Virus record (IMG/VR): IMGVR_UViG_3300020202_000001
Location: 1 to 64,000 of that record
DNA: 64,000 bases
Strand: one strand, 5' to 3'
In this document: positions 1 through 64,000 of the stretch, piece after piece
Layout of the letters: each line of letters opens with the position of its first letter
Position numbering within the stretch: the stretch's first letter is position 1
Notes under the pieces: generated by a model
What the model saw: only the letters and a program-made list of their open reading frames with translations
Database searches by the model: none
Told to the model about the DNA's origin: nothing
Position numbers and translations under genes: made by a program

Positions 1-2
1 CG

Positions 3-266
3 TGCGGGTGCGAGGTCGGGCCGCTGCACACGGACGTCGAGCACGACGAGGTGGGCGACGGGGAGGGCGGCGAGATCCCGATCGTCGTCTGCCCCGTGTG
101 CCGCGAGGTCGTGGCGTTTACACTGGAGCGGCTGACGGACCAACAGTGCAAGGAGGCGCTCGATGGGGCTGGCGAGGCAACACAAGCTGGACGAGCTGCG
201 GCGGCGGTTCAAGATGGCGGCCAAGCGGAAGCGCATGGCGGCCCGGGACACGTCCGTCTACCGTAA
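3..266 (+). CDS. 5'-truncated hypothetical protein with Cys motifs (CGC...CPVC), possible Zn-binding
   Basis: Open frame from window start to stop at 266, with high GC3 in the 5' part. Confidence 0.4.
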   Translation, partial: CGCEVGPLHTDVEHDEVGDGEGGEIPIVVCPVCREVVAFTLERLTDQQCKEALDGAGEATQAGRAAAAVQDGGQAEAHGGPGHVRLP

Positions 267-345
267 CGCCGACGACGAGATGCGTAAGGTCGAGCAGGAG
301 ATGCGGGAGTTCTTCCGCGGGCAGAAGAAGCAAGGAGGCAAGTGA
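163..345 (+). CDS. small basic hypothetical protein
   Basis: AAGGAGG upstream, high GC3, stop overlaps the next start. Confidence 0.55.
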   Translation: MGLARQHKLDELRRRFKMAAKRKRMAARDTSVYRNADDEMRKVEQEMREFFRGQKKQGGK

Positions 346-1055
346 TGGCCGGCGAGCTGACCGTCGTGATGCTGAACTGGATGCGGCCGGAGAACGTCCG
401 CCGCTTCGTGCACTTCTACGCCATGCACGACGCCGTGGCCCAGGTGCTGGTGGGCGACAACAACCCGCACGCCGGCCCGAGGCCGCACAGCCTGAACCTG
501 GCGAACCACCTGCCGCCCGACGCAGCCGAGAAGATCGTCGTGGCGTCGTTCAGCCAGGACGTCGGCCTGCCGTCGCGGTTCGCCCTGGCCGCCATGGCAC
601 GCACGGACCACGTCCTGATCTGCGACGACGACATCGACCTCCCCGACGACACGGTCCGCCGGCTGCTCGCCGAGTTCCAGCGGAACAACGCCGGGGCCGT
701 GGGCCTGCACGGCCGCAAGCCGGCGGAGGACGGGCGGTACACGATCGACAACCACTACGGCCCGGTGCCGATCCTGCTGACGCGGGCCGTCGTCACCACG
801 CCCCGCGTCGCCGGCGAGGCGCTGTGGCAGAGCGTCCGCATGGCCCGAGCCCTCGGCGGCGTCCCGTTCGGCAACGGCGAGGACATCGTGATGAGCTACG
901 TCGCGATGCGGCAGGCGGGCCGCCCGAACATCGCCGTGAGGCTGCCGTACAAGAACGTGGGGTTCAACGACGCCAACGCGATCAGCGTCCGCTACCCCAA
1001 GCACGAGGAGCACCGATCGAAAGTAGTTCAATGGTGCCGCGAGCACGTTCTCTGA
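342..1055 (+). CDS. glycosyltransferase, GT-A fold, GT64/EXTL2-like
   Basis: SRF..., VLICDDDI (DxD) and NGEDIVMS motifs resemble GT64. Confidence 0.7.
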   Translation: MMAGELTVVMLNWMRPENVRRFVHFYAMHDAVAQVLVGDNNPHAGPRPHSLNLANHLPPDAAEKIVVASFSQDVGLPSRFALAAMARTDHVLICDDDIDLPDDTVRRLLAEFQRNNAGAVGLHGRKPAEDGRYTIDNHYGPVPILLTRAVVTTPRVAGEALWQSVRMARALGGVPFGNGEDIVMSYVAMRQAGRPNIAVRLPYKNVGFNDANAISVRYPKHEEHRSKVVQWCREHVL

Positions 1056-1061
1056 AGTTTC

Positions 1062-1090
1062 TTGACACGTCCCCCCATCGGGGGTAACTT
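1062..1090 (+). promoter_or_regulatory. sigma70-type promoter
   Basis: TTGACA(1062)-17 bp-TAACTT(1085). Confidence 0.7.
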
Positions 1091-1096
1091 TCCTGA

Positions 1097-1357
1097 CGCT
1101 GGACGGGCATGGACGTGGAACGGGGCCAGGGATGGCCACTGGGGACAAGGATGTCACCACCGCGTCCGGCCGGTTCGGTGGGCGTTTTGACGGACGCCCT
1201 AAGAGCCGCAGAGGAGATGAGGTGTGCCGACGCAGCTCGACCCTGCGACGGGAGCCTCAACAAGAAACGGGGGCGGCCAGTGACTCCTTGGCCGCCCCTA
1301 CATTGAAATCTTCCCTCCACAGCCCGACCGGCTCACCCACGCGGTCGGGCTTCTTTG
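1097..1357 (+). ncRNA. candidate CsrB/RsmZ-like small RNA
   Basis: Lies between a promoter and an intrinsic terminator; 9 GGA motifs in 1101-1253; hairpins GGCC-AGGGAT-GGCC and GAC-AAGGAT-GTC; no convincing ORF. Confidence 0.55.
1321..1356 (+). terminator. intrinsic terminator
   Basis: AGCCCGACCG...CGGTCGGGCT stem followed by TCTTT. Confidence 0.7.
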
Positions 1358-1423
1358 TAACTGGAGGTTCTAACCCGCCCCGGCCCAGCCGGCACGGGGC
1401 ATACTCGTAGCAAGGAGGCTCAG

Positions 1424-3085
1424 ATGCCTGACCTTCGCCCGCCGCCCGGTTCCGACCTGTCCAAGCTCCGCAACCTCAAGGACACGCGCGTCGTCCTGCA
1501 GCGCGGGGCGACCTACCAGGCCTCCAGCGACTGGGGGCTCAAACGCAACGTCGAGGTCGTGGCCGAGGGGACCGGCGGCCCACGCCCGCGGGTCGACTTC
1601 CTCGACAGCGGTGCCGGCGTCCACCTCCTCGGCGCGCAGAACATTGCCGTCTCCGACGTCGCCCTGATCTGCGTCCACCCCCAGCCGTCCTCGGGCGGCG
1701 TCCGCTCGGTCAGCTCGAAGGACGTCCGCCTCACCCGCGTCGAGGTCGCCGGCTTCCGCAACGGCATGACCAGCGAGGGCAAGCCCGGCGAGCGCAGCTC
1801 GAACTTCACGGTCGAGCAGTGCTACGTCCACAACAACTTCAACGCCAAGCCGCCTACCGGCAGCCCGCACGGCGGCGGCCACAGCCAGGGCATCTTCACG
1901 AGCTACACGGACGGCCTCCGGCTCCTCCGCACGGTCTGGGACACCAACGGGTGGACGCCGGGCAAGGGGATCGCGACGCAGTTCAACCACAACGCCTACC
2001 TGAACGCCTCGTGCGGACCGGCCGAGGTGGTCGGCAACCTGTTCTACAACGGGGCGGCGACCGGCCTGCAGCACCGGTGCGGCGGGCCGAACTCGTACAA
2101 CCTGTTCCTCAACAACCCGATCGGCCTGACGTACGGCCTGGTCAACGGCGGCGGCCCGCTGTGCCAGGGCGGCGTCAGCGGCGACGTGCACCACCTCGTG
2201 TTCGTCGGCGGCCGGGACATCAACGGCAGCCCGCGCGGCAACGCGATGTCGTTCGCCAACTGCAAGCGGGTCCGCGTACGCGACGTGCTGATCGCCCACG
2301 CCCCGCAGGACAAGTTCCAGGCCGTTGCCCTCGAACGGTGCCGGATGGGTGCCGACAGCGAGTACCTGAACAAGCCGGGCGGCATCGACATCGGGATCGC
2401 CGACCTGGAGTTCGACCGGGTCTACGTCTGGGACTGGCCCAAGGGCGAGTGGATTCAGTCGATCGGCGGCCAGGACGTGAAGCGGCTGGTCAAGCCGCAG
2501 AGCTGGGCTCCGCCGAAGCGGCCCGACCTCCGCGAGTGGATCGAGGAGCGGGGCGTGCTCGCCAACGCCCGGGCGAGCTACGCGACGTTCGACGCCAAGC
2601 CGCTGATCGACCAGATGTTCGCCCTCGCCGGCGCTGGCCAGGCCCCGACGCCCACGCCGACCCCGCCGCCCCCGCCCACCCCGCAGCCGACCCCGCCGAG
2701 CGAGCCGCGGCTCGACCTGATCGCGGTCAAGCTCGACGGCAAGCCGGTCGGCCGGCTGCAGGGCTCGTCGCTGCACTCCCCGGTCGCGGTCAAGGCCGTG
2801 CCCGTGCTGCCGGGCGGCCGGGGCATCGACCGCGTGCACTTCAGCCTCGACAAGCTCGGGGACGAGAAGCCGCCGCTGCTGGAGAAGGAGGAGCGGACCC
2901 CGCCCTACGCCTTCCCCGGCGACACGGGCGGCGACCGGTTCACCAAGTTCCCGTGGACCAGCGGGGCGTACCGCATGGTCGCCCGGGGGTACGCCGGGAC
3001 CAAGGAGGTCGTCAAGCAGGTGGCGGAGTTCAGCGTCTGCACCGACGAGGAGGTCGCGGCCGCGCTGGCGGCGAAGGACGACTAG
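1424..3085 (+). CDS. right-handed parallel beta-helix (pectate-lyase-like) protein with Pro/Thr linker and C-terminal beta domain; possible depolymerase
   Basis: Asn-ladder repeats (HSQGIF, DTNGW, FNHNAY, GNLFYN), PTPTPTPPP linker, SD upstream. Confidence 0.6.
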   Translation: MPDLRPPPGSDLSKLRNLKDTRVVLQRGATYQASSDWGLKRNVEVVAEGTGGPRPRVDFLDSGAGVHLLGAQNIAVSDVALICVHPQPSSGGVRSVSSKDVRLTRVEVAGFRNGMTSEGKPGERSSNFTVEQCYVHNNFNAKPPTGSPHGGGHSQGIFTSYTDGLRLLRTVWDTNGWTPGKGIATQFNHNAYLNASCGPAEVVGNLFYNGAATGLQHRCGGPNSYNLFLNNPIGLTYGLVNGGGPLCQGGVSGDVHHLVFVGGRDINGSPRGNAMSFANCKRVRVRDVLIAHAPQDKFQAVALERCRMGADSEYLNKPGGIDIGIADLEFDRVYVWDWPKGEWIQSIGGQDVKRLVKPQSWAPPKRPDLREWIEERGVLANARASYATFDAKPLIDQMFALAGAGQAPTPTPTPPPPPTPQPTPPSEPRLDLIAVKLDGKPVGRLQGSSLHSPVAVKAVPVLPGGRGIDRVHFSLDKLGDEKPPLLEKEERTPPYAFPGDTGGDRFTKFPWTSGAYRMVARGYAGTKEVVKQVAEFSVCTDEEVAAALAAKDD

Positions 3086-3173
3086 GGGTAGCATTTATGG
3101 TCTCATGCGGTTTCGGGCCGCCCGCAACCCCACAGCGGCCCAGTCCAGCGTTTCGTGAAAGGAGTCACGCACC

Positions 3174-3581
3174 ATGCGGACTTTCCGTTCCCGGTTCTCG
3201 GCCCTCGTGGCCGTCGCGTTCCTGTCCTCGCTCCTGCTCGGCCTGACCGGCTGCGGCGGGAAGAACATCAACACCGCCAACACCGGCGGCACGCTGACCG
3301 GCGTCGTCGACCGGCACGACAAGTACGTGCAGGCCGACCCCAACGTCGACCAGGCCGAGGCCCTCGCCGACTCGGCGGTGCTCAGGCAGGCGTGGCAGGC
3401 GGAAAGCGTACCGGCCAACGCGATCGAGGCCCCCTTAAACCGCGTCGCCGACCGGCACGACGGGTACGTCCAGTCGGACGGGACCCTGCCGCCCTACAAG
3501 CAACGCGCGAACCTACGCGACACCGCGATCCTGCGGGAGCTGCTGAAGGTCGGGAGGGCGACACCCGCCACCAACCCCTAA
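3174..3581 (+). CDS. putative lipoprotein
   Basis: Basic N-terminus, hydrophobic stretch, lipobox LTGC. Confidence 0.7.
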   Translation: MRTFRSRFSALVAVAFLSSLLLGLTGCGGKNINTANTGGTLTGVVDRHDKYVQADPNVDQAEALADSAVLRQAWQAESVPANAIEAPLNRVADRHDGYVQSDGTLPPYKQRANLRDTAILRELLKVGRATPATNP

Positions 3582-3659
3582 CGGCCGTCGCCCCGTAGCG
3601 GCGGCCCGCACCGCGTCCACGGACGGACGCACGAGACGACGTGACAAGGAGGTCACCCA

Positions 3660-3983
3660 GTGCCCAACCCCGAGAACGACAACCTCAAGCAGCAGGCGAC
3701 GCAGGCCCTCGTCGAGAGCCTGAACGACCTGATCGTCGGTGCCCGGTCCGACCTGCAGAACTTCGCCCAGGCGATCATCGCCGACTCGGTCGACGCGGCG
3801 GCGGCCGGCGACCAGGAGACGTTGGCCCAGCTCCGCAACCAGACGAAGTCCCTCATGGAACTGAACCGCCTCCGGGCGGTACACGGTGCCGAGCGGACGA
3901 TCTTCCGGCTGGTGGGGCTGGCCCTGAACCTGGTCCTGAAGTTCGTGGTCCCGATCCCCCTCACCGGCGTCCAGCAGATCTAA
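3660..3983 (+). CDS. hypothetical protein with C-terminal hydrophobic segment
   Basis: GTG start after AAGGAGG; high GC3. Confidence 0.65.
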   Translation: MPNPENDNLKQQATQALVESLNDLIVGARSDLQNFAQAIIADSVDAAAAGDQETLAQLRNQTKSLMELNRLRAVHGAERTIFRLVGLALNLVLKFVVPIPLTGVQQI

Positions 3984-4014
3984 CCCACCTGCTGATCCCA
4001 CGACGCCACCGCCC

Positions 4015-4050
4015 AGAGCCCCCGGTCCGCCGCCGGGGGCTCTTTGTTTT
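4015..4050 (+). terminator. intrinsic terminator
   Basis: AGAGCCCCCGG/CCGGGGGCTCT stem + TTGTTTT. Confidence 0.8.
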
Positions 4051-4059
4051 CCCTCGGAT

Positions 4060-4077
4060 CTCAAAACCGGTTTTTGG
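4060..4077. repeat. dispersed palindromic motif copy 1
   Basis: CTCAAAACCGGTTTTTGG (reverse orientation of consensus). Confidence 0.85.
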
Positions 4078-4208
4078 GACTTTGCCGTAGACCCGATCGG
4101 GGGATGGTGGTTAAGATGGCCTCGCTCGAAGGAGTGTCACGGCACGGATGCCCCGCCCGCGTTGGGCGGTAAACAAGGACTTCTCTTGACCGTACCAGGC
4201 CCGCAATC

Positions 4209-4448
4209 ATGTTCTCAGTGGCCGCGAAAGTTCGGCCCTACTGCCCGGACGAGCACATCACCGCTCGCCAGCTCCGGGGGTTAGGCTTCTACCTCTCCGA
4301 GATGATCCCGGACGAGGCCTTCGTGCGCCGGGTGGCCGTGGGGTTGAACGACGACGAGGAGCTGGACGACGGCTCCTCGACCCTCGGCCTCCGGGTGGAC
4401 GAGCCGTTCGCAGTCGCGAGTGAGCTGGAGCTGGCAGCCGTGGCATAA
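4209..4448 (+). CDS. hypothetical protein
   Basis: ORF with plausible composition. Confidence 0.5.
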   Translation: MFSVAAKVRPYCPDEHITARQLRGLGFYLSEMIPDEAFVRRVAVGLNDDEELDDGSSTLGLRVDEPFAVASELELAAVA

Positions 4449-4477
4449 TGCCCTCGACGTGCAAAGGAGTGCACACC

Positions 4478-4888
4478 ATGAACCGCATCGGCTTCCTCTT
4501 CCGTTCCCTGCTCGCCCTGGTCGTCTCCCTGTTCCGCGTCTCGCGACGGCGGTACCGGGCCGCCCGCGCGAGCTGGTTCCCCCGCCAGCGGCCCGCGAAC
4601 GCCTACGCCAAGCCGCTCCAGACCTGTAAGGACATCGCCCGGATCACGGCGACGGCGATGCGGCAGAACCGCAGCGCCAACATCGTCGTCGACGCCGGCG
4701 GGTACGTGTACGAGTCGGACGTGACCATCCCGCAGGGGAAGGGTTACATGCCGCTCGAAGGCGTGCTCGTCGACGACTCGGCCTACTACGTCGGGGCCAA
4801 GTTCGACGTGCGGCACGACGGCCGCAAGAGCGTGGTCAACCTGGGCCGGTCTCGGCCCGCCACGCTGAAGACGCTCACCGCCGCCTGA
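4478..4888 (+). CDS. hypothetical protein
   Basis: ATG 4478 after the AAGGAG hairpin; high GC3. Confidence 0.6.
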   Translation: MNRIGFLFRSLLALVVSLFRVSRRRYRAARASWFPRQRPANAYAKPLQTCKDIARITATAMRQNRSANIVVDAGGYVYESDVTIPQGKGYMPLEGVLVDDSAYYVGAKFDVRHDGRKSVVNLGRSRPATLKTLTAA

Positions 4889-4971
4889 AGACGCGGCCGG
4901 CTGACACACAGAGACCAGCGGGGACGGCCGTCGCGCGTGCGGCGGCCGTCTTCGCGTCACGAGGAGACGCC

Positions 4972-5202
4972 ATGGAAGAGAGCACGGACAACAAGACGTT
5001 CGCCACCGAGGTGAAGGACCACGTCCACACGATCACGGTCCACGGGGCCGACGACAGCCTCCAGTGGGCCGTGGCCGACAAGGGGGCCAAGGCACCGGTC
5101 GCGGTGACCCGCTCGGGCTCGACCCTGACCGCCACGACCCGCGACGAGGCCACCGCCGCCGAGATCCAGGCCTTGCTGAAGGCTGCCGGGTACCGCGGGT
5201 AG
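4972..5202 (+). CDS. hypothetical protein
   Basis: GAGGAG SD; high GC3. Confidence 0.6.
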   Translation: MEESTDNKTFATEVKDHVHTITVHGADDSLQWAVADKGAKAPVAVTRSGSTLTATTRDEATAAEIQALLKAAGYRG

Positions 5203-5211
5203 GCCGTTTCC

Positions 5212-5240
5212 TTGCCCGTTATCCCCCGTTCGGGTACTGT
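5212..5240 (+). promoter_or_regulatory. putative sigma70-type promoter
   Basis: TTGCCC-17 bp-TACTGT. Confidence 0.45.
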
Positions 5241-5262
5241 CTTGCGTCAAAGGAGACCCCCG

Positions 5263-6309
5263 ATGAACTCACGACGCGACTTCCTCCGAACGGCCGTGGC
5301 GGCCGGGACTGCAGCCTTGGTCCCGGCCGCCGCTTTCGGGCACGTCCAGAAGCGAACCGTGCTCAACAAGGAGTGGGCGGTCACGCTCGCCCCCGAGCTG
5401 CCGCCCAACCCGTTCGTCATCACGACGGACTTCGGCCGCAACACGACCTTCAGCCTCGACGACGCGAAGCTCTCCGGCCTGTGCGTCCAGTCGGTGACCG
5501 CCTTTCACCACCGGGCCAACGGCCCCGGGCGTGACGACGAGTACCACGTCACGATCGACGCGATCTACGTCACCCCGCCCAAGACCAAGCCCAAGCGGGA
5601 GCCGGTCACCCGCACGGTCATCCTGGCCCGCGCCGACATCGCCAAGGCCGAGCGCGGCCTGACGCCGCGGATCTCGCGGCTGGAGTGCTACGACGTCGTG
5701 AAGTGGATGCGGCACCCGGACCTCGACATCACCCAGCCGGTCGTCCCCCAGGTGCTCAAGTACCTGCACCGCGTCACCGACATTCACTGGGCCGCCTACA
5801 ACGACATCTTCGAGCAGGCCCCGATCGAGCCGACGTACGCCGGCCACGCGATCGTCGACCCCGTCGTCGGCAAGGTGCCGATGCTGGCGGACGGCACGAA
5901 GCTCCCGCTCCGGGTCATCTCGACCAACCGCGACGACTTCAGCTGCGTCCACAAGGTGACGCTGTGCGGCGTGGCGACCGTGAAGTTCGCCGTCGACATC
6001 GAGGCGGACTACTGGAAGGCCCTGCCGGTCGGCCGGCACACGTTCAAGAGCTTCCGGCTGGCCGTCCACGAGGACGGCTTCCTGCACGTCTTCAGCGAGC
6101 CCGAGGGCGAGGCCGACCCCAAGCTGTTCAGCTTCGGGCTGCCGGCGACCTACGGCCCGCCGCTGCGGTACATCACCCCGCGCGTCGACGTCAACCCGGA
6201 CACGGTGGCCAAGATCAGGTCGATGTTCCAGGAGAGCCGCAAGGGCGACTGGCACGTCATGCCGTACCCGGTCGAGTACCAGCCCCTGACGCCCACGATC
6301 GGAGGCTGA
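5263..6309 (+). CDS. hypothetical protein with twin-arginine (Tat)-like signal
   Basis: MNSRRDFLRTAVAAGTAALVPAAAFG; SD AAGGAG. Confidence 0.65.
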   Translation: MNSRRDFLRTAVAAGTAALVPAAAFGHVQKRTVLNKEWAVTLAPELPPNPFVITTDFGRNTTFSLDDAKLSGLCVQSVTAFHHRANGPGRDDEYHVTIDAIYVTPPKTKPKREPVTRTVILARADIAKAERGLTPRISRLECYDVVKWMRHPDLDITQPVVPQVLKYLHRVTDIHWAAYNDIFEQAPIEPTYAGHAIVDPVVGKVPMLADGTKLPLRVISTNRDDFSCVHKVTLCGVATVKFAVDIEADYWKALPVGRHTFKSFRLAVHEDGFLHVFSEPEGEADPKLFSFGLPATYGPPLRYITPRVDVNPDTVAKIRSMFQESRKGDWHVMPYPVEYQPLTPTIGG

Positions 6310-6312
6310 CCC

Positions 6313-7200
6313 GTGACGACGCTGCCCGTCATCGGCGTGATGCTGACGCAGCCGTCCCGCGAGGGCCTGGCGGTGCGGGCGATCACTGACTTCGTCAACC
6401 AGACGGTCCCCCGCAAGTCGCTGTACGTCTACACGACGGACCACGACTACGCGATCCGCCTGATGAACCGGTTCATGCCGCAGCTCGGCACCGTGTTCGT
6501 CGTCGCGGCCCGCCCGGGCTCGACCCCGCAGGACATGCTGCGGGCCGGGCTCTCGCAGGCCCGGGAGACGATGGGGTACGTCGCCCTCTGGGACGACGAC
6601 ATCCGCCACCACCCGGGCCGGCTGGAGCGGCAGACCGTCCAGACGGACGACGCGAACCGCCCCAGCCTGCTCAGCTCCGGCGTCTGGCACTTCTTCGACA
6701 GCGACGAGCTGTTCGTGTACCGCCTCGACAAGCGGCACGAGCCGCTGAAGGTGCGGCTGGTCGGCTCCACGCTCGTCTGCCGGGCCGAGCGGGTGACGGA
6801 CGACCTGATCCCGGTGAAGTACACTGGCAGCCCGACGCACGCCCTCGGCATGTCGGTCGTGCAGCGGTACGACGCCGTGCGGCCCACGGACGAGTGGTGG
6901 TGGATGGTGTTCGGCGTCCGCGGCGACAACGCGGGCGGTTACGAGTTTCACAGGAAGTGGGCCACGAACAAGGACCGGTGCCCTAGCGCCGCGTGGCTCC
7001 GAGAGAACCAGGTACTCCTGCGGCACTGGCTCGGTCAGTACGCGTGGGACGTTCCCAGGCTGGACGTCTGTGGCCAGGACGGCGTGGCGTTCCAGTTCGA
7101 GCCGCCCACGCTGTGGGGTCCAGAGGTGCCGCCGGTCGGCGAGCCCGAGGGCTTCGAGCGCGTGCGGGAAGTGCTGCAAGAGGAAACCAACAATGGCTAA
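6313..7200 (+). CDS. glycosyltransferase-like (GT-A/GT2) protein
   Basis: Segments AITDFVNQT and YVALWDDDIRHHPGRLERQ are typical of GT2. Confidence 0.55.
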   Translation: MTTLPVIGVMLTQPSREGLAVRAITDFVNQTVPRKSLYVYTTDHDYAIRLMNRFMPQLGTVFVVAARPGSTPQDMLRAGLSQARETMGYVALWDDDIRHHPGRLERQTVQTDDANRPSLLSSGVWHFFDSDELFVYRLDKRHEPLKVRLVGSTLVCRAERVTDDLIPVKYTGSPTHALGMSVVQRYDAVRPTDEWWWMVFGVRGDNAGGYEFHRKWATNKDRCPSAAWLRENQVLLRHWLGQYAWDVPRLDVCGQDGVAFQFEPPTLWGPEVPPVGEPEGFERVREVLQEETNNG

Positions 7201-7480
7201 GAAGACCAACGCCCTCGACCCCGAGACGACGCCGAACCACCCGGAGCTGACGCTGCGGGAGGTGCAGATCGCCATCGGGATCGCCGAGGGCAAGACCTAC
7301 CCCGAGATCGGCGACGCGCTGGGCCTCGGGTACGAGACCGTCCGGTCGTACGTCAACCGGCTCCGCGAGAAGACCTGCAGGCGGCGGAAGGCCGAGCTGG
7401 CCATCTGGGCGTCGCAGGAGCGGAGCTGGCTCGAACACCAACAGACCGACCTCACCGCGAAGGGCCAGACCGATGTTTGA
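7193..7480 (+). CDS. LuxR/GerE-family helix-turn-helix regulator (stand-alone)
   Basis: LTLREVQI...AEGKTYPEIGDALGLGYETVRSYVNRLREK. Confidence 0.85.
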   Translation: MAKKTNALDPETTPNHPELTLREVQIAIGIAEGKTYPEIGDALGLGYETVRSYVNRLREKTCRRRKAELAIWASQERSWLEHQQTDLTAKGQTDV

Positions 7481-8024
7481 ACTCGTCAAGGGCTGGAACC
7501 TGCTCAAGGGGCAGGACGACTGGGAGGAGTACCGGAAGCAGTTCGCCGAGAACCAGGGCTGGGCCACCGACCAGGTCGCGTGGGGTGCCGGCCCGGTGAA
7601 GTTCCCGGCGATGGTCGTGTCGTACGCCCCGATGTACGCCAAGGTGGTCAGCTGCTACTTCTACGACGACGAGGCACGCAAGCTGCTGTCGGCCGCGACC
7701 GGCGTGCCCCTGCGGCCGCTGAAGGGCTGGCCGCCGCCGCAGACGCTCGACGGCCCGCAGCCCGAGCGGATCGTCGAGCGGGTCAACACGGTCGGCCCCA
7801 ACCAGGGCGAGACGAACAAGCACGTCGCGGCGACCCTGCTGAGCGTCGTGCAGGTGCTGCTCGACAAGCGGCTCATCACGGCCGAGGCGTTCGAGGCCAA
7901 GATGCAGGCGAACCTCGCGGCCGTCGACGGGTTCAAGACCGAGCACCAGGCGACGATCGCGTCCCTGGTCGACCCCACGCACATGCTCGGCGGCCTGCTG
8001 CCCGAGCCCGACACCGAGGGCTGA
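7473..8024 (+). CDS. hypothetical protein
   Basis: Coupled ORF, high GC3. Confidence 0.6.
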   Translation: MFELVKGWNLLKGQDDWEEYRKQFAENQGWATDQVAWGAGPVKFPAMVVSYAPMYAKVVSCYFYDDEARKLLSAATGVPLRPLKGWPPPQTLDGPQPERIVERVNTVGPNQGETNKHVAATLLSVVQVLLDKRLITAEAFEAKMQANLAAVDGFKTEHQATIASLVDPTHMLGGLLPEPDTEG

Positions 8025-8318
8025 GTGGTCGACGAGATCATCGACGTCGAGTTCGTGCAGGCCGGACCGGTGATCGTCCACGCTCACCGGTCCGCCCTCG
8101 TCTGCATCACGATCGAGAGCCCCAAACCGCCGACCAAGCAGGAGCTGATCGCCAAGGTCCTGTACAATGCCGGGTACGACCCGGTCGCCTTCGCGGCCAA
8201 CCCCGCGGGCCAGATGATGATCCAGGAGTGCGTCGCCGGCCGGATGAACCGCGACGGGCTCCTGCACACGGCGAAGAACATCGCCGTGCTGGACCCGACG
8301 ATCATCCGGCGTCGCTGA
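8025..8318 (+). CDS. hypothetical protein
   Basis: Abuts the previous stop; high GC3. Confidence 0.55.
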   Translation: MVDEIIDVEFVQAGPVIVHAHRSALVCITIESPKPPTKQELIAKVLYNAGYDPVAFAANPAGQMMIQECVAGRMNRDGLLHTAKNIAVLDPTIIRRR

Positions 8319-8338
8319 TCCAAAAACCGGTTTTGAGA
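8317..8338. repeat. dispersed palindromic motif copy 2
   Basis: GATCCAAAAACCGGTTTTGAGA. Confidence 0.9.
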
Positions 8339-8352
8339 TGTGAGGGAGAGAC

Positions 8353-9255
8353 ATGGACGTCGGTATCCCCGGCAAGATCTGGCCCGCCCGGCTGCTGGAG
8401 CCGCCGGTGCCGTGCCCCAACTGCCAGCAGCCCGTCAACGGGTTCGTCAGCGGCGAGAGCCTGTACAGCGGCAACTCGATCACCCGGTCGGAGTCGATCG
8501 AGGGCGTGCCCGCCTCGAAGCTCAAGTCGACGATCGTCTACACCCTCCACCCGTGCTACTGCCAGGTCGACCAATACTGGATGAGCGCGTTCTCCGAGGA
8601 GATGGGCCGCCGCGAGAAGGGCCGCCCGCCCCGCAGCGTCGAGGGCCGGTCCCAGGCGAACAAGGAGGCGATGGTCGAGGAGCTGCAGGGCCGGCTCCGC
8701 GCCCTGTACACGAAGCGGGACGCCGCGATCGTGGCCGACATCCCCAGCCGCAAGGCCGCGATCGAGCGGGAGATCTGCCTGCTGGTCACCGAGCTGGCCC
8801 GGGCGATCCCCGGGTCGCACAACAAGGTCGCCGCGATCGCGCTGGAGCCCGAGGTCCTGCAGTGGGCCAGGCAGTCCAAGCTGAACGTCCCGCCCGGCTC
8901 CGGCTCCAACCCCGAGCGGGCCGTTAAGCTCACGCTGGAGCAGATCCACAAGCACCTGCAGCTCGACCCGGAGTTCAACGAGAAGCAGACCGGCCGCCGG
9001 CTGCTCGTGCTCGCCCAGGCGATGTTCAAGGAGCTGCAGGACTTCGTGAACAAGGGCAAGCCGGTCAGCCAGCAGACCCTTCGCGTCGCCGGCAAGCTAG
9101 TACCCGGGGCCGAGGGCTTCATCGTCGGCCGCGAGGTCGAGGGGCCGGTGATCGACGACCCGGAGACCGTCTTCCAGGACTCCTTCGCCCGCCGCCGGCG
9201 TCGGCGGCTCGACGTGCGGAACGACGACGACGGCAAGGATGTGGATGACGAGTGA
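8353..9255 (+). CDS. hypothetical protein with N-terminal CPNC...PCYC Zn-finger-like motif
   Basis: GGGAG SD; high GC3. Confidence 0.6.
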   Translation: MDVGIPGKIWPARLLEPPVPCPNCQQPVNGFVSGESLYSGNSITRSESIEGVPASKLKSTIVYTLHPCYCQVDQYWMSAFSEEMGRREKGRPPRSVEGRSQANKEAMVEELQGRLRALYTKRDAAIVADIPSRKAAIEREICLLVTELARAIPGSHNKVAAIALEPEVLQWARQSKLNVPPGSGSNPERAVKLTLEQIHKHLQLDPEFNEKQTGRRLLVLAQAMFKELQDFVNKGKPVSQQTLRVAGKLVPGAEGFIVGREVEGPVIDDPETVFQDSFARRRRRRLDVRNDDDGKDVDDE

Positions 9256-9263
9256 GGTCGCGG

Positions 9264-9600
9264 TGGACGGGACACGCTTCGGCGGGGTATGCTAGTAGCA
9301 GGTAAGCCGTTGGCCGCGAGCGTCGGCCGGTAATGGACGGGTGGCGATGCCAAGGATGGCGACACCACCCACGGAACGGCGTCATGGCGTGAAGGCCCGA
9401 CGCCCGGTGGTGCGACGGAACGCTCAATTCGCCGTCGCAAACGGAGTCACGCTTAGCGGCGTGATACCACGGAGCCGGAAACCGACTCGGACGCGGCGGG
9501 CGAACCGCCGTGACAACCCCGAGGTGGCTGGGGAAACCGGCAGCGAGCTTACCGCAGTACAACGCACGGACGTACCCGTAGAGTCACGGAGGACTCGCCA
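9264..9600 (+). promoter_or_regulatory. putative promoter plus long GGA-rich structured leader or sRNA
   Basis: TGGACG-18-TATGCT; 8 ANGGA motifs in 9333-9591, three in clean hexaloop hairpins. Confidence 0.5.
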
Positions 9601-10073
9601 TGCCCGGCCACATTCTCGCCCAGAGCCTCGACACCTGGAACCCGCTGACCGTCATCATCGCAGCGGCGGTCCTGATCTACGTCGCCTGCCAGGGGGCCGT
9701 GATGGTCATCCGCGCCCTCCGCGGCGACAAGGAGAAGACCAGCTTCGAGCAGCAGATGGGCGGCATCCTGAGCCGGCTCGGCAACGTCGAGCAGCAGACC
9801 GGGAGCATCGCCAAGGACTTCGTCCCGCCCGACGCCTTCGCCGGGATGCTCAAAGGCCAGGTCCTCGACACGATCCTCGAAATCCAGCGGAGCCAGGACC
9901 AGCACGCGGCACTCGCGCGGCCGGTCGTCCCCCCGGCTCCGGTGGGCACCACGCAGACCACGGTCGCCGCCACGACGACCACGACGCAGCCCGTTCGGGC
10001 CGCAGCCCCCCGCCCGGCTCCAGCGCCGGGCACCGCCGTCCACACGGCGGCCGGGGCACTCGGTCAGCGATAG
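9600..10073 (+). CDS. membrane protein (N-terminal TM)
   Basis: Hydrophobic LTVIIAAAVLIYVAC; SD in hairpin. Confidence 0.6.
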   Translation: MPGHILAQSLDTWNPLTVIIAAAVLIYVACQGAVMVIRALRGDKEKTSFEQQMGGILSRLGNVEQQTGSIAKDFVPPDAFAGMLKGQVLDTILEIQRSQDQHAALARPVVPPAPVGTTQTTVAATTTTTQPVRAAAPRPAPAPGTAVHTAAGALGQR

Positions 10074-10105
10074 ACCAGCGGGGAAGGAAGGCGTGACGGG
10101 TCAGG

Positions 10106-10690
10106 ATGGCCAAGTCGCGACGTAAACCCGAACGCACGGAGGCGTTTGTGCCAGTCAACGAAACCGAGTTTGACGCCGTTAAGGATCGGCTCACACGCAC
10201 GGAGTCGACCCTCTCCCAGGTCGTCGACTCGGTGGGCCAGGTAGCCGCCACCCAGCAGCAGCAGCAGGCGGCCCTCGGCTCCCTGTCGAGCGACATGCAA
10301 TCGCTGCTGACGCTGATGAAGACCAAGGACGGCCGCCTGGACATCCGCCTGCTGATGGCGGTGATCGGCGGGCTGGCCGCCGTCATCGTCCCGCTCGGGG
10401 CCATGTTCCTCGCCCCGCTCAAGACCCAGGTCGACAACCTGCAGCTGCAGATGATCCGCGATTTGGGCAACACCCGGACGGACATCGACGTGCTTCGCAA
10501 GGACGGGGCACCCGTGATCCGCGAGCGGCTGGCGGTCGACGAGGAGCGGGCTAGGATCACCGCCGCTCAGATCGCCGAGCTGCAGGACCGTGAGCGGGCC
10601 AGGCTGGAGGCGGAGGCCGCCGCCGGCCGGCGGTTCCTCTACGGCGGCACCCCGGCCCCGCACGTCCCCGCCCCGAAGGACACGCCATGA
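10106..10690 (+). CDS. coiled-coil protein with central TM segment
   Basis: LLMAVIGGLAAVIVPLGAMFL flanked by helical regions. Confidence 0.6.
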   Translation: MAKSRRKPERTEAFVPVNETEFDAVKDRLTRTESTLSQVVDSVGQVAATQQQQQAALGSLSSDMQSLLTLMKTKDGRLDIRLLMAVIGGLAAVIVPLGAMFLAPLKTQVDNLQLQMIRDLGNTRTDIDVLRKDGAPVIRERLAVDEERARITAAQIAELQDRERARLEAEAAAGRRFLYGGTPAPHVPAPKDTP

Positions 10691-11241
10691 TCGAAGTGCT
10701 CGACGGCCCCGGCTACTGGGACAGGCAGGCGTACGCCCTCGGCAGGCTCAAGGCCGCCGAGGACGACACGCCGACGCCCTCCTACAGCATGTCCGGCCTC
10801 CTGTACGTCTCCGAGGCGTCGGGGCGGCCGTGGGCGTGCCTGTCCGTGCCGAACGCCCTGGTCCGTGGCATGTTCGACGCGCTGACCGAGCCGGGGATCG
10901 AGCTGCCGATGACGGACGGGAAGCTGAACGCGCACATCAGCGTCTTCCGGCCCGAAGAGATCGAGATGCTGGGCGGACCCGAGGCACTAAAAAACGACCG
11001 AGGGAAGCCCTTTCGGTACTCCCTCGGTCGTCTGGTCGAGTTGACCCCGGCGGCTTGGGCCGACATGGCCAAGTGCTGGGTGCTTAGGGTTCATTCGCCC
11101 GAGCTGCAACAGCTGCGTCGAAGCCATGGGCTCTCGGGGCTGCCGAAGGACGGCGAGTACGACTTCCACATCACGGTGGCTGTCAGGCGGAAGGGCGTAC
11201 TCGGTCGCAACGACACCGCCAAGGCTACGGACGCGGCTTAG
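10687..11241 (+). CDS. 2H phosphoesterase superfamily protein
   Basis: Two Hx[S/T]x motifs, HISV and HITV, ~78 aa apart. Confidence 0.75.
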   Translation: MIEVLDGPGYWDRQAYALGRLKAAEDDTPTPSYSMSGLLYVSEASGRPWACLSVPNALVRGMFDALTEPGIELPMTDGKLNAHISVFRPEEIEMLGGPEALKNDRGKPFRYSLGRLVELTPAAWADMAKCWVLRVHSPELQQLRRSHGLSGLPKDGEYDFHITVAVRRKGVLGRNDTAKATDAA

Positions 11242-11729
11242 CAGGCCAGGCTAGGGGCGAAAGGGGACGGGGCCGCCTGACGGTTCTCGCGGCGGATCGC
11301 CTCGTACACTTCCTTACGGTGGACCGGGACGTCGGCCGGGGCCACGAACCCGAGCCGGACCTTGTCGCCGCGGATGTCGACGACCGTGTACTCGCAGGCC
11401 GTGGGTACCTTGTACCCCTCGCCCCTGCCGGCCGCGACCGCGTCGGCGAACTTCTGCAGCTCCGCGGGCTCCACCAGCACGATCGACTCGTCCCGCTGGC
11501 GGGAGAGGACGAGGTTGCCCCCGCCCTTGCGCTCGCGGACCGGCGGCGGCTGGTTGCCCCGGGCGATGTCCTGTAGGATCTGGACGTAGAGTTCCTTGCG
11601 GTAGACCTGGTACTGCTCCGGGGCCTTGATGCCGGTACGGACCTTGTCGCCGCGGATGTCAACGACGGTGACCTCGACGTCATCGCCGATGAGCGTGGAC
11701 TCGTCTCGTTGACGGGAGAGAACGAGCAT
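11238..11729 (-). CDS. csrA: tandem two-domain carbon storage regulator CsrA/RsmA
   Basis: Two repeats of LVLSRQRDES...TVVDIRGDKVR.G..AP....V.RKE.Y; the only well-supported minus-strand gene. Confidence 0.92.
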   Translation of the reverse strand: MLVLSRQRDESTLIGDDVEVTVVDIRGDKVRTGIKAPEQYQVYRKELYVQILQDIARGNQPPPVRERKGGGNLVLSRQRDESIVLVEPAELQKFADAVAAGRGEGYKVPTACEYTVVDIRGDKVRLGFVAPADVPVHRKEVYEAIRRENRQAAPSPFAPSLAC

Positions 11730-11730
11730 G

Positions 11731-11746
11731 ATCGACTCCTTTCGAT
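11731..11746 (-). promoter_or_regulatory. CsrA-type hairpin over the csrA RBS (possible autoregulation)
   Basis: Minus strand reads ATCGA-AAGGAG-TCGAT immediately before the ATG. Confidence 0.65.
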
Positions 11747-11765
11747 GCAGGAAGAATCGGGAAAA

Positions 11766-11794
11766 TTGACTTCCTGACAGCCGGTAAAGATACT
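11766..11794 (+). promoter_or_regulatory. putative sigma70-type promoter
   Basis: TTGACT-17 bp-GATACT. Confidence 0.5.
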
Positions 11795-11838
11795 ACCCCC
11801 GAACGGGGGACGACACAAGCAACACTGGACACATTGCC

Positions 11839-13542
11839 ATGGATGGCACGACGACCGCGCAAATCTGTCTTCCGCGGGTGGAGCTGCCCCCGAGCGGACT
11901 GAACAACGCCCGCTTGGCCTTGTCGAAGCTGGGTGAGGCCCGAGCCCTCGCCGAAGAGGTGGCTTCCGCGGCTGCCGCCACGGACGTAAAACCCACCCTC
12001 GCTCAGCGTAAAGCCGGTAACTACAAGAAGGGGAAGGTCGCCATCCATGGCCTTGTGGTCTCCGTCGAAAACCCTCGGGGCTCATACCGCGAGGGGACCG
12101 CACCGGACGGAAGCAAGTGGCGTACCAAGATGGAGCACCACTACGGCGCGATCACGGGTACGACAGGACGTGACGGCGACGCGGTCGACGTGTTCGTCGG
12201 CCCCGACCCCGACTGCGAGCTGGTGTTCGTGGTCAACCAGAACGACCCGGCGACCGGCCGGTTCGACGAGCACAAGGTCATGCTCGGGTTCACGACCGAG
12301 GCCGACGCGCGGGCCGGGTACCTGGCCTGCTACGAGAAGGGGTGGAAGGGGCTCGGCTCGATCAAGCCGATGACCCTCGACGATTTCAAAAACCGGTTTT
12401 TGAAAGGCGACCTCACCAAGAGGGCCAAGGAAGGCGACCATGCCCGTAGCGAAGATGCCGCCGCAGAAGGTGAACCTGACCGGGAAGATCCTGCGGGGGA
12501 AGGACGGCCGCCGGCGGCAGATGGTCAGCGGCCAGCTCGTGATGCTCGACGGCCCGACGACGCCGGCGAGCAGGGCGGCGACTCCATCCTCGCCGGCCTC
12601 CCCGACGCCGCCGACCGGGAACCACCTGCTGTCGCCGCCGATGGTGATCGCGGACGCGGACGGCCTGGCGAAGGCGGCGAGCCGGGGGCTGAAGGTGGGC
12701 GTGCTGCGGTACCCGGACGGGTCGCTGGCGGTGGTGCACGGCCTGTCGGGGAAGAACCTGCTGACGGACCGCGGCCGGATCGACATGATGGTGACGCAGG
12801 CGGGCCACGACCCGAAGCGGCTGGTGAAGTTCGGGGAGATGAAGGCGGCGGACGTGATCCGCTACCGGCGGGAGAACGCGAAGCTCGCGAACCAGCCGAG
12901 CGGGCGGATGAAGGAGGCGGACGCGGACGCTGGACCGATCTACTCGCTGGTCTCGTCGGGCCTGCTGACGAGCGAGGAGGCGATGGCGATCCTGGGGACG
13001 ATCACGACGCCGACGCCGCAGACGCCGCACGGCCGGCTCCGGGCGATGGGCTTCAAGGACGAGCTGATCGAGACGATCGTGCGGGACAGCCCGGCGTCGC
13101 CGACGATGCTGGCGTCGCCGGCGGCGGCCCCGCCGATGATCCCCAAGCCGGCCAAGGAGAGGAAGCGGCGGATCGACCAGCTCCCCGACCCAAGACCGTA
13201 GCCGTCGACCTCGACGGCACGCTCGCCGAGGAGTACGAGACGTTCGACCCGAAGGTGATCGGCGAGCCGATGCCCGACGTCGTCGCCTGGCTCCGCAAGT
13301 TCAAGGCGACCGGGGCCGTCGTCATCATCTGGACCGTCCGCGGCGACGACGCCCTGGTCAAGGCCTGGGCCGACAAGCACCAGATCCCGTACGACTACAT
13401 CAACGAGAACCCGCACCAGCCGCCGGACAGCAGCGGCAAGCTCGTCGCCGACGTCTACCTCGACAACCGGGCGATCCGGGCGGAGGGGACGTGGGACGAG
13501 TTCGCGCCGGCGGTGCTGGAGCAACTTCAGGAGGCCGCATGA
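11839..13542 (+). CDS. inorganic-pyrophosphatase-like (polyvalent-protein InPase) domain + disordered linker + HAD phosphatase domain; start uncertain
   Basis: AGNYKKG..ENPRGS..YG.I.GT.G.DGDAVDVF..FDEHKVMLGF; C-terminal AVDLDGTLA and DVYLDNRA. Confidence 0.7.
   Translation: MDGTTTAQICLPRVELPPSGLNNARLALSKLGEARALAEEVASAAAATDVKPTLAQRKAGNYKKGKVAIHGLVVSVENPRGSYREGTAPDGSKWRTKMEHHYGAITGTTGRDGDAVDVFVGPDPDCELVFVVNQNDPATGRFDEHKVMLGFTTEADARAGYLACYEKGWKGLGSIKPMTLDDFKNRFLKGDLTKRAKEGDHARSEDAAAEGEPDREDPAGEGRPPAADGQRPARDARRPDDAGEQGGDSILAGLPDAADREPPAVAADGDRGRGRPGEGGEPGAEGGRAAVPGRVAGGGARPVGEEPADGPRPDRHDGDAGGPRPEAAGEVRGDEGGGRDPLPAGEREAREPAERADEGGGRGRWTDLLAGLVGPADERGGDGDPGDDHDADAADAARPAPGDGLQGRADRDDRAGQPGVADDAGVAGGGPADDPQAGQGEEAADRPAPRPKTVAVDLDGTLAEEYETFDPKVIGEPMPDVVAWLRKFKATGAVVIIWTVRGDDALVKAWADKHQIPYDYINENPHQPPDSSGKLVADVYLDNRAIRAEGTWDEFAPAVLEQLQEAA
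12384..12405. repeat. dispersed palindromic motif copy 3 (intragenic, perfect 22-bp palindrome)
   Basis: TTTCAAAAACCGGTTTTTGAAA. Confidence 0.9.
12440..13201 (+). CDS. hypothetical protein nested in another frame within the InPase-HAD ORF
   Basis: Own GCC-AAGGAA-GGC hairpin/RBS; this frame has the genome-typical GC3 and normal amino-acid composition. Confidence 0.65.
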   Translation: MPVAKMPPQKVNLTGKILRGKDGRRRQMVSGQLVMLDGPTTPASRAATPSSPASPTPPTGNHLLSPPMVIADADGLAKAASRGLKVGVLRYPDGSLAVVHGLSGKNLLTDRGRIDMMVTQAGHDPKRLVKFGEMKAADVIRYRRENAKLANQPSGRMKEADADAGPIYSLVSSGLLTSEEAMAILGTITTPTPQTPHGRLRAMGFKDELIETIVRDSPASPTMLASPAAAPPMIPKPAKERKRRIDQLPDPRP

Positions 13543-14018
13543 CGTTCGATCCGAACAAGGTCCAGGTCGTTCCCGCGACCGAGGGCACGACCTACTCGAT
13601 GATCCTCGGGCCGGACGGCAAGCCCGCCCCGGTCCCGCCCCCGGAGCCGCCGAAGCACCAGGTCGGCTTCTACGCCTACGAGACGGTCGGCTACACGCCG
13701 GTCGACCCGTACCCGCAGCCGGTGCCGACCGTCGAGGAGATCGCGGCCCGGTTCCGCGAGGCGCTGGTGCCGTTCATCGGGAAGACGAACGTGACGCAGC
13801 AGCTCGTCACGGCGATCAAGGAGCAGGTGGCAGACATCCTCGACGCGCACGGCCCGCGGTTCACGGTCGAGGCGGTGCCCGAGGAGTCGACGCCCGACAA
13901 GCTGACCGTGCGGATCAGGACCGACGACCCGGTCCTCGGCGCGATGCTCCGCGAGGCGATGAACGCCCCGACCGGCGACGCGTCGATCGAGATGGACTTC
14001 CAACCCGAGAAGCAGTGA
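13539..14018 (+). CDS. hypothetical protein
   Basis: AGGAGG SD, ATGA overlap. Confidence 0.6.
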   Translation: MTFDPNKVQVVPATEGTTYSMILGPDGKPAPVPPPEPPKHQVGFYAYETVGYTPVDPYPQPVPTVEEIAARFREALVPFIGKTNVTQQLVTAIKEQVADILDAHGPRFTVEAVPEESTPDKLTVRIRTDDPVLGAMLREAMNAPTGDASIEMDFQPEKQ

Positions 14019-14362
14019 TGCCCACAGCACAAGAGAAGGCCCACCGCCTGGAACGGCTGATCGCCCTGTACGGAACCGACGACGTCGAGGAGATCGCCCG
14101 CGCGCTGGGCTGCTCCGTCAACGACGTGACGCTCGACCACCTGCCCAACATGGGCGGCGACGGGTTCGGCAACCCGCCCCTCCCGCTGGTCATGAACACA
14201 ACAACGGACAACACCCAAAATCCGTTGTTCAAATTGTGGCAGGACGGACAGACGAGGCCGTTGCATCCCCCGAAGAGGGGGTCCACAATAGGCGGTGCCG
14301 CACTGGAGGCCGCGGTGGCCGCAGTGGTAGACGGCTTGAAGGGTCCGGGTTTGCGTAAGTAG
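14018..14362 (+). CDS. hypothetical protein, possible N-terminal HTH
   Basis: VEEIARALGCSVNDV. Confidence 0.45.
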   Translation: MPTAQEKAHRLERLIALYGTDDVEEIARALGCSVNDVTLDHLPNMGGDGFGNPPLPLVMNTTTDNTQNPLFKLWQDGQTRPLHPPKRGSTIGGAALEAAVAAVVDGLKGPGLRK

Positions 14363-14380
14363 CTGCCGCTCAGCTATACT
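14351..14380 (+). promoter_or_regulatory. sigma70-type promoter for the RNR genes
   Basis: TTGCGT-18 bp-TATACT. Confidence 0.6.
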
Positions 14381-14514
14381 GCCCCGGGCAATTTCAACGA
14401 ATCGTGCGAAGGCAAGGAGGCCACACGTCAGCCTCCTCTTCGCGACTATGTCAGGCCCGACCTAACCGCCGGCAAACGGTGGGTCGGGCGAGGAAGTTCT
14501 AGGAGAGCTGGACT

Positions 14515-15840
14515 ATGTCCCAGGTTCCAACAGCCGCGTCGCCGTCCCCCGACATCAAGGTCCGCAAGCGGTCGGGCAAGGTGGTCGACTTCGCGACGAA
14601 GAAGATCGTGCAGGCCGTGCGGCTCTGCCTCGTGAACGGGTGCCGCCGCGAGGACAACGACGACACGACGACGCTCGCCACGCGGGTCGCCGAACGCATC
14701 ACGGTGATCCTCTCCCGCAACCCCGGCTCCACCGTCACGGTCGAGCACATCCAAGACCTCGCCGAGACGGTGCTCATGTCGTTCGGCGAGCACGACGCCG
14801 CCAAGCACTACATCCTGTTCCGCGACGAGCGCCGCCGCCTGCGGGAAGAGCAGGAGGCCAAGCGGGTCTCGATCTTCAAGAAGCGCGAGGCGTTCAAGCC
14901 GTTCGAGTACCCCGACGTCGTCGCCTACAAGAAGGCGATCCAGCACGCCTACTGGACCGTCGACGAGTTCGAGTTCATCAGCGACCACCACGAGTTCCAC
15001 GTCAAGCTGCAGCCGTACGAGCGGGAGGCGATCACCCGCGCCCTGCTCGCCATCGCGCAGATCGAGGTCAGCGTCAAGCGGTTCTGGGCGAACATCGGGC
15101 TCCGCTTCCCGAAGGCCGAGATCGAGCAGGTGGGCATGGTGTTCGCGGAGAGCGAGGTCCGCCACGCCGACGCCTACTCGCACCTGCTGCAGGTCCTCGG
15201 GCTCGACAGCGCGTTCGACGACATCCTCAAGGTCCCGGCCATCCGCGCCCGCGTCGACTACCTGCAGGAGTCCCTCAAGGGGGCCGGCAAGTCGGAGGAC
15301 GACGAGTACGCCATGACCCTCGCCCTGTTCTCCCTGTTCGTGGAGAACGTCTCGCTGTTCAGCCAGTTCGCGATCGTGAAGAGCTTCAACAAGCACCGGC
15401 AGGTGCTCAAGGACGTCGACAACGTCGTCCAGGCGACGCAGAAGGAAGAGCAGGTTCACGCCCTGTTCGGCGTCTGCCTCGTCAACCACATCCGCGCCGA
15501 GCGGCCCGAGTGGTTCGGGTCCGACTTCTACGACAGGCTCAACGCCATCGCCCAACGGGCGTTCGAGGCGGAGTCCAAGATCATCGACTGGATCTTCGCG
15601 GAGGGCGAGCTGCCCTTCCTCCCGAAGGCGTCGCTGGTCGAGTTCATCAAGCACCGCATGAACGAGAGCATCGCCATGATCGGCGGCTCGGGCCACTTCA
15701 TCGTGGACGAGCAGGCGATCGAGGGCATGCGGTGGTTCACCGACGAGATCGCGGCCGACGTTCGCGCTGACTTCTTCCACAAGCGGAACGTGCTGTACAC
15801 GCAGGGCGAGAAGGCGTACGACGCCAACTCGCTCTTCTGA
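14515..15840 (+). CDS. nrdB: class I ribonucleotide reductase beta subunit with N-terminal ATP cone (class Id/NrdBi-like)
   Basis: VRKRSGKVVDF..KI..AV, VEHIQDLAE ATP cone; QIEVSVK, ESEVRHADAY, ENVSLFSQF, EEQVH; DFFHKR..Y. Confidence 0.93.
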   Translation: MSQVPTAASPSPDIKVRKRSGKVVDFATKKIVQAVRLCLVNGCRREDNDDTTTLATRVAERITVILSRNPGSTVTVEHIQDLAETVLMSFGEHDAAKHYILFRDERRRLREEQEAKRVSIFKKREAFKPFEYPDVVAYKKAIQHAYWTVDEFEFISDHHEFHVKLQPYEREAITRALLAIAQIEVSVKRFWANIGLRFPKAEIEQVGMVFAESEVRHADAYSHLLQVLGLDSAFDDILKVPAIRARVDYLQESLKGAGKSEDDEYAMTLALFSLFVENVSLFSQFAIVKSFNKHRQVLKDVDNVVQATQKEEQVHALFGVCLVNHIRAERPEWFGSDFYDRLNAIAQRAFEAESKIIDWIFAEGELPFLPKASLVEFIKHRMNESIAMIGGSGHFIVDEQAIEGMRWFTDEIAADVRADFFHKRNVLYTQGEKAYDANSLF

Positions 15841-15917
15841 TTTCCCGGCGGACGCTTCCCGACACTCGACCGGACCACGGCGGCCCCGCGCCGCCACGAC
15901 GACCTTTGGGACAACTC

Positions 15918-17645
15918 ATGAGCACGAACGATTACGTCTGGCTGAACCCCGACTCGCAACGCTTCCTCGAAATGGACTACCTGCTGCCCGGCCAGACGGT
16001 CGACCAGCGGGTCGACATCATCTGCAACCGCGCCGAAGAGATCCTGAACCGCGACGGCGTGAAGCGGCCGGGGTGGGCCGCGAGGTTCAAGGCGAACGTC
16101 AAGAAGGGCTGGTACAGCTTCTCGTCGCCGGTGTGGGCCAACTTCGGCGTCACCCGCGGGCTGCCGATCAGCTGCTTCGGCTGCAACATCAACGACAGCG
16201 TGAAGAGCATCATGCAGGCCCACTACGAGGCCGGCATGATGTCCAAGTACGGCGGCGGGACCAGCGGCTACTTCGGCAACATCCGACCGCGCGGCACCCC
16301 GATCAAGGACAACGGCGAGTCGGCCGGCACGGCCAACTTCGCCCTGATGTTCGAGACGCTCATCAAGGTCATCAGCCAGGGCAGCACCCGCCGCGGGCAG
16401 TTCGCCGGCTACTGGCCGATCGAGCACGGCGACATCATGGAGGTCCTGCAGTTCCGCTCGAAGGGGCACGACATCAAGCAGATGTCCTTCGGCGTGTGCG
16501 TCCCCGACGAGTTCATGGAGCGGATGATCGGCGGCGACATGAAGGCCCGCCAGATCTGGGCCGAGGTCCTCAAGGCCCGCGCCCGCACCGGCTACCCGTA
16601 CATCCTGTTCATCGACAACGCGAACAAGTACGCCGTCGACGTCTACCGCGACAAGGGGATGCGGATCGTCGCGAGCAACCTGTGCACGGAGATCATGCTC
16701 CCGGCGACGGCCGGCGACTCGCTGACCGAGCAGGCGACCGGCGTCCGCACGACGGGCGGCGCGGCCGAGGAGGGCGAGAGCTTCGTGTGCGACCTCGGCT
16801 CGATGAACGACCGGTACTACGACGACTGGAAGGACACCGACGCCGTCCAGCTGAAGGTCGAGTTCCTCGACGCCGTCATGACGGACTTCATCGACCGGGC
16901 CACGGGCAAGGCCGGGATGGAGCGGGCCGTGCGGTTCGCGACCCGACACCGCGCCCTCGGACTCGGACAGCTCGGGTACCACGACTACCTGCAGTACAAG
17001 AACGTGCCGTTCGAGAGCATGCAGGCCAAGCGGTACAACGCCGAGATCTCGCAGACGATCCAGCGGCAGGCCCTCGAAGCGTCCCGCCGGCTCGCGGCCG
17101 ACTACGGCGAGCCGGAAGTGCTCAAGGGGTACGGCCGGCGGAACACGACGCTGACCGCGATCGCCCCGACGATGTCGTCCAGCTTCATCCTCGGCGGCGC
17201 GTCGCAGGGCATCGAGCCGTGGCAGGCGAACTACTTCATCCGCGACCTGCAGAAGGGGAAGTTCACCATCGTCAACCAGCAGCTCAAGGCGGTGCTGGCG
17301 GCGAAGGGCAAGGACGACCGCGAGACGTGGGAGTCGATCCTCAAGCACGGCGGCAGCGTCCAGCACCTCGACTGCCTCGACGCCCACGAGAAGGACGTCT
17401 ACAAGACGTTCGCCGAGATCAACCCGATGGAGATCGTCGTGCAGGCGGCGCAGCGGCAGAAGTACCTGTGCCAGGGCCAGTCGACGAACCTGCTGATCGA
17501 CCCCAAGGTGTCGGTGAAGGACGTCAACGCCCTGTACGTCGAGGCCTGGCGTCTCGGGGTGAAGTCGCTGTACTATCAGATCAACGAGAACGCCGCGCAG
17601 CAGTTGAGCCGGTCGATCCTCACCTGTTCGAGCTGCGAGGGCTGA
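15918..17645 (+). CDS. nrdA: class I ribonucleotide reductase alpha subunit (no ATP cone)
   Basis: LPISCF, GGGTS, SNLCTEI, AIAPTMSSS, KSLYY, C-terminal CSSCEG. Confidence 0.95.
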   Translation: MSTNDYVWLNPDSQRFLEMDYLLPGQTVDQRVDIICNRAEEILNRDGVKRPGWAARFKANVKKGWYSFSSPVWANFGVTRGLPISCFGCNINDSVKSIMQAHYEAGMMSKYGGGTSGYFGNIRPRGTPIKDNGESAGTANFALMFETLIKVISQGSTRRGQFAGYWPIEHGDIMEVLQFRSKGHDIKQMSFGVCVPDEFMERMIGGDMKARQIWAEVLKARARTGYPYILFIDNANKYAVDVYRDKGMRIVASNLCTEIMLPATAGDSLTEQATGVRTTGGAAEEGESFVCDLGSMNDRYYDDWKDTDAVQLKVEFLDAVMTDFIDRATGKAGMERAVRFATRHRALGLGQLGYHDYLQYKNVPFESMQAKRYNAEISQTIQRQALEASRRLAADYGEPEVLKGYGRRNTTLTAIAPTMSSSFILGGASQGIEPWQANYFIRDLQKGKFTIVNQQLKAVLAAKGKDDRETWESILKHGGSVQHLDCLDAHEKDVYKTFAEINPMEIVVQAAQRQKYLCQGQSTNLLIDPKVSVKDVNALYVEAWRLGVKSLYYQINENAAQQLSRSILTCSSCEG

Positions 17646-17722
17646 GCACGCCGGTAGTCGTGCGGGTGACGTAGCCCGCCGACGCTCACGGCAAGAGACC
17701 CCTCCGTTCTAGGAGACGCGCC

Positions 17723-17800
17723 ATGGCCACGAAGAAGGCTCCCGCGAAGAAGCCGGCCGCCAAGAAGCCGGCCGCGAAGAAGACGACCAAGGGCAAGTAA
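17723..17800 (+). CDS. 25-aa Lys/Ala/Pro-rich histone-H1-tail-like peptide
   Basis: MATKKAPAKKPAAKKPAAKKTTKGK; AGGAG SD; terminator follows; below the ORF-track cutoff. Confidence 0.7.
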   Translation: MATKKAPAKKPAAKKPAAKKTTKGK

Positions 17801-17826
17801 GCCCGGTCGCCACGCACCACGAACAC

Positions 17827-17864
17827 GGACGCCCCGGGCCACGCTCGGGGCGTCCTGCTTTATT
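17827..17864 (+). terminator. intrinsic terminator
   Basis: GGACGCCCCG/CGGGGCGTCC stem + TGCTTTATT. Confidence 0.7.
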
Positions 17865-17917
17865 AGTCGGCCCCGCCCGTGGTATCATCGAAGGGCTGAC
17901 AACACTGGAGACGCGAC

Positions 17918-19066
17918 ATGGAGGTCGAACCCATCCCCAGCGTTGAGGAGATGGCCGCTTGGATGCGGCTGCCCCTCGCCGCCCTCAAACAGGCAGAGGA
18001 CCTGGCCGCGACGGCCTGGGACCTCCGCCAGTCGTTGCGCGGCGTCTACACGTCCGTCCCGGTCGGCGTGTACGTCCGCAGCCTGCACGACGGGTCGGTC
18101 AAGCTGGCCGCCGTCTGCGACGACACCGGCCTCGCCACCCCGCAGGACCTCGCCCTCGTCAAGTCCGCCGTCTCCCGCGTGGCCGACAACGCCGGCTGCC
18201 TCGACCTCACCGAGTTCAACGCCGAGGCCGCCCTGAGCCAGTGGACGAAGGTCGCGTACAGCCCCTTCCTCCGCCGCACCGGCGAGCTGCTGAACTTCTT
18301 CCCCGGCAAGTACCCCGGCGGCATCCCCAACTCGCCCGGCCCCGTCCAGTCGATGCTGACGAGCGGGCTGGTCGGCGCTGGCCTCGGGTACGGTGCCGGG
18401 TGGGCCGCCGAGAAGCTGATGCCGCAGACGTGGAAGAAGGGGCGGCTTCGCAAGACGCTGGCCGTCGCCGGCGGGCTGGCCGGGGCCGTGCCCGGGGCGA
18501 TCTGGGCCGGCTCGAACCTGCAGCAGGGGAAGGGCTTCAACGACAACTCGCTCCTCACGCAGCCCACGCAGATGAGCCCACAGGACATGCCGTGGAAGGC
18601 GGCGTTCGACTCGATCAAGCTGGGCACCCGGTACACCGAGGCGTGCGCCGCGTACGCCGAGAAGCTCGCCGCCGACAACGAGGGGATGCTCAAGGAGGCG
18701 TTCGGCGACTCCTTCGCGACCAGCTACGGCTCCGCCCCGCCGCCGAGCCCCATGAGCGTCAACGTCGACGCGATGGGCCGCACGCTGTGGGAGACCGGGG
18801 CCAGCCCGCAGACGGCGGGGATGACGATGGGTGCCCTCGCGGCCGCCCAGCAGATGCCCGGCGGCGACCAGCCCGGCTTCGTCACCCCGGCTCAGATGGC
18901 GAACCTGGCCGTCCACATGGGGGCCGGGTATCTTTCCGGGGCCGTCGTGGGTCACACGCTCGGCCTCCTCACCGGCATGCCGGATTCCACCGTGGATCGT
19001 CTGAAGCAGACGGGCATGTACCTCGGGATCGTGAAGTCCGTTGTCCCGAGGCTGTTCGGTCAGTGA
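17918..19066 (+). CDS. putative internal virion protein with Gly-rich hydrophobic helices
   Basis: GxxxG-rich segments, several KxA motifs; extended -10 TGGTATCAT at 17880. Confidence 0.55.
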   Translation: MEVEPIPSVEEMAAWMRLPLAALKQAEDLAATAWDLRQSLRGVYTSVPVGVYVRSLHDGSVKLAAVCDDTGLATPQDLALVKSAVSRVADNAGCLDLTEFNAEAALSQWTKVAYSPFLRRTGELLNFFPGKYPGGIPNSPGPVQSMLTSGLVGAGLGYGAGWAAEKLMPQTWKKGRLRKTLAVAGGLAGAVPGAIWAGSNLQQGKGFNDNSLLTQPTQMSPQDMPWKAAFDSIKLGTRYTEACAAYAEKLAADNEGMLKEAFGDSFATSYGSAPPPSPMSVNVDAMGRTLWETGASPQTAGMTMGALAAAQQMPGGDQPGFVTPAQMANLAVHMGAGYLSGAVVGHTLGLLTGMPDSTVDRLKQTGMYLGIVKSVVPRLFGQ

Positions 19067-19101
19067 GACGGACACGCGCGCGAAGCAAGGAGGCTTCGAT
19101 C

Positions 19102-19446
19102 ATGGGACAGAAACAGCACGGCGTCGAAGGCCAGACCTCGGTCCCCCCGGGACTGCAGGCCCTTTACCGCTCGCTCAAGGAGATCAAGGACAGCGCCCAG
19201 TGCGGCGTCGACAAGCCCGAGGCCGTTACGCGGATGGTCGTGCTCGACGCGCTCATGCTGTTCGCGAAGCTGACGGGCAGGCCGCCCCGCCTGATCCACA
19301 TCCCGCCCTCGCTGGAGGCCGTGCTGCAGATCGACCGGGGCCAGAACCTGGGCATGCCGTCCAAGACGCACGGCAAGCTCCGGGAGCACGAGCTGGTGTT
19401 CACCTGCCGCCCCGTGTGGGACGCGGCCGAGTTTCGTGTAGAATGA
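19102..19446 (+). CDS. hypothetical protein
   Basis: ATG after the CGAAGC-AAGGAG-GCTTCG hairpin. Confidence 0.6.
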   Translation: MGQKQHGVEGQTSVPPGLQALYRSLKEIKDSAQCGVDKPEAVTRMVVLDALMLFAKLTGRPPRLIHIPPSLEAVLQIDRGQNLGMPSKTHGKLREHELVFTCRPVWDAAEFRVE

Positions 19447-19467
19447 ACCCGAACGGGGGGACGGGCG

Positions 19468-19489
19468 TTCTAAAAACCGGTTTTGAGAA
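19468..19489. repeat. dispersed palindromic motif copy 4
   Basis: TTCTAAAAACCGGTTTTGAGAA. Confidence 0.9.
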
Positions 19490-19513
19490 GTTTCCCACGG
19501 AAGGGTTTGACAG

Positions 19514-19918
19514 ATGGCTATCCCGATCATTCGCGGCCGCAACGGCGTCATCTTCGAGTCCGTCGACCCCAAGACGGGCCGGACGAACGAACGGTACCGC
19601 TGGTGGGCCGAACGCGGGCTGATGCACTGGGAGAACCAGAGCAACGGCAACTACGGGTCGGTCTCGATCCGCCTCGTGCTCCAGCGGCTCCAGGCGATCC
19701 AGGACATGATCCGCAACAGCCGCACGGAGCGCGGCTACATGAAGCCGGACGACGTGAACCGCTACCAGCGGTACGTCGACGACATGATCGTCGAGATCCA
19801 GAAGGCGAAGGAGCAGGGCGACCCGCACAACGCCAAGCACTCGAAGCAACACGCCGAGGACTGGAAGGCCAAGCGGCACAGCCGCCTGGTCGTCGTCCCC
19901 GGCCTGCGGACGTTCTGA
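19514..19918 (+). CDS. hypothetical protein
   Basis: High-GC3 ORF. Confidence 0.6.
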   Translation: MAIPIIRGRNGVIFESVDPKTGRTNERYRWWAERGLMHWENQSNGNYGSVSIRLVLQRLQAIQDMIRNSRTERGYMKPDDVNRYQRYVDDMIVEIQKAKEQGDPHNAKHSKQHAEDWKAKRHSRLVVVPGLRTF

Positions 19919-19956
19919 ACGACCGGTAACTGACTGACGGACCGACAAGGAGGCGC

Positions 19957-20319
19957 ATGGACGCGCGTACCGCATTTAAGCAGGGCTTCATCGCCCACTG
20001 CATCGAGCTGGGACACACCGACCCGGCCGCGATCCGCGACATCGTCAAGCAGGCGTTCGTCACGGAGGCGGTCAACAAGGTCACGAACTTCGCCACCGGG
20101 GCCGGCAAGCTCGGCCTCGGGCTCGCCCTCGCCGCCCCGCCGATCGTCGGCGGCGTCGCCGGCCACCTCGCGGCCAAGGCGACCGACGTCTCGGACTACG
20201 ACGTCGAGGAGGCCAAGAAGCAAGAGGTCATCGACGAGTACCGCCGCCAGGCCGAGCGCATGCGGCGGTCCGGGCTGCTGCGTCGGTACACGGCGGGCGG
20301 GCCGGGCAACCTGCTCTAA
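19957..20319 (+). CDS. putative virion protein with hydrophobic Gly/Ala helix
   Basis: AAGGAGG SD; KQA motif. Confidence 0.6.
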   Translation: MDARTAFKQGFIAHCIELGHTDPAAIRDIVKQAFVTEAVNKVTNFATGAGKLGLGLALAAPPIVGGVAGHLAAKATDVSDYDVEEAKKQEVIDEYRRQAERMRRSGLLRRYTAGGPGNLL

Positions 20320-20328
20320 AGGACGGCC

Positions 20329-20730
20329 ATGGCCAGCTCCAGCATCTTCAAGTTCGCGAACCAGACGAACGGCGGCAAGGGCCGCATCCTGCACTGGGGC
20401 CGCGCCGACATCGACGGTGCCCCGTTCCGCGGGTCCGCCCCGCCGATGCTGCAGGGCGAGGAGATGGAGGACCGGCTCGTGCGGGTCGCCGACCCGCACG
20501 TCCGCATCTTCGACCTGAGCAACGAGCACGACACGAAGGCCTACCTCGAAGTGCGGGACATGATCGTGAACGGGTGGGCGCACACGGTCTACTGCAAGCG
20601 GGTGGTGACACGGAACCGGAAGACGGACCTGATCCGCGTTCGCATCGTCCTTGAGTGGGTCCAGTTCTACATGCAAGACGGCCAGCCGATGATGTCGCAG
20701 CGGCCGTACATCGGGAGGTCCAATGACTAG
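20329..20730 (+). CDS. hypothetical protein
   Basis: High-GC3 ORF. Confidence 0.6.
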   Translation: MASSSIFKFANQTNGGKGRILHWGRADIDGAPFRGSAPPMLQGEEMEDRLVRVADPHVRIFDLSNEHDTKAYLEVRDMIVNGWAHTVYCKRVVTRNRKTDLIRVRIVLEWVQFYMQDGQPMMSQRPYIGRSND

Positions 20731-21613
20731 CGCGAACCCCTTCGTCACCCTCGGCCGCTTCGCCGCGAGCGAGAAGCAGGCCCTCGACCCGGCCGCGTAC
20801 GAGCAGCAGCTCGCCAGCGCCGGCATGAAGGACATCATGCACACCGGGCTGGCCGCCCTCGGCGTCGGCGCGGCCGCCCGCGGCGCGATGGGCCTGGCGA
20901 ACCTCGTCAAGCGGCACACGAACCCGCCCCGGCCGAAGTACCCGCAGGCGATCGTGACCCGCGTGCCCGTCCCCGTCGAGGAGGACGAGGAGAAGACCGC
21001 CGCGATCACGGCCAAGGACGCCCACCCGTGGTACTACCCGGGCATGCTGCTGGCCGGCGGGGCGGGCCTGGTCGGCGGGTGGAAGGGCGTGGACTTCCTG
21101 CTGGAGAAGCAGCGGACCGCCCAGAAGGAGCACGAGCTGCGGCGGGCCAAGGGCGACTTCGAGGAGGCCCTGCTGTCGAGCTACGGCCAGCCCCGCAAGA
21201 TCGGGCCGGGCGGGGTCGCGACCAAGACGGCCGCCGCCGAGCTGGGCGAGCTGCTCGACGGCGTGTTCGACGGCATGCAGCAGAAGCAGGCGTTCAACTG
21301 GGACAACCTCAAGGGCCGGATCGGCGGCATGTACGGCATGTACGCCCTGGCGACCGGCATCCCCGCCGCGATGTGGCAGTACAACCGCACGAGCAGCACG
21401 GGCCGCGGGGCCACGCTCGACAAGGCGATGAAGCTCCGCAGCCGCAAGGCGTACATGAACCGCCCGAGCGAGATCTACGCGGTCCCGGAGCCGGTGCTGC
21501 GACGCAAGCCGGCCCCGGCCGCCGACGCCGCCGCGCTGGCCGAGGTCGAGGGCGAGCCGACGCTTGAGGGCGACGCGCCGCTCAAGCCCCGCCGCCGCGT
21601 CGACTTCCTGTAA
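20723..21613 (+). CDS. putative internal virion protein (KxA motifs, hydrophobic helices)
   Basis: EKQAL, EKTAA, TKTAA, QKQAF; three hydrophobic segments. Confidence 0.6.
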   Translation: MTSANPFVTLGRFAASEKQALDPAAYEQQLASAGMKDIMHTGLAALGVGAAARGAMGLANLVKRHTNPPRPKYPQAIVTRVPVPVEEDEEKTAAITAKDAHPWYYPGMLLAGGAGLVGGWKGVDFLLEKQRTAQKEHELRRAKGDFEEALLSSYGQPRKIGPGGVATKTAAAELGELLDGVFDGMQQKQAFNWDNLKGRIGGMYGMYALATGIPAAMWQYNRTSSTGRGATLDKAMKLRSRKAYMNRPSEIYAVPEPVLRRKPAPAADAAALAEVEGEPTLEGDAPLKPRRRVDFL

Positions 21614-21646
21614 CCGCCGCTGCCGCACGCTCAGGGAAAGGACGCC

Positions 21647-24600
21647 ATGGGCCGCCTCGGATCTGGCATCAACATCATGGGGGATTCGGACCTCGGCATC
21701 ATGGACGCGATGCCGGGGTTCGTCTCCGCGCCCATGCAGCTGCAGGCCCCGAAGCCCGTCGAGGAGGTCGAGGCCGAGCCCGAGGGGCTGCGGGCGTTCG
21801 GCGACGTGGACGCGACCCGCAAGGCGATCTACGACTCCGTGTTCGAGGCCGCCTCGAAGATGGAGCCGACGAAGAACCAGAAGCACACGCTCCGGCTGAC
21901 CGGCGTGCAGTGGCAGGACCCGGACAAGTTCACGATCCGCCAGCGGAAGGAGGCCCTGCTGCGGGGCGAGACGCTCGGCCGCCGGCTCAAGGGCACCTGG
22001 GAGCTGCTCGACAACGCGACGAACCAGGTGATCGACCGCCGCGAGCAGACCGTGCTCCGCGTCCCGCACCTGACCGGGGGCGGCACGTTCGTCCACAACG
22101 GAAGCGACTACGCGCTGGGCAACCAGCAGCGGCTCCGCTCGGGCATCTTCGCCCGCGTGAAGGACAACGGCGAGTACGAGTCGCACGTCAACGTGCTGGA
22201 GGGCGGCCCCTCGCACAAGATCCAGCTGAACCCGGAGAAGGGCGTCTTCTACGTCAACATCGGGCAGGCGAACATCCCGCTGCTGCCGCTGCTGCAGACG
22301 CTCGGGGCGAGCGAGAAGGACCTCCGCGCGGCGTGGGGCGACGACCTGTACGCCCGGAACTACCAGAAGGCGGACGGGACGGCGATGGCGAAGATCGTCG
22401 CCAAGTTCCTGAAGAAGCCGCCGGTCGACGGCACGAGCACGGCCGACGCCCTCCGCCAGACGTTCGAGAACATGCGGCTCGACCCCGAGGTCACCAAGCG
22501 GACGCTCGGCCAGCCGTACGACCGCCTGGGCAAGGACGCGCTGGTCGCCGCGACCGCCAAGCTCCTGCGGGTCCACCGCAAGGAGGAGGAGCCGGACGAC
22601 CGCGACCACCTCGCGTACCAGACGTTCCTCGGCCCCGAGGACCTGTTCGCCGAGCGGCTCCGCAAGGACCGCGCCGGCGTCCGCCGCAACATGCTCTTCA
22701 AGATCAGCGGCAAGGGCAGCCTGCGGGCGATGGGCTCCAGCCCGCTGCAGGACCAGATCGACTCGGCGATCATGTCGTCGGGGCTCGGCCAGGCCCTCGA
22801 AGAGATCAACCCGGCGGAGATCCTCGACAAGAACACGAAGATCAGCCGGATGGGCGAGGGCGGCATCCCGAGCTACGACGCGGTCCCCGACGAGGCCCGC
22901 GCCGTGCAGCCGTCGCACTTCGGGTTCATGGACCCGCTCCGCACCCCGGAGAGCTTCAAGGCCGGCGTGGACGTGTTCCTGAGCGGCAACGTCCGCAAGG
23001 GCCGCGACGGGAAGCTGTACGGCCGGTTCGTCGACGCCCGCACCGGCAAGCCGGCGTGGAAGACGCCGCAGGAGGTCGCGGACGCCGTCGTCACGTTCCC
23101 GGGGGCCGACAAGCTCCCGTACAAGCGCATCCCCGCGATGAAGAACGGGCGGATGGGCTGGGCGACCCGCGAGGAGGTCGGCCTGGTGCTGCCGACGATG
23201 GAGCACGCGTTCAGCCCGATCGACAACCTGATCCCGCTCAAGAGCCAGCTCAAGGGCCAGCGGGCCAGCATGGCGAGCCGGATGACCACCCAGGCCCTGC
23301 CGCTGGTCGGCGCTGAGGCCCCGCTGGTGCAGAGCGGCCTGCCCGGCTCCAAGGGCGAGCGGAGCTACGAGGAGGAGTACGCGAAGCACATGGGGGCCGT
23401 CGTCGCCGACCGCGGCGGCAAGGTCCTGGCCGTGACGCCGGACGCGATGACGGTGAAGTACGACGACGGCAAGGTCGACACGATCGAGCTGTACAACAAC
23501 TTCCCCTACAACCGCAAGACGGGCATCACGCAGACGCCGACCGTCAAGCCCGGCCAGCGGTTCGAGGCCAAGCAGCCGATCGCCCGGTCGAACTTCACGG
23601 ACGACAAGGGGGCCGCCGCGCTGGGGCTCAACGCCCGCGTCGCGTACATGCCGTGGGGCGGCCAGAACTTCGAGGACGCGATCGTCATCAGCGAGGGCAT
23701 GGCCAAGCGGATGACGTCCGAGCACATGTACCAGAACGGGCTGGAGGTGAACGACCGCACGAAGGTCGGCCGCAAGGAGTTCATCTCGCTCTTCCCGTCG
23801 AAGTACGACAAGGCCACGCTGGCGAAGCTCGACGATAAGGGCCTCATCAAGCCCGGCACCCAGGTCCACTTCGGCGACCCGCTGATCCTCGCCGCCGAGG
23901 AGCGGAGCACGGCCCAGAACAAGATCCACAAGAAGGGCACGCCCGCGTTCAACGACGTGTCCGTCACCTGGGACCACCACGACCCCGGCATCGTCACCGA
24001 CGTCGTCGAGGGCAAGAACGGCCCGGTCGTCCTGGTGAAGAGCCAGCACCCGATGCAGGTCGGCGACAAGATGAGCGGGCGGTACGGCGACAAGGGCGTC
24101 GTCAGCGCGATCATCCCGGACGACCAGATGCCGCACGACAAGGACGGCAAGCCGTTCGAGGTGCTGCTGAACGACCTGGGCGTCATCAGCCGGACGAACC
24201 CGAGCCAGTGGGCCGAGGCCAAGCTCGGGGCGATCGCCGCCAAGCTGGGCAAGGCGATGAAGGTCGAGGACTTCGACCCGGCGGTCGAGGACCGCGCGGC
24301 GTGGGTCGAGGAGCAGATGCGGAAGCACGGCATCCCCGACCAGGAGGACGTGACCGACCCGGTGCGGGGGACGAAGATCCCGGGCATCTCGACCGGCAAC
24401 CGCTTCTTCATGAAGCTCCACCACACGGCCGAGTCCAAGGGGCAGGGCCGCGGGTCGGGCGCGTACGCCTCGGACGACACGCCGGCCAAGGGCGGCGAGA
24501 CGGGCAGCAAGCGGAACTCGCTGCTGAACGTGAACGCCCTGCTCTCGCACGGGGCGACCGACTACCTGCAGGACGTCGGGGCGATCAGCGGCCAGCGGAA

Positions 24601-26152
24601 CGAGGACTACTGGCTCCAGTTCATGCAGGGGTTCTCGCCCCGCAAGCCGAAGGTCCCGCTCGTGTACGAGAAGTTCGTCAACGAGCTGAAGGGGGCCGGG
24701 ATCAACGTCGTCCGCGAGGGCAGCCAGCTCCACGTCATGGCGCTGACGGACAAGGACGTCGACCACCTGGCCGGCGACCGCGAGATCGAGGTCGGCGACA
24801 CGGTCGACTTCTACAACGAGCTGAAGCCCGTGAAGGGCGGCCTGTTCGACAAGACGAAGACCGGCGGCCACCACGGCAACCGGTGGGCGGCGATCAAGCT
24901 CGCGGAGCCGATGCCGAACCCGGTCATGGAGGAGCCGATCCGCCGCGTGCTCGGGCTGACGCAGAAGCGGTTCGAGGACGTGATCGCCGGCCGCGAGCCG
25001 CTGAACCCGCAGACCGGGGCGACCGGCCCGCGGGCGATCGCCGAGGCCCTGAAGACGATGAACGTCGACCGGGAGATCGCGATCGCCCGGGCGAAGATCC
25101 AGAACGGCACGAAGGCCGAGCGGGACATGGCCGTGCGGAAGCTCGGCTACCTCAAGAGCGCGAAGAAGACGGGCGTCCTGCCGGGCGACTGGGTGCTGAA
25201 CCGCGCCCCGGTCCTGCCGCCGCAGTTCCGCCCCGTGAACGTGATGGGCGGGAAGAACGTACCGCTCGTCGCGGACGCGAACTTCCTCTACAAGGAGCTG
25301 TTCGAGGCGAACAAGAACCTCCGCGACATGAGCGAGCAGGTGGGCGACGACGTCGGCGACGAGCGGCTGGCGGTGTACCACGCGTTCAAGGCGGTCACGG
25401 GCCTCGGCGAGCCGATCACGCAGAAGAGCCAGGAGAAACAGGTCAAGGGAATCCTAAAATCGGTTTTTGGATCTTCGCCGAAGTTCGGCACCGTGCAGCG
25501 GAAGCTGATCGGCTCCACGGTCGACAACGTCGGCCGGGGCGTCGTCGTCCCGAACCCGGACCTCGACATGGACAGCGTCGGGCTCCCGGAGGACCGGGCG
25601 TTCGACGTCTACAGCCGGTTCGTCGTCCGCCGCCTCCGCCGCTCGGGCATGCCGATGGCCCAGGCCCTGCGGCACGTCAAGGACAAGAGCCCGCTGGCCC
25701 GGAAAGTGCTGGTCGAGGAGATGGACCACCGGCCGGTGGTCGTCAACCGCGCCCCGGTGCTCCACCGGTTCGGCATCATGGCGTTCCGCCCCAAGCTCGT
25801 GAAGGGCTCGGTGCTGCACGTCCCGCCGCTGATCGTGAAGGGCTTCGGCATGGACTTCGACGGCGACGCGGTGCAGTACCACGTCCCGACGAGCGAGGAC
25901 GCCCGGGCCGAGGCCCTCGACCGGATGCTGCCCAGCCGGCAGCTGCTGAGCCCCGGCGACTTCAAAAGCCCCGTGCACGTCCCGGGGCAGGAGTACGTCG
26001 GCGGGCTGTACAAGGCGACGAGCGGCCGCAGCAAGCGGCCGGTCCGCTACTTCCGCAGCGCCAAGGACGTCCGCCACGCCTGGGAGCACGGTGAGGTCGC
26101 GATCGACGACGTCATCAAGGTCCTGGGCGACGCGGTCGCGGCGAAGCGGTAG
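21647..26152 (+). CDS. phage multisubunit-type RNA polymerase: beta fused to the N-terminal catalytic half of beta'
   Basis: beta motifs SHFGFMDPLRTPES, MPWGGQNFEDAI, GDKMSGRYGDKGVV, MKLHH; beta' motifs GGLFD, PVLPPQFRP, NRAPVLHR, catalytic GMDFDGD. Confidence 0.92.
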   Translation: MGRLGSGINIMGDSDLGIMDAMPGFVSAPMQLQAPKPVEEVEAEPEGLRAFGDVDATRKAIYDSVFEAASKMEPTKNQKHTLRLTGVQWQDPDKFTIRQRKEALLRGETLGRRLKGTWELLDNATNQVIDRREQTVLRVPHLTGGGTFVHNGSDYALGNQQRLRSGIFARVKDNGEYESHVNVLEGGPSHKIQLNPEKGVFYVNIGQANIPLLPLLQTLGASEKDLRAAWGDDLYARNYQKADGTAMAKIVAKFLKKPPVDGTSTADALRQTFENMRLDPEVTKRTLGQPYDRLGKDALVAATAKLLRVHRKEEEPDDRDHLAYQTFLGPEDLFAERLRKDRAGVRRNMLFKISGKGSLRAMGSSPLQDQIDSAIMSSGLGQALEEINPAEILDKNTKISRMGEGGIPSYDAVPDEARAVQPSHFGFMDPLRTPESFKAGVDVFLSGNVRKGRDGKLYGRFVDARTGKPAWKTPQEVADAVVTFPGADKLPYKRIPAMKNGRMGWATREEVGLVLPTMEHAFSPIDNLIPLKSQLKGQRASMASRMTTQALPLVGAEAPLVQSGLPGSKGERSYEEEYAKHMGAVVADRGGKVLAVTPDAMTVKYDDGKVDTIELYNNFPYNRKTGITQTPTVKPGQRFEAKQPIARSNFTDDKGAAALGLNARVAYMPWGGQNFEDAIVISEGMAKRMTSEHMYQNGLEVNDRTKVGRKEFISLFPSKYDKATLAKLDDKGLIKPGTQVHFGDPLILAAEERSTAQNKIHKKGTPAFNDVSVTWDHHDPGIVTDVVEGKNGPVVLVKSQHPMQVGDKMSGRYGDKGVVSAIIPDDQMPHDKDGKPFEVLLNDLGVISRTNPSQWAEAKLGAIAAKLGKAMKVEDFDPAVEDRAAWVEEQMRKHGIPDQEDVTDPVRGTKIPGISTGNRFFMKLHHTAESKGQGRGSGAYASDDTPAKGGETGSKRNSLLNVNALLSHGATDYLQDVGAISGQRNEDYWLQFMQGFSPRKPKVPLVYEKFVNELKGAGINVVREGSQLHVMALTDKDVDHLAGDREIEVGDTVDFYNELKPVKGGLFDKTKTGGHHGNRWAAIKLAEPMPNPVMEEPIRRVLGLTQKRFEDVIAGREPLNPQTGATGPRAIAEALKTMNVDREIAIARAKIQNGTKAERDMAVRKLGYLKSAKKTGVLPGDWVLNRAPVLPPQFRPVNVMGGKNVPLVADANFLYKELFEANKNLRDMSEQVGDDVGDERLAVYHAFKAVTGLGEPITQKSQEKQVKGILKSVFGSSPKFGTVQRKLIGSTVDNVGRGVVVPNPDLDMDSVGLPEDRAFDVYSRFVVRRLRRSGMPMAQALRHVKDKSPLARKVLVEEMDHRPVVVNRAPVLHRFGIMAFRPKLVKGSVLHVPPLIVKGFGMDFDGDAVQYHVPTSEDARAEALDRMLPSRQLLSPGDFKSPVHVPGQEYVGGLYKATSGRSKRPVRYFRSAKDVRHAWEHGEVAIDDVIKVLGDAVAAKR
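25451..25472. repeat. dispersed palindromic motif copy 5 (inside RNAP gene)
   Basis: ATCCTAAAATCGGTTTTTGGAT, within a run of rare codons gga atc cta aaa tcg gtt ttt gga tct. Confidence 0.8.
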
Positions 26153-26172
26153 CGTCAAGGAGGACGCGCACC

Positions 26173-26487
26173 ATGGAACTGATCGCTCGACCACTGAAGT
26201 TCGGCGGGCCGAAGCTGCGGCGGGTCGCCCAGGCCGCCCGGGACCGCAGCGGGCGGCTGGCGGTGAACACCCCGATGCTCCACCTGATCGAGGCGTGCTA
26301 CGCCGGCGGCCCCGACGACGTGCGGCTGGGCGTGGAGCACTACCACGACCCGCTGCTCGACGGGCTGTACGCCGACCCCGTGGCCGTCGCGGTGACCGCC
26401 GACCGCTCGCTCGTCGGGCCGGGTCACCCGGACGACCAGTACCGAGGCATCCCGCCGGAGCGGGCCGCCTGTATCCTGTTCTCCTGA
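26173..26487 (+). CDS. hypothetical protein
   Basis: SD in the GCGTC-AAGGAG-GACGC hairpin. Confidence 0.55.
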   Translation: MELIARPLKFGGPKLRRVAQAARDRSGRLAVNTPMLHLIEACYAGGPDDVRLGVEHYHDPLLDGLYADPVAVAVTADRSLVGPGHPDDQYRGIPPERAACILFS

Positions 26488-26581
26488 CCGCCGCAGCGCA
26501 CGGGGCTGGCGGCGGACCCGGTAGTTGTTACACTAACGGGTGAGCACGCAAGGAAGCACTCAACACGCAAGGACGCGACCT

Positions 26582-27349
26582 ATGTCGAAGCACCTCGTCA
26601 ACCCCCAGCTCCTCGGAATGGCGTACCAGAGCGTCGCCGGGTCGCTGGCCAAGCACGCCGCCGCACCGCAGCCCGTCGCGCGGTCGTTCAACCTGATGGA
26701 CCCGAACGGGTACGACAAGGCAGCCTTCGTGCCGGCCGGCGACCCGAGCATGGACCCCGCGGCGGCGGCCGGCGGCGGCGCTCCCCCGCCCCCGGGTGGC
26801 GACCCTGCGGCCGGCGGCGGCGGTGCTCCCCCGGCCCCACCGGCGGCCCCGCCGGTCGACCCGAACATGATCGCCCAGCAGGTGCTGTCGATGATCCAGT
26901 CGCAGGGCGGCGGGATGGGCGGCGGCGGGGGCATGGGCGGCGTCGAGCCGATCAAGCCGAAGATCGACGTCAACGTCGAGATGCTCCAGATCAAGAAGAT
27001 GCTCGCCAAGATCTGCGACACGCTCGGCATCGTCATCCCCGCGAGCGACATGGCCGTCACCAGCCAGGACCTGACCCAGATGGCCCAGCAGCAGGGCCAG
27101 GCGGGCGGGGCCGGCGGCGGTGCCCCGCAGCAGAGCGCGATCGCCCCGATCTCCCCGATGCAGCCGGCCGCGCCGGGCATGGGCGGGGGCGGCGACGCCG
27201 GCGGCGGCATGGGCGGCGGGCCGAAGATGGCCAGCGCCAAGCAGGCCGCGGTCAACAACGGCCGCGGGTTCAGCACCGAGGGCCTCGGCAACCTGACCAA
27301 CAAGGCGGCCGCGATCGCTCAGCTCCGCAGCCGCCGCCGGGCGGGGTAA
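26582..27349 (+). CDS. Gly/Pro/Met-rich putative internal head protein
   Basis: Low complexity, KxA motifs; extended -10 TGTTACACT at 26526. Confidence 0.6.
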   Translation: MSKHLVNPQLLGMAYQSVAGSLAKHAAAPQPVARSFNLMDPNGYDKAAFVPAGDPSMDPAAAAGGGAPPPPGGDPAAGGGGAPPAPPAAPPVDPNMIAQQVLSMIQSQGGGMGGGGGMGGVEPIKPKIDVNVEMLQIKKMLAKICDTLGIVIPASDMAVTSQDLTQMAQQQGQAGGAGGGAPQQSAIAPISPMQPAAPGMGGGGDAGGGMGGGPKMASAKQAAVNNGRGFSTEGLGNLTNKAAAIAQLRSRRRAG

Positions 27350-27358
27350 GCAGCGACC

Positions 27359-27637
27359 ATGTTCGTCGAGATCCTGTCCAAGTTCGGGGGCGAGCCGATC
27401 CGCATCGAGGCGGCCCAGCTCGTCGTGCGTAACGACTCCGGCACGCCCGTGATGGTGGCGGGGGAGTACGGCCCGAACAGCACGATCCGCGTCTCGCACG
27501 GCGCGGACGAAGACTTCAACCAGTCGCTCAGGGCCTTCGGCTACGGTCAGGAGACCGTGGTCATGGAGACCGTGAGCACCAGCAACACGCCGATCCCGGC
27601 CGGTGCCCGCCGCGTTGGCGGCCCGTTTGGTCGGTGA
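27359..27637 (+). CDS. hypothetical protein
   Basis: High-GC3 ORF. Confidence 0.55.
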   Translation: MFVEILSKFGGEPIRIEAAQLVVRNDSGTPVMVAGEYGPNSTIRVSHGADEDFNQSLRAFGYGQETVVMETVSTSNTPIPAGARRVGGPFGR

Positions 27638-27665
27638 CACCCCGTTCTCCGAAGGAGACACCCCG

Positions 27666-28682
27666 ATGGCAGCGAACGAAAGCTCGAACAAGGCCTACTA
27701 CGGCAGCGGCCAGAAGTCCGTCATCAACAACAAGAACCCCCTGTACCGCACGGGCAACGTCAACGACCCGCTCCAGGCCAACGCCTCCCCCGTCCACGTC
27801 GCCGGCGACACCTCGACCGACCAGTATTACAAGAACGGCGGCTCGAAGATGCAGCGGCGGGCGGCCGAGCCCGCGAAGTTCATCCCGGTCGACCCCCGCG
27901 CCGACTCCAAGGCCCGCCCGGCCGCCGGTGCCGCGTACACGACGCCGCTGGAGGGCGACCTCCGCCGGCCGCTGCTGGTGAAGGAGGGCCACCCCGCCGC
28001 GATCCGCGCCGCCGTCGCCCGCATCGTCGAGCTGCTGCTCGGCGGCACGAGCCCGGTAATCGTCCACGTCGCCGACGTCGGCTTCGAGCCGGACATCCGC
28101 ACGGGCCTCGACATCCGCGTCGCCCGCGAGGAGATCTCCCGCGACCAGTACCGCGACGTCCAGTTCTCCCTGGCCCCGAAGACCGGCACCGAGCTGGCCG
28201 ACCAGACGTTCGGCGCGATCGACCCGGCGAGCCTGCCCGAGGTCAAGGTCGGCGAGGACCCCGAGGACGCGATCCCCGACGACATCGAGGCGTTCGTCAA
28301 GGGCAACACCGACGCGGACGACGTCGCCCCGGCCGCCCCCGAGGCGAGCCGCGTCCAGACGATCTCCGCCCCGGCCGCCCCGGCCGAGGACAACGACGAC
28401 ACGGACGACGACGTGACCAACACGCAGGGCTCGGACGGCCCGCAGGGTCCGGCCGGCGTCGCCGACGAGGCCCCGGTCGGCAACGTCCCCCGTCCCGAGG
28501 CCGTCAAGGCGGCCCCCGAGGCGAGCAACGAGGAGCCGGCGATCTCCACGACCGCCCCGGCGGCCGCCGACACCGACGACGAGGCCGAGACGGCCGACGA
28601 GCCGGCGGCCACGGGCGACGCCGCCCCCGCCGCCGCCGCCGACGCACCGGCGACCGGCAAGAAGGGCCGCAACCGCCGCTGA
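27666..28682 (+). CDS. hypothetical protein with acidic Ala/Asp-rich C-terminus
   Basis: AAGGAG SD; high GC3. Confidence 0.6.
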   Translation: MAANESSNKAYYGSGQKSVINNKNPLYRTGNVNDPLQANASPVHVAGDTSTDQYYKNGGSKMQRRAAEPAKFIPVDPRADSKARPAAGAAYTTPLEGDLRRPLLVKEGHPAAIRAAVARIVELLLGGTSPVIVHVADVGFEPDIRTGLDIRVAREEISRDQYRDVQFSLAPKTGTELADQTFGAIDPASLPEVKVGEDPEDAIPDDIEAFVKGNTDADDVAPAAPEASRVQTISAPAAPAEDNDDTDDDVTNTQGSDGPQGPAGVADEAPVGNVPRPEAVKAAPEASNEEPAISTTAPAAADTDDEAETADEPAATGDAAPAAAADAPATGKKGRNRR

Positions 28683-28759
28683 TCCTGACAGTCCGCACGC
28701 GACGACGACGCACCCCGCGGACCGGCCTCGGCTGGCTACCACGGGGTGCGTCGTGTTAA

Positions 28760-28782
28760 GATCCAAAAACCGGTTTTGAGAA
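28760..28782. repeat. dispersed palindromic motif copy 6
   Basis: GATCCAAAAACCGGTTTTGAGAA. Confidence 0.9.
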
Positions 28783-28816
28783 GCCACGGACGGCGACACA
28801 CAAGGCACGGAGGCCT

Positions 28817-31573
28817 GTGCAAACGACGGTCGGCCAACTCCTCGTCAACGAGCACCTGCCCGAGGACCTGCGGAACCACGACCGCGTCCTCGACAAGAAG
28901 GGCATCAACGCGCTCCTCCGCGACGTCGCCCAGCGGCACCCCGAGAAGTACCGCGAGATCTCCCACGCCCTCTCGACGATCGGCTGGCGGGCCGCCCAGG
29001 AGACGGGCGGCTACAGCTTCGGCATGCAGCACCTCCGCCCGGCGAAGGCCGCCCTGGCCCTGCGGGCGAAGCTCCGCGAGCAGATGCGGCAGGTGCTCGA
29101 CGACGACAACCTCGACGACAAGACCCGCGAGGACCGCATCACCCGGCTGGCCGGCGCGCTCCAGAAGCAGCAGCAGGAGGATGTGTTCAACGAGAGCCTG
29201 GCCGAGAAGAACCCGCTCGCCTACCAAGTGCTCTCCGGCTCCCGCGGCAACAAGATGAACCTCGCGAGCCTGCGGGGCTCGGACATGCTGTACGCCGACC
29301 ACCGGGACAACGTGATCCCGGTGCCGGTCCTGTCGAGCTACAGCGAGGGGCTGAAGCCGTGGGAGTATTGGGCCGGGACGTACGGTGCCCGCAAGGGTGT
29401 CATGGACGTGAAGTTCGCGACGCAGGACGCCGGCTTCCTGTCCAAGCAGCTGAACCAGGTCACGCACCGGCTCGTGGTCGAGGCCCTCGACCGCGACGGC
29501 GACGGCGAGCCGGACGCCCCGCCCCGCGGGCTCCCGGTCGACACGGACGACATGGACAACGAGGGCTCGCTCCTCGCCCACGACGTCGGCCCGTACAAGC
29601 GGAACACGGTGCTGACCCCGAAGATCCTGTCGCACCTCCGGCAGATCGGGCAGAAGCGCATCCTCGTGCGGAGCCCGGCCGTGGGCGGCACCCCGAACGG
29701 CGGCGTGTACGCCCGCGACGTCGGCGTCCGCGAGCACGGCACGCTCCCCGGCCGGGGCGAGATGCCCGGCCTCGCCGCCGTGCAGGCGCTGTCCGAGCCG
29801 CTGACGCAGGCCCAGATCTCCTCCAAGCACACGGGCGGCGTCGCCGGCGAGGGCAAGGCGATCTCCGGCTTCGAGTACGTCAACCAGCTCGTGCAGGTGC
29901 CGAAGAAGATGAAGGGCGGGGCGGCCCACTCCGACGAGGACGGCGTCGTCGGGCGGATCATCCCCGCCCCGGCCGGCGGCAACTACGTCTACGTGAACGG
30001 CAAGGAGCACTACGTCCCCGAGGGCGTCGAGCTGAAGGTCAAGCCGGGCGACCAGGTCGAGGCGGGCGACGTGCTGACCGCCGGCCTGCCGAACCCGTCC
30101 AAGATCGTCGAGCACAAGGGCATCGGCGAGGGCCGGCGGTACTTCGTCAAGGCGTTCCGGGAGGCGATGGGCGGGGCGAACATGACCGCCAACCGCCGGA
30201 ACATCGAGCTGCTGTCGCGGGGGCTCATCAACCACGTCCGGCTGACGGACGAGGTGGGCGAGCACGCGCCGGACGACCTCGTGCCCTACCACCTGGTCGA
30301 GAGCCGGTACCAGCCCCGCGACGACGCCGCCGAGGTCGAGCCGACGCTGGCCGGCAACCAGTACCTCGAACAGCCCGTGCTGCACTACACGGTCGGCACC
30401 CGCGTCCGCCCGAGCGTGATGCGGGACCTGCAGGAGTTCGGCGTGAAGAAGGTCCGCGTCCACCGCGACCCGCCGCCGTTCAAGGCCGAGATGGTCCGCG
30501 GCATGACCAGCCTGGCGAACGACCCGGACTGGATGACACGGATGTACGGCTCGGGGCTCAAGGGCGGGCTGCTGAAGGCGGTCCACCGGGGCGGCACGAG
30601 CGACGAGGCGGGCACGAGCTTCGTCCCGAGCCTGGCCAAGGCCGTCGACTTCGGCCGCACGCCCGGCGGCATCGTCCGCAAGCCGTCGCCCGGGTGGGCA
30701 CCCGAGCCGCCCGCCGCGATCAAGGTCGGCAGCTCCCCCGGCGTCCCGGGCGGACCGGCCGCCGGCGACGCCCCCGGCGCGCCGGGCGGGATCGGCTCGC
30801 CCCCGGGCGGGCTCGCCCCGCCGAAGCTCGCGCCGGCACCCGCCGCTCCGAAGCCCGCAGCGCCGGCCCCGCCGCCGGCGGCGACGCCCGCCCCCGCGCC
30901 GGCACCGGTGAAGCAGTACATGCCCGACACGGCCGCCCCGGAGCCACAGGCCCCGCTGTGGTTCGGCGGGTACCAGCCGCAGCGCGGGTTCAACCAGCAG
31001 GCGGCGACCGCCCTGATGCCGTACGCCCAACACCTGGGGCCGCTCGCCCCGCTGGCGGTCATGGCCGGCGTCGACTTCAAGGCCCTCGGCACGCTGACCG
31101 GGCAGAAGGACTGGACGCACGGCACCGACTACACGCAGGGCCTTAGGACGCCGCAGACGCCCGCACCCGCCCTCCCGGCCCCTCCGACGCCCCCGGCGGC
31201 TCCTGCGACGCCCCAGGCCCCTCCGGCGGCCCCTGCGGTCCCGCCCCAGCAGCCGCCGGCACCCGTCCAGCCGCCGCCGGCCGCCCAACAACCGGGCTCA
31301 GCCGCTCCGAAGCCGCCTCTGCAGTTCAAGAGCGAGGCCGAGTTCTTCGCCCACCCGCCGGTGCAGACCGCGCTGCAGGGCTTCCGGGGCAAGCTGTTCA
31401 GCCAGGTGACGCCGCAGGGCTTCCACTGGGCAGGCGAGATCGCCGGCATGCCGCAGATGCAGCAGGCGGTGAAGTGGGAGCTGGAGCAGTACGTGCACCA
31501 CCAGGACCCGGCCCGCCTGCAGGCCGGGCTCGACGCCGTGTACCAAGTCGTGATGAAGGCGAGGCAGCCATAA
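28817..31573 (+). CDS. RNA polymerase beta' C-terminal half (funnel, bridge helix, trigger loop) with Pro-rich C-terminal extension
   Basis: TTVGQLLVN, SGSRG, SYSEGL..EY..GARKG, TQDAGFLSKQL, AVQALSEPLTQ..HTGG. Confidence 0.88.
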   Translation: MQTTVGQLLVNEHLPEDLRNHDRVLDKKGINALLRDVAQRHPEKYREISHALSTIGWRAAQETGGYSFGMQHLRPAKAALALRAKLREQMRQVLDDDNLDDKTREDRITRLAGALQKQQQEDVFNESLAEKNPLAYQVLSGSRGNKMNLASLRGSDMLYADHRDNVIPVPVLSSYSEGLKPWEYWAGTYGARKGVMDVKFATQDAGFLSKQLNQVTHRLVVEALDRDGDGEPDAPPRGLPVDTDDMDNEGSLLAHDVGPYKRNTVLTPKILSHLRQIGQKRILVRSPAVGGTPNGGVYARDVGVREHGTLPGRGEMPGLAAVQALSEPLTQAQISSKHTGGVAGEGKAISGFEYVNQLVQVPKKMKGGAAHSDEDGVVGRIIPAPAGGNYVYVNGKEHYVPEGVELKVKPGDQVEAGDVLTAGLPNPSKIVEHKGIGEGRRYFVKAFREAMGGANMTANRRNIELLSRGLINHVRLTDEVGEHAPDDLVPYHLVESRYQPRDDAAEVEPTLAGNQYLEQPVLHYTVGTRVRPSVMRDLQEFGVKKVRVHRDPPPFKAEMVRGMTSLANDPDWMTRMYGSGLKGGLLKAVHRGGTSDEAGTSFVPSLAKAVDFGRTPGGIVRKPSPGWAPEPPAAIKVGSSPGVPGGPAAGDAPGAPGGIGSPPGGLAPPKLAPAPAAPKPAAPAPPPAATPAPAPAPVKQYMPDTAAPEPQAPLWFGGYQPQRGFNQQAATALMPYAQHLGPLAPLAVMAGVDFKALGTLTGQKDWTHGTDYTQGLRTPQTPAPALPAPPTPPAAPATPQAPPAAPAVPPQQPPAPVQPPPAAQQPGSAAPKPPLQFKSEAEFFAHPPVQTALQGFRGKLFSQVTPQGFHWAGEIAGMPQMQQAVKWELEQYVHHQDPARLQAGLDAVYQVVMKARQP

Positions 31574-33777
31574 TGCGATCCACGTTCGCCCCTCTCCTCG
31601 AACCGTTGCTCAAGGCCGCCGAGGGCGTGCCCGGCAGCACCGGCGCGGCTACGGTCCCGGGCGGCGGCGGTGCCCCCAAGCCGATCGGCCTGAACTTCGG
31701 CGGCGGCGGTGCCGGCGGCGGCGGCACGAACCCGTACCTCAAGCCCGCGACCCAGCCCACGACCGTGCCGCCCGGCACGCTCGCCCCGGCCCCGAACCGG
31801 CCGGCGGCGGCGGCACCCGCCGCCCCCGCGCCCGCGCAGCCCGTGCAGCCCAACGCCAACGGCGGCGGCTTCCACCTGCCCGGACCCGGCGGCGGCCAGC
31901 CGCAACCGCAACAGCAGCAGCAGCCCGCGCCGGCACCGCCCCCGGCCGGCGGCAACCCGTTCCTGTCGAACCCGTACCTCCAGGGTCCGCCCAAGCTCGA
32001 CCCGAGCGCGTACGACCAGCAGACGCTGGCCAACGCCGGCACGAGCTGGGCCGGCGGCACCCCGCCGCCCGAGGTCGCGGCCCGTTGGGATTCGGTGCGG
32101 AACCCGCCGTGGCGGCCGAGCGTGCGGTCGCAGATGAGCCGCGACCGGTGGCCCAACGTCCCGTTCGTGGGGCTGCAGGACCCGACGAACACCGGGCAGG
32201 GCGTCCCCGGCGGCGCGATGGCGATGCAGAACAACCTGTTCGCCGGCACGCTCGCCAACGACTTCGCCCTCCGCCCGACCGCGTGGGGCGCGGGCCAGGG
32301 CGCGAGGCTGCTCACCGGCTCGACCCCGGCGTGGCTCGGCGGCACGAGCCGGTTCCTCGGCGGGGCCAGCCACCTCGGCAACGCGGCCGCCCCGCTGATG
32401 CTGAACTACGACGTGACCGAGGACGGCAGCGGGAACATGAACCAGGCGGTCATGTCGCCGGCCATGCTCCGCATGCTCGCGACCGGGAAGTACGCCCCCA
32501 CCGCTGCCCCCGGCGCGACGGCGCTCGGCCGGGCCGGTGCCGCCGGCGGTCGCGTCCTGCCGTACGCCTACTGGGCGGCCGAGCTGGGCAAGGAGGGGTA
32601 CGGCAGCTACGCCCGGGGCAAGGAGCTGGACCCGAACGCGAACTGGCTCGTGGCGACCGGGAAGGGCAACGCCGACCGGTACATGCAGCTGACGCGGGCG
32701 AACGACCGGGCCGCCCACGGCAGCTGGGCCGACGTCATGGCCCAGGCGGGCGAGAACATGGACCACCCGGTCCAGATGCTCGAACACGCCCCCGAGGTCG
32801 TCTACCGGGGCGGGCAGGCGATCAACGCCGGTGCCGGGGCCTGGTCGTCCGCCCGCGACGTGAACGCCGGCTCGGGCCGACTGGACACGGCGCTGGAGGC
32901 CGCCAACGCCGCGCGGCAGCAGTCCGGGGCGACGCCGTACGAGCGGCGGATCGGCAGCACCCAGGTCGACTTCACCGACCGGACCTCGAACGCCTGGCAG
33001 CTCGGGTTCCTGCCCGACGACAAGCGGGTCCGGCCGAAGCACCTGGGCACGGGCGAGGTGTACGAGGACGAGCGGCTCTTGCCCCAGCGGTGGCAGGTTG
33101 CCCGCCGGCTCGACGCGGCCCGGCCGTTCATCCACCCGAACCTCCCGGAGCCGTACGCCCACGCCCTGACCGCCGTGTTCGACCCGAACCACCCGGAGTA
33201 CAACGACGACGGGGCGATGATCCTCCGCGAGCGGCTGGCCGCCAGCCCGCCCAAGGACGCCGCCGGCGTGCAGCAGGCGGTCGACGCGGTGTTCGGCCCG
33301 AACAACGGCCCCGCCCAGCAGACCGCTGCCCTGCGGCAGTCGGCGGCCGAGGCCGCGCGGGCGCACCAGCGGGCCGTCGACGAAGCGCCGCGGACCGGCG
33401 GCGGGTCGCGGACAAGTTGTTTCAGCGGCCTGCCGCAGGGCATGGTCGACACCCGCCGGTGCCACGCGATGACGCGGAGCATCGGCCAACTGCAGCTGAG
33501 CGGGATGGACCCCTACCGGGAGGGGGCGCGGGAGGACTGGCTGCAGCGGAACGCGCCGGCCGTCCAGCAGGCCCGCGACGCTTCGCGGTACACGCACCAG
33601 GCGATCGACGAGGACGCCCCGGTCCCCCAGCCGACGTACCGGCACTACGGGCCGGACCTGGTGACCGGCCGGATGCAAGGCAGCGGCCGCGACCCGGCGA
33701 CGCTCTCCCCCGAGGATCTGGCGATCCTCCGGCGGTGGATCAACGGCCAGAGCGCCGCCCCGGACCAGCCGAAGTGA
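31573..33777 (+). CDS. large Gly/Ala/Pro-rich putative virion (ejection-type) protein
   Basis: TAATG coupling to the beta' C-half gene; N-terminal LKAA. Confidence 0.55.
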   Translation: MRSTFAPLLEPLLKAAEGVPGSTGAATVPGGGGAPKPIGLNFGGGGAGGGGTNPYLKPATQPTTVPPGTLAPAPNRPAAAAPAAPAPAQPVQPNANGGGFHLPGPGGGQPQPQQQQQPAPAPPPAGGNPFLSNPYLQGPPKLDPSAYDQQTLANAGTSWAGGTPPPEVAARWDSVRNPPWRPSVRSQMSRDRWPNVPFVGLQDPTNTGQGVPGGAMAMQNNLFAGTLANDFALRPTAWGAGQGARLLTGSTPAWLGGTSRFLGGASHLGNAAAPLMLNYDVTEDGSGNMNQAVMSPAMLRMLATGKYAPTAAPGATALGRAGAAGGRVLPYAYWAAELGKEGYGSYARGKELDPNANWLVATGKGNADRYMQLTRANDRAAHGSWADVMAQAGENMDHPVQMLEHAPEVVYRGGQAINAGAGAWSSARDVNAGSGRLDTALEAANAARQQSGATPYERRIGSTQVDFTDRTSNAWQLGFLPDDKRVRPKHLGTGEVYEDERLLPQRWQVARRLDAARPFIHPNLPEPYAHALTAVFDPNHPEYNDDGAMILRERLAASPPKDAAGVQQAVDAVFGPNNGPAQQTAALRQSAAEAARAHQRAVDEAPRTGGGSRTSCFSGLPQGMVDTRRCHAMTRSIGQLQLSGMDPYREGAREDWLQRNAPAVQQARDASRYTHQAIDEDAPVPQPTYRHYGPDLVTGRMQGSGRDPATLSPEDLAILRRWINGQSAAPDQPK

Positions 33778-33787
33778 CACCGCAGGT

Positions 33788-33817
33788 TTGTCCCCCGTAG
33801 GGGGCAACGGTTATAGT
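33788..33817 (+). promoter_or_regulatory. putative sigma70-type promoter
   Basis: TTGTCC-18 bp-TATAGT. Confidence 0.55.
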
Positions 33818-33860
33818 TGAGGCTCGGGCTACACGGACCGGTTTTCCACGGATGGAACAA

Positions 33861-36458
33861 ATGACGCACACGAAGCAAGCACCGACCGCGTCGCGTCGGG
33901 GTATCCGCAAGGCCGCCTCCGACCTGGGCGGGACGTACTGGGCGGCCCCCGGCTACACCCACCGCGAGCTGCGGGCGATGTGCCTGCGCTTCGACCGCAC
34001 GAAGCAGGCCGACATCGGCGGCGAGCAGGAGACCGGCTTCGAGCAGGCGTTCTCCTCGCTGGCCTACGCCTACATGAAGGACAAGGCCCCGCGGCTCCTC
34101 GACTACGTCGTCGGGTTCCAGCTCGTCGACCGCAACGAGGACAACACCAAGGCCGTCGCGGTGTTCGGCTTCAAGGTCGGCAAGCAGTGGCTGTACGCCC
34201 CGGTGTTCTTCCTGAACGGGGACCTCAAGGGCCACGAGCTGCTGTACATCAAGAACCAGGACGCCTTCGTCCCGATGAAGGAGAACTGGGTCAACTACAT
34301 CATGTCCCGCAAGCCGCACGTCCTGGGCGAGGGGAGCCCGAAGGACGTGTTCCAGCTCGGCGGGCTCACGCCGAACATCGAGCGGCTCGCGTGGCCGCCG
34401 GCCCACAGCAAGTACGGCAGCGACGGCGGGCTCGGGTTCGACTGCGACGAGTGGGCGCGCGGGTTCCTCCCGCCGCTGGCCGCCGCCGCGACGAAGTCCG
34501 CCCGGTTCATCTGGCGCGACCGCCAGCCCGGCGAGAAGGTCGACCTGACCAAGCTCGCGTCGGCCGGGCTCCTGCCCGCGTTCGTCGGCAACCAGGACCT
34601 GGAGACGCTGCTCGGCGAGAGCCTGCAGCTGACGAAGATCGCGTTCGACTGGTCCCGGCAATTCCCCGGCATCAAGCTCGCCCTCGACCGGTTCTACGGG
34701 CCGGACCTGTTCGAGCGCGTCGCCACCCGGATCAAGGAGGCCGCCGACCGGTCCGACCTGAACATCCTCCCGGCCGACCGCGTGAAGCGCGCGGCCGCCG
34801 CCGCGATGCCCGGCATCTCGATCATGCCCGAGGCCCCGCGCGTCAAGCAGGCGTCGGGCGACGAGAAGGTCAAGATCGTCACCCGCGACGACGTGGCGAA
34901 GGCCAACGTCCAGGAGCTGAACGAGGACGAGAAGGGCAAGGCCCTGCAGGACGGCTACCTGGTCCGCGACCACCGCGAGCCCGAGGAGGTCACGAAGGTC
35001 TACGCGACCCAGATGCGACAGGAGCTGACGAACCCGCACGAGAGCGGGATCTACGAGGTCCTGGAGCGGCCGGGCAACTTCGAGCAGATGATCGTCCTGA
35101 CCAACCCGTACACGAACGCGGGCAAGCAGGGCTTCTGCACCGTCATCCGCAAGGGCGACGGCGAGAAGAGCTGGATCAACGCCCACCGGTCCACGATCTT
35201 CGCCAAGAAGATCGAGATGGACGAGGACTACAAGAAGTGGTTCAAGGGGCTGGCCGATAAGCAGTCGCTGGAGAAGGGCGGCGTGTACGTCGCGCTGAAC
35301 CACAGCGGCCAGGGCACGACCCCGTTCACGGTCCGCGAGGCGTACGACGACGGCCGGTACAAGGTCGACTTCCGCGAATACTTCGACAAGCCCCGCGCCG
35401 GCAACCTGCCCCGCACCGCGCTCGACGGCCCCGGCGAGCCCGGCGGCGAGTACATCAGCGGGTACGGCGCGCTGCTGGTCGTGAACAAGCGGAAGGACTG
35501 CAAGCTGCGGGCGGTCAACGGGGAGCTGCACGTCCCCGAGGCCGACTTCAAGTTCCTCCGGCTCAAGAGCCCGCCGAAGCCCAAGAAGGACGAGGACTCG
35601 ATCCTGTCGTGCTGCCCGTCCGTCTCGTGCGACGAGAGCGGCAGCGAGCCGAAGCCGATCACGCCGGGCGACCTGAAGGACCTCCAGCTGCTCTTCACCG
35701 AGAAGACCGCGCGGGTCAAGCTGCTCGGCGACGCCCACGAGGTGTCGATCACGACGGAGAAGACCGGCAGCGCCCGGCTCCCGTACGGCCAGGCCCTCTT
35801 CCACCTGATCCGCGTCCACGGGTGCAGCGAGGCCGGGGCGACCGAGATGCTCAAGGCCGCCCAGGCCAAGGGCCGCGTCCGCGCCCCGGTCGTCTACCGC
35901 CTGAAGTACGCCAACGGCTACCCGGGCATGGAGGGGCCGAACGCCCCGGCGATCCCGCAGCCCATGTACGGCAGCGAGGCGATCGGCTACAACAACGTCA
36001 ACGCGATCTACCCGCAGGAGGAGGAGATCCCGGTGCCGGGGATGTCCTCGCACCGGACGGACCCGCGGATCTACGACCCGTTCCTTCGGATCACCCCCGA
36101 CCAGCAGGCGATGGGCATGGCCCAGCAGGCCGGTCAGGAGGGCCAGAAGGAGGTCTTCGACACCGCGATGATCTCCGGGATGCTCAAGGCCGTCCGGCAG
36201 GACACGCTGGTCGACCGCTACCTCGGCGACCTGATGAAGGCCGTCGACAAGCTCGGCCGCCTCCTGTTCATGTTCTACTGGCACCAGGAGGAGTTCAGCG
36301 AGCGGTACGGCAAGAGCGACCTCCCCGAGCTGGAGGACTCGCTCCGCAACGCGTTCGAGACGCTGGGCGACGTCGTGCTGTTCCTGAAGGAGAAGACGAT
36401 CGAGCCGGGGCTGGACGACATCCAGGACCCGACGATCGAGGACGCGGCCCGTAACTGA
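33861..36458 (+). CDS. large putative head/virion protein
   Basis: 865 aa, >10 KxA motifs, upstream of head genes. Confidence 0.6.
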   Translation: MTHTKQAPTASRRGIRKAASDLGGTYWAAPGYTHRELRAMCLRFDRTKQADIGGEQETGFEQAFSSLAYAYMKDKAPRLLDYVVGFQLVDRNEDNTKAVAVFGFKVGKQWLYAPVFFLNGDLKGHELLYIKNQDAFVPMKENWVNYIMSRKPHVLGEGSPKDVFQLGGLTPNIERLAWPPAHSKYGSDGGLGFDCDEWARGFLPPLAAAATKSARFIWRDRQPGEKVDLTKLASAGLLPAFVGNQDLETLLGESLQLTKIAFDWSRQFPGIKLALDRFYGPDLFERVATRIKEAADRSDLNILPADRVKRAAAAAMPGISIMPEAPRVKQASGDEKVKIVTRDDVAKANVQELNEDEKGKALQDGYLVRDHREPEEVTKVYATQMRQELTNPHESGIYEVLERPGNFEQMIVLTNPYTNAGKQGFCTVIRKGDGEKSWINAHRSTIFAKKIEMDEDYKKWFKGLADKQSLEKGGVYVALNHSGQGTTPFTVREAYDDGRYKVDFREYFDKPRAGNLPRTALDGPGEPGGEYISGYGALLVVNKRKDCKLRAVNGELHVPEADFKFLRLKSPPKPKKDEDSILSCCPSVSCDESGSEPKPITPGDLKDLQLLFTEKTARVKLLGDAHEVSITTEKTGSARLPYGQALFHLIRVHGCSEAGATEMLKAAQAKGRVRAPVVYRLKYANGYPGMEGPNAPAIPQPMYGSEAIGYNNVNAIYPQEEEIPVPGMSSHRTDPRIYDPFLRITPDQQAMGMAQQAGQEGQKEVFDTAMISGMLKAVRQDTLVDRYLGDLMKAVDKLGRLLFMFYWHQEEFSERYGKSDLPELEDSLRNAFETLGDVVLFLKEKTIEPGLDDIQDPTIEDAARN

Positions 36459-36517
36459 TCCCCCGCAGCATCGCGTGGCAAGGACGCCGCGACCCCTGAC
36501 AGCAACGGAGTGCTCCG

Positions 36518-37141
36518 ATGACGCCCTACAGCAAAGAGTTCACGATCACCACGACCGGCGCGAACGAGGTCGTGGCCCTCGACTTCCCGGGGCGGTGCCG
36601 CATCCGGTCGATCCAGGCGCTGAACCTGGGCGGCGGGTCGCACACGATCGACTTCTACTCCCGGGCCTTCGCCGGGCCGGTCATCGCGATCGGCAAGGTC
36701 CGCAGCGGCTCGGGCGGCAAGGCCGAGGTCGTGCTGGAGGACTTCCTGCCCGTCCGCCCCAGCGACGCCGTCACGATCGCCGGCAGCCACGCCGACTACA
36801 ACGGCACCCGCCGCGTCACGAAGGTCGTCCAGTCGCCGACCGCCGGGGTGTACGCCCAGGTGCCGGCCCTGGTCCTGACGCTCGACGTCGCCTACTCGGT
36901 CGACGCCGAGGGCGGCACCGCCCAGACGGTCGTCCCCGCCGCCGAGGAGCCGCTGTTCAAGGTCGCCGGGCTGACCGGTGCCGGCATCCAGACGACGGCC
37001 GCCGAGTTCGAGTACAAGAACCAGGACCCCGAGCCCAAGCGGAACATCGGGACCCCCCGCAAGATCTACGCCCGCGTGCTCGCCGCCGGCACCTACCGGA
37101 TCGTCATCCGGTCGGCCGAGGGCATCGGCATGGGCGGCTGA
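36518..37141 (+). CDS. beta-rich hypothetical (possibly structural) protein
   Basis: High GC3; two CsrA-type hairpins upstream. Confidence 0.6.
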   Translation: MTPYSKEFTITTTGANEVVALDFPGRCRIRSIQALNLGGGSHTIDFYSRAFAGPVIAIGKVRSGSGGKAEVVLEDFLPVRPSDAVTIAGSHADYNGTRRVTKVVQSPTAGVYAQVPALVLTLDVAYSVDAEGGTAQTVVPAAEEPLFKVAGLTGAGIQTTAAEFEYKNQDPEPKRNIGTPRKIYARVLAAGTYRIVIRSAEGIGMGG

Positions 37142-37162
37142 TCCCAAAACCGGTTTTTGAAA
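37141..37162. repeat. dispersed palindromic motif copy 7
   Basis: ATCCCAAAACCGGTTTTTGAAA. Confidence 0.9.
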
Positions 37163-37190
37163 CTGCTCCTCCTGGTCACGGACGACCGAC

Positions 37191-38246
37191 ATGGCTCAGC
37201 AGATCGACTTCGAGAAGTTCAACCCGTTCCGCCGCCCCGACTGGCGGATGGACCGTGTGCTGCAGATGGTCGACCGCATGCCCAACCCGGGCCGGTCGAC
37301 CAAGCGGGACGACGACTACGTCAAGGGCCTGCGGAACTTCATGCTCCGGTACCGGGCGTACGACGACGCCGCCCGCAACCAGCTCGGGTACGAGAACCCG
37401 GGGTTGTTCTGGGCCTACCAGATCCACGACCGGCGGGAGGACGACGGCAAGCGCAAGGCGATCATGGTCGAGGCCCGCATCCTCGCCGGGCAGACGGACG
37501 AGCAGATCGCCGACGAGCTGGGGACCGTGCCGGGCGTCGTGCACTGGTACGAGAAGGTCTTCTTCAACGTCCGCGACCGGCTGAAGAACCACGACTGGGT
37601 CATCGACCACGTCCTGATGCCGGCGTGGGAGGCCGAGCACCTGGACGAGGAGGAGGACGAGGTCAACCCGGCCCACGTCGCGTTCAAGCAGGTGAGCCGG
37701 CCGTACTTCGACTGCACGACGAAGTTCTTCGCCTACTTCGGCGGCGTCTTCTGCCTGGACTACGTGCTCAGCGGGTTCCGCCGGGGCAACCAGGTGATGG
37801 AGCGGGAGGGCGTCGGCGAGTGGATGGACAACAACTACATCGACCGGCTGCGGCACCGCTCGAACATGGCGATGCACACGTTCGAGCCGAACCGCTACCA
37901 GATCATGCAGCTGTTCGAGCTGAACAACCAGATCATCCAGATCGAGCGGAACAAGGACGCGGCCCTGCAGGCGAAGGACAACTTCCACAAGGCCGTGCAG
38001 GCGATGCTCACGAGCATGGACTGGGCGGTCGGCGACGAGGGCAACAAGCTCGTCGAGGGCACGCTGGTCCAGAAGTACGACGAGTCCGCCGTCGAGCTGC
38101 GCGACGACGAGGTGCTCCTGCTGTCGGCGGGGCGGAAACCTGATAAGATCGAAGGGATCGAGACATTCAAGCTGCCGCCCCCGCGGCCGCGTGGCAACGC
38201 TGGTCAGGAGGACCAACAGCATGCGAACGCTCAGCAAGGAAGCTGA
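37191..38246 (+). CDS. hypothetical protein, possible HTH (TDEQIADELGTVPGVV)
   Basis: High-GC3 ORF. Confidence 0.6.
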   Translation: MAQQIDFEKFNPFRRPDWRMDRVLQMVDRMPNPGRSTKRDDDYVKGLRNFMLRYRAYDDAARNQLGYENPGLFWAYQIHDRREDDGKRKAIMVEARILAGQTDEQIADELGTVPGVVHWYEKVFFNVRDRLKNHDWVIDHVLMPAWEAEHLDEEEDEVNPAHVAFKQVSRPYFDCTTKFFAYFGGVFCLDYVLSGFRRGNQVMEREGVGEWMDNNYIDRLRHRSNMAMHTFEPNRYQIMQLFELNNQIIQIERNKDAALQAKDNFHKAVQAMLTSMDWAVGDEGNKLVEGTLVQKYDESAVELRDDEVLLLSAGRKPDKIEGIETFKLPPPRPRGNAGQEDQQHANAQQGS

Positions 38247-39783
38247 ACAGGCCATCATCTCTGCGGCCAAGGAGGCCGTCGACCTGGTCGACGGCGGGGG
38301 CATGTCCCCCAACGCCGCCGTGGAGAAGATCGCGCGCCGCGAGAAGCTGGGGTCGCACAAGATCCGGTTCCTCGCCCACGCGTACAACACCGGCCGCCAG
38401 ACCGCCCAGCGGGAGGGGGCCGACACCGCGCTCGCGAAGTTCGCCGACTTCCCGATCGTCGACCCCGAGCACGTCATCGGGCAGATCTTCCCCGAGACGA
38501 AGGAGGCCGTGCTCAAGCAGGCGTCCGACCTCGGCGTCTCCCTCGACTACCGGCAGCCGCCGCAGTGGACGAGCCTCCGCGCCCACCAGCAGGAGCAGGG
38601 CCGGCTGAAGGCCGCCCGCGAGAAGCACGCGGCCGAGAACCCGCCCGCCCCCAAGCCGACCCGCACCGGCGTCGAGTACGTGTACAACACGCACCTGTCG
38701 CTCAAGCGGGCCGCCGAGGAGGCGCGGACCAAGGCCGGGCAGGCGAACGACCGCCTGATCTCGGCGATGGGCCGGCTGGCCGACTACTTCCGCCAGAGCC
38801 CGCAGAGCCGCGAGAAGTTCGCCGCCGCCGAGTTCGCGGCCGTCACCTACCACGGCAACGCCGGCCGGCAGCTGATGGACTTCGTCTACGGCCGGAACAA
38901 GATGAAGGAGGCCCGCGCCGGCGACCGCATGCCGCTCGTGCACGCCGACCCGACCCGCGCGCCGTACAACCTGATCCAGGAGTGCCTGGACCTCGCCCAG
39001 ACCGTCAACACCAAGCGGGCGGCCGAGAAGGCGGCCAACGACGCGCTGGAGGCCCATGCGATCGGCGAGCTGGCCCCGTACGTCGCGTCCCCGAAGATCC
39101 TGAAGCGGGCGACGGACAGCCTGATCCCCGAGAAGGACATCGCCTACTTCGACGCCGACGACGTGCGGGCGTTCCTCCCGCACCGCCTCCGCGCCAAGGA
39201 GGCCGCCGCCCCGGAGAAGCAGGCCGCCGCCCCCGAGGAGGAGTGGTCGCTGCTCGCCGGCGTGGACAAGCAGGCCGCCAACTCGCTCGACTGGGCGAAG
39301 GGAACGGCGGTCGGCATGGGCACCCGGGGGCTCCTGGAGAAGGCGTTCGGGGACCAGGACCCAGCCCCCAAGATCAACAGCACCTACCTCGAACTCGAAG
39401 ACCCGGCGCACGACGCCCAGCTTCGGCAGATCAAGAGCCAGGCCCTCCTGACGGACCTGATGAACGACGACGTGATCGGCGGGTACGACCCCGACGACGT
39501 GGCCAAGGCGTACAACGAGATCTCGCAGATGGCCCCCCGCACGGCTACGCAGCCGATCGCCGTGCGGAGCCTCCTGCGTCACCACCTGCAGTCGAACCTG
39601 GAGCCGCACGAGGCCCAGCAGATGACGTCGATCGAGTCGGGCATCATGGGCACGAACGCCCCGACGCCCGAGTCGCTGCAGCCGATCCCGAAGACCAACG
39701 TGCCCAAGGCCAAGCCGCCGGTGAAGGCGGCCGAGGACCCCTACAGGATCATCCCCGATGACGCCGAACTCTCCATCCTGTGA
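38221..39783 (+). CDS. putative internal head protein
   Basis: AGGAGG SD; ~12 KxA motifs. Confidence 0.6.
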   Translation: MRTLSKEAEQAIISAAKEAVDLVDGGGMSPNAAVEKIARREKLGSHKIRFLAHAYNTGRQTAQREGADTALAKFADFPIVDPEHVIGQIFPETKEAVLKQASDLGVSLDYRQPPQWTSLRAHQQEQGRLKAAREKHAAENPPAPKPTRTGVEYVYNTHLSLKRAAEEARTKAGQANDRLISAMGRLADYFRQSPQSREKFAAAEFAAVTYHGNAGRQLMDFVYGRNKMKEARAGDRMPLVHADPTRAPYNLIQECLDLAQTVNTKRAAEKAANDALEAHAIGELAPYVASPKILKRATDSLIPEKDIAYFDADDVRAFLPHRLRAKEAAAPEKQAAAPEEEWSLLAGVDKQAANSLDWAKGTAVGMGTRGLLEKAFGDQDPAPKINSTYLELEDPAHDAQLRQIKSQALLTDLMNDDVIGGYDPDDVAKAYNEISQMAPRTATQPIAVRSLLRHHLQSNLEPHEAQQMTSIESGIMGTNAPTPESLQPIPKTNVPKAKPPVKAAEDPYRIIPDDAELSIL

Positions 39784-41347
39784 CCTGACCGCCGTGACCG
39801 TGAAGCAGGCGGCCGCCGCCCTGGCGTGCCGCGCGCTGGCGGTCCGCGGCGGCAGCCCGACCGTCGAGAAGGTCGCGTTCGAGAAGGCCGCGGAGGGCTT
39901 CCTCGGCGCGCTGGCCGGCAAGTACGCCCCCGGCGCGCTAAAGACGGTCTCGGACGGGGTGACCGGGGCGGCCAACAAGGTCGGCCTCGGCGGAGCCCTG
40001 GCGTCGACCAAGGGCATCTGGGACAGCCTCGGCTCGACCGCGCAGTCCGGCATCCAGGGCGGCCTGCTCGGCGGCCTGGGCGGGGCGGCGCTGGGCGGGC
40101 TGACCGAGGACGAGGAGGGCGAGAGCCACCCGTGGTCCGGTGCCCTGCGGGGCGCGCTGGTCGGCGGGGCCATGGGTGCCGGCGGCCAGGCGGCCTACAA
40201 CCACTTCAGCCGCGTCGGCGAGCCCGCCACGCTCAAGATCCCCGGCAAGCCCAAGGGCAGCCCGCTGGACGCCGTCCCCCGCGGTGCCGGCGGCAAGCCC
40301 GGCGAGAAGCCCGGCGTGCTCAGCCCCGAGACGTGGCGGTCGAACTACCGCCGGTCGGGCGTGTCGGTGCCCGAGGGCAACCCGGACAACGCCGCCCTCG
40401 CGGAGCTGACGCGGAAGAAGACCGAGTTCCAGGCGGCGAACCCGGGCCAGGACTTCGAGGTCCCCGGCGGCCTGGGGCTCGTGCCGGAGCAGTCGGCGCT
40501 CCGCGACCGCAACGGGCTGCTGAACCGGGCGATCGAGGCCGGCGGCAACGCCTACGACGCCCCACACAGCACGCTCCCCTACGCCGCCGCCGGCGTCGCC
40601 CCCGGCCTCGCGTACGAGGGGCAGATCCTCGCCCGCCGCGCCCACGCCGCCCGGGGCTCGGCCGCCCTGCAGGGCGTGTTCGACGCCGCCAAGGGCGACC
40701 CGCTCAAGACGGTCGGGCTGACGCCCGCCCAGGCCCAGGCGATGCACGGGGCCAGCCCGGCCACCCGCCAGGCGCTGCAGGCGGCGATGGCGAACAACGG
40801 GGCCGTGTCCCCCGCCCTGCTGGCCCGGGTGCCCGAGGGCGAGCGGGGCCTCCTCCGGGGCGTCGTCGACCGCAACGGCTCCCGCGCCCTCGCCCCGGCC
40901 GCGAGCAAGGTCCAAGGCGCGCGGGTGGCGGCCGGCAACGCCGTGACCGGCACGCAGAACGCGGCGACCTGGGTGGCGAACAAGGTGTGGCGGAACTCGG
41001 CCAACCCGATGCACGCCCCGCACGCCGTGCCCCCGCAGCAGCCGATGCGGCCGCTGACGGCCGCCCCGCGGATGTCGATGCCCAGCGGGTACACGCCACT
41101 GGCGGCGACGGCCAAGCCGCAGTACGGCGGGCTGACCGGCAACAACCTGCCCGGGGCGGTCGCGGCGAGCCGCGCCGGCCTGCGGGCGGACGCGCGGAAG
41201 AGCATCACCGGCAGCAAGGGCGGCCGGGCGTTGGCGTGGGGCGGTCCGCTGCTGATCGCCGCCCAGCAGTACGCCCAGAACAACAGCGGCCTGAACCCCG
41301 ACGAGGCAGCCCGCCTCCAGCAGATCGACGGTCTGCTGGGCAACTGA
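39758..41347 (+). CDS. Gly/Ala-rich putative virion protein with glycine-zipper segments
   Basis: GGLLGGLGGAALGG, GALVGGAMGAGG; N-terminal KQA/KVA/KAA. Confidence 0.6.
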   Translation: MTPNSPSCDLTAVTVKQAAAALACRALAVRGGSPTVEKVAFEKAAEGFLGALAGKYAPGALKTVSDGVTGAANKVGLGGALASTKGIWDSLGSTAQSGIQGGLLGGLGGAALGGLTEDEEGESHPWSGALRGALVGGAMGAGGQAAYNHFSRVGEPATLKIPGKPKGSPLDAVPRGAGGKPGEKPGVLSPETWRSNYRRSGVSVPEGNPDNAALAELTRKKTEFQAANPGQDFEVPGGLGLVPEQSALRDRNGLLNRAIEAGGNAYDAPHSTLPYAAAGVAPGLAYEGQILARRAHAARGSAALQGVFDAAKGDPLKTVGLTPAQAQAMHGASPATRQALQAAMANNGAVSPALLARVPEGERGLLRGVVDRNGSRALAPAASKVQGARVAAGNAVTGTQNAATWVANKVWRNSANPMHAPHAVPPQQPMRPLTAAPRMSMPSGYTPLAATAKPQYGGLTGNNLPGAVAASRAGLRADARKSITGSKGGRALAWGGPLLIAAQQYAQNNSGLNPDEAARLQQIDGLLGN

Positions 41348-41360
41348 GGAGCATCCCGCC

Positions 41361-42854
41361 ATGGCAATGACGAAGATCATCGACCCGCGTGGCTGGGACT
41401 TCGACCGTCCCGTCGCGATGATGGTGAAGGTGTCGAGCCGGGGCCTGATCGGCTCCGACCGCCGCGACTTCATCAAGGTCGCCGGCCACCAGTTCCTCGA
41501 CGCGATCGACGGGCTGAAGGTCGCGAAGGATGAGGTGCCGATCCACCTCGTCGCCCTCGGCGCGTCCGAGTATTACGGCCCGAACCGCAACGGCGACGGG
41601 TTCAAGGCCGCCACCTGCAAGGAGCACCACAAGACGTTCGAGAAGTACGCCAAGTGGTTCCGCAACCACAAGAACAAGCTGTCGAACAACGACCCGTTCT
41701 ACGGGTACGTGAAGCAGTCGGCGTACAACGACGCGATGCACCGGGTCGAGCTGCTCGCGATGCTCAACGCCTCGAAGGAGGCGGCCGAGCGGAACGGCGG
41801 GTTCGTCGCCGACAAGGAGCTGGAGAAGCTCGCCAAGGACGAGGACATCCCCGTCTCGATGGCGTGCCGCGTCCCGTTCGACATCTGCAGCGGGTGCCAG
41901 AAGCAGGCCCGCACCCGGAACGAATACTGCACGAAGGGGACGTGCAAGTACGGCGGGTGCAAGGACAACCTCACGAAGATCGCCGAGGACGGGCACATCC
42001 TCCACGTCGACAACCCGAACCCGGTCTGGTTCGACATCAGCAACGTCTACCGCCCGGCCGACCGGATCGCGTACGGTGCCCGCGCCGACTGGCTGGCCAA
42101 GGCCGCGAGCCACCAGTTCACGCCCGGGGCCGAGATGGCCGAGATGCTCGGCGTCACCGCCCCGCTGGGCGTGTGCATCGGGCAGAACGACGCCGCCTAC
42201 TGGGGCGAGCACGTCGCCGGCCAGATCAAGCTGGCCCAGGCCCTCGCCGCGATCGAGCACGCCCCGCTCGCCGGCACCGGGCTCGACCCCCGGTGGTGCG
42301 ACGGCCGCGTCATGGGCAGCCTGAGCGACGCCCAGCTCGCGCTGATCGGCCCCGCCGGCAGCGAGAAGGCGGCCGCCGCCCTCGCCGCCCTGGCCGACCA
42401 CAAGATCATCCTGCCGCTGGCGGACTTCGCCCGGTGGCGGGGGAAGGCCGCCGCCGCCGACGCGGCCGCGGAGCTGCTGACGGGCGTCTTCGGCCGGCTG
42501 GCCGAGTCGGACGACCTGGGCGAGCGGCTGACCCACAACCTGTTCGAGGTCGGACACGCGAAGACGGCCTCCGTCGCAGTGCGGGGGCTGGCGAGCAACC
42601 TGGTGCCGGCGTTCTCCTTCGAGAAGGCCGCCGCCCAGGACCGGGCGATGCGGAGCGCGGTGCGTCACCGCGATGTGCCGGTTCTCAAAACCGGTTTTTG
42701 GAACGAGAAGCAGGCGGCGGATCACCCCGACGCTGCCTCCCTTGCCGACGAGTACGCGGTCTACAAGCTGGCCGCCCTCTACCGGATCGCCTCGAACGAC
42801 GGGGACTTCAATTTGACAGCGCGCCTTGCGGTCGGGCAGAATAGGGTCTGGTAA
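41361..42854 (+). CDS. prohead maturation protease (assemblin/HK97-type fold with Cys-rich insertion)
   Basis: GPNRNGDGF, FRNHKNK, VSMAC...DICSGC...C...C; just upstream of scaffold and capsid genes. Confidence 0.7.
   Translation: MAMTKIIDPRGWDFDRPVAMMVKVSSRGLIGSDRRDFIKVAGHQFLDAIDGLKVAKDEVPIHLVALGASEYYGPNRNGDGFKAATCKEHHKTFEKYAKWFRNHKNKLSNNDPFYGYVKQSAYNDAMHRVELLAMLNASKEAAERNGGFVADKELEKLAKDEDIPVSMACRVPFDICSGCQKQARTRNEYCTKGTCKYGGCKDNLTKIAEDGHILHVDNPNPVWFDISNVYRPADRIAYGARADWLAKAASHQFTPGAEMAEMLGVTAPLGVCIGQNDAAYWGEHVAGQIKLAQALAAIEHAPLAGTGLDPRWCDGRVMGSLSDAQLALIGPAGSEKAAAALAALADHKIILPLADFARWRGKAAAADAAAELLTGVFGRLAESDDLGERLTHNLFEVGHAKTASVAVRGLASNLVPAFSFEKAAAQDRAMRSAVRHRDVPVLKTGFWNEKQAADHPDAASLADEYAVYKLAALYRIASNDGDFNLTARLAVGQNRVW
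42682..42703. repeat. dispersed palindromic motif copy 8 (inside protease gene)
   Basis: TTCTCAAAACCGGTTTTTGGAA. Confidence 0.9.
42813..42842 (+). promoter_or_regulatory. internal sigma70-type promoter upstream of scaffold/capsid genes
   Basis: TTGACA-18 bp-CAGAAT. Confidence 0.55.
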
Positions 42855-42912
42855 TTCACCGGGCTTCGGCAAGAGGCCAGACTGCAAGGACGCGGTTCAC
42901 AGGAGACCAAGG

Positions 42913-44223
42913 ATGGCAACCAAGCAAGCATCGGGCCGCCCGGCCTTCGCGACCGTCGAGTCGTTCCTCAGCGAGGTTCGCGGGAACGTCAAGGCGGCCG
43001 AGGCCCACACCGAGCCCGGGAGCATCGGCGGGGCGACGACTCACCCCGTCAAGTCGGTCGACGACAACACCAGCGCCGCCACCGAGGGTGCCCGCTCCGC
43101 CGAGAACACCAAGGACGTGAAGAAGGACCAGGGCTCGCCCTCGGTCGACTCCACGGCCGAGGCGAAGGCGAAGACGGCCGCCCTGAAGCGGGCCGGCGGC
43201 CCGGGCGCGGAGGACCACCTCCAGCTCGGCACCACGGTCGCCGCGACCGGCGAGGACCCCGAGAACGAGACGGGCAAGGCCAAGCCGGGTAAGGACGACC
43301 CGGGCTCCAGCCACCCCGCCCGCACCGACAACGCCTCGCTCGACGGCTTCAAGTACGCCGGCGACCTCCAGAACGCCCCGCTGACCAAGCTGGCCGAGAT
43401 GCTCCAGGACCTGGGCGACGCGATCTGCGCCGACCTGACCGTCCAGGGCGTCGAGGTGAAGCAGGCCGGCGACGGCACCGTCACCCAGGTCGCCCCGGCC
43501 CAGCAGAAGCAGGCCGGTCAGATCGACCCCGCCCTCGCCCAACAGGTCGGCTGGCAGATGGCCGGCATCCTCACGGGCACCCTCGACAAGCAGGCGACCG
43601 ACGCGGTCGTCGTCGAGCAGATCGACACGATCATCAAGTTCGCCGAGGACGACGCCGACCGCACCGCGGCCTGGCTCGGCGACTTCTTCGCCCAGAAGCA
43701 GGCCCAGGCCCGCGCCCAGAAGCGTGCCGAGGCCGGTCTCCCGCCCGAGGCGGCGGCCGGCGGTGGCGGCGGCGGTGAGGACATCGCGGCCGCGCTCGGC
43801 GGCGGCGGTGCCCCCGGCGGCGCTCCCCCGGAGGACCCGGCGGCCGGCGGCGGCCTGCCCCCCGAGGCGGGCGGCGAGGCCGGCGGCGGCGGGCTCCAGG
43901 CCCTGCTCGAACAGCTCGGCATCTCCGAAGAGGAGCTGATGGCCGCGATCCAGGAAGAGGCGGCCGGCGGGGGTGCCCCCGGTGGTCCGCCCGCCCCGGG
44001 CGGCGAGGGTGGCGCTCCGGCCGGTCCGGGCGGGCCGGGCGGCGGTCTGCCGCCCGAGGCTGCCGGGATGCCCCCGGGCGGTGCCGGTGCCGGCATGGAG
44101 GTCGCCGCCGGCGATCGCCGTGGCCGCGCCGCGACCCCGCCCCCGAAGGAGGCCGTCGCCAGCTACGTCCGCGAGGTGGTCTCGCGGAGCCGCGCCCAGA
44201 AGGCTGCCGCCGCCCAGCGGTAA
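42913..44223 (+). CDS. putative scaffolding protein
   Basis: Acidic and low complexity, ~14 KxA motifs, between protease and capsid. Confidence 0.55.
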   Translation: MATKQASGRPAFATVESFLSEVRGNVKAAEAHTEPGSIGGATTHPVKSVDDNTSAATEGARSAENTKDVKKDQGSPSVDSTAEAKAKTAALKRAGGPGAEDHLQLGTTVAATGEDPENETGKAKPGKDDPGSSHPARTDNASLDGFKYAGDLQNAPLTKLAEMLQDLGDAICADLTVQGVEVKQAGDGTVTQVAPAQQKQAGQIDPALAQQVGWQMAGILTGTLDKQATDAVVVEQIDTIIKFAEDDADRTAAWLGDFFAQKQAQARAQKRAEAGLPPEAAAGGGGGGEDIAAALGGGGAPGGAPPEDPAAGGGLPPEAGGEAGGGGLQALLEQLGISEEELMAAIQEEAAGGGAPGGPPAPGGEGGAPAGPGGPGGGLPPEAAGMPPGGAGAGMEVAAGDRRGRAATPPPKEAVASYVREVVSRSRAQKAAAAQR

Positions 44224-44307
44224 CGCGGCCAGTCACGAACGTGTGTCCACTGAACCGGGCGGCATGAGGCCGTCCTCGAAACCCAGAAGATCACGGAGGA
44301 TCACCTT

Positions 44308-44766
44308 ATGTCGACCCCAACGGCCAACATCGACCCGGCCAAGGTGCTCCAGTTCATCACCGTCTCCAGCGTCCTCGGCAAGCGGGCTTGTGACCAGATC
44401 ACCGAGAAGGAGGCCGCCGAGAAGCGTGCCGCCGACCTCGTGCCCGACCTGCTGAAGGTCATGCTGGACGCCGGTGTGATCGGGGAGCACCAGAAGGCCG
44501 CGGCCGAAGCCGCGCTGGGCGACCACGCCCAATCGCTCCACCTGCTCAAGAACGCCGTCACCAAGCTCGCCTCCTTCAAGGGGCAGGGCAAGGTCGCCGG
44601 CGACCGCCTCGGTGCGGGCGTCGATTCGGAGAAGGCCGGCACGGATAGCCAGCCCGCTTCGTACGACTCCCTCCGCTCGCCATTCGTGGGCGCTCGGACC
44701 GGCACCGGCGTGAAGAAGGCGTCGGACCTCGCGTTCGCCGCCGGCCTGGGCGTCAACCTCGGGTAA
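44308..44766 (+). CDS. putative head assembly protein
   Basis: GGAGG SD; KxA motifs. Confidence 0.55.
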   Translation: MSTPTANIDPAKVLQFITVSSVLGKRACDQITEKEAAEKRAADLVPDLLKVMLDAGVIGEHQKAAAEAALGDHAQSLHLLKNAVTKLASFKGQGKVAGDRLGAGVDSEKAGTDSQPASYDSLRSPFVGARTGTGVKKASDLAFAAGLGVNLG

Positions 44767-44858
44767 GCACCCGGGGGCGGCGACGCCCAACTGTGTCTCT
44801 TTCAACCTGAACGGATTCGCTGGGCCAGCCATGGCCCTTGTCACGGAGGACAATCACA

Positions 44859-45401
44859 ATGGCAGCTCCTCGCCAGATGACGGCCGAGACCCTGAACGCC
44901 CTCAAGGGCTGGCCGCAGATGAACGCGGTGGACTTCGAGGCCAAGCTGGACGCGTCGGTTTCGACGCGCCTCCCGCCCGGCAGCGTCGTGCACGTCAGCG
45001 CTTCCAAGACCTTCCTGCCGGGCGTCGGCAACGTCGCCCGCATGCCCCTCTACACGTTCCAGGCCAGCGACGACCCGGACGTGAAGAACGAGGGCGGCGA
45101 CCCCGCGACCGACAAGGGCGCGTGGATCGGCATCAACCCGACCGGCGTGATGATGGCCCTCGTGGCCATCGGTTCGTACGAGCTGGTCTCGACGAACTAC
45201 AACTCGGCCGTGTCGTACGCCCCGAACGACTTCCTGACCTCGCCGACCGTGGCGGGCGGCGGCGTGAACGCCGGCCAGCTCACCAAGGGCACGATCAAGA
45301 CGAACTGCCTGTGCGGCGTCGTCTCGCGCGGCGTGGTCGACAACGGGTACGGCGAGGACGCGCTGGCGTTCTGGGCGTACTACCTGCCCCCGATCGCGTA
45401 A
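44859..45401 (+). CDS. putative capsid decoration/cement protein
   Basis: beta-rich 180 aa directly upstream of the MCP. Confidence 0.5.
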   Translation: MAAPRQMTAETLNALKGWPQMNAVDFEAKLDASVSTRLPPGSVVHVSASKTFLPGVGNVARMPLYTFQASDDPDVKNEGGDPATDKGAWIGINPTGVMMALVAIGSYELVSTNYNSAVSYAPNDFLTSPTVAGGGVNAGQLTKGTIKTNCLCGVVSRGVVDNGYGEDALAFWAYYLPPIA

Positions 45402-45523
45402 GCACCGGGAGCAGTCGCAGCAGTGTTCTTTTGAGTCACCGTAGGCCGGTTACGCCTCAGGGATGAGGCGAGGCCTGCGGGAGACGGATCGACAACCACG
45501 ACAACGATCACGGAGGATCGACC

Positions 45524-46468
45524 ATGCCCGCAGGCATCACCACCCAGGAAGAGAGCCGCCTCCTCAACGAGGCCCTGTTCGAGAAGCTCTCCAGCCACGA
45601 CCCCTCGCTCGAAAAGCAGGCCGTGGACGCGGTGAACGACTTCACCCGCACGAAGATGCGCGAAGACGGCTTTTACCGGCGGATCATGCCGCCGCTGCCG
45701 ATCAGCAACGACGAGCTGGACCGCCAGGTCGACACCGACAAGCCGGTCAAGGTCGTCGACAAGGAACCGGACAGCCCGGCCGCGATCAGCATCCCGTTCG
45801 CGACGCTGCCGCAGAACCTGTACATCCGCGGCCCGCGCTACCGCGTGATGTTCGACCGCATCGTGACGCCCCGCTTCACCAAGGACGTCGACGAGCTGCG
45901 GACCTGGATCATGGACATCCGACAGGTGCTGTCGGACAACGCGATCAAGGACATGCTGGCGGAGGAGGACGGCAAGTTCGTCCGCGCCGTCAACACCGCG
46001 ATGGTCGGCGCGGGCCTGGTCGTCCCGACCAGCGGCGTCGTCCAGCACGAGGTCATCAGCGGCGGGATCACTCGCGACACCCTCTGGGACGCGATGAAGA
46101 TCATGCCGAACACCCCGTCGAACCTGGAGGTCCACACGATCCTGGTGAACCACATCACGATCAAGGAGATCTGCAAGTTCGGCCGCAACGAGATGGGCGG
46201 CGACCTGTCGCAGGACATCATGCGGAACGGGTGGACGCAGACGGAGTTCATGGGCAAGACCTGGATCATCACGATCAAGAAGGGTCTCGTGCCGACGAAC
46301 ACGATGTACATGTTCAGCGACCCGAAGTTCATCGGGAAGTCGTACGTGCTCGAAGACACGACGATGTACATCCGGCGCGAGGCGTTCATGCTGGAGTTCT
46401 TCGCGTACGAGACGATGGGTGGCTCGATCGGCCACACCAGCGGCCTCGCCCGCGTCGACTACCAGTGA
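45524..46468 (+). CDS. major capsid protein (HK97-like, inferred)
   Basis: Position after protease/scaffold; RTKMREDGFYRRIMPP, backbone-helix-like IKDMLAEEDGKFV; 314 aa. Confidence 0.7.
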   Translation: MPAGITTQEESRLLNEALFEKLSSHDPSLEKQAVDAVNDFTRTKMREDGFYRRIMPPLPISNDELDRQVDTDKPVKVVDKEPDSPAAISIPFATLPQNLYIRGPRYRVMFDRIVTPRFTKDVDELRTWIMDIRQVLSDNAIKDMLAEEDGKFVRAVNTAMVGAGLVVPTSGVVQHEVISGGITRDTLWDAMKIMPNTPSNLEVHTILVNHITIKEICKFGRNEMGGDLSQDIMRNGWTQTEFMGKTWIITIKKGLVPTNTMYMFSDPKFIGKSYVLEDTTMYIRREAFMLEFFAYETMGGSIGHTSGLARVDYQ

Positions 46469-46581
46469 TCGGGTGGTCAGCCCAGTAACGGGTGAACAAG
46501 CGGGTTGCCCCGGCCGGACATTGAGCCGGCCGGGGCCGCCCCAGTGAACGGACAACCACTCAACCACGCGAGGTAACAACC

Positions 46582-47019
46582 GTGAACGGACAAGCACAAG
46601 CGGGCGCGCTGCCCGACCCCAAGACGGCCTACGACACGCTCTTCCAGAACGTCCACGCCCGCGCCTTCTTCGGCCGGCTGGCCCAGCACGGGTTCACGCC
46701 CGCGTCTGAGAAGCAGGCCCAGGAGTACCTGGACCTCGCCGGCAAGCTCCGCGTGGTCGAGCAGGACCCGCGCGTCAAGGCCGCCAACGATGCGAACGAC
46801 CCGATCGCCGAGGCGAACGCCGCCCTCTCGAACGTCATGGCCCGCCACGGGCTCGACGGCGGGATCAAGGCCGCCGCCGCCAACGACGCCCAGGTCGCCC
46901 GCCGGCAGGCCGCCATCCAGCTCGCCCAGGACCCGAGCATCTACAACTCGGCCCTGAGCCTGAAGGCGGCGGAGGCGTCGCAGCTCGCGGCGCAGATCGG
47001 GTACGGGCAGAACGCCTAA
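46582..47019 (+). CDS. putative head protein
   Basis: KTA/KQA/KAA motifs. Confidence 0.55.
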   Translation: MNGQAQAGALPDPKTAYDTLFQNVHARAFFGRLAQHGFTPASEKQAQEYLDLAGKLRVVEQDPRVKAANDANDPIAEANAALSNVMARHGLDGGIKAAAANDAQVARRQAAIQLAQDPSIYNSALSLKAAEASQLAAQIGYGQNA

Positions 47020-47090
47020 CGCAGGGCCGCTGCTCGGCGGCACCCGTGTGGCGTCCACGCTCGAAGTCACTTTGAACAAGGACAACGACC

Positions 47091-47462
47091 ATGAGCAGGA
47101 CCGGACATTTCGACAAGAACTGCCTCTACTCGACGATCAAGAACGTCTCGGGTAAGAAGATGCGGTTCGGGTTCCTTCCGCCGCACGGCGTCGAGCTGGC
47201 CAACAACCAGGTCTTCACCGTGTTCGGCAACATCATCGAGGCCGTGGGCCGGGGCGACCGCGTCACCGACAAGCGGCAGTACCAGGCCCTCGCCGACGCG
47301 CTCGACCGGGGCGACATCGAGATCCTGACGACCCCGTCGCCGATCCTCCAGGACGCGACGACCGGGGCCAACAAGATGCTCCGGCTGAACAACGGTACCC
47401 TCAGCGCGGTCGACCCGTGCTGGCGGACCTCGGACAGCCTGGACTACGCCGTCGCGGCCTAA
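47091..47462 (+). CDS. hypothetical protein
   Basis: High-GC3 ORF. Confidence 0.55.
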   Translation: MSRTGHFDKNCLYSTIKNVSGKKMRFGFLPPHGVELANNQVFTVFGNIIEAVGRGDRVTDKRQYQALADALDRGDIEILTTPSPILQDATTGANKMLRLNNGTLSAVDPCWRTSDSLDYAVAA

Positions 47463-47514
47463 CGGCTGCAGCGGGGGAAGCCGGAGGCTTCCCACATCGC
47501 ACGGAGGCGAACGG

Positions 47515-47548
47515 AGCGGCTCACCCTCGGGTGGGCCGCTTCTGTTTT
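47515..47548 (+). terminator. intrinsic terminator
   Basis: AGCGGCTCACC/GGTGGGCCGCT stem + TCTGTTTT. Confidence 0.7.
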
Positions 47549-47575
47549 GTCCCCCGATCGGGTATCGTCCCGGGC

Positions 47576-47761
47576 ATGGCCGAGCAGATCCAAAAGCCGG
47601 TTTTGAGATTCGGGGTCCGCCGCCGGATGGTGTTCCTGCGGCGGCAGAAGCGGGCGGGCCTGATCTACTGCCCGCCGCCGCCGAAGAGCCTGGAGGAGGC
47701 GCTGGCCCGGGCCGGGATCTCATCGCAGGAGCTGGCGGCCGAACTGGAGGCCGCACGATGA
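47576..47761 (+). CDS. small hypothetical protein
   Basis: MAEQIQKPVLRF..., coupled to the next gene. Confidence 0.45.
   Translation: MAEQIQKPVLRFGVRRRMVFLRRQKRAGLIYCPPPPKSLEEALARAGISSQELAAELEAAR
47587..47609. repeat. dispersed palindromic motif copy 9
   Basis: GATCCAAAAGCCGGTTTTGAGAT. Confidence 0.85.
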
Positions 47762-49041
47762 CGCCCAAGCTCTCACTGTTCACCCCGACGCACAACGCGA
47801 AGCACCTCCGGGAGGTCTACGACGGCATCAAGGCCCAGGCGTACGAGAACTGGGAGTGGGTGATCGTCACCAACGGCCCGGACAGCTCGATGGTCGATCT
47901 CCAGGCCCTGATCGCGGCGATCGGTATCAGCGACAAGCGGGTCCGCGTGCACCACTCCGCGATCGGCTCCGACAAGATCGGGGCGTTGAAGCGGGAGGCC
48001 GTCGAGCTGTGCCACGGCGACGCCTTCATCGAGATGGACCACGACGACCTCCTCGTGCCCGGCACGCTGGCGAAGGTCGCCAAGGGCATCGCCGAGGGGG
48101 CCGGGTTCGTCTACAGCGACGTGGCCGTGTTCAACGACGGGAAGCTCGACAGCTGGGGGTACGCCCCGTCGTGGGGCTGGGAGCACTACCCGCTCCGGGT
48201 GTACGACAAGCCGTTCCTCGTCACCCGCAACTTCGACATCAGCCCCCGGTCCCTGTGCGAGGTCTACTTCGCCCCGGACCACGTCCGCGTCTGGAGCCGC
48301 AAGGCGTACTGGGCGGCCGGCGGGCACGACGCGAGCATGTCGGTGGGCGACGACCACGACCTGATCTGCCGGACGTACCTGACCGGGGTCCCGTTCCACC
48401 ACATCGGCGGCTGCGGGTACCTGTACCGCTACCACGCCTCGAACACCGTCAAGGCCCGCAACGACGCGATCCAGGCCCAGCAGCGGGCCAACCGGCACAA
48501 GTACCTCGCCCCGCTGATCGGCGAGTGGTGCCGGCGGGAGGAGCACCTGACGCTCGACCTCCTCTCGCAGATGCGGGAGAAGAGCTGGCACCCCGACCAC
48601 CCGACCCAGCTCCGCCGGCCCGAGCTGTCCAACCAGCGGCTGAAGCTCGGGGAGAGCGTCTACCTGAAGAACCGGTTCGGGTACATCACGGCGAGCGACT
48701 GCCTCCAGCTGATCCGCCCCGAGCACCTGGTCGAGGTCATGAACGCCCTGTACGAGGCCCTGCTGCCCGGCGGCTACCTGACCGTGATCGTGCCGGCGCT
48801 GACCGGCCGGTACGCCGACCAGAACCCGCTCCACCGCACCCGGTTCAACCTGAACACGTTCCTCCACTTCAGCCGCAAGGAGTTCGCCGCCCAGCTCCCG
48901 GGCGTGGCGTGCAAGTTCGACCTGATCCAGTCCGAGGAGTTCTACCCCGACGACTTCCACAAGCAGCACGACATGAAGATGCTCCGCGTCGACCTCTGCG
49001 CCCTGAAGGGTCAGCGGCACCCGGGGCCGAAACTCATTTGA
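47758..49041 (+). CDS. GT2 glycosyltransferase fused to a methyltransferase-like C-terminal domain
   Basis: SLFTPTHN, NWEWVIV, EMDHDD, GDDHDL; C-terminal VMNALYEALLPGG..IVP..ADQNPLH. Confidence 0.8.
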   Translation: MTPKLSLFTPTHNAKHLREVYDGIKAQAYENWEWVIVTNGPDSSMVDLQALIAAIGISDKRVRVHHSAIGSDKIGALKREAVELCHGDAFIEMDHDDLLVPGTLAKVAKGIAEGAGFVYSDVAVFNDGKLDSWGYAPSWGWEHYPLRVYDKPFLVTRNFDISPRSLCEVYFAPDHVRVWSRKAYWAAGGHDASMSVGDDHDLICRTYLTGVPFHHIGGCGYLYRYHASNTVKARNDAIQAQQRANRHKYLAPLIGEWCRREEHLTLDLLSQMREKSWHPDHPTQLRRPELSNQRLKLGESVYLKNRFGYITASDCLQLIRPEHLVEVMNALYEALLPGGYLTVIVPALTGRYADQNPLHRTRFNLNTFLHFSRKEFAAQLPGVACKFDLIQSEEFYPDDFHKQHDMKMLRVDLCALKGQRHPGPKLI

Positions 49042-49050
49042 AGGTTCCCC

Positions 49051-49950
49051 ATGAGCAAGCTGATCGCGCGAGACAAGCGGGTCGAGATGGCGGCGAAGTA
49101 CGTGTCGTCGTTCGGGGACGACCCGACGCCCTGGTACCGGCGGATGTACTGGCGGTGGCGGTTCCGCCTCGAAGAGTGGGGCCTCCGCGAGCTGAAGCGT
49201 GACGCGCGGGTGATCGGGCAGATGGTCCAGCACCCGCGGGCGTTCAGGAAGTTCGTCGGGTTCGTCCGGCCCTGGCTGAAGGCGTGGCGGGCCAGCGGGT
49301 TCGACCCGAAGTGGCTGGAGGGCTACGGCTCGACGCCGAACCGGGTCCGGCGGTACCTGCTGGAGGCCTGGTCGATCGCCCGGCACGGCAAGCGGCACAT
49401 GCGGATCTACCTGCCCGTGATCTCAAACACGTTCGACGCCCCGTGCGAGGGCTGCGGGCGGTGCTGCCGGGTGCCCAAGGGCGAGAGCGGGTACGTCCAG
49501 GTGCAGGTCTTCCCGTGGGAGCGGTTCCGCTTCGTGCACCCGGACATCGCCGTGGTCCACCCGGAGCGGCCGAACGAGTACATGTTCCGGTTCGTGGACG
49601 ACGGCGAGGGCGGGAAGAAGTGCCCGATGCTCGCGGCGGACGGCCGGTGCTCGGCGTACGGGTACCGCCCGACCGCCTGCGTGGTGTTCAACTGCGCGGA
49701 CGGGATGAGCGAGTTCTCCGAGGGGATGTTCTCGGCGGGCCAGTTCCTTCGGAACGTGCCGAAGGTCAAAGAGCGGCTCGTGCAGATCGGTTTCAAGAAG
49801 GTGGAACGGTACGAGGTCGAGGACGGCCTCCGCCGGCGACGAAGGGACAGCCAATGGCCAAACTCAATACCGGTTTTTGGATCGACGACGCGGGCATCAT
49901 GCGAGGGGTCGGCCGCGAAACCCCGCCGGACCGCATCGTCCACGTCATGA
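49051..49950 (+). CDS. YkgJ-like CxxCxxCC cysteine-cluster protein
   Basis: CEGCGRCC...CPML...CSAY..RP.AC..F.C. Confidence 0.7.
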   Translation: MSKLIARDKRVEMAAKYVSSFGDDPTPWYRRMYWRWRFRLEEWGLRELKRDARVIGQMVQHPRAFRKFVGFVRPWLKAWRASGFDPKWLEGYGSTPNRVRRYLLEAWSIARHGKRHMRIYLPVISNTFDAPCEGCGRCCRVPKGESGYVQVQVFPWERFRFVHPDIAVVHPERPNEYMFRFVDDGEGGKKCPMLAADGRCSAYGYRPTACVVFNCADGMSEFSEGMFSAGQFLRNVPKVKERLVQIGFKKVERYEVEDGLRRRRRDSQWPNSIPVFGSTTRASCEGSAAKPRRTASSTS

Positions 49951-50087
49951 CGGACGGGACCGAAATGCCCGACGCGATCGAGGCGAAGGTCGTGGAGGAG
50001 TACCTGAAGCGGAAGATCCCGGTGCCGGCGAAGCAGTTGAGCGCCGGGGCGTCGAGCAGCGACGAAATTGACGCGCGGAAGGGCTAA
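49854..50087 (+). CDS. small hypothetical protein
   Basis: MAKLNTGFWIDD..., high GC3 downstream. Confidence 0.5.
   Translation: MAKLNTGFWIDDAGIMRGVGRETPPDRIVHVMTDGTEMPDAIEAKVVEEYLKRKIPVPAKQLSAGASSSDEIDARKG
49861..49882. repeat. dispersed palindromic motif copy 10
   Basis: AACTCAATACCGGTTTTTGGAT. Confidence 0.8.
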
Positions 50088-50117
50088 AAAACGGCCCGGA
50101 ACGTGTCATAATAGGTG

Positions 50118-50400
50118 AGCAGCCGCTTAGCCCACGCGGGCGGCAGTTTTTCGTACACTTCGGTGGCGACAAGACGTTTTTAGGGAAGGAGGCACCGCAT
50201 GGAGTGACGCCAGGCCCAGCCCCGGACCCTCGGACGCCCAACGTCGAGGCCACGGACCAGCGGGAAGCGTCACCTACTCACCACCTTCACTCGAAGAGAC
50301 CCCCTAAAACCAGGGGTCGACTTCAAACTGCCACCAGCGCCGGGGTCACCCGGCACTGGTGATTCAGAGGCCGCCGGGCGTTCCGGCGGCCTCTTCGCGT
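50118..50400 (+). ncRNA. candidate structured ncRNA (rod with central bubble, 6S-like architecture)
   Basis: Extended -10 TGTCATAAT at 50104; nested long-range helices; terminator-like stem 50366-50394. Confidence 0.4.
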
Positions 50401-50413
50401 TTCCACACTCTTC

Positions 50414-50429
50414 ACATCCTGGGAGGATG
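50414..50429 (+). promoter_or_regulatory. ACATCCTGGGAGGATG element over RBS (copy 1 of 3; others at 51261 and 52374)
   Basis: Identical 16-mer inverted repeat just before three start codons. Confidence 0.7.
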
Positions 50430-50432
50430 CCT

Positions 50433-51224
50433 ATGAAGACGACCCTCGCCTCCGCCGGCCGAGTCCTGATCGCGATCGCGATCCTCGGCGGCATCGTGAC
50501 CGGCCTGCTGTACGCCGCCGGCCGCGCCCCGTACGTGCCGTACCCGCAGCTGCCGCTGCTCGCCACGGCGGCCCTCGCGACGGCGTTCTCGGCCGTGTTC
50601 GTGCTTGGGCTGGCCATGCGGCCGCGGCCCGAGACGGGCAAGTTCGCCGGCTTCCTGGCGAACGTCGACGCCGTGACGCACGGCCTCGGCAACGGCCGCC
50701 GCCGGGTCACCTCGCTGCCGAAGCGGGTGTGGGCCTGGTGGAAGAAGCCGAAGGAGGTCGTCGTGGTCAAGAAGGCCAAGCCCAAGCGGAAGTCCCGGGC
50801 CAAGAAGCCCGCGACGACGGCGGCGGCCACGGCGGTCCCTACCACGCGGCCGGCGCGAAAGCCCCGCCGGCCCGTCCCCGTCGTCGCCTCGGCCCCTGAC
50901 GCCGACGACACGGACGACGACACGGACGACGACGCGCCGGCGGGCGGCCTGGCCGGTCACGTCAACCGGTTCGCCGCCAGCAGCGCCGTCGCCGCGAAGG
51001 AGGCCACCGCGATCGCCGCCGCGGTCGTGGGCACCGAGGCCGAGCTGCTCGACGTCGACGAGCCCGGCATCCCCAACTCGGAGCGGGTCCGCCGGTCGAA
51101 GCACAACAAGGCCGTCCGCAAGGCACAGCGGCGGGCCTTGCGGCAGGCCCCGGCGGCGGCCGACGACGACGGCGACGACGTCGACGGGGTACTCGACAAC
51201 GGCTCGCTCGTCGGCGGCCGTTAA
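50433..51224 (+). CDS. membrane protein (2 TM) with basic/acidic tail
   Basis: Two hydrophobic helices. Confidence 0.6.
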   Translation: MKTTLASAGRVLIAIAILGGIVTGLLYAAGRAPYVPYPQLPLLATAALATAFSAVFVLGLAMRPRPETGKFAGFLANVDAVTHGLGNGRRRVTSLPKRVWAWWKKPKEVVVVKKAKPKRKSRAKKPATTAAATAVPTTRPARKPRRPVPVVASAPDADDTDDDTDDDAPAGGLAGHVNRFAASSAVAAKEATAIAAAVVGTEAELLDVDEPGIPNSERVRRSKHNKAVRKAQRRALRQAPAAADDDGDDVDGVLDNGSLVGGR

Positions 51225-51278
51225 GGGGTCGGGACGTTCCCGGCCTCGTTCCAGTTCACCACATCCTGGGAGGATGTC

Positions 51279-51722
51279 ATGCAGCAGTTCTGGACCCGAG
51301 CACGCCAGGTGCTCCAACAGCGGGGCCTGATGGTCCCGTTGGGCGTCCTGCTGGCGATCTTCGTGATCGCCGGCCTCCTGCGGCTCAACACGAAGTTGCA
51401 GCCGCACCCGAGCCCGCACTTCGCCGCCGCGACGCTGATCGTGGTCGCGTTCGTGCTGGGCGTCGGGCTCCGGCCGGTGATGATCCGGCGGAAGATCTGG
51501 CCGGGCCTCATCCGCGTGCTGGACCTGTTGTTCAGCAGCGCGGCAGAGTACCGCGCCCTCGCCGAGGAGCTGAAGGCCCGGCTGCGGACCCGCCGCAACC
51601 AGCTCCGCCGGCTCAAGCAGAAGCTGCGGCAACAGCGGCAGCACCCCCGCCGGCGTCACAACGACCAGCGGCCCCCGGGCGACCGGAGCCACAGGTTCGA
51701 GGACGCCGCGCACCGCGTCTGA
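51279..51722 (+). CDS. membrane protein (2 TM) with Arg-rich tail
   Basis: Two hydrophobic helices. Confidence 0.6.
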   Translation: MQQFWTRARQVLQQRGLMVPLGVLLAIFVIAGLLRLNTKLQPHPSPHFAAATLIVVAFVLGVGLRPVMIRRKIWPGLIRVLDLLFSSAAEYRALAEELKARLRTRRNQLRRLKQKLRQQRQHPRRRHNDQRPPGDRSHRFEDAAHRV

Positions 51723-51736
51723 GTTAGACGACCCCC

Positions 51737-51768
51737 GGCCCGCCGGCGCGTTGCCGGCGGGCCTTTGT
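51737..51768 (+). terminator. intrinsic terminator
   Basis: GGCCCGCCGGC/GCCGGCGGGCC + TTTGT. Confidence 0.65.
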
Positions 51769-51813
51769 CCCCGCAAGTAAACCGTTCACAGAAACCACGA
51801 AGGAGACCAAGCC

Positions 51814-52242
51814 ATGAACAAGTTCACCACCACCCTCGTTCTCGCCGCCCTGTCCCTGACCGCCCTCGTCGGCTGCGACGCCAAGCTCGGCGGTGACGCC
51901 GAGGTCCCCAGCGGCACCCACGAGGTCGCCGTCGAGTACGTGCGGGAGTTCTACCCGCAGTGCCCGATGGACCGGATCAACACGGCGGCCGTCGCGGCGG
52001 CCACGCAGCTGACCGAGGAGGAGATGAAGACGCTCCTGTCGGTCCACCGCGGCACCGTCAAGGCCAGCGACGTCGACCTGAAGCAGCTGTCGCCGATGGT
52101 CGAGAAGCACGACGCCGTGATGCCCGTGCTCCAGGACATCACGCGGTGCCAGCGCGTCGGCCAGGCCACGGCGGCGACGCAGGCCGGTAAGCCGGTGACC
52201 CCGGCCGCGCCGCCCGCGACGCAGCCCGCCGCCAAGGCGTAG
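51814..52242 (+). CDS. putative lipoprotein
   Basis: Signal peptide ending LVGC; AAGGAG SD. Confidence 0.7.
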   Translation: MNKFTTTLVLAALSLTALVGCDAKLGGDAEVPSGTHEVAVEYVREFYPQCPMDRINTAAVAAATQLTEEEMKTLLSVHRGTVKASDVDLKQLSPMVEKHDAVMPVLQDITRCQRVGQATAATQAGKPVTPAAPPATQPAAKA

Positions 52243-52392
52243 GCAATCCCTCTCTCCCCCGAGGGCACCGGTCGCGGGGCGTGCCCCCACGCCCCCGCCG
52301 GTGTAAGGTCCCCCGATCGCCCGCGTGGGCGACGGGGCCGGGTCCCAAGCCCCGGAGCACCGAGAGTCGCCAAACATCCTGGGAGGATGACC

Positions 52393-53673
52393 ATGGCAGA
52401 ACTGAAGATCATGTCCAAGCACGACCAGGCGACCCCTGTAGTCGTGGTCCCGTTCGACCAGACCGTGCCCGCACAGGAGGCGGGGCTCGCGTTCGGCAAG
52501 TGGCTGCGGCTGAACGTCCCGCAGGCGTTCGTCGACGCCATGCAGGCCGGGCTCAAGAGCACGCTGGCGGAGATCGGCGACCCGCACACCCGCATCGTCG
52601 TAACGCGGGAGGAGATCGCCCACGCCGAGTACGTCGAGGTCGACGGCGTGAAGCTGAAGTCGCGGGACGGCGACACCGGGTTCCTGGTCCCGCCGATCAA
52701 GGACGTCCTCGGGCGGGAGGTCCACGGCCGGGTGAACTCGATGTTCAACTGGCCGCTGATGTTCAGCCCCGGCCGGCGGCCCCGGCGAGAGACGGTCCGG
52801 TTCGACGTCGAGGCCCAGCCCGACCGGGCGAAGTTCGTGGCGGCGGCGGCCGCGCTCGGCATCACGGTGCCGGCGGAGGACGACCTACCGGCCGACCAGC
52901 GGGCGGCGGTCGAGTATACGAAGCGGTGGTTCACCGAGAAGGGCTTCACCGTCGTCCGCGAGGAGCGGCTCGGCAACGGCGAGGTCCAGCTCGTGATCGA
53001 CAGCCAGCAGGTGCCCGAGCCGCAGCGGTCCCTGATGACGCACGGCACCGGCCCGAACTCGCGGTTCAAGCGGGTCGTGCAGGAGGCGATCGCGAAGGCG
53101 AACGACGTGGCGCTCAGCTGGGGCCACGAGTACATCGGCACGGAGCACCTGCTGTACGGGATGGCGATGACCGAGGCGGGCCAGAAGCTCCTGACCGCGT
53201 GTGCCATCGCCCCGGAGCCGATCTCGGCGGCGGAGGTCATCCAGGCCCGCATCCGCGACTTGGTGAAGCTCGGGCCGGCGATCGCCACGGCAGGCAAGCT
53301 GGAGGCAACGCCCCGCGCGAAGGCGGTCCTGACCCAGTTCGCCTTGAAGGAGGCGGGCGAGGGCCAGATCGGGCTGCGGGAGCTGCTGATCGGCCTGCTC
53401 GCCGAGAAGCACGGGGTAGCCGGGCACATCCTGGAGGACCTCGGGCTGACGGCCGAGAGGGTCCGGTCGACGCGGCTCTCCCCGGAGTCGTACAACGCCG
53501 GCGTCTTCGACGAGGGGACGGACGTGGGCAACCTGGTGATCCTCGACGAGGTTCACGCCAGCCCGGCCCAGATCCCGCCCGGCCCGGTGAACCCGCTGGG
53601 CGAGAACGACGCCGACGCGGCGAAGGATCACGTCGAACGGCCGGCGGCTCACGACGCCGACTTCGGACGATGA
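52393..53673 (+). CDS. protein with C-terminal double Clp-N (ClpC N-domain) repeat, no AAA domain
   Basis: A...A..WGHEYIGTEHLLYG and TPRAKAVL...A..EA....IG...LL.GLL.E..GVA..IL..LG. Confidence 0.75.
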   Translation: MAELKIMSKHDQATPVVVVPFDQTVPAQEAGLAFGKWLRLNVPQAFVDAMQAGLKSTLAEIGDPHTRIVVTREEIAHAEYVEVDGVKLKSRDGDTGFLVPPIKDVLGREVHGRVNSMFNWPLMFSPGRRPRRETVRFDVEAQPDRAKFVAAAAALGITVPAEDDLPADQRAAVEYTKRWFTEKGFTVVREERLGNGEVQLVIDSQQVPEPQRSLMTHGTGPNSRFKRVVQEAIAKANDVALSWGHEYIGTEHLLYGMAMTEAGQKLLTACAIAPEPISAAEVIQARIRDLVKLGPAIATAGKLEATPRAKAVLTQFALKEAGEGQIGLRELLIGLLAEKHGVAGHILEDLGLTAERVRSTRLSPESYNAGVFDEGTDVGNLVILDEVHASPAQIPPGPVNPLGENDADAAKDHVERPAAHDADFGR

Positions 53674-54002
53674 CGGTCGTCGTCGACAACTGGGTCGGCG
53701 TCGCCGACAAGCGCCCCACGAGCCCGGCCGTGCCCCCGCAGGTGTGTGAGTACCTGCGGTTCACGGGCTCGTGGGGACAGCTCCGGTGGTTGAAGATCTC
53801 GCGGTGCCTGGGTAACAATCTCGGCGTCCTCGTGTTCCCGCACGGCGACTTCGAGCTGCGGTACCCGTCGCTGGAGTACACGATCGCGTACGAGAGCGCG
53901 TGGAACGAGATCATCTACCGGGTCGGCCGCCGCTCGCAGCGGCAGCACGCGTTCTTCGCGAGCCGGGAGGTCGGCCGACGTAAGCGACGCACCGGGTTCT
54001 AA
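53670..54002 (+). CDS. hypothetical protein
   Basis: ATGA overlap with the upstream gene. Confidence 0.5.
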   Translation: MTVVVDNWVGVADKRPTSPAVPPQVCEYLRFTGSWGQLRWLKISRCLGNNLGVLVFPHGDFELRYPSLEYTIAYESAWNEIIYRVGRRSQRQHAFFASREVGRRKRRTGF

Positions 54003-54018
54003 AAACCGGTTTTTGAAT
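53997..54018. repeat. dispersed palindromic motif copy 11
   Basis: TTCTAAAAACCGGTTTTTGAAT. Confidence 0.9.
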
Positions 54019-54032
54019 CTCATCCCCCCAGG

Positions 54033-54074
54033 AGAAGCCGGCCCGCCCGCGAGGGCGGTCACCGGCTTTTCTTT
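54033..54074 (+). terminator. intrinsic terminator
   Basis: AGAAGCCGG...CCGGCTTTT-CTTT. Confidence 0.6.
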
Positions 54075-54150
54075 ACCTATCGGCGGCGGTTATAGTGGAT
54101 GGCTCGCGGCCACGGACGGCCGCCCCCACGCGACAGAGCAAGGAGGCTCC

Positions 54151-55080
54151 GTGTCCGATCTCCTCGACGTCATCGAGCCCGGCATCCCCGTGAAGGACGG
54201 CTGCCCCGTCCTCCGGCGGATCAAGGCGTTCGTCAGCAACGAGGGCGTCCACGCCACCCTCCGGTACACGTTCCGCCACCGCCAGACCGGCCTCCCGATC
54301 GACTTCACGACCGCGTTCGTCACCGCCGTGTCCGAGCCCGCCGGCGTCACCAGCGAGAGCCTGGAGCCGGTCGACGCCGACACGGTCCTGGTCAAGTTCC
54401 GCGAGTTCACCGGGTCGAGCACGGCCGCCGACGAGTGCGTCACGGCCGAGGGCAAGGTCGTCGACCCCGAGAACGGCATCGTCGACTGCAAGATCCCGGT
54501 CAAGGTGTTCTCGCAGAGCGGCATCTACACGGTCGGCTGGGGGTACGTCCACGACGGCCAGCTCAAGGTCACGCAGAACTCCATGCTCAGCATCGAGCGG
54601 AGCCTGTTCGGGTTCGACGACGCCAGCCGGTACCGGACCGAGGGGCCGCCGACGCTCGGCGAGATCCGCATGGCGATGATGGACGACGGCCTGGCCAACT
54701 CGCTGCTGGGCGACGTCGAGTTCGACGACGAGCAGATCCTGCTGGCGCTGGTCAAGCCGATCCAATACTTCAACGAGACGAACCCGCCGCTCAGCCAGCG
54801 GTGGGACACCCGCAACTTCCCCTGGAAGGCCCACTGGGTCGACGCGATCAAGGGCTACCTGCTGGAGATCGCGGCGATGAACTACCGCCGGGAGCGGCTC
54901 CAGGTCACCGGCGGCGGCAAGACGCTGGACGACAAGAACAAGGAGCGGGAGTACCTGGGCGAGGCCAAGCAGCTGATCGCCGAGTGGAAGGACTTCGTCC
55001 TGCGTAAGAAGGTCGAGCTGAACATGGCCGCGTGCGTCGGGTCGTTCGGGTCGACGTACGGCGGGTGGGTGCGGAGCTGA
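54151..55080 (+). CDS. putative neck/head-tail adaptor protein
   Basis: Position before tail genes; helical C-terminal domain. Confidence 0.5.
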   Translation: MSDLLDVIEPGIPVKDGCPVLRRIKAFVSNEGVHATLRYTFRHRQTGLPIDFTTAFVTAVSEPAGVTSESLEPVDADTVLVKFREFTGSSTAADECVTAEGKVVDPENGIVDCKIPVKVFSQSGIYTVGWGYVHDGQLKVTQNSMLSIERSLFGFDDASRYRTEGPPTLGEIRMAMMDDGLANSLLGDVEFDDEQILLALVKPIQYFNETNPPLSQRWDTRNFPWKAHWVDAIKGYLLEIAAMNYRRERLQVTGGGKTLDDKNKEREYLGEAKQLIAEWKDFVLRKKVELNMAACVGSFGSTYGGWVRS

Positions 55081-55976
55081 TGCCGATGGACCCCAACAAC
55101 CCCGCGTGCCGCCCGTGCCGGCCGAGCGACTGCGGCAACCCGTTCGACCGGGTCGTCGTCAGCTACCTCGTCGCCGGCGGCACCCACGTCTTCTGGGACC
55201 TCCGGGACGACTTCACCGACCCCCGGCCGCTGACGTTCCAGCTGGAGGTCGGGCAGAGCGAGAACCCGGACGCCGACGACTGGAAGCCGGTCGGCGCGCC
55301 GGTCGTCGACACGTTCCTCGCCGTCGACGGCGAGCAGCGGGTCTTCGGCAAGGTGCGGTGGCAATACTACCGGGTGCGGCTCGACACCCAGCTCGGGACG
55401 TACTACTCCGCCCCGACCGGGCTGACCGGCACGCTCGACCACCGCGACTGGCGGCTGGCCCGGGCGACGATGCGGGCCGAGCAGGCGTACATGCGGGCCG
55501 GCGACGGCCAGCTCGGGTACCTGCTGAAGCGGCGGGTCGCCGGCGACCGGTGCCGGAGCTGTACGGAGCCGCAGACGGGCGAGGTCACGAACATCTACTG
55601 CCCCGAGTGCTACGGCACCGGGTTCCGGTGCGGGTACTTCTTCCCGATCGGGTGCGTGTGGGCGGACATCAACCCCCGGACGATCCACCTGACGCAGGAC
55701 AAGAGCCGGGGCACGGTCGCCGACGTCGGGGTCTCGGCCCGGATGCTGAACACCTGGGCGCTGGTCGAGGGCGACGTGTTCATCCACAAGACGACGGACG
55801 ACCGGTTCCACGTCCACCGCGTCCAGAACGTGATCGAGTTCCGCGGGGTGCCGATCGTCGCCAACGTCGAGCTGCGGCCCGCCCCCGCAACGGACCCGGT
55901 CTACATGCTCGACGTCCCGCACCAGGTCGACGACGTTGCCCGGCTGAAGGTGAGGGCCAATGCCGCACGTCCCTAA
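55080..55976 (+). CDS. putative neck/head-closure protein with Cys-rich (CRSC, CPECYGTG) insert
   Basis: Position and Cys motifs. Confidence 0.5.
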   Translation: MPMDPNNPACRPCRPSDCGNPFDRVVVSYLVAGGTHVFWDLRDDFTDPRPLTFQLEVGQSENPDADDWKPVGAPVVDTFLAVDGEQRVFGKVRWQYYRVRLDTQLGTYYSAPTGLTGTLDHRDWRLARATMRAEQAYMRAGDGQLGYLLKRRVAGDRCRSCTEPQTGEVTNIYCPECYGTGFRCGYFFPIGCVWADINPRTIHLTQDKSRGTVADVGVSARMLNTWALVEGDVFIHKTTDDRFHVHRVQNVIEFRGVPIVANVELRPAPATDPVYMLDVPHQVDDVARLKVRANAARP

Positions 55977-56289
55977 GCAGCCGCTCGGGAGCCCGAGGCT
56001 CGCGTCGACGACGAGCCCGATCCCGCTGGAGATCGCCAGGAGCCGGTGCGACGACGCCGTGCCGCCGGCCGCCGGCCAGCAGCCGAAGCAGCGGCCCGGC
56101 GTGATCCGGGTGCGGCCGCCGACGATCAGCGTCCGCAACTACCGGGTCGACACCGACAAGGTGATCGCCCAGCTGTTCGGCCGCGAGCTGAAGTTCAACG
56201 AAGTGACGGGAGTGTGCGACCTGTATGAGCCATCAAACCCCCGCAACCTGGTGCCCGCCTCAATCCCCAACCCCGCCGTCCCAAGATAG
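55960..56289 (+). CDS. hypothetical protein
   Basis: Overlapping coupled ORF. Confidence 0.45.
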   Translation: MPHVPKQPLGSPRLASTTSPIPLEIARSRCDDAVPPAAGQQPKQRPGVIRVRPPTISVRNYRVDTDKVIAQLFGRELKFNEVTGVCDLYEPSNPRNLVPASIPNPAVPR

Positions 56290-56920
56290 GCGGCAGCTGC
56301 TGGGGCACTGCATCAAGGGGTCGCTCGCGCACATCGGGTGGCGGCCGATCCTGATGACCGGCCTGCTGCGGCAGAAGCTGATCGAGCACTTCGCCAACGT
56401 CAGGAACATCGAAGACCCGGCGCTGCGGGAGGGGCCGAGCCCGGCCGTCTGGCGTGAGATCCTCCCCACGGGTATCATGATTGAAACGGTGCACAGGTGG
56501 AGGGGCGATCTCGTCGAGAAACGCCCCGCCGTCCTGGTCAACCGAAACGCCTACCGGAACCTGAGGGTCGGAATCGGGGACCGGCATGTGGCAGACGGAC
56601 TTGGGTGGGAGCACTACACGACCCTCTGGGTAGGCTCCCACACCCTGTTCTGCATCCACGGATCGGGTGCAAGTTGCGAGATCCTGGCGACGGAGGTGCA
56701 GCGTGAACTCACGGAGTTCGCACCGGCGATCGTCCAGCAACTCGGCCTCCACAAGTTCCAGGTGACGGAGGTCGGCGCTATCGGCGAAGTTGAAGAGGCC
56801 CGGCAGAACTACGTCGTCCCCATCACGATCGGCTGGGCGTTCCAGCAGACGTGGAAGCTGGAGACGGCGGCCCTGCCCCTGGCGGCCGTCAGCTTCGAGG
56901 TGAACATCGAAGACTGTTGA
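56225..56920 (+). CDS. putative tail terminator/completion protein (start uncertain)
   Basis: Directly upstream of the sheath; alpha/beta pattern. Confidence 0.45.
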   Translation: MSHQTPATWCPPQSPTPPSQDRRQLLGHCIKGSLAHIGWRPILMTGLLRQKLIEHFANVRNIEDPALREGPSPAVWREILPTGIMIETVHRWRGDLVEKRPAVLVNRNAYRNLRVGIGDRHVADGLGWEHYTTLWVGSHTLFCIHGSGASCEILATEVQRELTEFAPAIVQQLGLHKFQVTEVGAIGEVEEARQNYVVPITIGWAFQQTWKLETAALPLAAVSFEVNIEDC

Positions 56921-56963
56921 GACGGATCTCGACAACCCCAACATTGGCACGGAGGCCAGTATC

Positions 56964-59858
56964 ATGCCCACGTACGTCATCCCCCAGGTCGAAGTCTTTC
57001 AGGATCTCCAGACCGCCCCCGCCGTCGTGGCGAACGCCCTGCGAGCCCACATCAGCGGGCCGCACGCGTACCTGCTCCGGTACGCCGACGAGGAGGAGCG
57101 GCCGCTCGGCCAGCTCGACTACTACGACAACCTGAACGACGTCGCCGTCGACTGGCCCCACCGCCCGGCCGGCGGCCAGGTCGACGAGCCCAGCGTGCGC
57201 CTGTTCGTCGAGGACGCGCTCCTGCGGTACTTCCAGGGCGCGGCCGGCAGCACGAGCGGCGGCGTCAAGGTCGCGGGCCACACGAACCGCGTCCGCGCGA
57301 CCGGCACGAACTTCGTCACCAACGGCAGCTTCACCCGCGACGCCGACCTGTTCGACCGCGACGTCCAGGTGGGCGACGTGGTCAAGCTGCGGTTCAGCAA
57401 CGGCGGCGACCCGATCACCGTCTGGTCGTACGTTAAGGGCGTGATCGGTGACGCGGTCGCGGCCGTCGTCGCCGCCGCCACCCGCGACGCCAGCAACGCG
57501 GCCACCGCCACGGCCCTCGCCACGCACAGCCAGGTCCGCGGGCCGTTCAACGCGGTCCAGATCACCGGTGCCAGCGCGGCCAGCTACAACCCGTACAAGA
57601 CGGGCAAGGTCACCGAGACGTACACGATCGTCGTGACCTCCAGCTCGGTCGGCGGCGACCACACGACCGCCACGCTCCGCGTCATCTCGGCCTCCGGGCT
57701 CGACGACGTCGCGGTCGTGACCCCGTCCGCGCAGGGCGTGGCCACCCCGATCGGGACGCTCGGCGCGACCGTGACCTTCAACGGCAACGGCAACGCCGAC
57801 GCCTCGCAGTCCGCCGAGGACCAAGGCATCCCGACCGACGACCTCCTGGTCGGCCAGAAGTTCCAGCTCGTCGCCCGCGCGGCGTTCACGCAGACCGCGG
57901 CCCCGACCAGCGGCGGCACCTACACGGACGAGAACGACACGACCTACATCGTCGAGGTCGTGAAGGGCTCGAAGTTCGCGGACGGCGTCCCGCAGATCAA
58001 GGTCACGACCACGACCGGGATCGACATCAGCGGCCCGACCAACGTGCCGGCCGCCGGGCAGGCGATCCCGATCGGCAGCCACGGCGTCACCGTCACCTTC
58101 GCCGGCCTCGGCCTCGCGAAGGGCGACCGGTTCTACGTCGACGTGACCGCCGAGGGCGTCGGCCCGATGCGGACGCTCGTGCTCGGCAACTCGATCCCGA
58201 GCGACGTCGCCGACAACGACACCGCGGACCTGACGCTGTACATCCGCCAGCCCCTGCTGGAGGTCAGCCGCAACCGCACCGACTCGGCCCCGCTCGTCAA
58301 CTTCGAGACGAGCGACGTCGAGATCACGATCAAGAGCGGGATCACCGCGTACGACCCGACGTGGACGGACGGCGGCGAGCCGCTCGCGCTGGAGCTGGAG
58401 AGCGAGAGCAGCCAGGGCTACGGCCGGCTGTACGTCGAGTACCGTGCGTGGGTGCAGGAGCTGTGTAACGAGGTCGGCACGATCTCGGACGTCGGCGAGC
58501 TGAACGACCGGATCTCCGGCCCGCTCGACCCGGCGAACCCGCTGAAGTGGGGCATCTTCAAGGCCCTGAGCAACAGCAACGGCGTGCCGGTCAAGTACAC
58601 GTCGGTCTGCAACCCGGACGACGTCGACAGCTGGACGAACGTGCTGGAGCTGCTGCTCGGCCGCGACGACGTGTACGGCCTCGTGCCGCTCACGCGGAAC
58701 GCGACGGTGCTCAGCCTGTACGCCGCCCACGTCGACGGCCAATCGAGCCCCGAGCAGGGCCTGTGGCGCGTCCTGTGGGTCAACCTGCAGGGCCTGGCGG
58801 AGATCCCGGTGGTCTCGGCCGGCACCACGGTCCCGGGCCACACGCAGGCGACCACGGCGGACGGCGGCGTCTGCCTGGCGAAGATCGTCGACAACCCGAA
58901 CGACGCGGGCACGCAGTACACGCTGCTGTCGGTGCCGGCCGGGAACGGCGACTTCATCAAGAACGGCGTCCGCGCCGGCGACATCGTCCGCGCGCTGTAC
59001 ACCAGCGACGGGTTCGGGAACTCGACGTACCAGGAGTTCGTCGTCGACCTCGTGCAGACCGAGGAGTCGCTCCGGCTGCTGGCCGGGCCGGCTGCCCCGA
59101 TCAACGCCCCGGCGAAGATCGAGATCTGGCGGAACCTGACCCCGACCGCCGAGGCGACCGCCATCGGCAAGGTGGCCGGGGCGTACGCCAGCCGCCGGGT
59201 CCGCGCCGTCTGGCCGGACACGATCGAGACGGCCGGGACGATCCAGGAAGGGTACCACCTGTGCGCGGCCCTCGCCGGCCTCCGCTCGGGCGTGTTCCCG
59301 CACCAGGGCCTCACGAACGTCGCGGTCGAGGGCTTCGACAACGTCGCCCGCACGACCAAGAAGTTCAACAAGCCGCAGCTCGACATCATGGCGGGCAGCG
59401 GCGTGTGGATCGTGACGCAGGCCCCGACCGGCGAGATCTTCACCCGGCACGCGGTCACGACCGGACCGTACGAGGACATCAACCAGCGCGAGGAGATGCT
59501 GACGTCGAACATCGACAGCATCTCGTACCGGTTCAAGGACACGTTCGCCCCCTTCATCGGGATCGCGAACGTGACCCCGAGCCTGATCTCCCTGCTCCGG
59601 CTGGAGATCATCTCGCTGATCGAGGTGCTGAAGACCGAGAAGTTCACGACGATGCTCGGCGGTCAGATCATCAACGCGACGATCATCGACCTGCGGCAGC
59701 ACCTGACGATCAAGGACCGGATCGTGCTGATCCTGAACCTCGAACTGCCGTACCCGTTCAACAACTTCGAGGTGCACCTGGTCGTGCCGTCCGCGTCGGC
59801 CGCCCAGATCGCCCTCGCCGCCCAGCCGGGCGCGACGACGCCGACCACCACCGGGTGA
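56964..59858 (+). CDS. contractile tail sheath protein
   Basis: N-terminal YVIPQVEVFQ, 964 aa, sheath-like C-terminus (CAALAGL..PHQGLTN, RHAVTT, IVLILNLELPYPFNNFEV). Confidence 0.8.
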   Translation: MPTYVIPQVEVFQDLQTAPAVVANALRAHISGPHAYLLRYADEEERPLGQLDYYDNLNDVAVDWPHRPAGGQVDEPSVRLFVEDALLRYFQGAAGSTSGGVKVAGHTNRVRATGTNFVTNGSFTRDADLFDRDVQVGDVVKLRFSNGGDPITVWSYVKGVIGDAVAAVVAAATRDASNAATATALATHSQVRGPFNAVQITGASAASYNPYKTGKVTETYTIVVTSSSVGGDHTTATLRVISASGLDDVAVVTPSAQGVATPIGTLGATVTFNGNGNADASQSAEDQGIPTDDLLVGQKFQLVARAAFTQTAAPTSGGTYTDENDTTYIVEVVKGSKFADGVPQIKVTTTTGIDISGPTNVPAAGQAIPIGSHGVTVTFAGLGLAKGDRFYVDVTAEGVGPMRTLVLGNSIPSDVADNDTADLTLYIRQPLLEVSRNRTDSAPLVNFETSDVEITIKSGITAYDPTWTDGGEPLALELESESSQGYGRLYVEYRAWVQELCNEVGTISDVGELNDRISGPLDPANPLKWGIFKALSNSNGVPVKYTSVCNPDDVDSWTNVLELLLGRDDVYGLVPLTRNATVLSLYAAHVDGQSSPEQGLWRVLWVNLQGLAEIPVVSAGTTVPGHTQATTADGGVCLAKIVDNPNDAGTQYTLLSVPAGNGDFIKNGVRAGDIVRALYTSDGFGNSTYQEFVVDLVQTEESLRLLAGPAAPINAPAKIEIWRNLTPTAEATAIGKVAGAYASRRVRAVWPDTIETAGTIQEGYHLCAALAGLRSGVFPHQGLTNVAVEGFDNVARTTKKFNKPQLDIMAGSGVWIVTQAPTGEIFTRHAVTTGPYEDINQREEMLTSNIDSISYRFKDTFAPFIGIANVTPSLISLLRLEIISLIEVLKTEKFTTMLGGQIINATIIDLRQHLTIKDRIVLILNLELPYPFNNFEVHLVVPSASAAQIALAAQPGATTPTTTG

Positions 59859-59969
59859 TCGGTCGAGTGAGTGAGGCCTTTCCCCCGGGGGCAACGTCGC
59901 CCCCGGGGGTCTTGCAAGGAAGCAAGGAAGCTGCCCCCGGCCCGGGGGCTCGGTTAAGGAGAACCGACC

Positions 59970-60431
59970 ATGCCCGATCTTTTCCAGCGCGTCGCATCCA
60001 ACCTGGGTGGCGTGTTCACGGCCGACAAGGCGAAGCTGAACATGGGGGCGGACATGTCCGTCCTCATCCAGCAGATGAACGCGTCCTACCAGCAGAACAT
60101 CACTCGGCTCTACGAGGTCGGCGGCGACCGGAGCTACTACATCGGCGGCCGTACGCAGGGGCAGCTCCAGCTGAACCGCGTCGTGGGGCCGACCGCCACG
60201 ATCAAGGCGTTCTACAAGAAGTTCGGGGACGTCTGCCAGGCCCGCAACAACAACATCGAGCTGGAGCTGACCGAGACGGACTGCTCCGGTGCCGGCGGCG
60301 TCGGCGGCGGCTCGATCAAGTACCTCTGCAAGTTCTGCGTGCTGCAGCAGGTGACGATCGGCGTCCAGGCGCAGGACATGGTCATCAACGAGTCCAGCTC
60401 GATGATCTTCATGTCGATGGAAGTGACCTGA
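59970..60431 (+). CDS. tail tube protein
   Basis: Follows the sheath; 153 aa; QNITRLYEVG motif. Confidence 0.7.
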   Translation: MPDLFQRVASNLGGVFTADKAKLNMGADMSVLIQQMNASYQQNITRLYEVGGDRSYYIGGRTQGQLQLNRVVGPTATIKAFYKKFGDVCQARNNNIELELTETDCSGAGGVGGGSIKYLCKFCVLQQVTIGVQAQDMVINESSSMIFMSMEVT

Positions 60432-60546
60432 TCCCGGCCGTCCCGACGACGGCGGGAGAGACTCTACCGGGGCGGCCCCTTCCCACCACGGGCGGGGGCC
60501 GCCCCCAGGGCCTTTGAGCCCGAACATCGCACCTTCAAGGTGAGCA

Positions 60547-63252
60547 ATGCCCCCAGACGCCACGAACGGCACCGGGGCTGGACAGACGCGGCGGGACCGA
60601 CGTACCGAAGACCTGGTCACCGACGCGCACAGCCACGGGGTCCTGAACAAGTCGCTCCGCCAGCTCACGGCCGACCCCCACCGCGGGGCCGGGCAGGAGC
60701 AGTCGGGGCACCAAGCCCGCCCGACCACGCACACCGGCGTGGTCGTCTACTCCGTCCCGTACTGCAACTGGTACCGCGTCCAGCTCGACGGCCTCGGCGG
60801 CACGATCGCGTGCACGGCCGGCGGCGAGTCCGCGTACGTCCCGGTCGGCCCCCGGGCCACCGGCGTGATCCCGCCCTACAGCCAGGTCGTCGTCCAGCTG
60901 ATCCCCGGCCGCAAGCACGGCGTCATCCTCGCCGCCTACCCGCTCACGCAGCACGACGGCACGATGGCCTGCCCCGACTGGATCAGCCAGGGCGGCCAGA
61001 GCGGGCTGCTGCGAGAGGACGCGTACAAGCAGCCGTTCCAGCTCTACCGCGAGGGCGGGATCGACGCGTTCGGGTCCAACCGCCCGGTCGACTCGACCAC
61101 GATGGACTGGGGCCGGATCACCGAGACCGGCGTCGGCATCCACGTCGACGCGTACATGACGTTCCTGCGGGTCAGCGAGATCTGCGGGATCTTCGCCAAC
61201 TACTGGGACGACCACCTGCGGGTCGCCGGCTGGAACATGGACCTGCAGACGGCGGCCCACGAGGTCGTCGTCCGGTCCGACGAGGGCGAGCTGCGGTACG
61301 TCGAGCGGCACAGTACCTACCCGCACGAGGCGCTCGGCCAGTACAAGGACGGGACCGACTACACGACCGAGAACGGCGACGCCGACGTCCAGTTCGAGAA
61401 GCCCGTGGGCAAGCTCGACCTGAAGGACGGCGAGCACGACGTGCAGAGCGTGGCCCGCTACGAGGAGTACGGCGGGTACCTCGGGCAGGGCCGCAAGCGG
61501 GTCGTGAACATCCCGGCCAAGGAGAGCGGCAAGCGGCTGTACAAGGACGACCCGACCTCCGAGCCCGACATGGGCGTGTGGGAGGAGAACGTCGGCCTCG
61601 ACGGCACCTACTCGATGCGGTCGGCCCGCGCGTACTTCAACGTCAAGTACCCGGTGATCCCGGTCGCCAAGGAGATGCGGCTCCCCGAGGACCAGCAGAC
61701 CGGCGACGACGCCCGCAAGGGGAACTACAAGTTCAGCGGCAAGCACGGCGGCGGCGACCCGCACAAGATCAAGGACGTGAAGATCGAGGGCGAGCAGAAG
61801 CACCTGCTGACCGTCGCCGGCGTCATGGACCTGATCGCCCACGCCTTCAACTGGCAGGGGCTCCACCCGTTCCACTACCACAAGGAGGACTACAAGGTCC
61901 CGCAGGAGAAGGACGTCCAGAACAAGGCGGGAGCCCCCGACAAGGCCCAGGACTTCCTGAACTTCGGCTCGCTCGCGAACCAGATGTACATGGACTACCC
62001 GACGCCGCGGACCGTGAAGGTCGACGAGCGGTACGGGGACGTCAAATACTTCGCCCGCGTCGCCTACCACGCGATGCTGCCGGACGGCGGCCAGGTGTGG
62101 GGCGACGGGTACGGGGCCGAGATCACGATGACCGGCGGCCGCATCCGCCTGTCCGCCCCGGGCGGCATCGACGTCACGCCGGGCACGGACTTCAACGTCC
62201 TCGCCGGCCGCGACATCAACCTCCGCGCCCTCGAATCGTTCGACGCCTCGGCCGGCAAGAAGGACCTCCGGCTCAAGGGCCAGATGAACGTCCAGATCGT
62301 CAGCAACAAGGCCGGCATCCTGCTGGAGAGCAAGGCCCCGACGTTCCTGGCCGAGTTCCGCGACAAGGTCGGCGAGGAGGTCGTCAGCGGCGGGATCGTC
62401 CTGAAGGCGAAGGACTCGGCCGTCGTCGCGTACGGCGGCGACGTGTACCTCCGCACGGGCGGGTCCAACCTGCGGGCCGGGCAGATCGTGCTCGACGCCA
62501 GCAAGGGCCGCGACACGGTGGCGATCAAGGGCACCACGGTCAACCACTACGCCCGGTCGAGCGTGAACCACTTCGTCGGCCCCGAGGGCGACAGCAGCAC
62601 GGTGCGGGCCGCCTACTCGTTCAGCGAGAGCGGGGCCATCATCGACAAGCAGGTGTCGATCGGCGGGCAGCTCGGCGTGCTCGGCGGGGCCGTGTTCGAC
62701 GGCGGCATCGTCAACCGCGACGGGTACGGGTCGGTCAACAACAACCCGTTCGTCGGCGACATCCCGGGCAGCGTGATCTCCGAGGCCGCCGGCGCGATCC
62801 GCCAGGCGATCGAGGGGCTGAAGAAGGCCGGCAAGGAGTCCCACAAGGCGATGTTCCCGGACTGGCTCTACAAGGAGAAGCAGCCCGGGAACGACGACAC
62901 GATCAAGGACCTGGAGTTCTCGTTCCGCGACAAGGAGGGCGGCCAGCAGTACCACGCGACCCAGTTCAAGTTCACCGAGAGCCGCTGGCAGATGATGGCC
63001 CGGCTCGGCGGCGGGTCCGGCGGCAAGGAGTGGGACGAGCCCAAGGTGACGTACCAGGGCCGCGAGCAGCTCCCGTACCCCGGCAAGCAGAAGTGGGAGG
63101 ACGAGCCGACCCTCCTGCAGCTCGACTCGTGGACGATGTTCGACGCGGCCAAGGGGCACGCGAAGGACCGCCCCGGGCCGTACGAGGACCCGAAGCTCGG
63201 CACCCTGACCCCCGTTCCGCCGAAGACCGGCTTCAAGGTCATCGGCGGCTGA
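60547..63252 (+). CDS. baseplate hub/spike-like (gp5/VgrG-like) protein
   Basis: N-terminal OB-like segment, C-terminal beta-strand repeats, tail module position. Confidence 0.45.
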   Translation: MPPDATNGTGAGQTRRDRRTEDLVTDAHSHGVLNKSLRQLTADPHRGAGQEQSGHQARPTTHTGVVVYSVPYCNWYRVQLDGLGGTIACTAGGESAYVPVGPRATGVIPPYSQVVVQLIPGRKHGVILAAYPLTQHDGTMACPDWISQGGQSGLLREDAYKQPFQLYREGGIDAFGSNRPVDSTTMDWGRITETGVGIHVDAYMTFLRVSEICGIFANYWDDHLRVAGWNMDLQTAAHEVVVRSDEGELRYVERHSTYPHEALGQYKDGTDYTTENGDADVQFEKPVGKLDLKDGEHDVQSVARYEEYGGYLGQGRKRVVNIPAKESGKRLYKDDPTSEPDMGVWEENVGLDGTYSMRSARAYFNVKYPVIPVAKEMRLPEDQQTGDDARKGNYKFSGKHGGGDPHKIKDVKIEGEQKHLLTVAGVMDLIAHAFNWQGLHPFHYHKEDYKVPQEKDVQNKAGAPDKAQDFLNFGSLANQMYMDYPTPRTVKVDERYGDVKYFARVAYHAMLPDGGQVWGDGYGAEITMTGGRIRLSAPGGIDVTPGTDFNVLAGRDINLRALESFDASAGKKDLRLKGQMNVQIVSNKAGILLESKAPTFLAEFRDKVGEEVVSGGIVLKAKDSAVVAYGGDVYLRTGGSNLRAGQIVLDASKGRDTVAIKGTTVNHYARSSVNHFVGPEGDSSTVRAAYSFSESGAIIDKQVSIGGQLGVLGGAVFDGGIVNRDGYGSVNNNPFVGDIPGSVISEAAGAIRQAIEGLKKAGKESHKAMFPDWLYKEKQPGNDDTIKDLEFSFRDKEGGQQYHATQFKFTESRWQMMARLGGGSGGKEWDEPKVTYQGREQLPYPGKQKWEDEPTLLQLDSWTMFDAAKGHAKDRPGPYEDPKLGTLTPVPPKTGFKVIGG

Positions 63253-63273
63253 TCCAAAAACCGGTTTTGAGAA
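63251..63273. repeat. dispersed palindromic motif copy 12
   Basis: GATCCAAAAACCGGTTTTGAGAA. Confidence 0.9.
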
Positions 63274-63289
63274 GCAAGAGGAGACCCCC

Positions 63290-64000
63290 GTGGCAAAGAG
63301 CGTCCAACTGTCCCCCGGCCCGCGTCCCGGCGTCGCCCCCGTCGCCGCCCCGCCGCCCGTGTCCCAGCCCGTCAACCAGGGCGTGAAGCTGACCGGCCTC
63401 CCGCTGCCGACCGGCCGCGTGTTCGAGGCCCCGGCCGGCATGACGGAGCTGGAGCGAAACCAGCTGAAGCAGGTGGGCTGGGACGGCGGCAAGATCACGC
63501 CGGAGATGCAGGCGGCCGTGCAGGCGATGAACGCCGACGCCCGCGTCCGCCCGCCCGTGCCGATCGACCCGGCGACGCCGGCCGTCGACTTCCAGACCAA
63601 GGACATCAGCGAGCTGCCCCCGGAGGAGCAGCACCGGGCTCGCGCCCAGATCGCCGAGGCCCTGCAGTCCCAGCCGGCCACCGCCCACGTCGGCCAGCAG
63701 CCCCGGCTCCGCACCGGCGAGGTCCAGGCCGTGCAGCCCGGGCCGGCGCTGAACCCGCACGCCCAGAAGGTCGAGGAGGCGAAGATGATCCCGGTGGCGT
63801 ACGGGGAGCCGGCCCGCCCGGCCACCCGCCCGATCCCCGGGGCACCGACCGCCAAGGCCGTGAACCCCAAGGCCGCCAAGCCCGCCGCCCCGCAGTACCC
63901 GGTGGACCCGGCGGAGGCCGCCCGCTCGATCCGCACCGAGGACCCGATCGCCCCGATGGAGAACTGCCCGCACTGCGGGTGGGAGCTGGCCCGGCCGGAC
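63290..64000 (+). CDS. 3'-truncated Pro-rich tail/baseplate-region protein
   Basis: GTG after GAGGAG; open to the window end; CPHC near the end. Confidence 0.55.
   Translation, partial: MAKSVQLSPGPRPGVAPVAAPPPVSQPVNQGVKLTGLPLPTGRVFEAPAGMTELERNQLKQVGWDGGKITPEMQAAVQAMNADARVRPPVPIDPATPAVDFQTKDISELPPEEQHRARAQIAEALQSQPATAHVGQQPRLRTGEVQAVQPGPALNPHAQKVEEAKMIPVAYGEPARPATRPIPGAPTAKAVNPKAAKPAAPQYPVDPAEAARSIRTEDPIAPMENCPHCGWELARPD

Follow-up and report, generated by a model that had tools for sequence, protein, structure and literature searches.

A phage csrA gene encoding a predicted single-chain double CsrA regulator

A 224-kb soil phage, probably of Planctomycetota (IMG/VR record IMGVR_UViG_3300020202_000001; positions 1 to 64,000, the 64,000-nucleotide stretch analysed here and called the window), was found to encode two fused and unequal copies of the RNA-binding regulator CsrA in one polypeptide. 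About 30 of the phage genes, csrA included, carry hairpins of the textbook CsrA-binding type on their ribosome-binding sites (RBS), which suggests a phage-run translational control circuit, though RNA binding is inferred and was not measured here. The tandem CsrA had been noted in a sequence-only reading of the window, and that observation was confirmed.

The csrA gene (coordinates 11238–11729, minus strand) encodes a protein of 163 aa (P0001), starts with ATG and has a proper coding pattern (GC1/2/3 of 0.73/0.41/0.90). The Pfam CsrA model (PF02599) scored 120 bits against a cut-off of 27, in two stretches. A scan of the genome placed domain 1 at 11577–11729 (74 bits, model positions 1–51) and the rear part of domain 2 at 11292–11387 (44 bits, model positions 21–52), and a local HMM also found the first two strands of domain 2 at aa 73–86. 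The two halves are 42% identical (E 8e-14) with a single 23-residue gap. The gap corresponds to an insertion, E87–A111 (11397–11471, minus strand), between strand 2 (aa 82–86) and strand 3 (aa 112–120) of domain 2, as had been proposed from the sequence. The linker (11514–11561, minus strand; aa 57–72, RGNQPPPVRERKGGGN) is 16 aa rather than the approximately 20 aa first proposed. The claim that both halves keep the RNA-binding Arg motif also held, with R44 in VYRKE and R138 in VHRKE. That csrA is the only supported minus-strand gene is essentially right for the window, as the other flagged minus-strand ORFs (7297–7455, 19164–19403 and 13691–14266) have shadow-type GC patterns, while the data allowed no judgement on a 46-aa ORF at 17686–17826.

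A structural model had been named beforehand as a check on the single-chain arrangement, and AlphaFold2 (AF2) gave one compact fold for the monomer (pLDDT 95.8, pTM 0.85). Each unit was predicted to have five strands and a C-terminal helix. Domain 1 (aa 1–56; 11562–11729, minus strand) has strands at 2–7, 11–14, 18–26, 29–35 and 41–44 and a helix at 45–56, and includes the variant residues Y40, Y43, L47 and I55. Domain 2 (aa 73–152; 11274–11513, minus strand) is consensus-like, with strands at 73–78, 82–86, 112–120, 123–129 and 136–138, a helix at 139–152, and N149 as the equivalent of N55. No secondary structure was predicted in the linker (pLDDT about 89), and a helix was predicted at aa 88–99 within the insertion (pLDDT 96–98). 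Residues 1–57 superposed on solved CsrA, RsmA and RsmE chains at 0.6–1.0 A, and beta-sandwich matches spanned residues 1–134. As the coordinates were not inspected and there is no experimental structure, these data leave an intertwined two-unit sandwich with two RNA-binding faces undecided, and the strand-by-strand pseudo-dimer topology and the position of the insertion relative to the faces are inferred from pTM, secondary structure and superpositions.

The same asymmetric tandem occurs in at least three related phage contigs (L003, L004 and L010), in the same inverted position between 2H-SAK and InPase genes. In an alignment of the clade, R6 and R77 are kept, R44 is invariant and R138 nearly invariant, G71 of the linker is invariant, and the motif ELxxFADAV..G..Y in the insertion is shared with the homologues P0002 and P0123. 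Domain 1 sequences group together and domain 2 sequences group together, indicating that the duplication predates the clade. The asymmetry of the halves is also conserved, as Y43 is present in 8 of 9 phage domain 1 sequences, whereas H is found in 202 of 208 single-domain relatives, and position 47 is L or I in 8 of 9 (V in one), against V in 198 of 208. Domain 2 keeps the consensus but carries the insertion.

A search for other two-domain CsrA proteins and a phylogeny had also been named in advance, with a finding that tandems are common and purely host-derived set to count against the reading. Tandem CsrA was found to be rare but recurrent (about 50 of 259 top hits), to have arisen several times and to occur also in cells, and it is therefore neither a one-off nor unique to phages. 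Examples include P0003 on an 854-kb cellular contig, a 131-aa protein in AFDB (A0A5C5VJ65) and an Atlas cluster of 105-aa proteins in Peregrinibacteria, in which two CsrA units in one chain have a compact predicted fold. However, in several of these other tandems (e.g. P0003, P0018, P0168 and P0182) the two halves are each other's closest relatives, i.e. recent duplications, only P0012 shows even a short insertion in domain 2, and the Y43 face and the phage context are absent. No description of tandem or single-chain CsrA was found in the literature, in searches confined to open-access papers. Fusion of CsrA units recurs across phyla, often with loss of the FliW-contact residue.

An RBS hairpin, AUCGA-AAGGAG-UCGAU (11731–11746, minus strand), lies one base before the csrA AUG and is the predicted local fold (-4.2 kcal/mol). 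This 16-nt hairpin is identical in the four phages, whose proteins are 50–59% identical, and in L004 it heads a two-gene operon that ends in csrA. It is not a significant feature of the whole 124-nt leader, which does not fold better than shuffles (z -0.36); the minimum free energy (MFE) fold pairs the upstream GGA with CUUCCUG, a partner that is not conserved in L003. Non-coding DNA is about as conserved between the window and L003 as coding DNA (0.78–0.83 against 0.75–0.79), and no extra conservation is claimed beyond the identical hairpin. The exact 18-mer of the RBS hairpin gave 2 hits in IMG/VR and 64 in metagenomes, most of them unrelated genes or chance matches; only the window's own contig, the L010 lineage and one divergent single-domain CsrA carry csrA downstream.

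An upstream AGGAAG was considered as a second CsrA site in the csrA leader and rejected. Its core, GAAGTCAA, is invariant in the four phages and is the reverse of a TTGACT -35 box located 17 nt from GATACT on the plus strand, while the GGA is absent in L010 and its distance to the hairpin varies from about 7 to 29 nt. The conserved AGGAAGTCAA upstream of csrA is therefore better read as the -35 box (TTGACT) of a divergent sigma-70-like promoter (TTGACT-17-GATACT; 11766–11809, plus strand) that faces InPase and is followed by the conserved GC hairpin CCCCCGAACGGGGG. The csrA leader thus has only one good site.

The new result is that the RBS hairpin is not special to csrA. Of 199 phage genes, 29 have a stem of at least 4 bp plus an ANGGAN hexaloop on the Shine-Dalgarno (SD) sequence, against 1.5 +/- 1.3 in flank shuffles, so at least 28 other genes have the same architecture and the hairpin is not a private autoregulatory site. 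The stems differ between genes while the loops are constant (AAGGAG or ACGGAG), and the closing pair is C-G in 20 of 29, matching the published preference for ANGGA in a hairpin. Eleven have a second, upstream ANGGA(C/U/A) hairpin, 21–63 nt away, that cannot serve as an SD. Genome-wide, 72 strict hairpins were found on the plus strand, against 9 on the minus strand and 19.9 +/- 5.3 in shuffles. A relaxed definition (loops of 4–8 nt, GU pairs allowed) was too permissive in this 69% GC DNA (57 observed against 40 +/- 5 expected), and the strict hexaloop definition was used instead. Strict hairpins at gene starts occur at 12.5 per 100 kb in the phage (26 in the rich block), against 0.8 per 100 kb in 400 kb of a Phycisphaerales chromosome, indicating that this is not a general RBS style.

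Paired sites in several leaders, as proposed in the sequence-only reading, were found on the plus strand of the window. These are at 3613–3656 (ACGGAC hairpin plus SD hairpin AAGGAG, GGA to GGA 27 nt, before GTG 3660), 36474–36514 (AAGGAC plus SD hairpin ACGGAG, 25 nt apart, before ATG 36518), 54106–54149 (ACGGAC plus SD hairpin AAGGAG, 28 nt apart, before GTG 54151), 56915–56960 (ACGGAU plus SD hairpin ACGGAG, 27 nt apart, before ATG 56964; both hairpins appear in the MFE fold) and 59910–59967 (AAGGAA plus SD hairpin AAGGAG, 40 nt apart, before ATG 59970). A single SD hairpin, cgaucACGGAGgaucg (45505–45520, plus strand), before ATG 45524 is close in sequence to host flagellin RBS hairpins, and other single SD hairpins lie at 145–160, 3154–3169, 4459–4474, 9581–9596, 19081–19098, 26152–26167, 28803–28816, 37173–37188, 44289–44302 and 44838–44853. 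Searches of Pfam and PHROGs with hairpin-bearing and large genes named few of them and revealed no temporal or functional class. A 344-nt non-coding stretch (9256–9599, plus strand) with 8 ANGGA motifs, 5 times the background, ends in the SD hairpin of gene 9600. It is syntenic and 78% identical in L003, with 23 compensatory pairs in a two-sequence consensus fold, and is a candidate multi-site CsrA-binding leader or decoy RNA.

The nearest cellular CsrAs are almost all from Phycisphaerae and other Planctomycetota, supporting the Planctomycete affinity that had been suggested from the N-terminus, though the host is inferred only from CsrA similarity. In 48 of 80 Planctomycetota csrA loci, the neighbouring flagellin gene (Pfam-confirmed) has caaucA(A/C/U)GGAGgauug on its RBS, and fliW sits next to csrA there; in two Phycisphaerales chromosomes fliW was found adjacent to csrA. 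This FliW-CsrA-flagellin partner switch, which is also present in B. subtilis, is likely the ancestral circuit of the donor clade. The 224-kb phage genome has no FliW match and no flagellin. N55, which is needed for FliW binding, is present in 188 of 208 single-domain relatives but in 0 of 9 phage domain 1 sequences and 2 of 9 phage domain 2 sequences. As domain 1 of P0001 has I55 while domain 2 has N149, the residue does not settle whether this protein is of the FliW-controlled type.

The interpretation first given, a pre-assembled pseudo-dimer with specialised faces that avoids mixing with host subunits, was partly supported. The explanation favoured here, with moderate confidence, is a natural single-chain CsrA in which the two units fold onto each other into the intertwined beta-sandwich that normal CsrA makes from two chains, giving two RNA-binding faces that are no longer identical. 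In this view, face A (strand 1 of domain 1 plus strand 5 and the helix start of domain 2) would be consensus-like, whereas face B (strand 1 of domain 2 plus strand 5 of domain 1) would carry the clade-specific changes Y40, Y43 and L47, with the linker entering beside it. The protein would bind GGA presented in short hairpin loops that cover the SD of its own mRNA and of about 30 other genes, and in about a third of these a second hairpin lies upstream at a spacing that one bivalent protein could bridge. Binding would block ribosome access, so that the protein would feed back on itself and shut down or tune one block of the genome (about 200–224 kb plus 0–60 kb). The domain content, asymmetry, conservation and predicted fold, and the enrichment, shape and location of the hairpins, come directly from the analysis, whereas RNA binding, repression, autoregulation, timing and insulation from host subunits and FliW are inferences from them, made without any binding, expression or structural experiment. 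No RNA sequencing run contained this phage, which was found only in soil metagenome DNA runs. The hairpins could equally be served by the host's own CsrA. Being pre-assembled, the protein would not form mixed dimers with host CsrA, and FliW could dock on at most one side. However, one FliW per dimer suffices to inhibit B. subtilis CsrA, and as domain 2 retains N149, FliW resistance is doubtful for this particular protein.

A more speculative possibility, not excluded but considered unlikely, is a phage-private switch built from a heterobivalent clamp, in which the two unequal faces would read an upstream ANGGA(C/U/A) hairpin and the SD hairpin A(A/C)GGAG in a fixed orientation and at about 25-nt spacing. 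This would give a specificity that the symmetric host CsrA cannot have, insulated from subunit exchange and largely from FliW, and would time the expression of about 30 genes in one third of a jumbo-phage genome, with the conserved 344-nt multi-GGA RNA as a possible built-in decoy or antagonist.

Among the alternatives, it is possible but unlikely that the protein acts mainly on the host's Csr circuit, either repressing flagellin and other host CsrA targets or soaking up FliW through the intact N55 helix of domain 2 so that host CsrA is freed, the phage hairpins then being read chiefly by host CsrA. Consistent with this, host-clade genomes have fliW-csrA next to flagellin with the same RBS hairpin, the phage has no fliW, domain 2 keeps RRENRQAA including N149, and domain 2 is 79% identical to a single-domain relative from a search set dominated by Planctomycetota. 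However, most clade members (7 of 9) have lost N55 in domain 2 as well, which argues against FliW capture as the conserved role, and the 16- to 33-fold excess of such hairpins on phage genes over a host-like chromosome, together with the perfectly conserved hairpin on csrA itself, points to phage mRNAs as targets.

It is less likely that the hairpins are CsrA-independent translation elements presenting the SD in a loop and that the tandem CsrA is a passenger gene of host origin with no role in phage gene expression. The loops contain GGAG and are SD sequences in any case, the exact 18-mer also precedes unrelated genes in metagenomes, and the whole-leader fold is not significant. Against this, eleven leaders carry the second hairpin that cannot act as an SD, a host-like chromosome rarely uses this RBS form except on flagellin and fliW beside csrA, and the tandem gene, its position and its leader are conserved across a phage clade. 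Related tandem-CsrA phages also share the hairpin density (18.8 per 100 kb), while phage loci with single-domain CsrA have 2.9 per 100 kb.

It is similarly doubtful that the chain does not close on itself and that domains pair between chains, giving dimers or chains of tandem proteins with four or more RNA sites. CsrA protomers are obligate strand-swappers, and no multimer was modelled, but the AF2 monomer is compact and confident, linker included. Other natural tandems have linkers of only 9–14 aa and some are circular permutants (P0027 and P0160), both of which fit intramolecular pairing, and AFDB and Atlas hold compact single-chain double-CsrA models of 100–131 aa. Fusion of two adjacent csrA genes by an assembly or frameshift error is very unlikely, as nothing was found in its favour, the frame is continuous with a uniform coding GC pattern, the same 163-aa sequence is found on 2 contigs, and homologous fused proteins with a conserved linker glycine occur in independent samples.

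Compared with CsrA/RsmA/RsmE homodimers (PDB 1Y00, 1VPZ, 2BTI and 2JPP), both halves match the family HMM, the Arg44 equivalent and strand 1 motif are kept twice, and the presumed ligand, GGA in a hairpin hexaloop over the SD, is shared, as is the potential of a bivalent protein to bridge two sites. However, one chain replaces two, so the two inferred faces can differ and do. In RsmN/RsmF of Pseudomonas aeruginosa (PDB 4KJI and 4K59) a helical insertion lies at exactly the same strand 2 to strand 3 connection (16 aa in RsmN, 25 aa in domain 2 here), and RsmN chains align to parts of both halves of the model at 30–35% identity. However, RsmN lacks the C-terminal helix and is a two-chain dimer with re-routed topology, whereas here domain 2 keeps its helix, only one unit has the insertion and there is no sequence kinship beyond the family level, and the protein was therefore not assigned to RsmN. 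Phage- and plasmid-borne CsrA homologues, such as the RsmM type in P. aeruginosa phages F116 and phi297, have been catalogued (PMC7366521), and 81 hits in GenBank phages and 204 loci in IMG/VR were found here. Those are single-domain (80 of 81 CsrA ORFs in the best IMG/VR loci), and their functions are largely uncharacterised. A functional analogue is T4 RegA, which binds the RBS region of many phage mRNAs, including early mRNAs, and of its own mRNA to shut off a temporal class; its fold and recognition are unrelated, and its role is demonstrated whereas that of the tandem CsrA is proposed.

CsrA is one of the best-studied bacterial RNA regulators, and its two-fold symmetry has shaped every model of how it bridges two sites on an mRNA. 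A natural single-chain form with diverged faces would offer a ready-made system for asking what each face does, which until now has needed engineered heterodimers. The approximately 30 canonical candidate sites, many of them paired and one on csrA itself, make a concrete, testable regulon for a phage-borne csrA, and link phage gene control to the FliW-CsrA-flagellin circuit of Planctomycetota. Rfam gave no family in the window, and two tRNAs called by ARAGORN lie antisense inside coding regions and are probably false.

The window forms the first 64 kb of a 224418 bp IMG/VR virus record with direct terminal repeats, which was assembled from soil metagenomes and has 69% GC. The ORF at 11238–11729 on the minus strand starts with ATG and encodes a protein of 163 aa, and its GC1/2/3 values of 0.73/0.41/0.90 follow the pattern of real genes in this genome. 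Pfam identified CsrA (PF02599) in the product at 120 bits in two stretches, which a scan of the genome placed at 11577–11729 and 11292–11387, and a local HMM added the first two strands of domain 2 at aa 73–86. The two halves share 42% identity with a single 23-residue gap, which corresponds to an insertion, E87–A111, in domain 2, and both halves retain LVLSRQRDE and the key arginine (R44 and R138). A hairpin, AUCGA-AAGGAG-UCGAU, was found at 11731–11746, one base before the AUG, and is the predicted local fold. The other minus-strand ORFs in the window resemble shadows of plus-strand genes, except for one 46-aa ORF that was not assigned either way, and the tRNA-Tyr and tRNA-Lys called by ARAGORN at 3438–3526 and 20067–20146 (minus strand) lie antisense inside plus-strand coding regions and are probably false positives. 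Hence, the sequence-only reading, in which two unequal CsrA domains are joined in one polypeptide with a hairpin on the RBS of its gene, was correct as an observation.

A model of the monomer had been proposed beforehand as a way to examine the single-chain reading, and AlphaFold2 was run on an alignment of 48 natural tandem CsrAs, giving a mean pLDDT of 95.8 and a pTM of 0.85. In the model, unit 1 (aa 2–56) consists of five strands and a helix, and the linker (aa 57–72) is unstructured but confident (pLDDT about 89). Unit 2 includes strands at 73–78 and 82–86, a new helix at 88–99, strands at 112–120, 123–129 and 136–138, and a helix at 139–152. Residues 1–57 superpose on solved CsrA, RsmA and RsmE chains at 0.6–1.0 Å, and generic beta-sandwich matches span residues 1–134. 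As a CsrA protomer is not a stand-alone domain, a confident compact model of the whole chain implies a closed pseudo-dimer, although the coordinates were not inspected and both the strand pairing and the position of the inserted helix are inferred. The insertion is located at the connection between strands 2 and 3, where RsmN has a 16-residue helical insert (PMC3791407). However, unlike RsmN, domain 2 retains its C-terminal helix, and the protein was therefore not classified as RsmN.

A search for two-domain CsrA proteins together with a phylogeny had likewise been set out in advance. Only single-domain CsrA was found in GenBank phages (81 records), and one tandem (in the phage locus L010) was found among the best 80 IMG/VR loci and none among the best 80 loci from species-representative genomes. 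However, about 50 of the 259 proteins retrieved from the large protein collections, out of 12995 CsrA-family clusters at 50% identity, have two full domains, indicating that tandems are rare but recurrent. One of them (the protein P0003) is encoded between uvrB and uvrA on an 854 kb cellular contig. AFDB and the ESM Atlas also hold compact single-chain double-CsrA models, for example a 131-aa 'Translational regulator CsrA' and a 105-aa cluster in Peregrinibacteria, together with compact 100–125-aa 'carbon storage regulator' and 'Vir region protein' models that align to both halves of the protein studied here, and a cluster of natural CsrA-FliW fusion proteins (237 aa, Thermodesulfobacteriota). 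In two metagenomic tandems, P0027 and P0160, the second unit is circularly permuted, with strands 3–5 and the helix first and strands 1–2 at the C-terminus, which fits an intramolecular pseudo-dimer. No paper describing tandem CsrA was found in the open-access literature searched. In a domain tree, several tandems have their two halves as sisters, which indicates repeated recent duplications.

A distinct group, comprising the window protein (P0001), the retrieved proteins P0002, P0004, P0006, P0015, P0122, P0123 and P0128, and the L010 protein, shares the asymmetry seen in the window. The domain 1 sequences of this group cluster together and the domain 2 sequences mostly cluster together, although support is weak because only 56 columns were available. 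Where context is available, the group is phage-borne and syntenic, with csrA alone on the opposite strand and convergent with a 2H-SAK phosphoesterase gene. In the window, L004 and L010, csrA is also divergent from an InPase gene, and ribonucleotide reductase genes lie nearby in the window, L003 and L004 (L003 and L004 being, like L010, related phage contigs). At 11238–11241, the stop codons of csrA (minus strand) and the 2H-SAK gene (plus strand) overlap by about 4 nt, as they also do in L003, hence the convergent transcripts must overlap and plus-strand read-through would be antisense to csrA. On the other side, the 567-aa 'InPase' ORF (11839–13542, plus strand) codes in its own frame only at both ends, as InPase up to about 12430 and as a HAD-like part from about 13190. 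Between these, the +1 frame has a GC3 of about 1.0 and holds an ORF of 253 aa (12440–13201), with no stop in frame 0, thus the region may represent three genes with a read-through shadow, or frame shifting, two possibilities that were not distinguished here.

The asymmetry of the halves is conserved. Position 43 is H in 202 of 208 single-domain relatives and in 8 of 9 phage-clade domain 2 sequences, but Y in 8 of 9 phage-clade domain 1 sequences. Position 47 is V in 198 of 208 single-domain relatives, but L or I in 8 of 9 phage-clade domain 1 sequences (V in one), with the consensus V in domain 2 of the window protein (V141). Position 40 is I or V in 201 of 208 single-domain relatives, whereas in the window it is Y in domain 1 and the consensus V in domain 2 (V134). 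By the known geometry, each face is built from strand 1 of one unit plus strand 5 and the helix start of the other (PMC7366521). One face is therefore consensus-like, whereas the other carries the domain 1 changes, with the linker entering beside it. The domain 2 insertion varies in length across the clade, with P0002 and P0123 sharing the ELxxFADAV..G..Y motif of the window protein.

The 16-nt hairpin on the csrA RBS is 100% identical in the window, L003, L004 and L010, though their proteins are only 50–59% identical and their GC content ranges from 57 to 69%. In L004, the hairpin precedes an extra 152-aa ORF whose end overlaps the csrA start, and so it still heads the csrA transcription unit. 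The conserved AGGAAGTCAA further upstream is best explained as the −35 box of a sigma-70-like promoter facing the InPase gene (TTGACT-17-GATACT), and one CsrA-type site, not two, was therefore counted in the csrA leader. A GC hairpin (CCCCCGTTCGGGGG on the minus strand) at 11796–11809, between csrA and InPase, is conserved as a stem-loop with changed stem letters in L003, L004 and L010. It scans as a minus-strand terminator but lies at about +1 of the predicted InPase transcript, and no role was assigned to it. Among metagenome hits to the 18-mer of the RBS hairpin (L182–L245), the exact sequence ATCGAAAGGAGTCGATCA was also found to precede unrelated recurring genes, for example those for proteins starting MHRKDAIAWVV and MNISMNSMIANTLFG, thus the sequence by itself is not specific to csrA.

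The genome was further examined for hairpins under a strict definition, a perfect stem of at least 4 bp closing a hexaloop A-N-G-G-A-N. On the plus strand, which carries nearly all genes, 72 strict hairpins were found, against 9 on the minus strand and 19.9 ± 5.3 in dinucleotide shuffles. With gene starts called from codon-position GC, 29 of 199 genes have such a hairpin over the Shine-Dalgarno (SD) sequence, whereas flank shuffles gave 1.5 ± 1.3 with a maximum of 7 in 300. The stems differ from gene to gene while the loops are constant (AAGGAG in 12 and ACGGAG in 8) and the closing pair is C-G in 20 of 29, which is the pattern expected of a selected RNA shape and not of a DNA operator. In 11 of the 29, a second ANGGA(C/U/A) hairpin, which cannot be an SD, is present 21–63 nt upstream, often at 25–28 nt. 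The sites are concentrated at 200–224 kb plus 0–60 kb, with 22 of 79 genes there against 7 of 120 elsewhere in a hexaloop count of 28, and this block includes the RNA polymerase subunit genes and the reductase genes. A 344-nt non-coding stretch upstream of the gene at 9600 (9256–9599, plus strand) holds 8 ANGGA motifs, 5 times the background, and had no match in Rfam. It is syntenic and 78% identical in L003, and a two-sequence consensus fold has 23 compensatory pairs, including a long stem that presents AAGGAU. It may be a multi-site CsrA leader or a decoy RNA.

The nearest cellular CsrAs are almost all from Phycisphaerae and other Planctomycetota. In 48 of 80 such loci (L090–L169), a flagellin gene next to csrA carries the highly conserved hairpin (ga)caaucA(A/C/U)GGAGgauug(uc) on its RBS, and one of these was confirmed as flagellin using Pfam. 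The fliW-like genes in those loci carry similar hairpins (acgaaACGGAGuucgu), and 11 of the 80 csrA genes have a strict hairpin on their own RBS. In two Phycisphaerales chromosomes, fliW is located directly upstream of csrA. This is likely the ancestral FliW-CsrA-flagellin circuit known from B. subtilis. Away from that locus the hairpin is rare, as strict hairpins at gene starts occur at 0.8 per 100 kb in 400 kb sampled from one of those chromosomes, against 12.5 per 100 kb in the phage and 26 in the rich block. Related tandem-CsrA phage contigs have a similar density (18.8 per 100 kb), whereas phage loci with single-domain CsrA have 2.9 per 100 kb. The hairpin is therefore not the ordinary RBS style of the host, but marks CsrA targets in cells and has been multiplied in this phage lineage.

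CsrA N55 is required for FliW binding (bioRxiv 10.1101/2020.07.02.184341). This residue is present in 188 of 208 single-domain relatives, but in only 7 of 29 domain 1 and 11 of 29 domain 2 sequences of other tandems, and in 0 of 9 domain 1 and 2 of 9 domain 2 sequences of the phage clade. Domain 2 of the window protein is one of the two that retain it (N149), and escape from FliW is therefore uncertain for this particular protein. The phage has no fliW. Thus, fusion tends to go with loss of the FliW contact, in tandem CsrAs in general and not only in the phage clade.

It is most likely, though only somewhat more likely than not, that this protein is a pre-assembled CsrA with two different faces, which would bind these hairpins, bridge the paired ones, and repress its own translation and that of one class of phage genes, functionally like T4 RegA. 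The sequence, its conservation, the predicted fold and the site statistics are established by the analysis, whereas binding, repression, timing and insulation are inferred from them. A mainly host-directed role on flagellin or FliW is possible but unlikely, and it is more doubtful still that the hairpins are unrelated to CsrA and the gene a passenger, or, slightly less likely again, that oligomers form by swapping between chains. An assembly artefact can be all but dismissed. The interpretation offered in the sequence-only reading, of a pre-assembled pseudo-dimer able to specialise each face, is supported in part. The tandem is not unique in nature and is not strictly a phage invention. However, while the CsrA family itself is known, the conserved asymmetric phage form, the RsmN-like insert and the candidate regulon of roughly 30 genes are, as far as could be found, undescribed, and they are directly testable.

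The phage also encodes multisubunit RNA polymerase pieces (21647–26152 and 28817–31573, plus strand), namely a 1501-aa protein with Rpb2 and Rpb1 domains and a 918-aa protein with Rpb1 domain 5, as well as both ribonucleotide reductase chains (14515–17645), and is a jumbo phage with its own transcription apparatus.

What the first reader, a model, noticed from the sequence alone, without database searches (positions are those of the whole stretch)
21647..31573. RNA polymerase with a non-cellular split: beta+beta'N fusion and a separate beta'C, embedded among virion genes
Seen: the 1501-aa ORF runs from beta motifs straight into beta' up to a variant catalytic motif (GMDFDGD instead of NADFDGD), so both double-psi barrels are in one chain. 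The beta' Zn-binding Cys cluster is absent after GGLFD. Bridge helix and trigger loop are in a second gene 2.7 kb downstream with a ~300-aa Pro-rich extension. No alpha or sigma gene is in the window. Established: phiKZ/AR9-type phage RNAPs are split into four beta/beta' pieces and are highly diverged. This enzyme keeps easily recognisable bacterial motifs but with a different architecture. Inference: a two-subunit, probably virion-packaged RNAP.
Basis: partly seen in the sequence, partly recalled or inferred. Interest (0 to 1): 0.7.

Follow-up and report, generated by a model that had tools for sequence, protein, structure and literature searches.

The report
Phage RNA polymerase: fused beta-beta'N plus beta'C
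A 224-kb soil phage encodes its own bacterial-type RNA polymerase in just two large chains (beta fused to the first half of beta', and a separate second half of beta'), an arrangement that hundreds of uncultured phages and a few cultured ones share but that I found described in no paper.

Summary
ORF 21647-26152 (1501 aa) is a complete beta subunit joined in frame to beta' residues ~17-560 (E. coli numbering). ORF 28817-31573 (918 aa) holds the rest of beta' (bridge helix, trigger loop) plus a ~300-aa Pro/Ala-rich tail. The beta' zinc ribbon is deleted, the second zinc site is lost, and the catalytic motif reads GMDFDGD with all three Asp kept.

It is not an assembly error. An independent 87-kb contig matches with no differences, and 76 of 80 related IMG/VR contigs keep the fusion. 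The beta'C gene lies 0.8-5.9 kb downstream in the 70 of those 80 loci where it was found. Each complete genome has one polymerase set.

Distant cultured relatives exist: Salmonella phage Arash and Vibrio phages D69, D181 and D148. In Arash, published mass spectrometry of phage particles finds both chains among the most-detected proteins.

On a beta tree the fused enzymes form one clade outside the sampled bacteria and apart from YerA41-type phage polymerases. No alpha gene was found. A sigma-like gene lies outside the window and is conserved in five relatives.

Verdict: a real, conserved, undescribed variant of phage multisubunit RNA polymerase. Virion packaging is plausible but untested for this phage.

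The parts
21647..26152 (+). Gene for the beta::beta'N fusion (1501 aa). Beta is about aa 1-1030. The junction is at aa ~1018-1038 (nt 24698-24760). Beta'N is about aa 1035-1501.
   Evidence: Pfam, PDB hits, alignment to E. coli RpoB/RpoC. GC3 is 0.99 over the whole ORF.
24062..24100 (+). Beta double-psi barrel active-site motif GDKMSGRYGDKGV, with both catalytic lysines kept.
   Evidence: Alignment with E. coli GDKMAGRHGNKGV.
22775..22855 (+). Equivalent of rifampicin cluster I. It carries D516E, H526K and F514A (E. coli numbering), so drug insensitivity is predicted.
   Evidence: Alignment. The prediction is an inference from known resistance positions.
24836..24886 (+). GGLFD...GGHHGNRW: the site where the beta' N-terminal zinc ribbon is deleted.
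   Evidence: Alignment. There are no Cys in this segment in 84 family members that matched the pattern.
25847..25867 (+). Beta' catalytic motif GMDFDGD (Mg-binding Asp triad intact).
26173..28682 (+). Four small ORFs between the two polymerase genes (104, 269, 92 and 359 aa). They are poorly conserved and have no family match.
   Evidence: tblastn hits in only 0-8 of 80 related loci.
28757..28786 (.). One copy of a genome-wide AT-rich near-palindrome (GATCCAAAAACCGGTTTTGAGAAG), 50 nt upstream of the beta'C start codon. Candidate promoter or operator.
   Evidence: The RNA hairpin is no better than shuffled sequence.
28817..30661 (+). Beta'C core (aa 1-615): F-loop, bridge helix (nt 29357-29470), trigger loop (nt 29768-29851) and conserved C-terminal region. 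The second zinc site is lost.
   Evidence: Pfam, PDB, alignment, complex model. The GTG start and the N-terminus VQTTVGQLL are conserved in L009.
30662..31573 (+). Pro/Ala-rich tail of beta'C (~300 aa), with one conserved hydrophobic block (MPYAQHLGPLAPLAVMAGVDF, nt 31016-31078).
   Evidence: Long tails occur only in the window's near subclade.
31573..33777 (+). Low-complexity ORF (734 aa) whose ATG overlaps the beta'C stop codon (TAATG). Its middle part resembles the distal tail of a relative's beta'C.
   Evidence: (27% identity over 183 aa to P0128, E 8e-6).
33852..36458 (+). Conserved neighbour (868 aa). It is present directly after beta'C in 62 of 80 relatives. Its C-terminus resembles Arash protein gp218, which was detected in phage particles.
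   Evidence: No family or fold match.
45524..46468 (+). Major capsid protein.
   Evidence: PHROG 2522 (E 3.5e-7). 30% identity to Arash gp226 MCP and to the Vibrio D69 homologue.

Best explanation
The two genes encode the catalytic core of a phage-owned, bacterial-type (two double-psi barrel) DNA-dependent RNA polymerase built from two chains.

Chain 1 is a whole beta subunit fused at its C-terminus to beta' residues ~17-560. It therefore carries both barrels and the Mg-binding DFDGD motif. Chain 2 is beta' from residue ~570 onward (F-loop, bridge helix, trigger loop, C-terminal region). It docks onto chain 1 as the two halves of beta' do in cyanobacteria.

The enzyme is a stripped-down core:
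- it has no lineage-specific inserts;
- both zinc sites are gone;
- the genome has no detectable alpha homologue.

The covalent beta-beta' link probably takes over part of the assembly role that the alpha dimer plays in cells (inferred).

Promoter choice is probably given by a conserved phage sigma-like protein encoded about 40 kb downstream (inferred).

The genome has a single polymerase set, and the genes lie in the block syntenic with the Arash module detected in phage particles. Both Arash homologues are abundant in phage-particle preparations. The most likely life cycle is therefore this (inferred, not shown for this phage). The polymerase is made late and packed into the capsid. It is injected with the DNA and transcribes early genes without host RNA polymerase. 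Newly made copies then carry on through the cycle.
For: Shown here:
- Domain content and motif-level homology.
- All catalytic residues are intact.
- Chain 1 ends and chain 2 begins about 10 residues apart in E. coli beta' coordinates.
- Complex model of P0001:1120-1501 with P0002:1-615: score 0.75, best control 0.20. This mark was reached by 51 of 78 solved complexes and 2 of 108 mismatched pairs.
- The fusion is kept in 76 of 80 IMG/VR relatives, and a beta'C gene was found downstream in 70 of those 80 loci.
- All 150 best beta'C cluster representatives start at about residue 1, so all are split forms.
- There is one beta copy in this genome, in five complete relatives, and in Arash and D69.
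- No alpha homologue.
- Sigma-like g068 hits only sigma factors in the PDB and is conserved in 5 of 5 relatives at 39-50% identity.
- Synteny with Arash proteins detected in phage particles by mass spectrometry: g038~gp218, g043~gp222, g047~MCP gp226, g056~gp234, g059~gp236.
- g038 follows beta'C in 62 of 80 relatives.

From the literature:
- Arash gp206 (3516 spectra, the most detected protein), gp216 (1210 spectra) and sigma Gp10 were found in phage-particle preparations (PMC10585845).
Against: - There is no proteomic, transcriptomic or biochemical data for this phage or its near clade.
- The Arash homologues share only ~26-30% identity. The Arash authors themselves note that abundant enzymes could be carried over into phage preparations.
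- The complex model may pass from memory of solved beta' structures.
- Alpha or omega analogues too diverged for Pfam, or use of host alpha/omega, cannot be excluded.
- The beta flap-tip region that binds sigma region 4 looks shortened in the alignment, so sigma use is uncertain.
- Most neighbouring genes have no recognisable virion-protein family.
Confidence: 0.7

Rival explanations
1. The enzyme is a phage RNA polymerase but is not packaged. Host RNA polymerase transcribes the early genes, including these. The phage enzyme then takes over middle and late genes, as with T7 RNAP or the phiKZ non-virion enzyme. On this view its position next to the conserved virion-homologue genes is only gene order.
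For: - No direct virion data exist for this phage.
- The Arash authors mention possible carry-over of abundant enzymes.
- A conserved sigma-like factor would suit an intracellular enzyme equally well.
- The genes between and around the polymerase genes have no recognisable virion function.
Against: - In the Arash phage-particle MS the fusion protein is the single most-detected protein, and beta'C and a sigma factor are also found.
- There is only one polymerase set per genome. If early genes needed host RNAP, one would expect recognisable host-type promoters, but this was not tested.
- The genes are conserved inside the block that includes the capsid gene.
Confidence: 0.22
2. The chains are host-derived auxiliary genes that replace beta and beta' inside the host enzyme. 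They would assemble with host alpha2, omega and sigma rather than form an autonomous phage polymerase.
For: - The phage has no alpha or omega gene.
- Bacterial motifs are well kept, including the beta' clamp helices that bind sigma.
Against: - Identity to bacterial beta and beta' is only ~27-30%.
- On the beta tree the fused enzymes form one clade (SH-aLRT 99) outside all 26 sampled bacterial RpoB sequences. Recent capture is therefore excluded.
- A phage-specific sigma-like gene co-occurs in 5 of 5 relatives.
- AR9 and phiKZ enzymes work without alpha (PMC7598289).
Confidence: 0.07
3. The fusion is an artefact, such as a mis-assembly, a frameshift error or a chimeric contig.
For: None found.
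Against: - An independent contig of 86,984 bases matches 23500-29400 with 0 differences and 0 gaps in two runs.
- The same junction sequence is present in L009, Arash and Vibrio D69, in the 120 best homologues, and in 76 of 80 IMG/VR loci.
- Codon-position GC is uniform across the junction.
Confidence: 0.01

Closest known systems
Salmonella phage Arash gp206 and gp216, and the homologues in Vibrio phages D69, D181 and D148
   Same: Same architecture. Beta fused to beta'N in one ORF of ~1525 aa that covers 91-96% of P0001, with beta'C as a separate gene downstream. The N-terminal zinc ribbon is deleted, each genome has one polymerase set, and the genes neighbour the capsid and virion genes. They form one clade with the window's enzyme on the beta tree. 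Arash has MS evidence that both chains are in phage-particle preparations.
   Different: Only ~26-30% identical. Beta'C is 606-609 aa with no tail. The second zinc site (four Cys) is kept. The catalytic motif is AADYDGD. The genomes are ~180-187 kb, of lower GC, with enterobacterial or Vibrio hosts. GenBank labels them simply 'beta subunit' or hypothetical, and the fusion is not remarked on in the Arash paper.
mReC: multi-subunit RNAP-encoding Caudovirales (Weinheimer and Aylward 2020, PMC7481178)
   Same: Uncultured tailed phages whose beta and beta' are alignable with cellular COG0085 and COG0086 and branch deeply, apart from Bacteria. My beta tree gives the same kind of placement.
   Different: The mReC table lists beta and beta' as separate ORFs (about 920-1560 and 900-1370 aa), often as two sets per contig. 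Their capsids match T4-type PF07068. Here there is one set, a fused ORF, and a capsid protein with no Pfam match. The paper does not mention fusion, sigma or virions. Six related IMG/VR contig lengths were not in its tables. Whether the two groups are sister lineages was not tested.
phiKZ / AR9 (PBS2) jumbo-phage virion and non-virion RNAPs
   Same: Phage-encoded beta/beta' homologues without alpha or omega. Beta' is split just after the catalytic barrel, close to the cyanobacterial site. One enzyme is packaged and injected (PMC7598289).
   Different: Those enzymes have 4-5 pieces with beta also split, two paralogous sets per genome, no recognisable sigma homologue, and sequences so diverged that they are hard to place on trees. 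Here beta is whole and fused, there is one set, a sigma-like gene is present, and motifs are easily aligned.
Yersinia phage YerA41 and Cobetia phage Carin-5 RNAP genes
   Same: Phage beta and beta' homologues detectable by BLAST with P0001. YerA41 also splits beta' into N and C pieces.
   Different: Gene order is beta'N-beta'C-beta (YerA41) or beta'-beta (Carin-5), with beta as a separate 924-927-aa protein. They sit on a separate long branch of the beta tree.
Natural RpoB-RpoC fusions of Helicobacter and Wolbachia, and engineered E. coli beta::beta' fusions (my knowledge, not checked here)
   Same: The beta C-terminus is linked directly to the beta' N-terminus. This shows that the link is sterically possible in a working enzyme.
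   Different: Those are full-length beta' in cellular enzymes with alpha2 and omega. Here beta' stops after the catalytic barrel and the rest is a second chain.
Cyanobacterial and plastid split beta' (gamma/RpoC1 plus beta'/RpoC2)
   Same: Beta' is divided after the catalytic barrel. P0001 ends about 58 residues before the gamma C-terminus, and P0002 starts about 16 residues before the cyanobacterial beta' start. The split points are therefore ~20-25 residues apart.
   Different: Beta is a separate subunit there. Zinc sites, alpha and omega are present, and a large insert sits in the trigger loop.
Other virion-delivered RNAPs: N4 vRNAP, crAss-like gp66, P23-45 tape-measure-fused RNAP
   Same: The proposed strategy is the same: inject a polymerase so that early genes need no host enzyme.
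   Different: Unrelated (N4, T7-like) or extremely diverged single-chain two-barrel enzymes. None keeps bacterial beta/beta' sequence motifs.

Membership tests
Bacterial-type multisubunit RNAP catalytic core (beta/beta') | Beta barrel with the two catalytic lysines, and the NFED motif | tested here: met
   GDKMSGRYGDKGV and NFEDA align with E. coli. Rpb2_6 E 5e-52.
Bacterial-type multisubunit RNAP catalytic core (beta/beta') | Beta' barrel with the DxDGD Mg-binding triad | tested here: met
   GMDFDGD at aa 1401-1407. The three Asp are kept in 115 of 120 homologues, and no motif was found in the other five.
Bacterial-type multisubunit RNAP catalytic core (beta/beta') | Bridge helix and trigger loop | tested here: met
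   P0002 aa 181-218 and 318-345 align with E. coli beta' 769-805 and ~920-940. Rpb1_5.
Bacterial-type multisubunit RNAP catalytic core (beta/beta') | Alpha dimer and omega as assembly subunits | tested here: not met
   No PF01000 or PF01193 match in the 224-kb genome at E<=10, while all 14 control genomes match. Omega was not searched. Use of host subunits is not testable here.
Bacterial-type multisubunit RNAP catalytic core (beta/beta') | Two beta' zinc-binding sites | tested here: not met
   The ribbon is deleted and the four Cys of site 2 are replaced.
Fused beta-beta'N / beta'C phage RNAP family (Arash-like; named here) | Beta and beta'N in one ORF of ~1450-1530 aa with the same junction | tested here: met
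Fused beta-beta'N / beta'C phage RNAP family (Arash-like; named here) | Separate beta'C gene a few kb downstream on the same strand | tested here: met
   The gap is 2.7 kb here and 0.8-5.9 kb in relatives.
Fused beta-beta'N / beta'C phage RNAP family (Arash-like; named here) | Monophyly of the beta part | tested here: met
   SH-aLRT 99 for the window clade plus Arash/D69. Quick search, LG+G4, 3 bacterial phyla only.
phiKZ/AR9-type jumbo-phage RNAP | Beta split into two or more polypeptides | tested here: not met
   Beta is continuous and fused to beta'N.
phiKZ/AR9-type jumbo-phage RNAP | Two paralogous sets (virion and non-virion) | tested here: not met
   Single PF00562 and PF00623 locus in the complete genome.
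phiKZ/AR9-type jumbo-phage RNAP | No recognisable sigma homologue | tested here: not met
   g068 and g125 are sigma-like.
mReC (Weinheimer and Aylward 2020) | Separate beta and beta' ORFs of >=800 aa, with NADxDGD in the beta' ORF | tested here: not met
   The motif lies in the fused ORF, and the separate beta' piece lacks it.
mReC (Weinheimer and Aylward 2020) | T4-type capsid protein (PF07068) | tested here: not met
   g047 has no Pfam match at E<=0.05.
mReC (Weinheimer and Aylward 2020) | Placement inside the mReC RNAP clade | not tested
   I held no mReC sequence. Both groups branch outside Bacteria.
Virion-packaged RNA polymerase | Protein present in purified virions | not testable with these tools
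   Homologues in Arash were detected by MS. There is no data for this uncultured phage.
Virion-packaged RNA polymerase | Early transcription independent of host RNAP | not testable with these tools
   No RNA run holds the sequence.

The most novel reading that the evidence does not exclude
This is a third, independent lineage of phage multisubunit RNA polymerases, beside phiKZ/AR9 and mReC. It would be an ancient sister of all bacterial enzymes, reduced to a zinc-free, alpha-free two-chain core with its own sigma-like factor, packed into virions. That would make a widespread group of ~180-235-kb phages independent of host transcription without a phage nucleus. As the smallest natural bacterial-type core that still aligns residue by residue with cellular enzymes, it would be a ready model for how beta/beta' assemble and start transcription without alpha.
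Probability: 0.35. Interest if true: 0.75.

Novelty: new variant of a known kind. Interest (0 to 1): 0.62.

Why it matters
Phage multisubunit RNA polymerases are currently discussed almost only through the phiKZ/AR9 enzymes, which have four or five very diverged pieces. [quoted passage not shown]

This family shows a different solution. It is common in soil and aquatic metagenomes: there are 118 related contigs in IMG/VR, and all 150 listed 50%-identity beta'C cluster representatives are of this split form. The core has two chains, no zinc and no alpha, yet it keeps bacterial motifs and comes with a conserved sigma-like factor.

Three open questions become testable:
- how a beta/beta' core assembles without the alpha platform;
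- whether a sigma-type factor can serve a virion-delivered enzyme;
- how deep the phage branch of the RNAP tree really is.

Cultured members (Arash and the Vibrio phages) make the experiments feasible.

Tried and rejected
- PHROGs and Pfam on about 45 neighbouring ORFs gave almost nothing beyond ribonucleotide reductase, a weak capsid hit and a weak DUF2345 hit. The 'virion genes' context therefore rests on homology to the Arash proteins detected by MS.
- An Atlas look-up of g038 gave no usable hit.
- A megablast of the region against phage genomes found nothing.
- A genome-contig scan with the family alignment picked family-specific patterns. It returned only three phage contigs binned into MAGs and no bacterial rpoB.
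I therefore sampled bacterial RpoB from the phyla of those three MAGs. These phyla are unnamed and cover only part of Bacteria.
- I considered whether the ORFs between the two genes (g032-g035) are extra polymerase subunits. This was rejected as unlikely because they are hardly conserved.
- I considered whether the ECF-like sigma g125 is the partner. It is absent from 5 of 5 relatives, whereas g068 is conserved.
- I considered the intergenic palindrome as a terminator or RNA hairpin. Folding energies are no better than for shuffled sequence, so a DNA-level role is more likely.
Membership stays open.
- No RNA-seq run holds the sequence.
- The many short 'joints' have 20-25-nt sides at 90% likeness. 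I treat them as noise from other organisms.
Full report
**What the window is.** The 64-kb window is the first part of a 224,418-bp IMG/VR virus record with direct terminal repeats, estimated 100% complete. It has ~69% G+C and nearly all genes lie on the + strand. The sequence is held by soil metagenome runs. It is therefore an uncultured soil jumbo phage.

**Checking the observation.** ORF 21647-26152 translates to 1501 aa without stops, and ORF 28817-31573 to 918 aa.
- Pfam finds Rpb2_3 and Rpb2_6 (beta) followed by Rpb1_1 and Rpb1_2 (beta') in the first ORF, and Rpb1_5 in the second.
- Against PDB sequences, the first protein matches beta over residues ~60-1050 and beta' over 1097-1496. The second matches the C-terminal half of beta'.
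- I fetched E. coli rpoB and rpoC and aligned them with the window's proteins, a 72%-identical relative (L009), Salmonella phage Arash and Vibrio phage D69.
- The end of beta (E. coli ...LGINIELEDE) aligns with GINVVREGS. About ten residues later the chain continues as beta' from about residue 17.
- After GGLFD, the CxC...CxxC zinc ribbon is missing in all four phage sequences.
- The beta' clamp helices are kept.
- The catalytic motif is GMDFDGD.
- Chain 1 stops at about E. coli beta' residue 560. Chain 2 begins at about residue 570 (TTVGQ matching TTVGR).
- Chain 2 carries the F-loop, bridge helix, a trigger loop without the proteobacterial SI3 insert, and the conserved C-terminal region up to about aa 615.
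- The four Cys of the second beta' zinc site are replaced in the window and in L009, but kept in Arash and D69.
- After aa 615 comes a ~300-aa Pro/Ala-rich tail.

**Not an artefact.**
- Independent contigs from two runs (which may be the source sample) cover 23500-29400 in one 86,984-base piece with no differences, at word depths 386 and 102.
- The 120 best hits in a 5.8-billion-protein collection are almost all ~1470-1500 aa and carry both beta and beta' Pfam domains. They come from contigs of up to 235 kb.
- In IMG/VR, 118 contigs encode a relative. Of 80 fetched, 76 have the beta C-terminal part and beta'N in one ORF. The other four are interrupted by inserts.
- A beta'C gene was found 0.8-5.9 kb downstream on the same strand in 70 of those 80 loci. 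Most of the others are contigs that end too soon.
- All 150 best 50%-identity cluster representatives of beta'C begin at the equivalent of residue 1, so all are split forms.

**Variation inside the family.**
- The first two positions of the catalytic motif vary: NADFDGD 72, GADFDGD 32, GMDFDGD 8, NMDFDGD 2, SADFDGD 1. The Asp triad does not vary.
- Long beta'C tails (hundreds to more than 1600 aa, poorly conserved) are typical of the window's near subclade.
- Most IMG/VR relatives at ~53-56% identity, and Arash and D69, have a 606-680-aa beta'C with no tail.
- The next ORF in the window (31573-33777) starts at an ATG that overlaps the beta'C stop (TAATG). Part of it resembles the distal tail of a relative's beta'C. 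The tail thus seems to have been split into, or joined from, a neighbouring gene during evolution.
- Many relatives carry intein- or homing-endonuclease-sized inserts in both genes, clustered at the bridge helix and the trigger loop.

**Do the chains fit together?** A complex model of beta'N (P0001:1120-1501) with the beta'C core (P0002:1-615) scored 0.75 against a best control of 0.20. In the tool's calibration this mark was reached by 51 of 78 solved complexes and 2 of 108 mismatched pairs. Solved beta' structures exist, so the pass may reflect memory of the fold. It shows likeness to a normal beta', which is what matters here.

**Other subunits.**
- No alpha homologue is detectable in the genome.
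- There is one polymerase set in this genome, in five complete relatives, and in Arash and D69.
- Two sigma-like genes lie outside the window. g125 (124018-124776) has regions 2 and 4 and looks ECF-like. g068 (71781-72539) has regions 3 and 4.
- g068 hits only sigma factors in the PDB, with a best E of 3e-4. It is conserved at 39-50% identity in 5 of 5 complete relatives.
- g125 is found in none of them.
- Arash and D69 also encode sigma factors. These are too diverged to match g068 by BLAST.
- The ORFs between the two polymerase genes are barely conserved, so they are unlikely to be core subunits.

**Genomic context and the virion question.**
- Ribonucleotide reductase genes lie upstream.
- Few neighbouring ORFs match any family.
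- There is clear synteny with the Arash region that encodes proteins detected in phage particles: g031~gp206, g036~gp216, g038~gp218, g043~gp222, g047~gp226 (major capsid protein), g056~gp234, g059~gp236.
- g038 follows beta'C in 62 of 80 relatives.
- The portal homologue lies at 200172-202100.
- In the Arash paper, mass spectrometry of phage particles found gp206 as the most-detected protein (3516 spectra), gp216 at 1210 spectra, and sigma Gp10 as well. The authors add that abundant enzymes might be carried over (PMC10585845).

Packaging is therefore a reasonable inference for the family, but it is untested for this phage.

**Evolutionary placement.** I built a maximum-likelihood tree of the beta part (839 columns, LG+G4, quick search). 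The rows were 14 members of the window's clade, Arash, D69, YerA41, Carin-5, E. coli and 25 RpoB sequences from three unnamed bacterial phyla.
- All fused enzymes fall in one clade (SH-aLRT 99).
- That clade lies outside a fully supported bacterial clade, on a branch of length 1.3.
- It is separate from YerA41 and Carin-5.
- Identity to E. coli beta and beta' is ~27-30% in the alignable parts.

This argues for one old origin of the fusion and against recent capture from a host. The caveats are that only part of bacterial diversity was sampled, there is no archaeal outgroup, and no site-heterogeneous model was used.

**Comparison with what is known.**
- Reviews of jumbo-phage polymerases describe only the phiKZ/AR9 type: beta and beta' each split, two sets, no sigma.
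- The mReC study reported metagenomic tailed phages with deep-branching beta and beta'. Its tables list separate beta and beta' ORFs, often two sets per contig, with T4-type capsids. The paper does not mention a fusion, sigma or virions.
- Six related contig lengths were not in the mReC tables. Whether the two groups are related lineages is open.
- Each structural element has a cellular precedent. Beta-beta' fusions occur in Helicobacter and Wolbachia (my knowledge). A beta' split occurs ~20-25 residues away in cyanobacteria. I found the combination described nowhere, nor the loss of both zinc sites and of alpha.
- The Arash and Vibrio records carry the genes, but only as 'beta subunit' or 'hypothetical protein'.

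**Likely mechanism.**
- Shown: two chains that together contain every catalytic element of a bacterial core.
- Inferred: they assemble without alpha, helped by the covalent beta-beta' link. This is by analogy with the alpha-less AR9/phiKZ enzymes.
- Inferred: g068 supplies promoter recognition.
- Inferred: the enzyme is made late, packaged and injected, then transcribes early genes (from the Arash MS data and the single polymerase set).
- Inferred: the rifampicin pocket carries changes at classic resistance positions (D516E, H526K, F514A), so insensitivity is predicted.

**A side observation on transcription signals.**
- A ~22-bp AT-rich near-palindrome (core AAAACCGGTTTT) occurs 25 times in the genome. 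Almost all copies are intergenic, often directly after a stop codon, and mostly 10-50 nt before the next + strand start codon. One copy lies 50 nt before the beta'C start.
- As RNA it folds no better than shuffled sequence.
- Relatives have their own recurrent palindromes of similar design: GAAAACGTTTTC in front of beta'C in L009, and AAAAACGTTTTT, AAAGATATCTTT and GGAGACGTCTCC in others.
- It is a candidate promoter or operator. A LuxR/GerE-type HTH protein (7070-7480) is one possible binder.

**Verdict.** It is a conserved, widespread and so far undescribed architectural variant of phage multisubunit RNA polymerase. Virion delivery is supported indirectly.

Noticed in passing
window 4064, 8324, 12390, 19474, 28767, 37147, 42688, 54003, 63258 (core positions), plus 16 more in the genome: A ~22-bp AT-rich near-palindrome, GATCYMAAAACCGGTTTTKRGAW. 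There are 25 copies in 224 kb, nearly all intergenic, mostly 10-50 nt upstream of + strand start codons and often abutting the previous stop codon. The RNA hairpins are weak. It is a candidate phage promoter or operator.
   Followed up: partly
L009 17204-17221; L131, L071, L077, L062 and others: Relatives carry their own recurrent palindromes of the same style: TTAGAAAACGTTTTCTAA before beta'C in L009, AAAAACGTTTTT, AAAGATATCTTT and GTGGAGACGTCTCCAC. This suggests a signal that co-evolves with a phage DNA-binding protein.
   Followed up: partly
genome 71781-72539 (L016) and 124018-124776 (L017), outside the window: Two sigma-like genes. The first (regions 3 and 4; PDB hits are all sigma factors) is conserved in 5 of 5 complete relatives. 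The second (ECF-like, regions 2 and 4) is found in none of them.
   Followed up: yes
window 7070-7480 (+): A small LuxR/GerE-type helix-turn-helix protein (PF00196, E 5e-7). It is a possible binder of the 20-bp palindrome.
   Followed up: no
relatives P0008, P0017, P0030, P0062 (fusion gene); P0137, P0146, P0184 and others (beta'C): Many family members are 300-900 aa longer. They carry intein or LAGLIDADG domains, or inserts at beta'C positions ~198/209 (bridge helix) and ~334 (trigger loop). The polymerase genes are hot spots for selfish inserts.
   Followed up: partly
window 31571-31575 and 31573-33777: The beta'C stop codon and the next ORF's start overlap (TAATG). That low-complexity 734-aa ORF partly matches the distal tail of a relative's longer beta'C, as if the tail had been split off.
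   Followed up: partly
window 14515-17645 (+): Ribonucleotide reductase small and large subunit genes lie just upstream of the polymerase block.
   Followed up: no
window 60547-63252 (+): A 901-aa protein with a weak DUF2345 match (VgrG-type spike domain, E 1e-4, below the cut-off). Possibly the baseplate spike.
   Followed up: no
window 3438-3526 (-) and 20067-20146 (-): ARAGORN calls tRNA-Tyr and tRNA-Lys on the minus strand inside high-GC3 plus-strand ORFs. These are probably false positives.
   Followed up: no
L012 (Rhizobium phage RHph_Y65, MN988525.1 154425-157808): Kleczkowskaviridae Rhizobium phages encode a 1127-aa beta'-like protein, but no beta (PF00562) is detectable in the 207-kb genome. 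A lone beta' homologue of unknown role.
   Followed up: partly
L052 (YerA41) and L053 (Carin-5): Further phage polymerase layouts: beta'N-beta'C-beta in YerA41 and beta'-beta in Carin-5. Phage beta/beta' architectures are thus more varied than the phiKZ scheme.
   Followed up: partly
G001 (MAG holding L020): A 174,705-bp contig of this phage family is binned as the largest contig of a 3.7-Mb bacterial MAG that has its own normal rpoB. This is a case of a phage contig inside a MAG, and weak evidence at best for the host.
   Followed up: no
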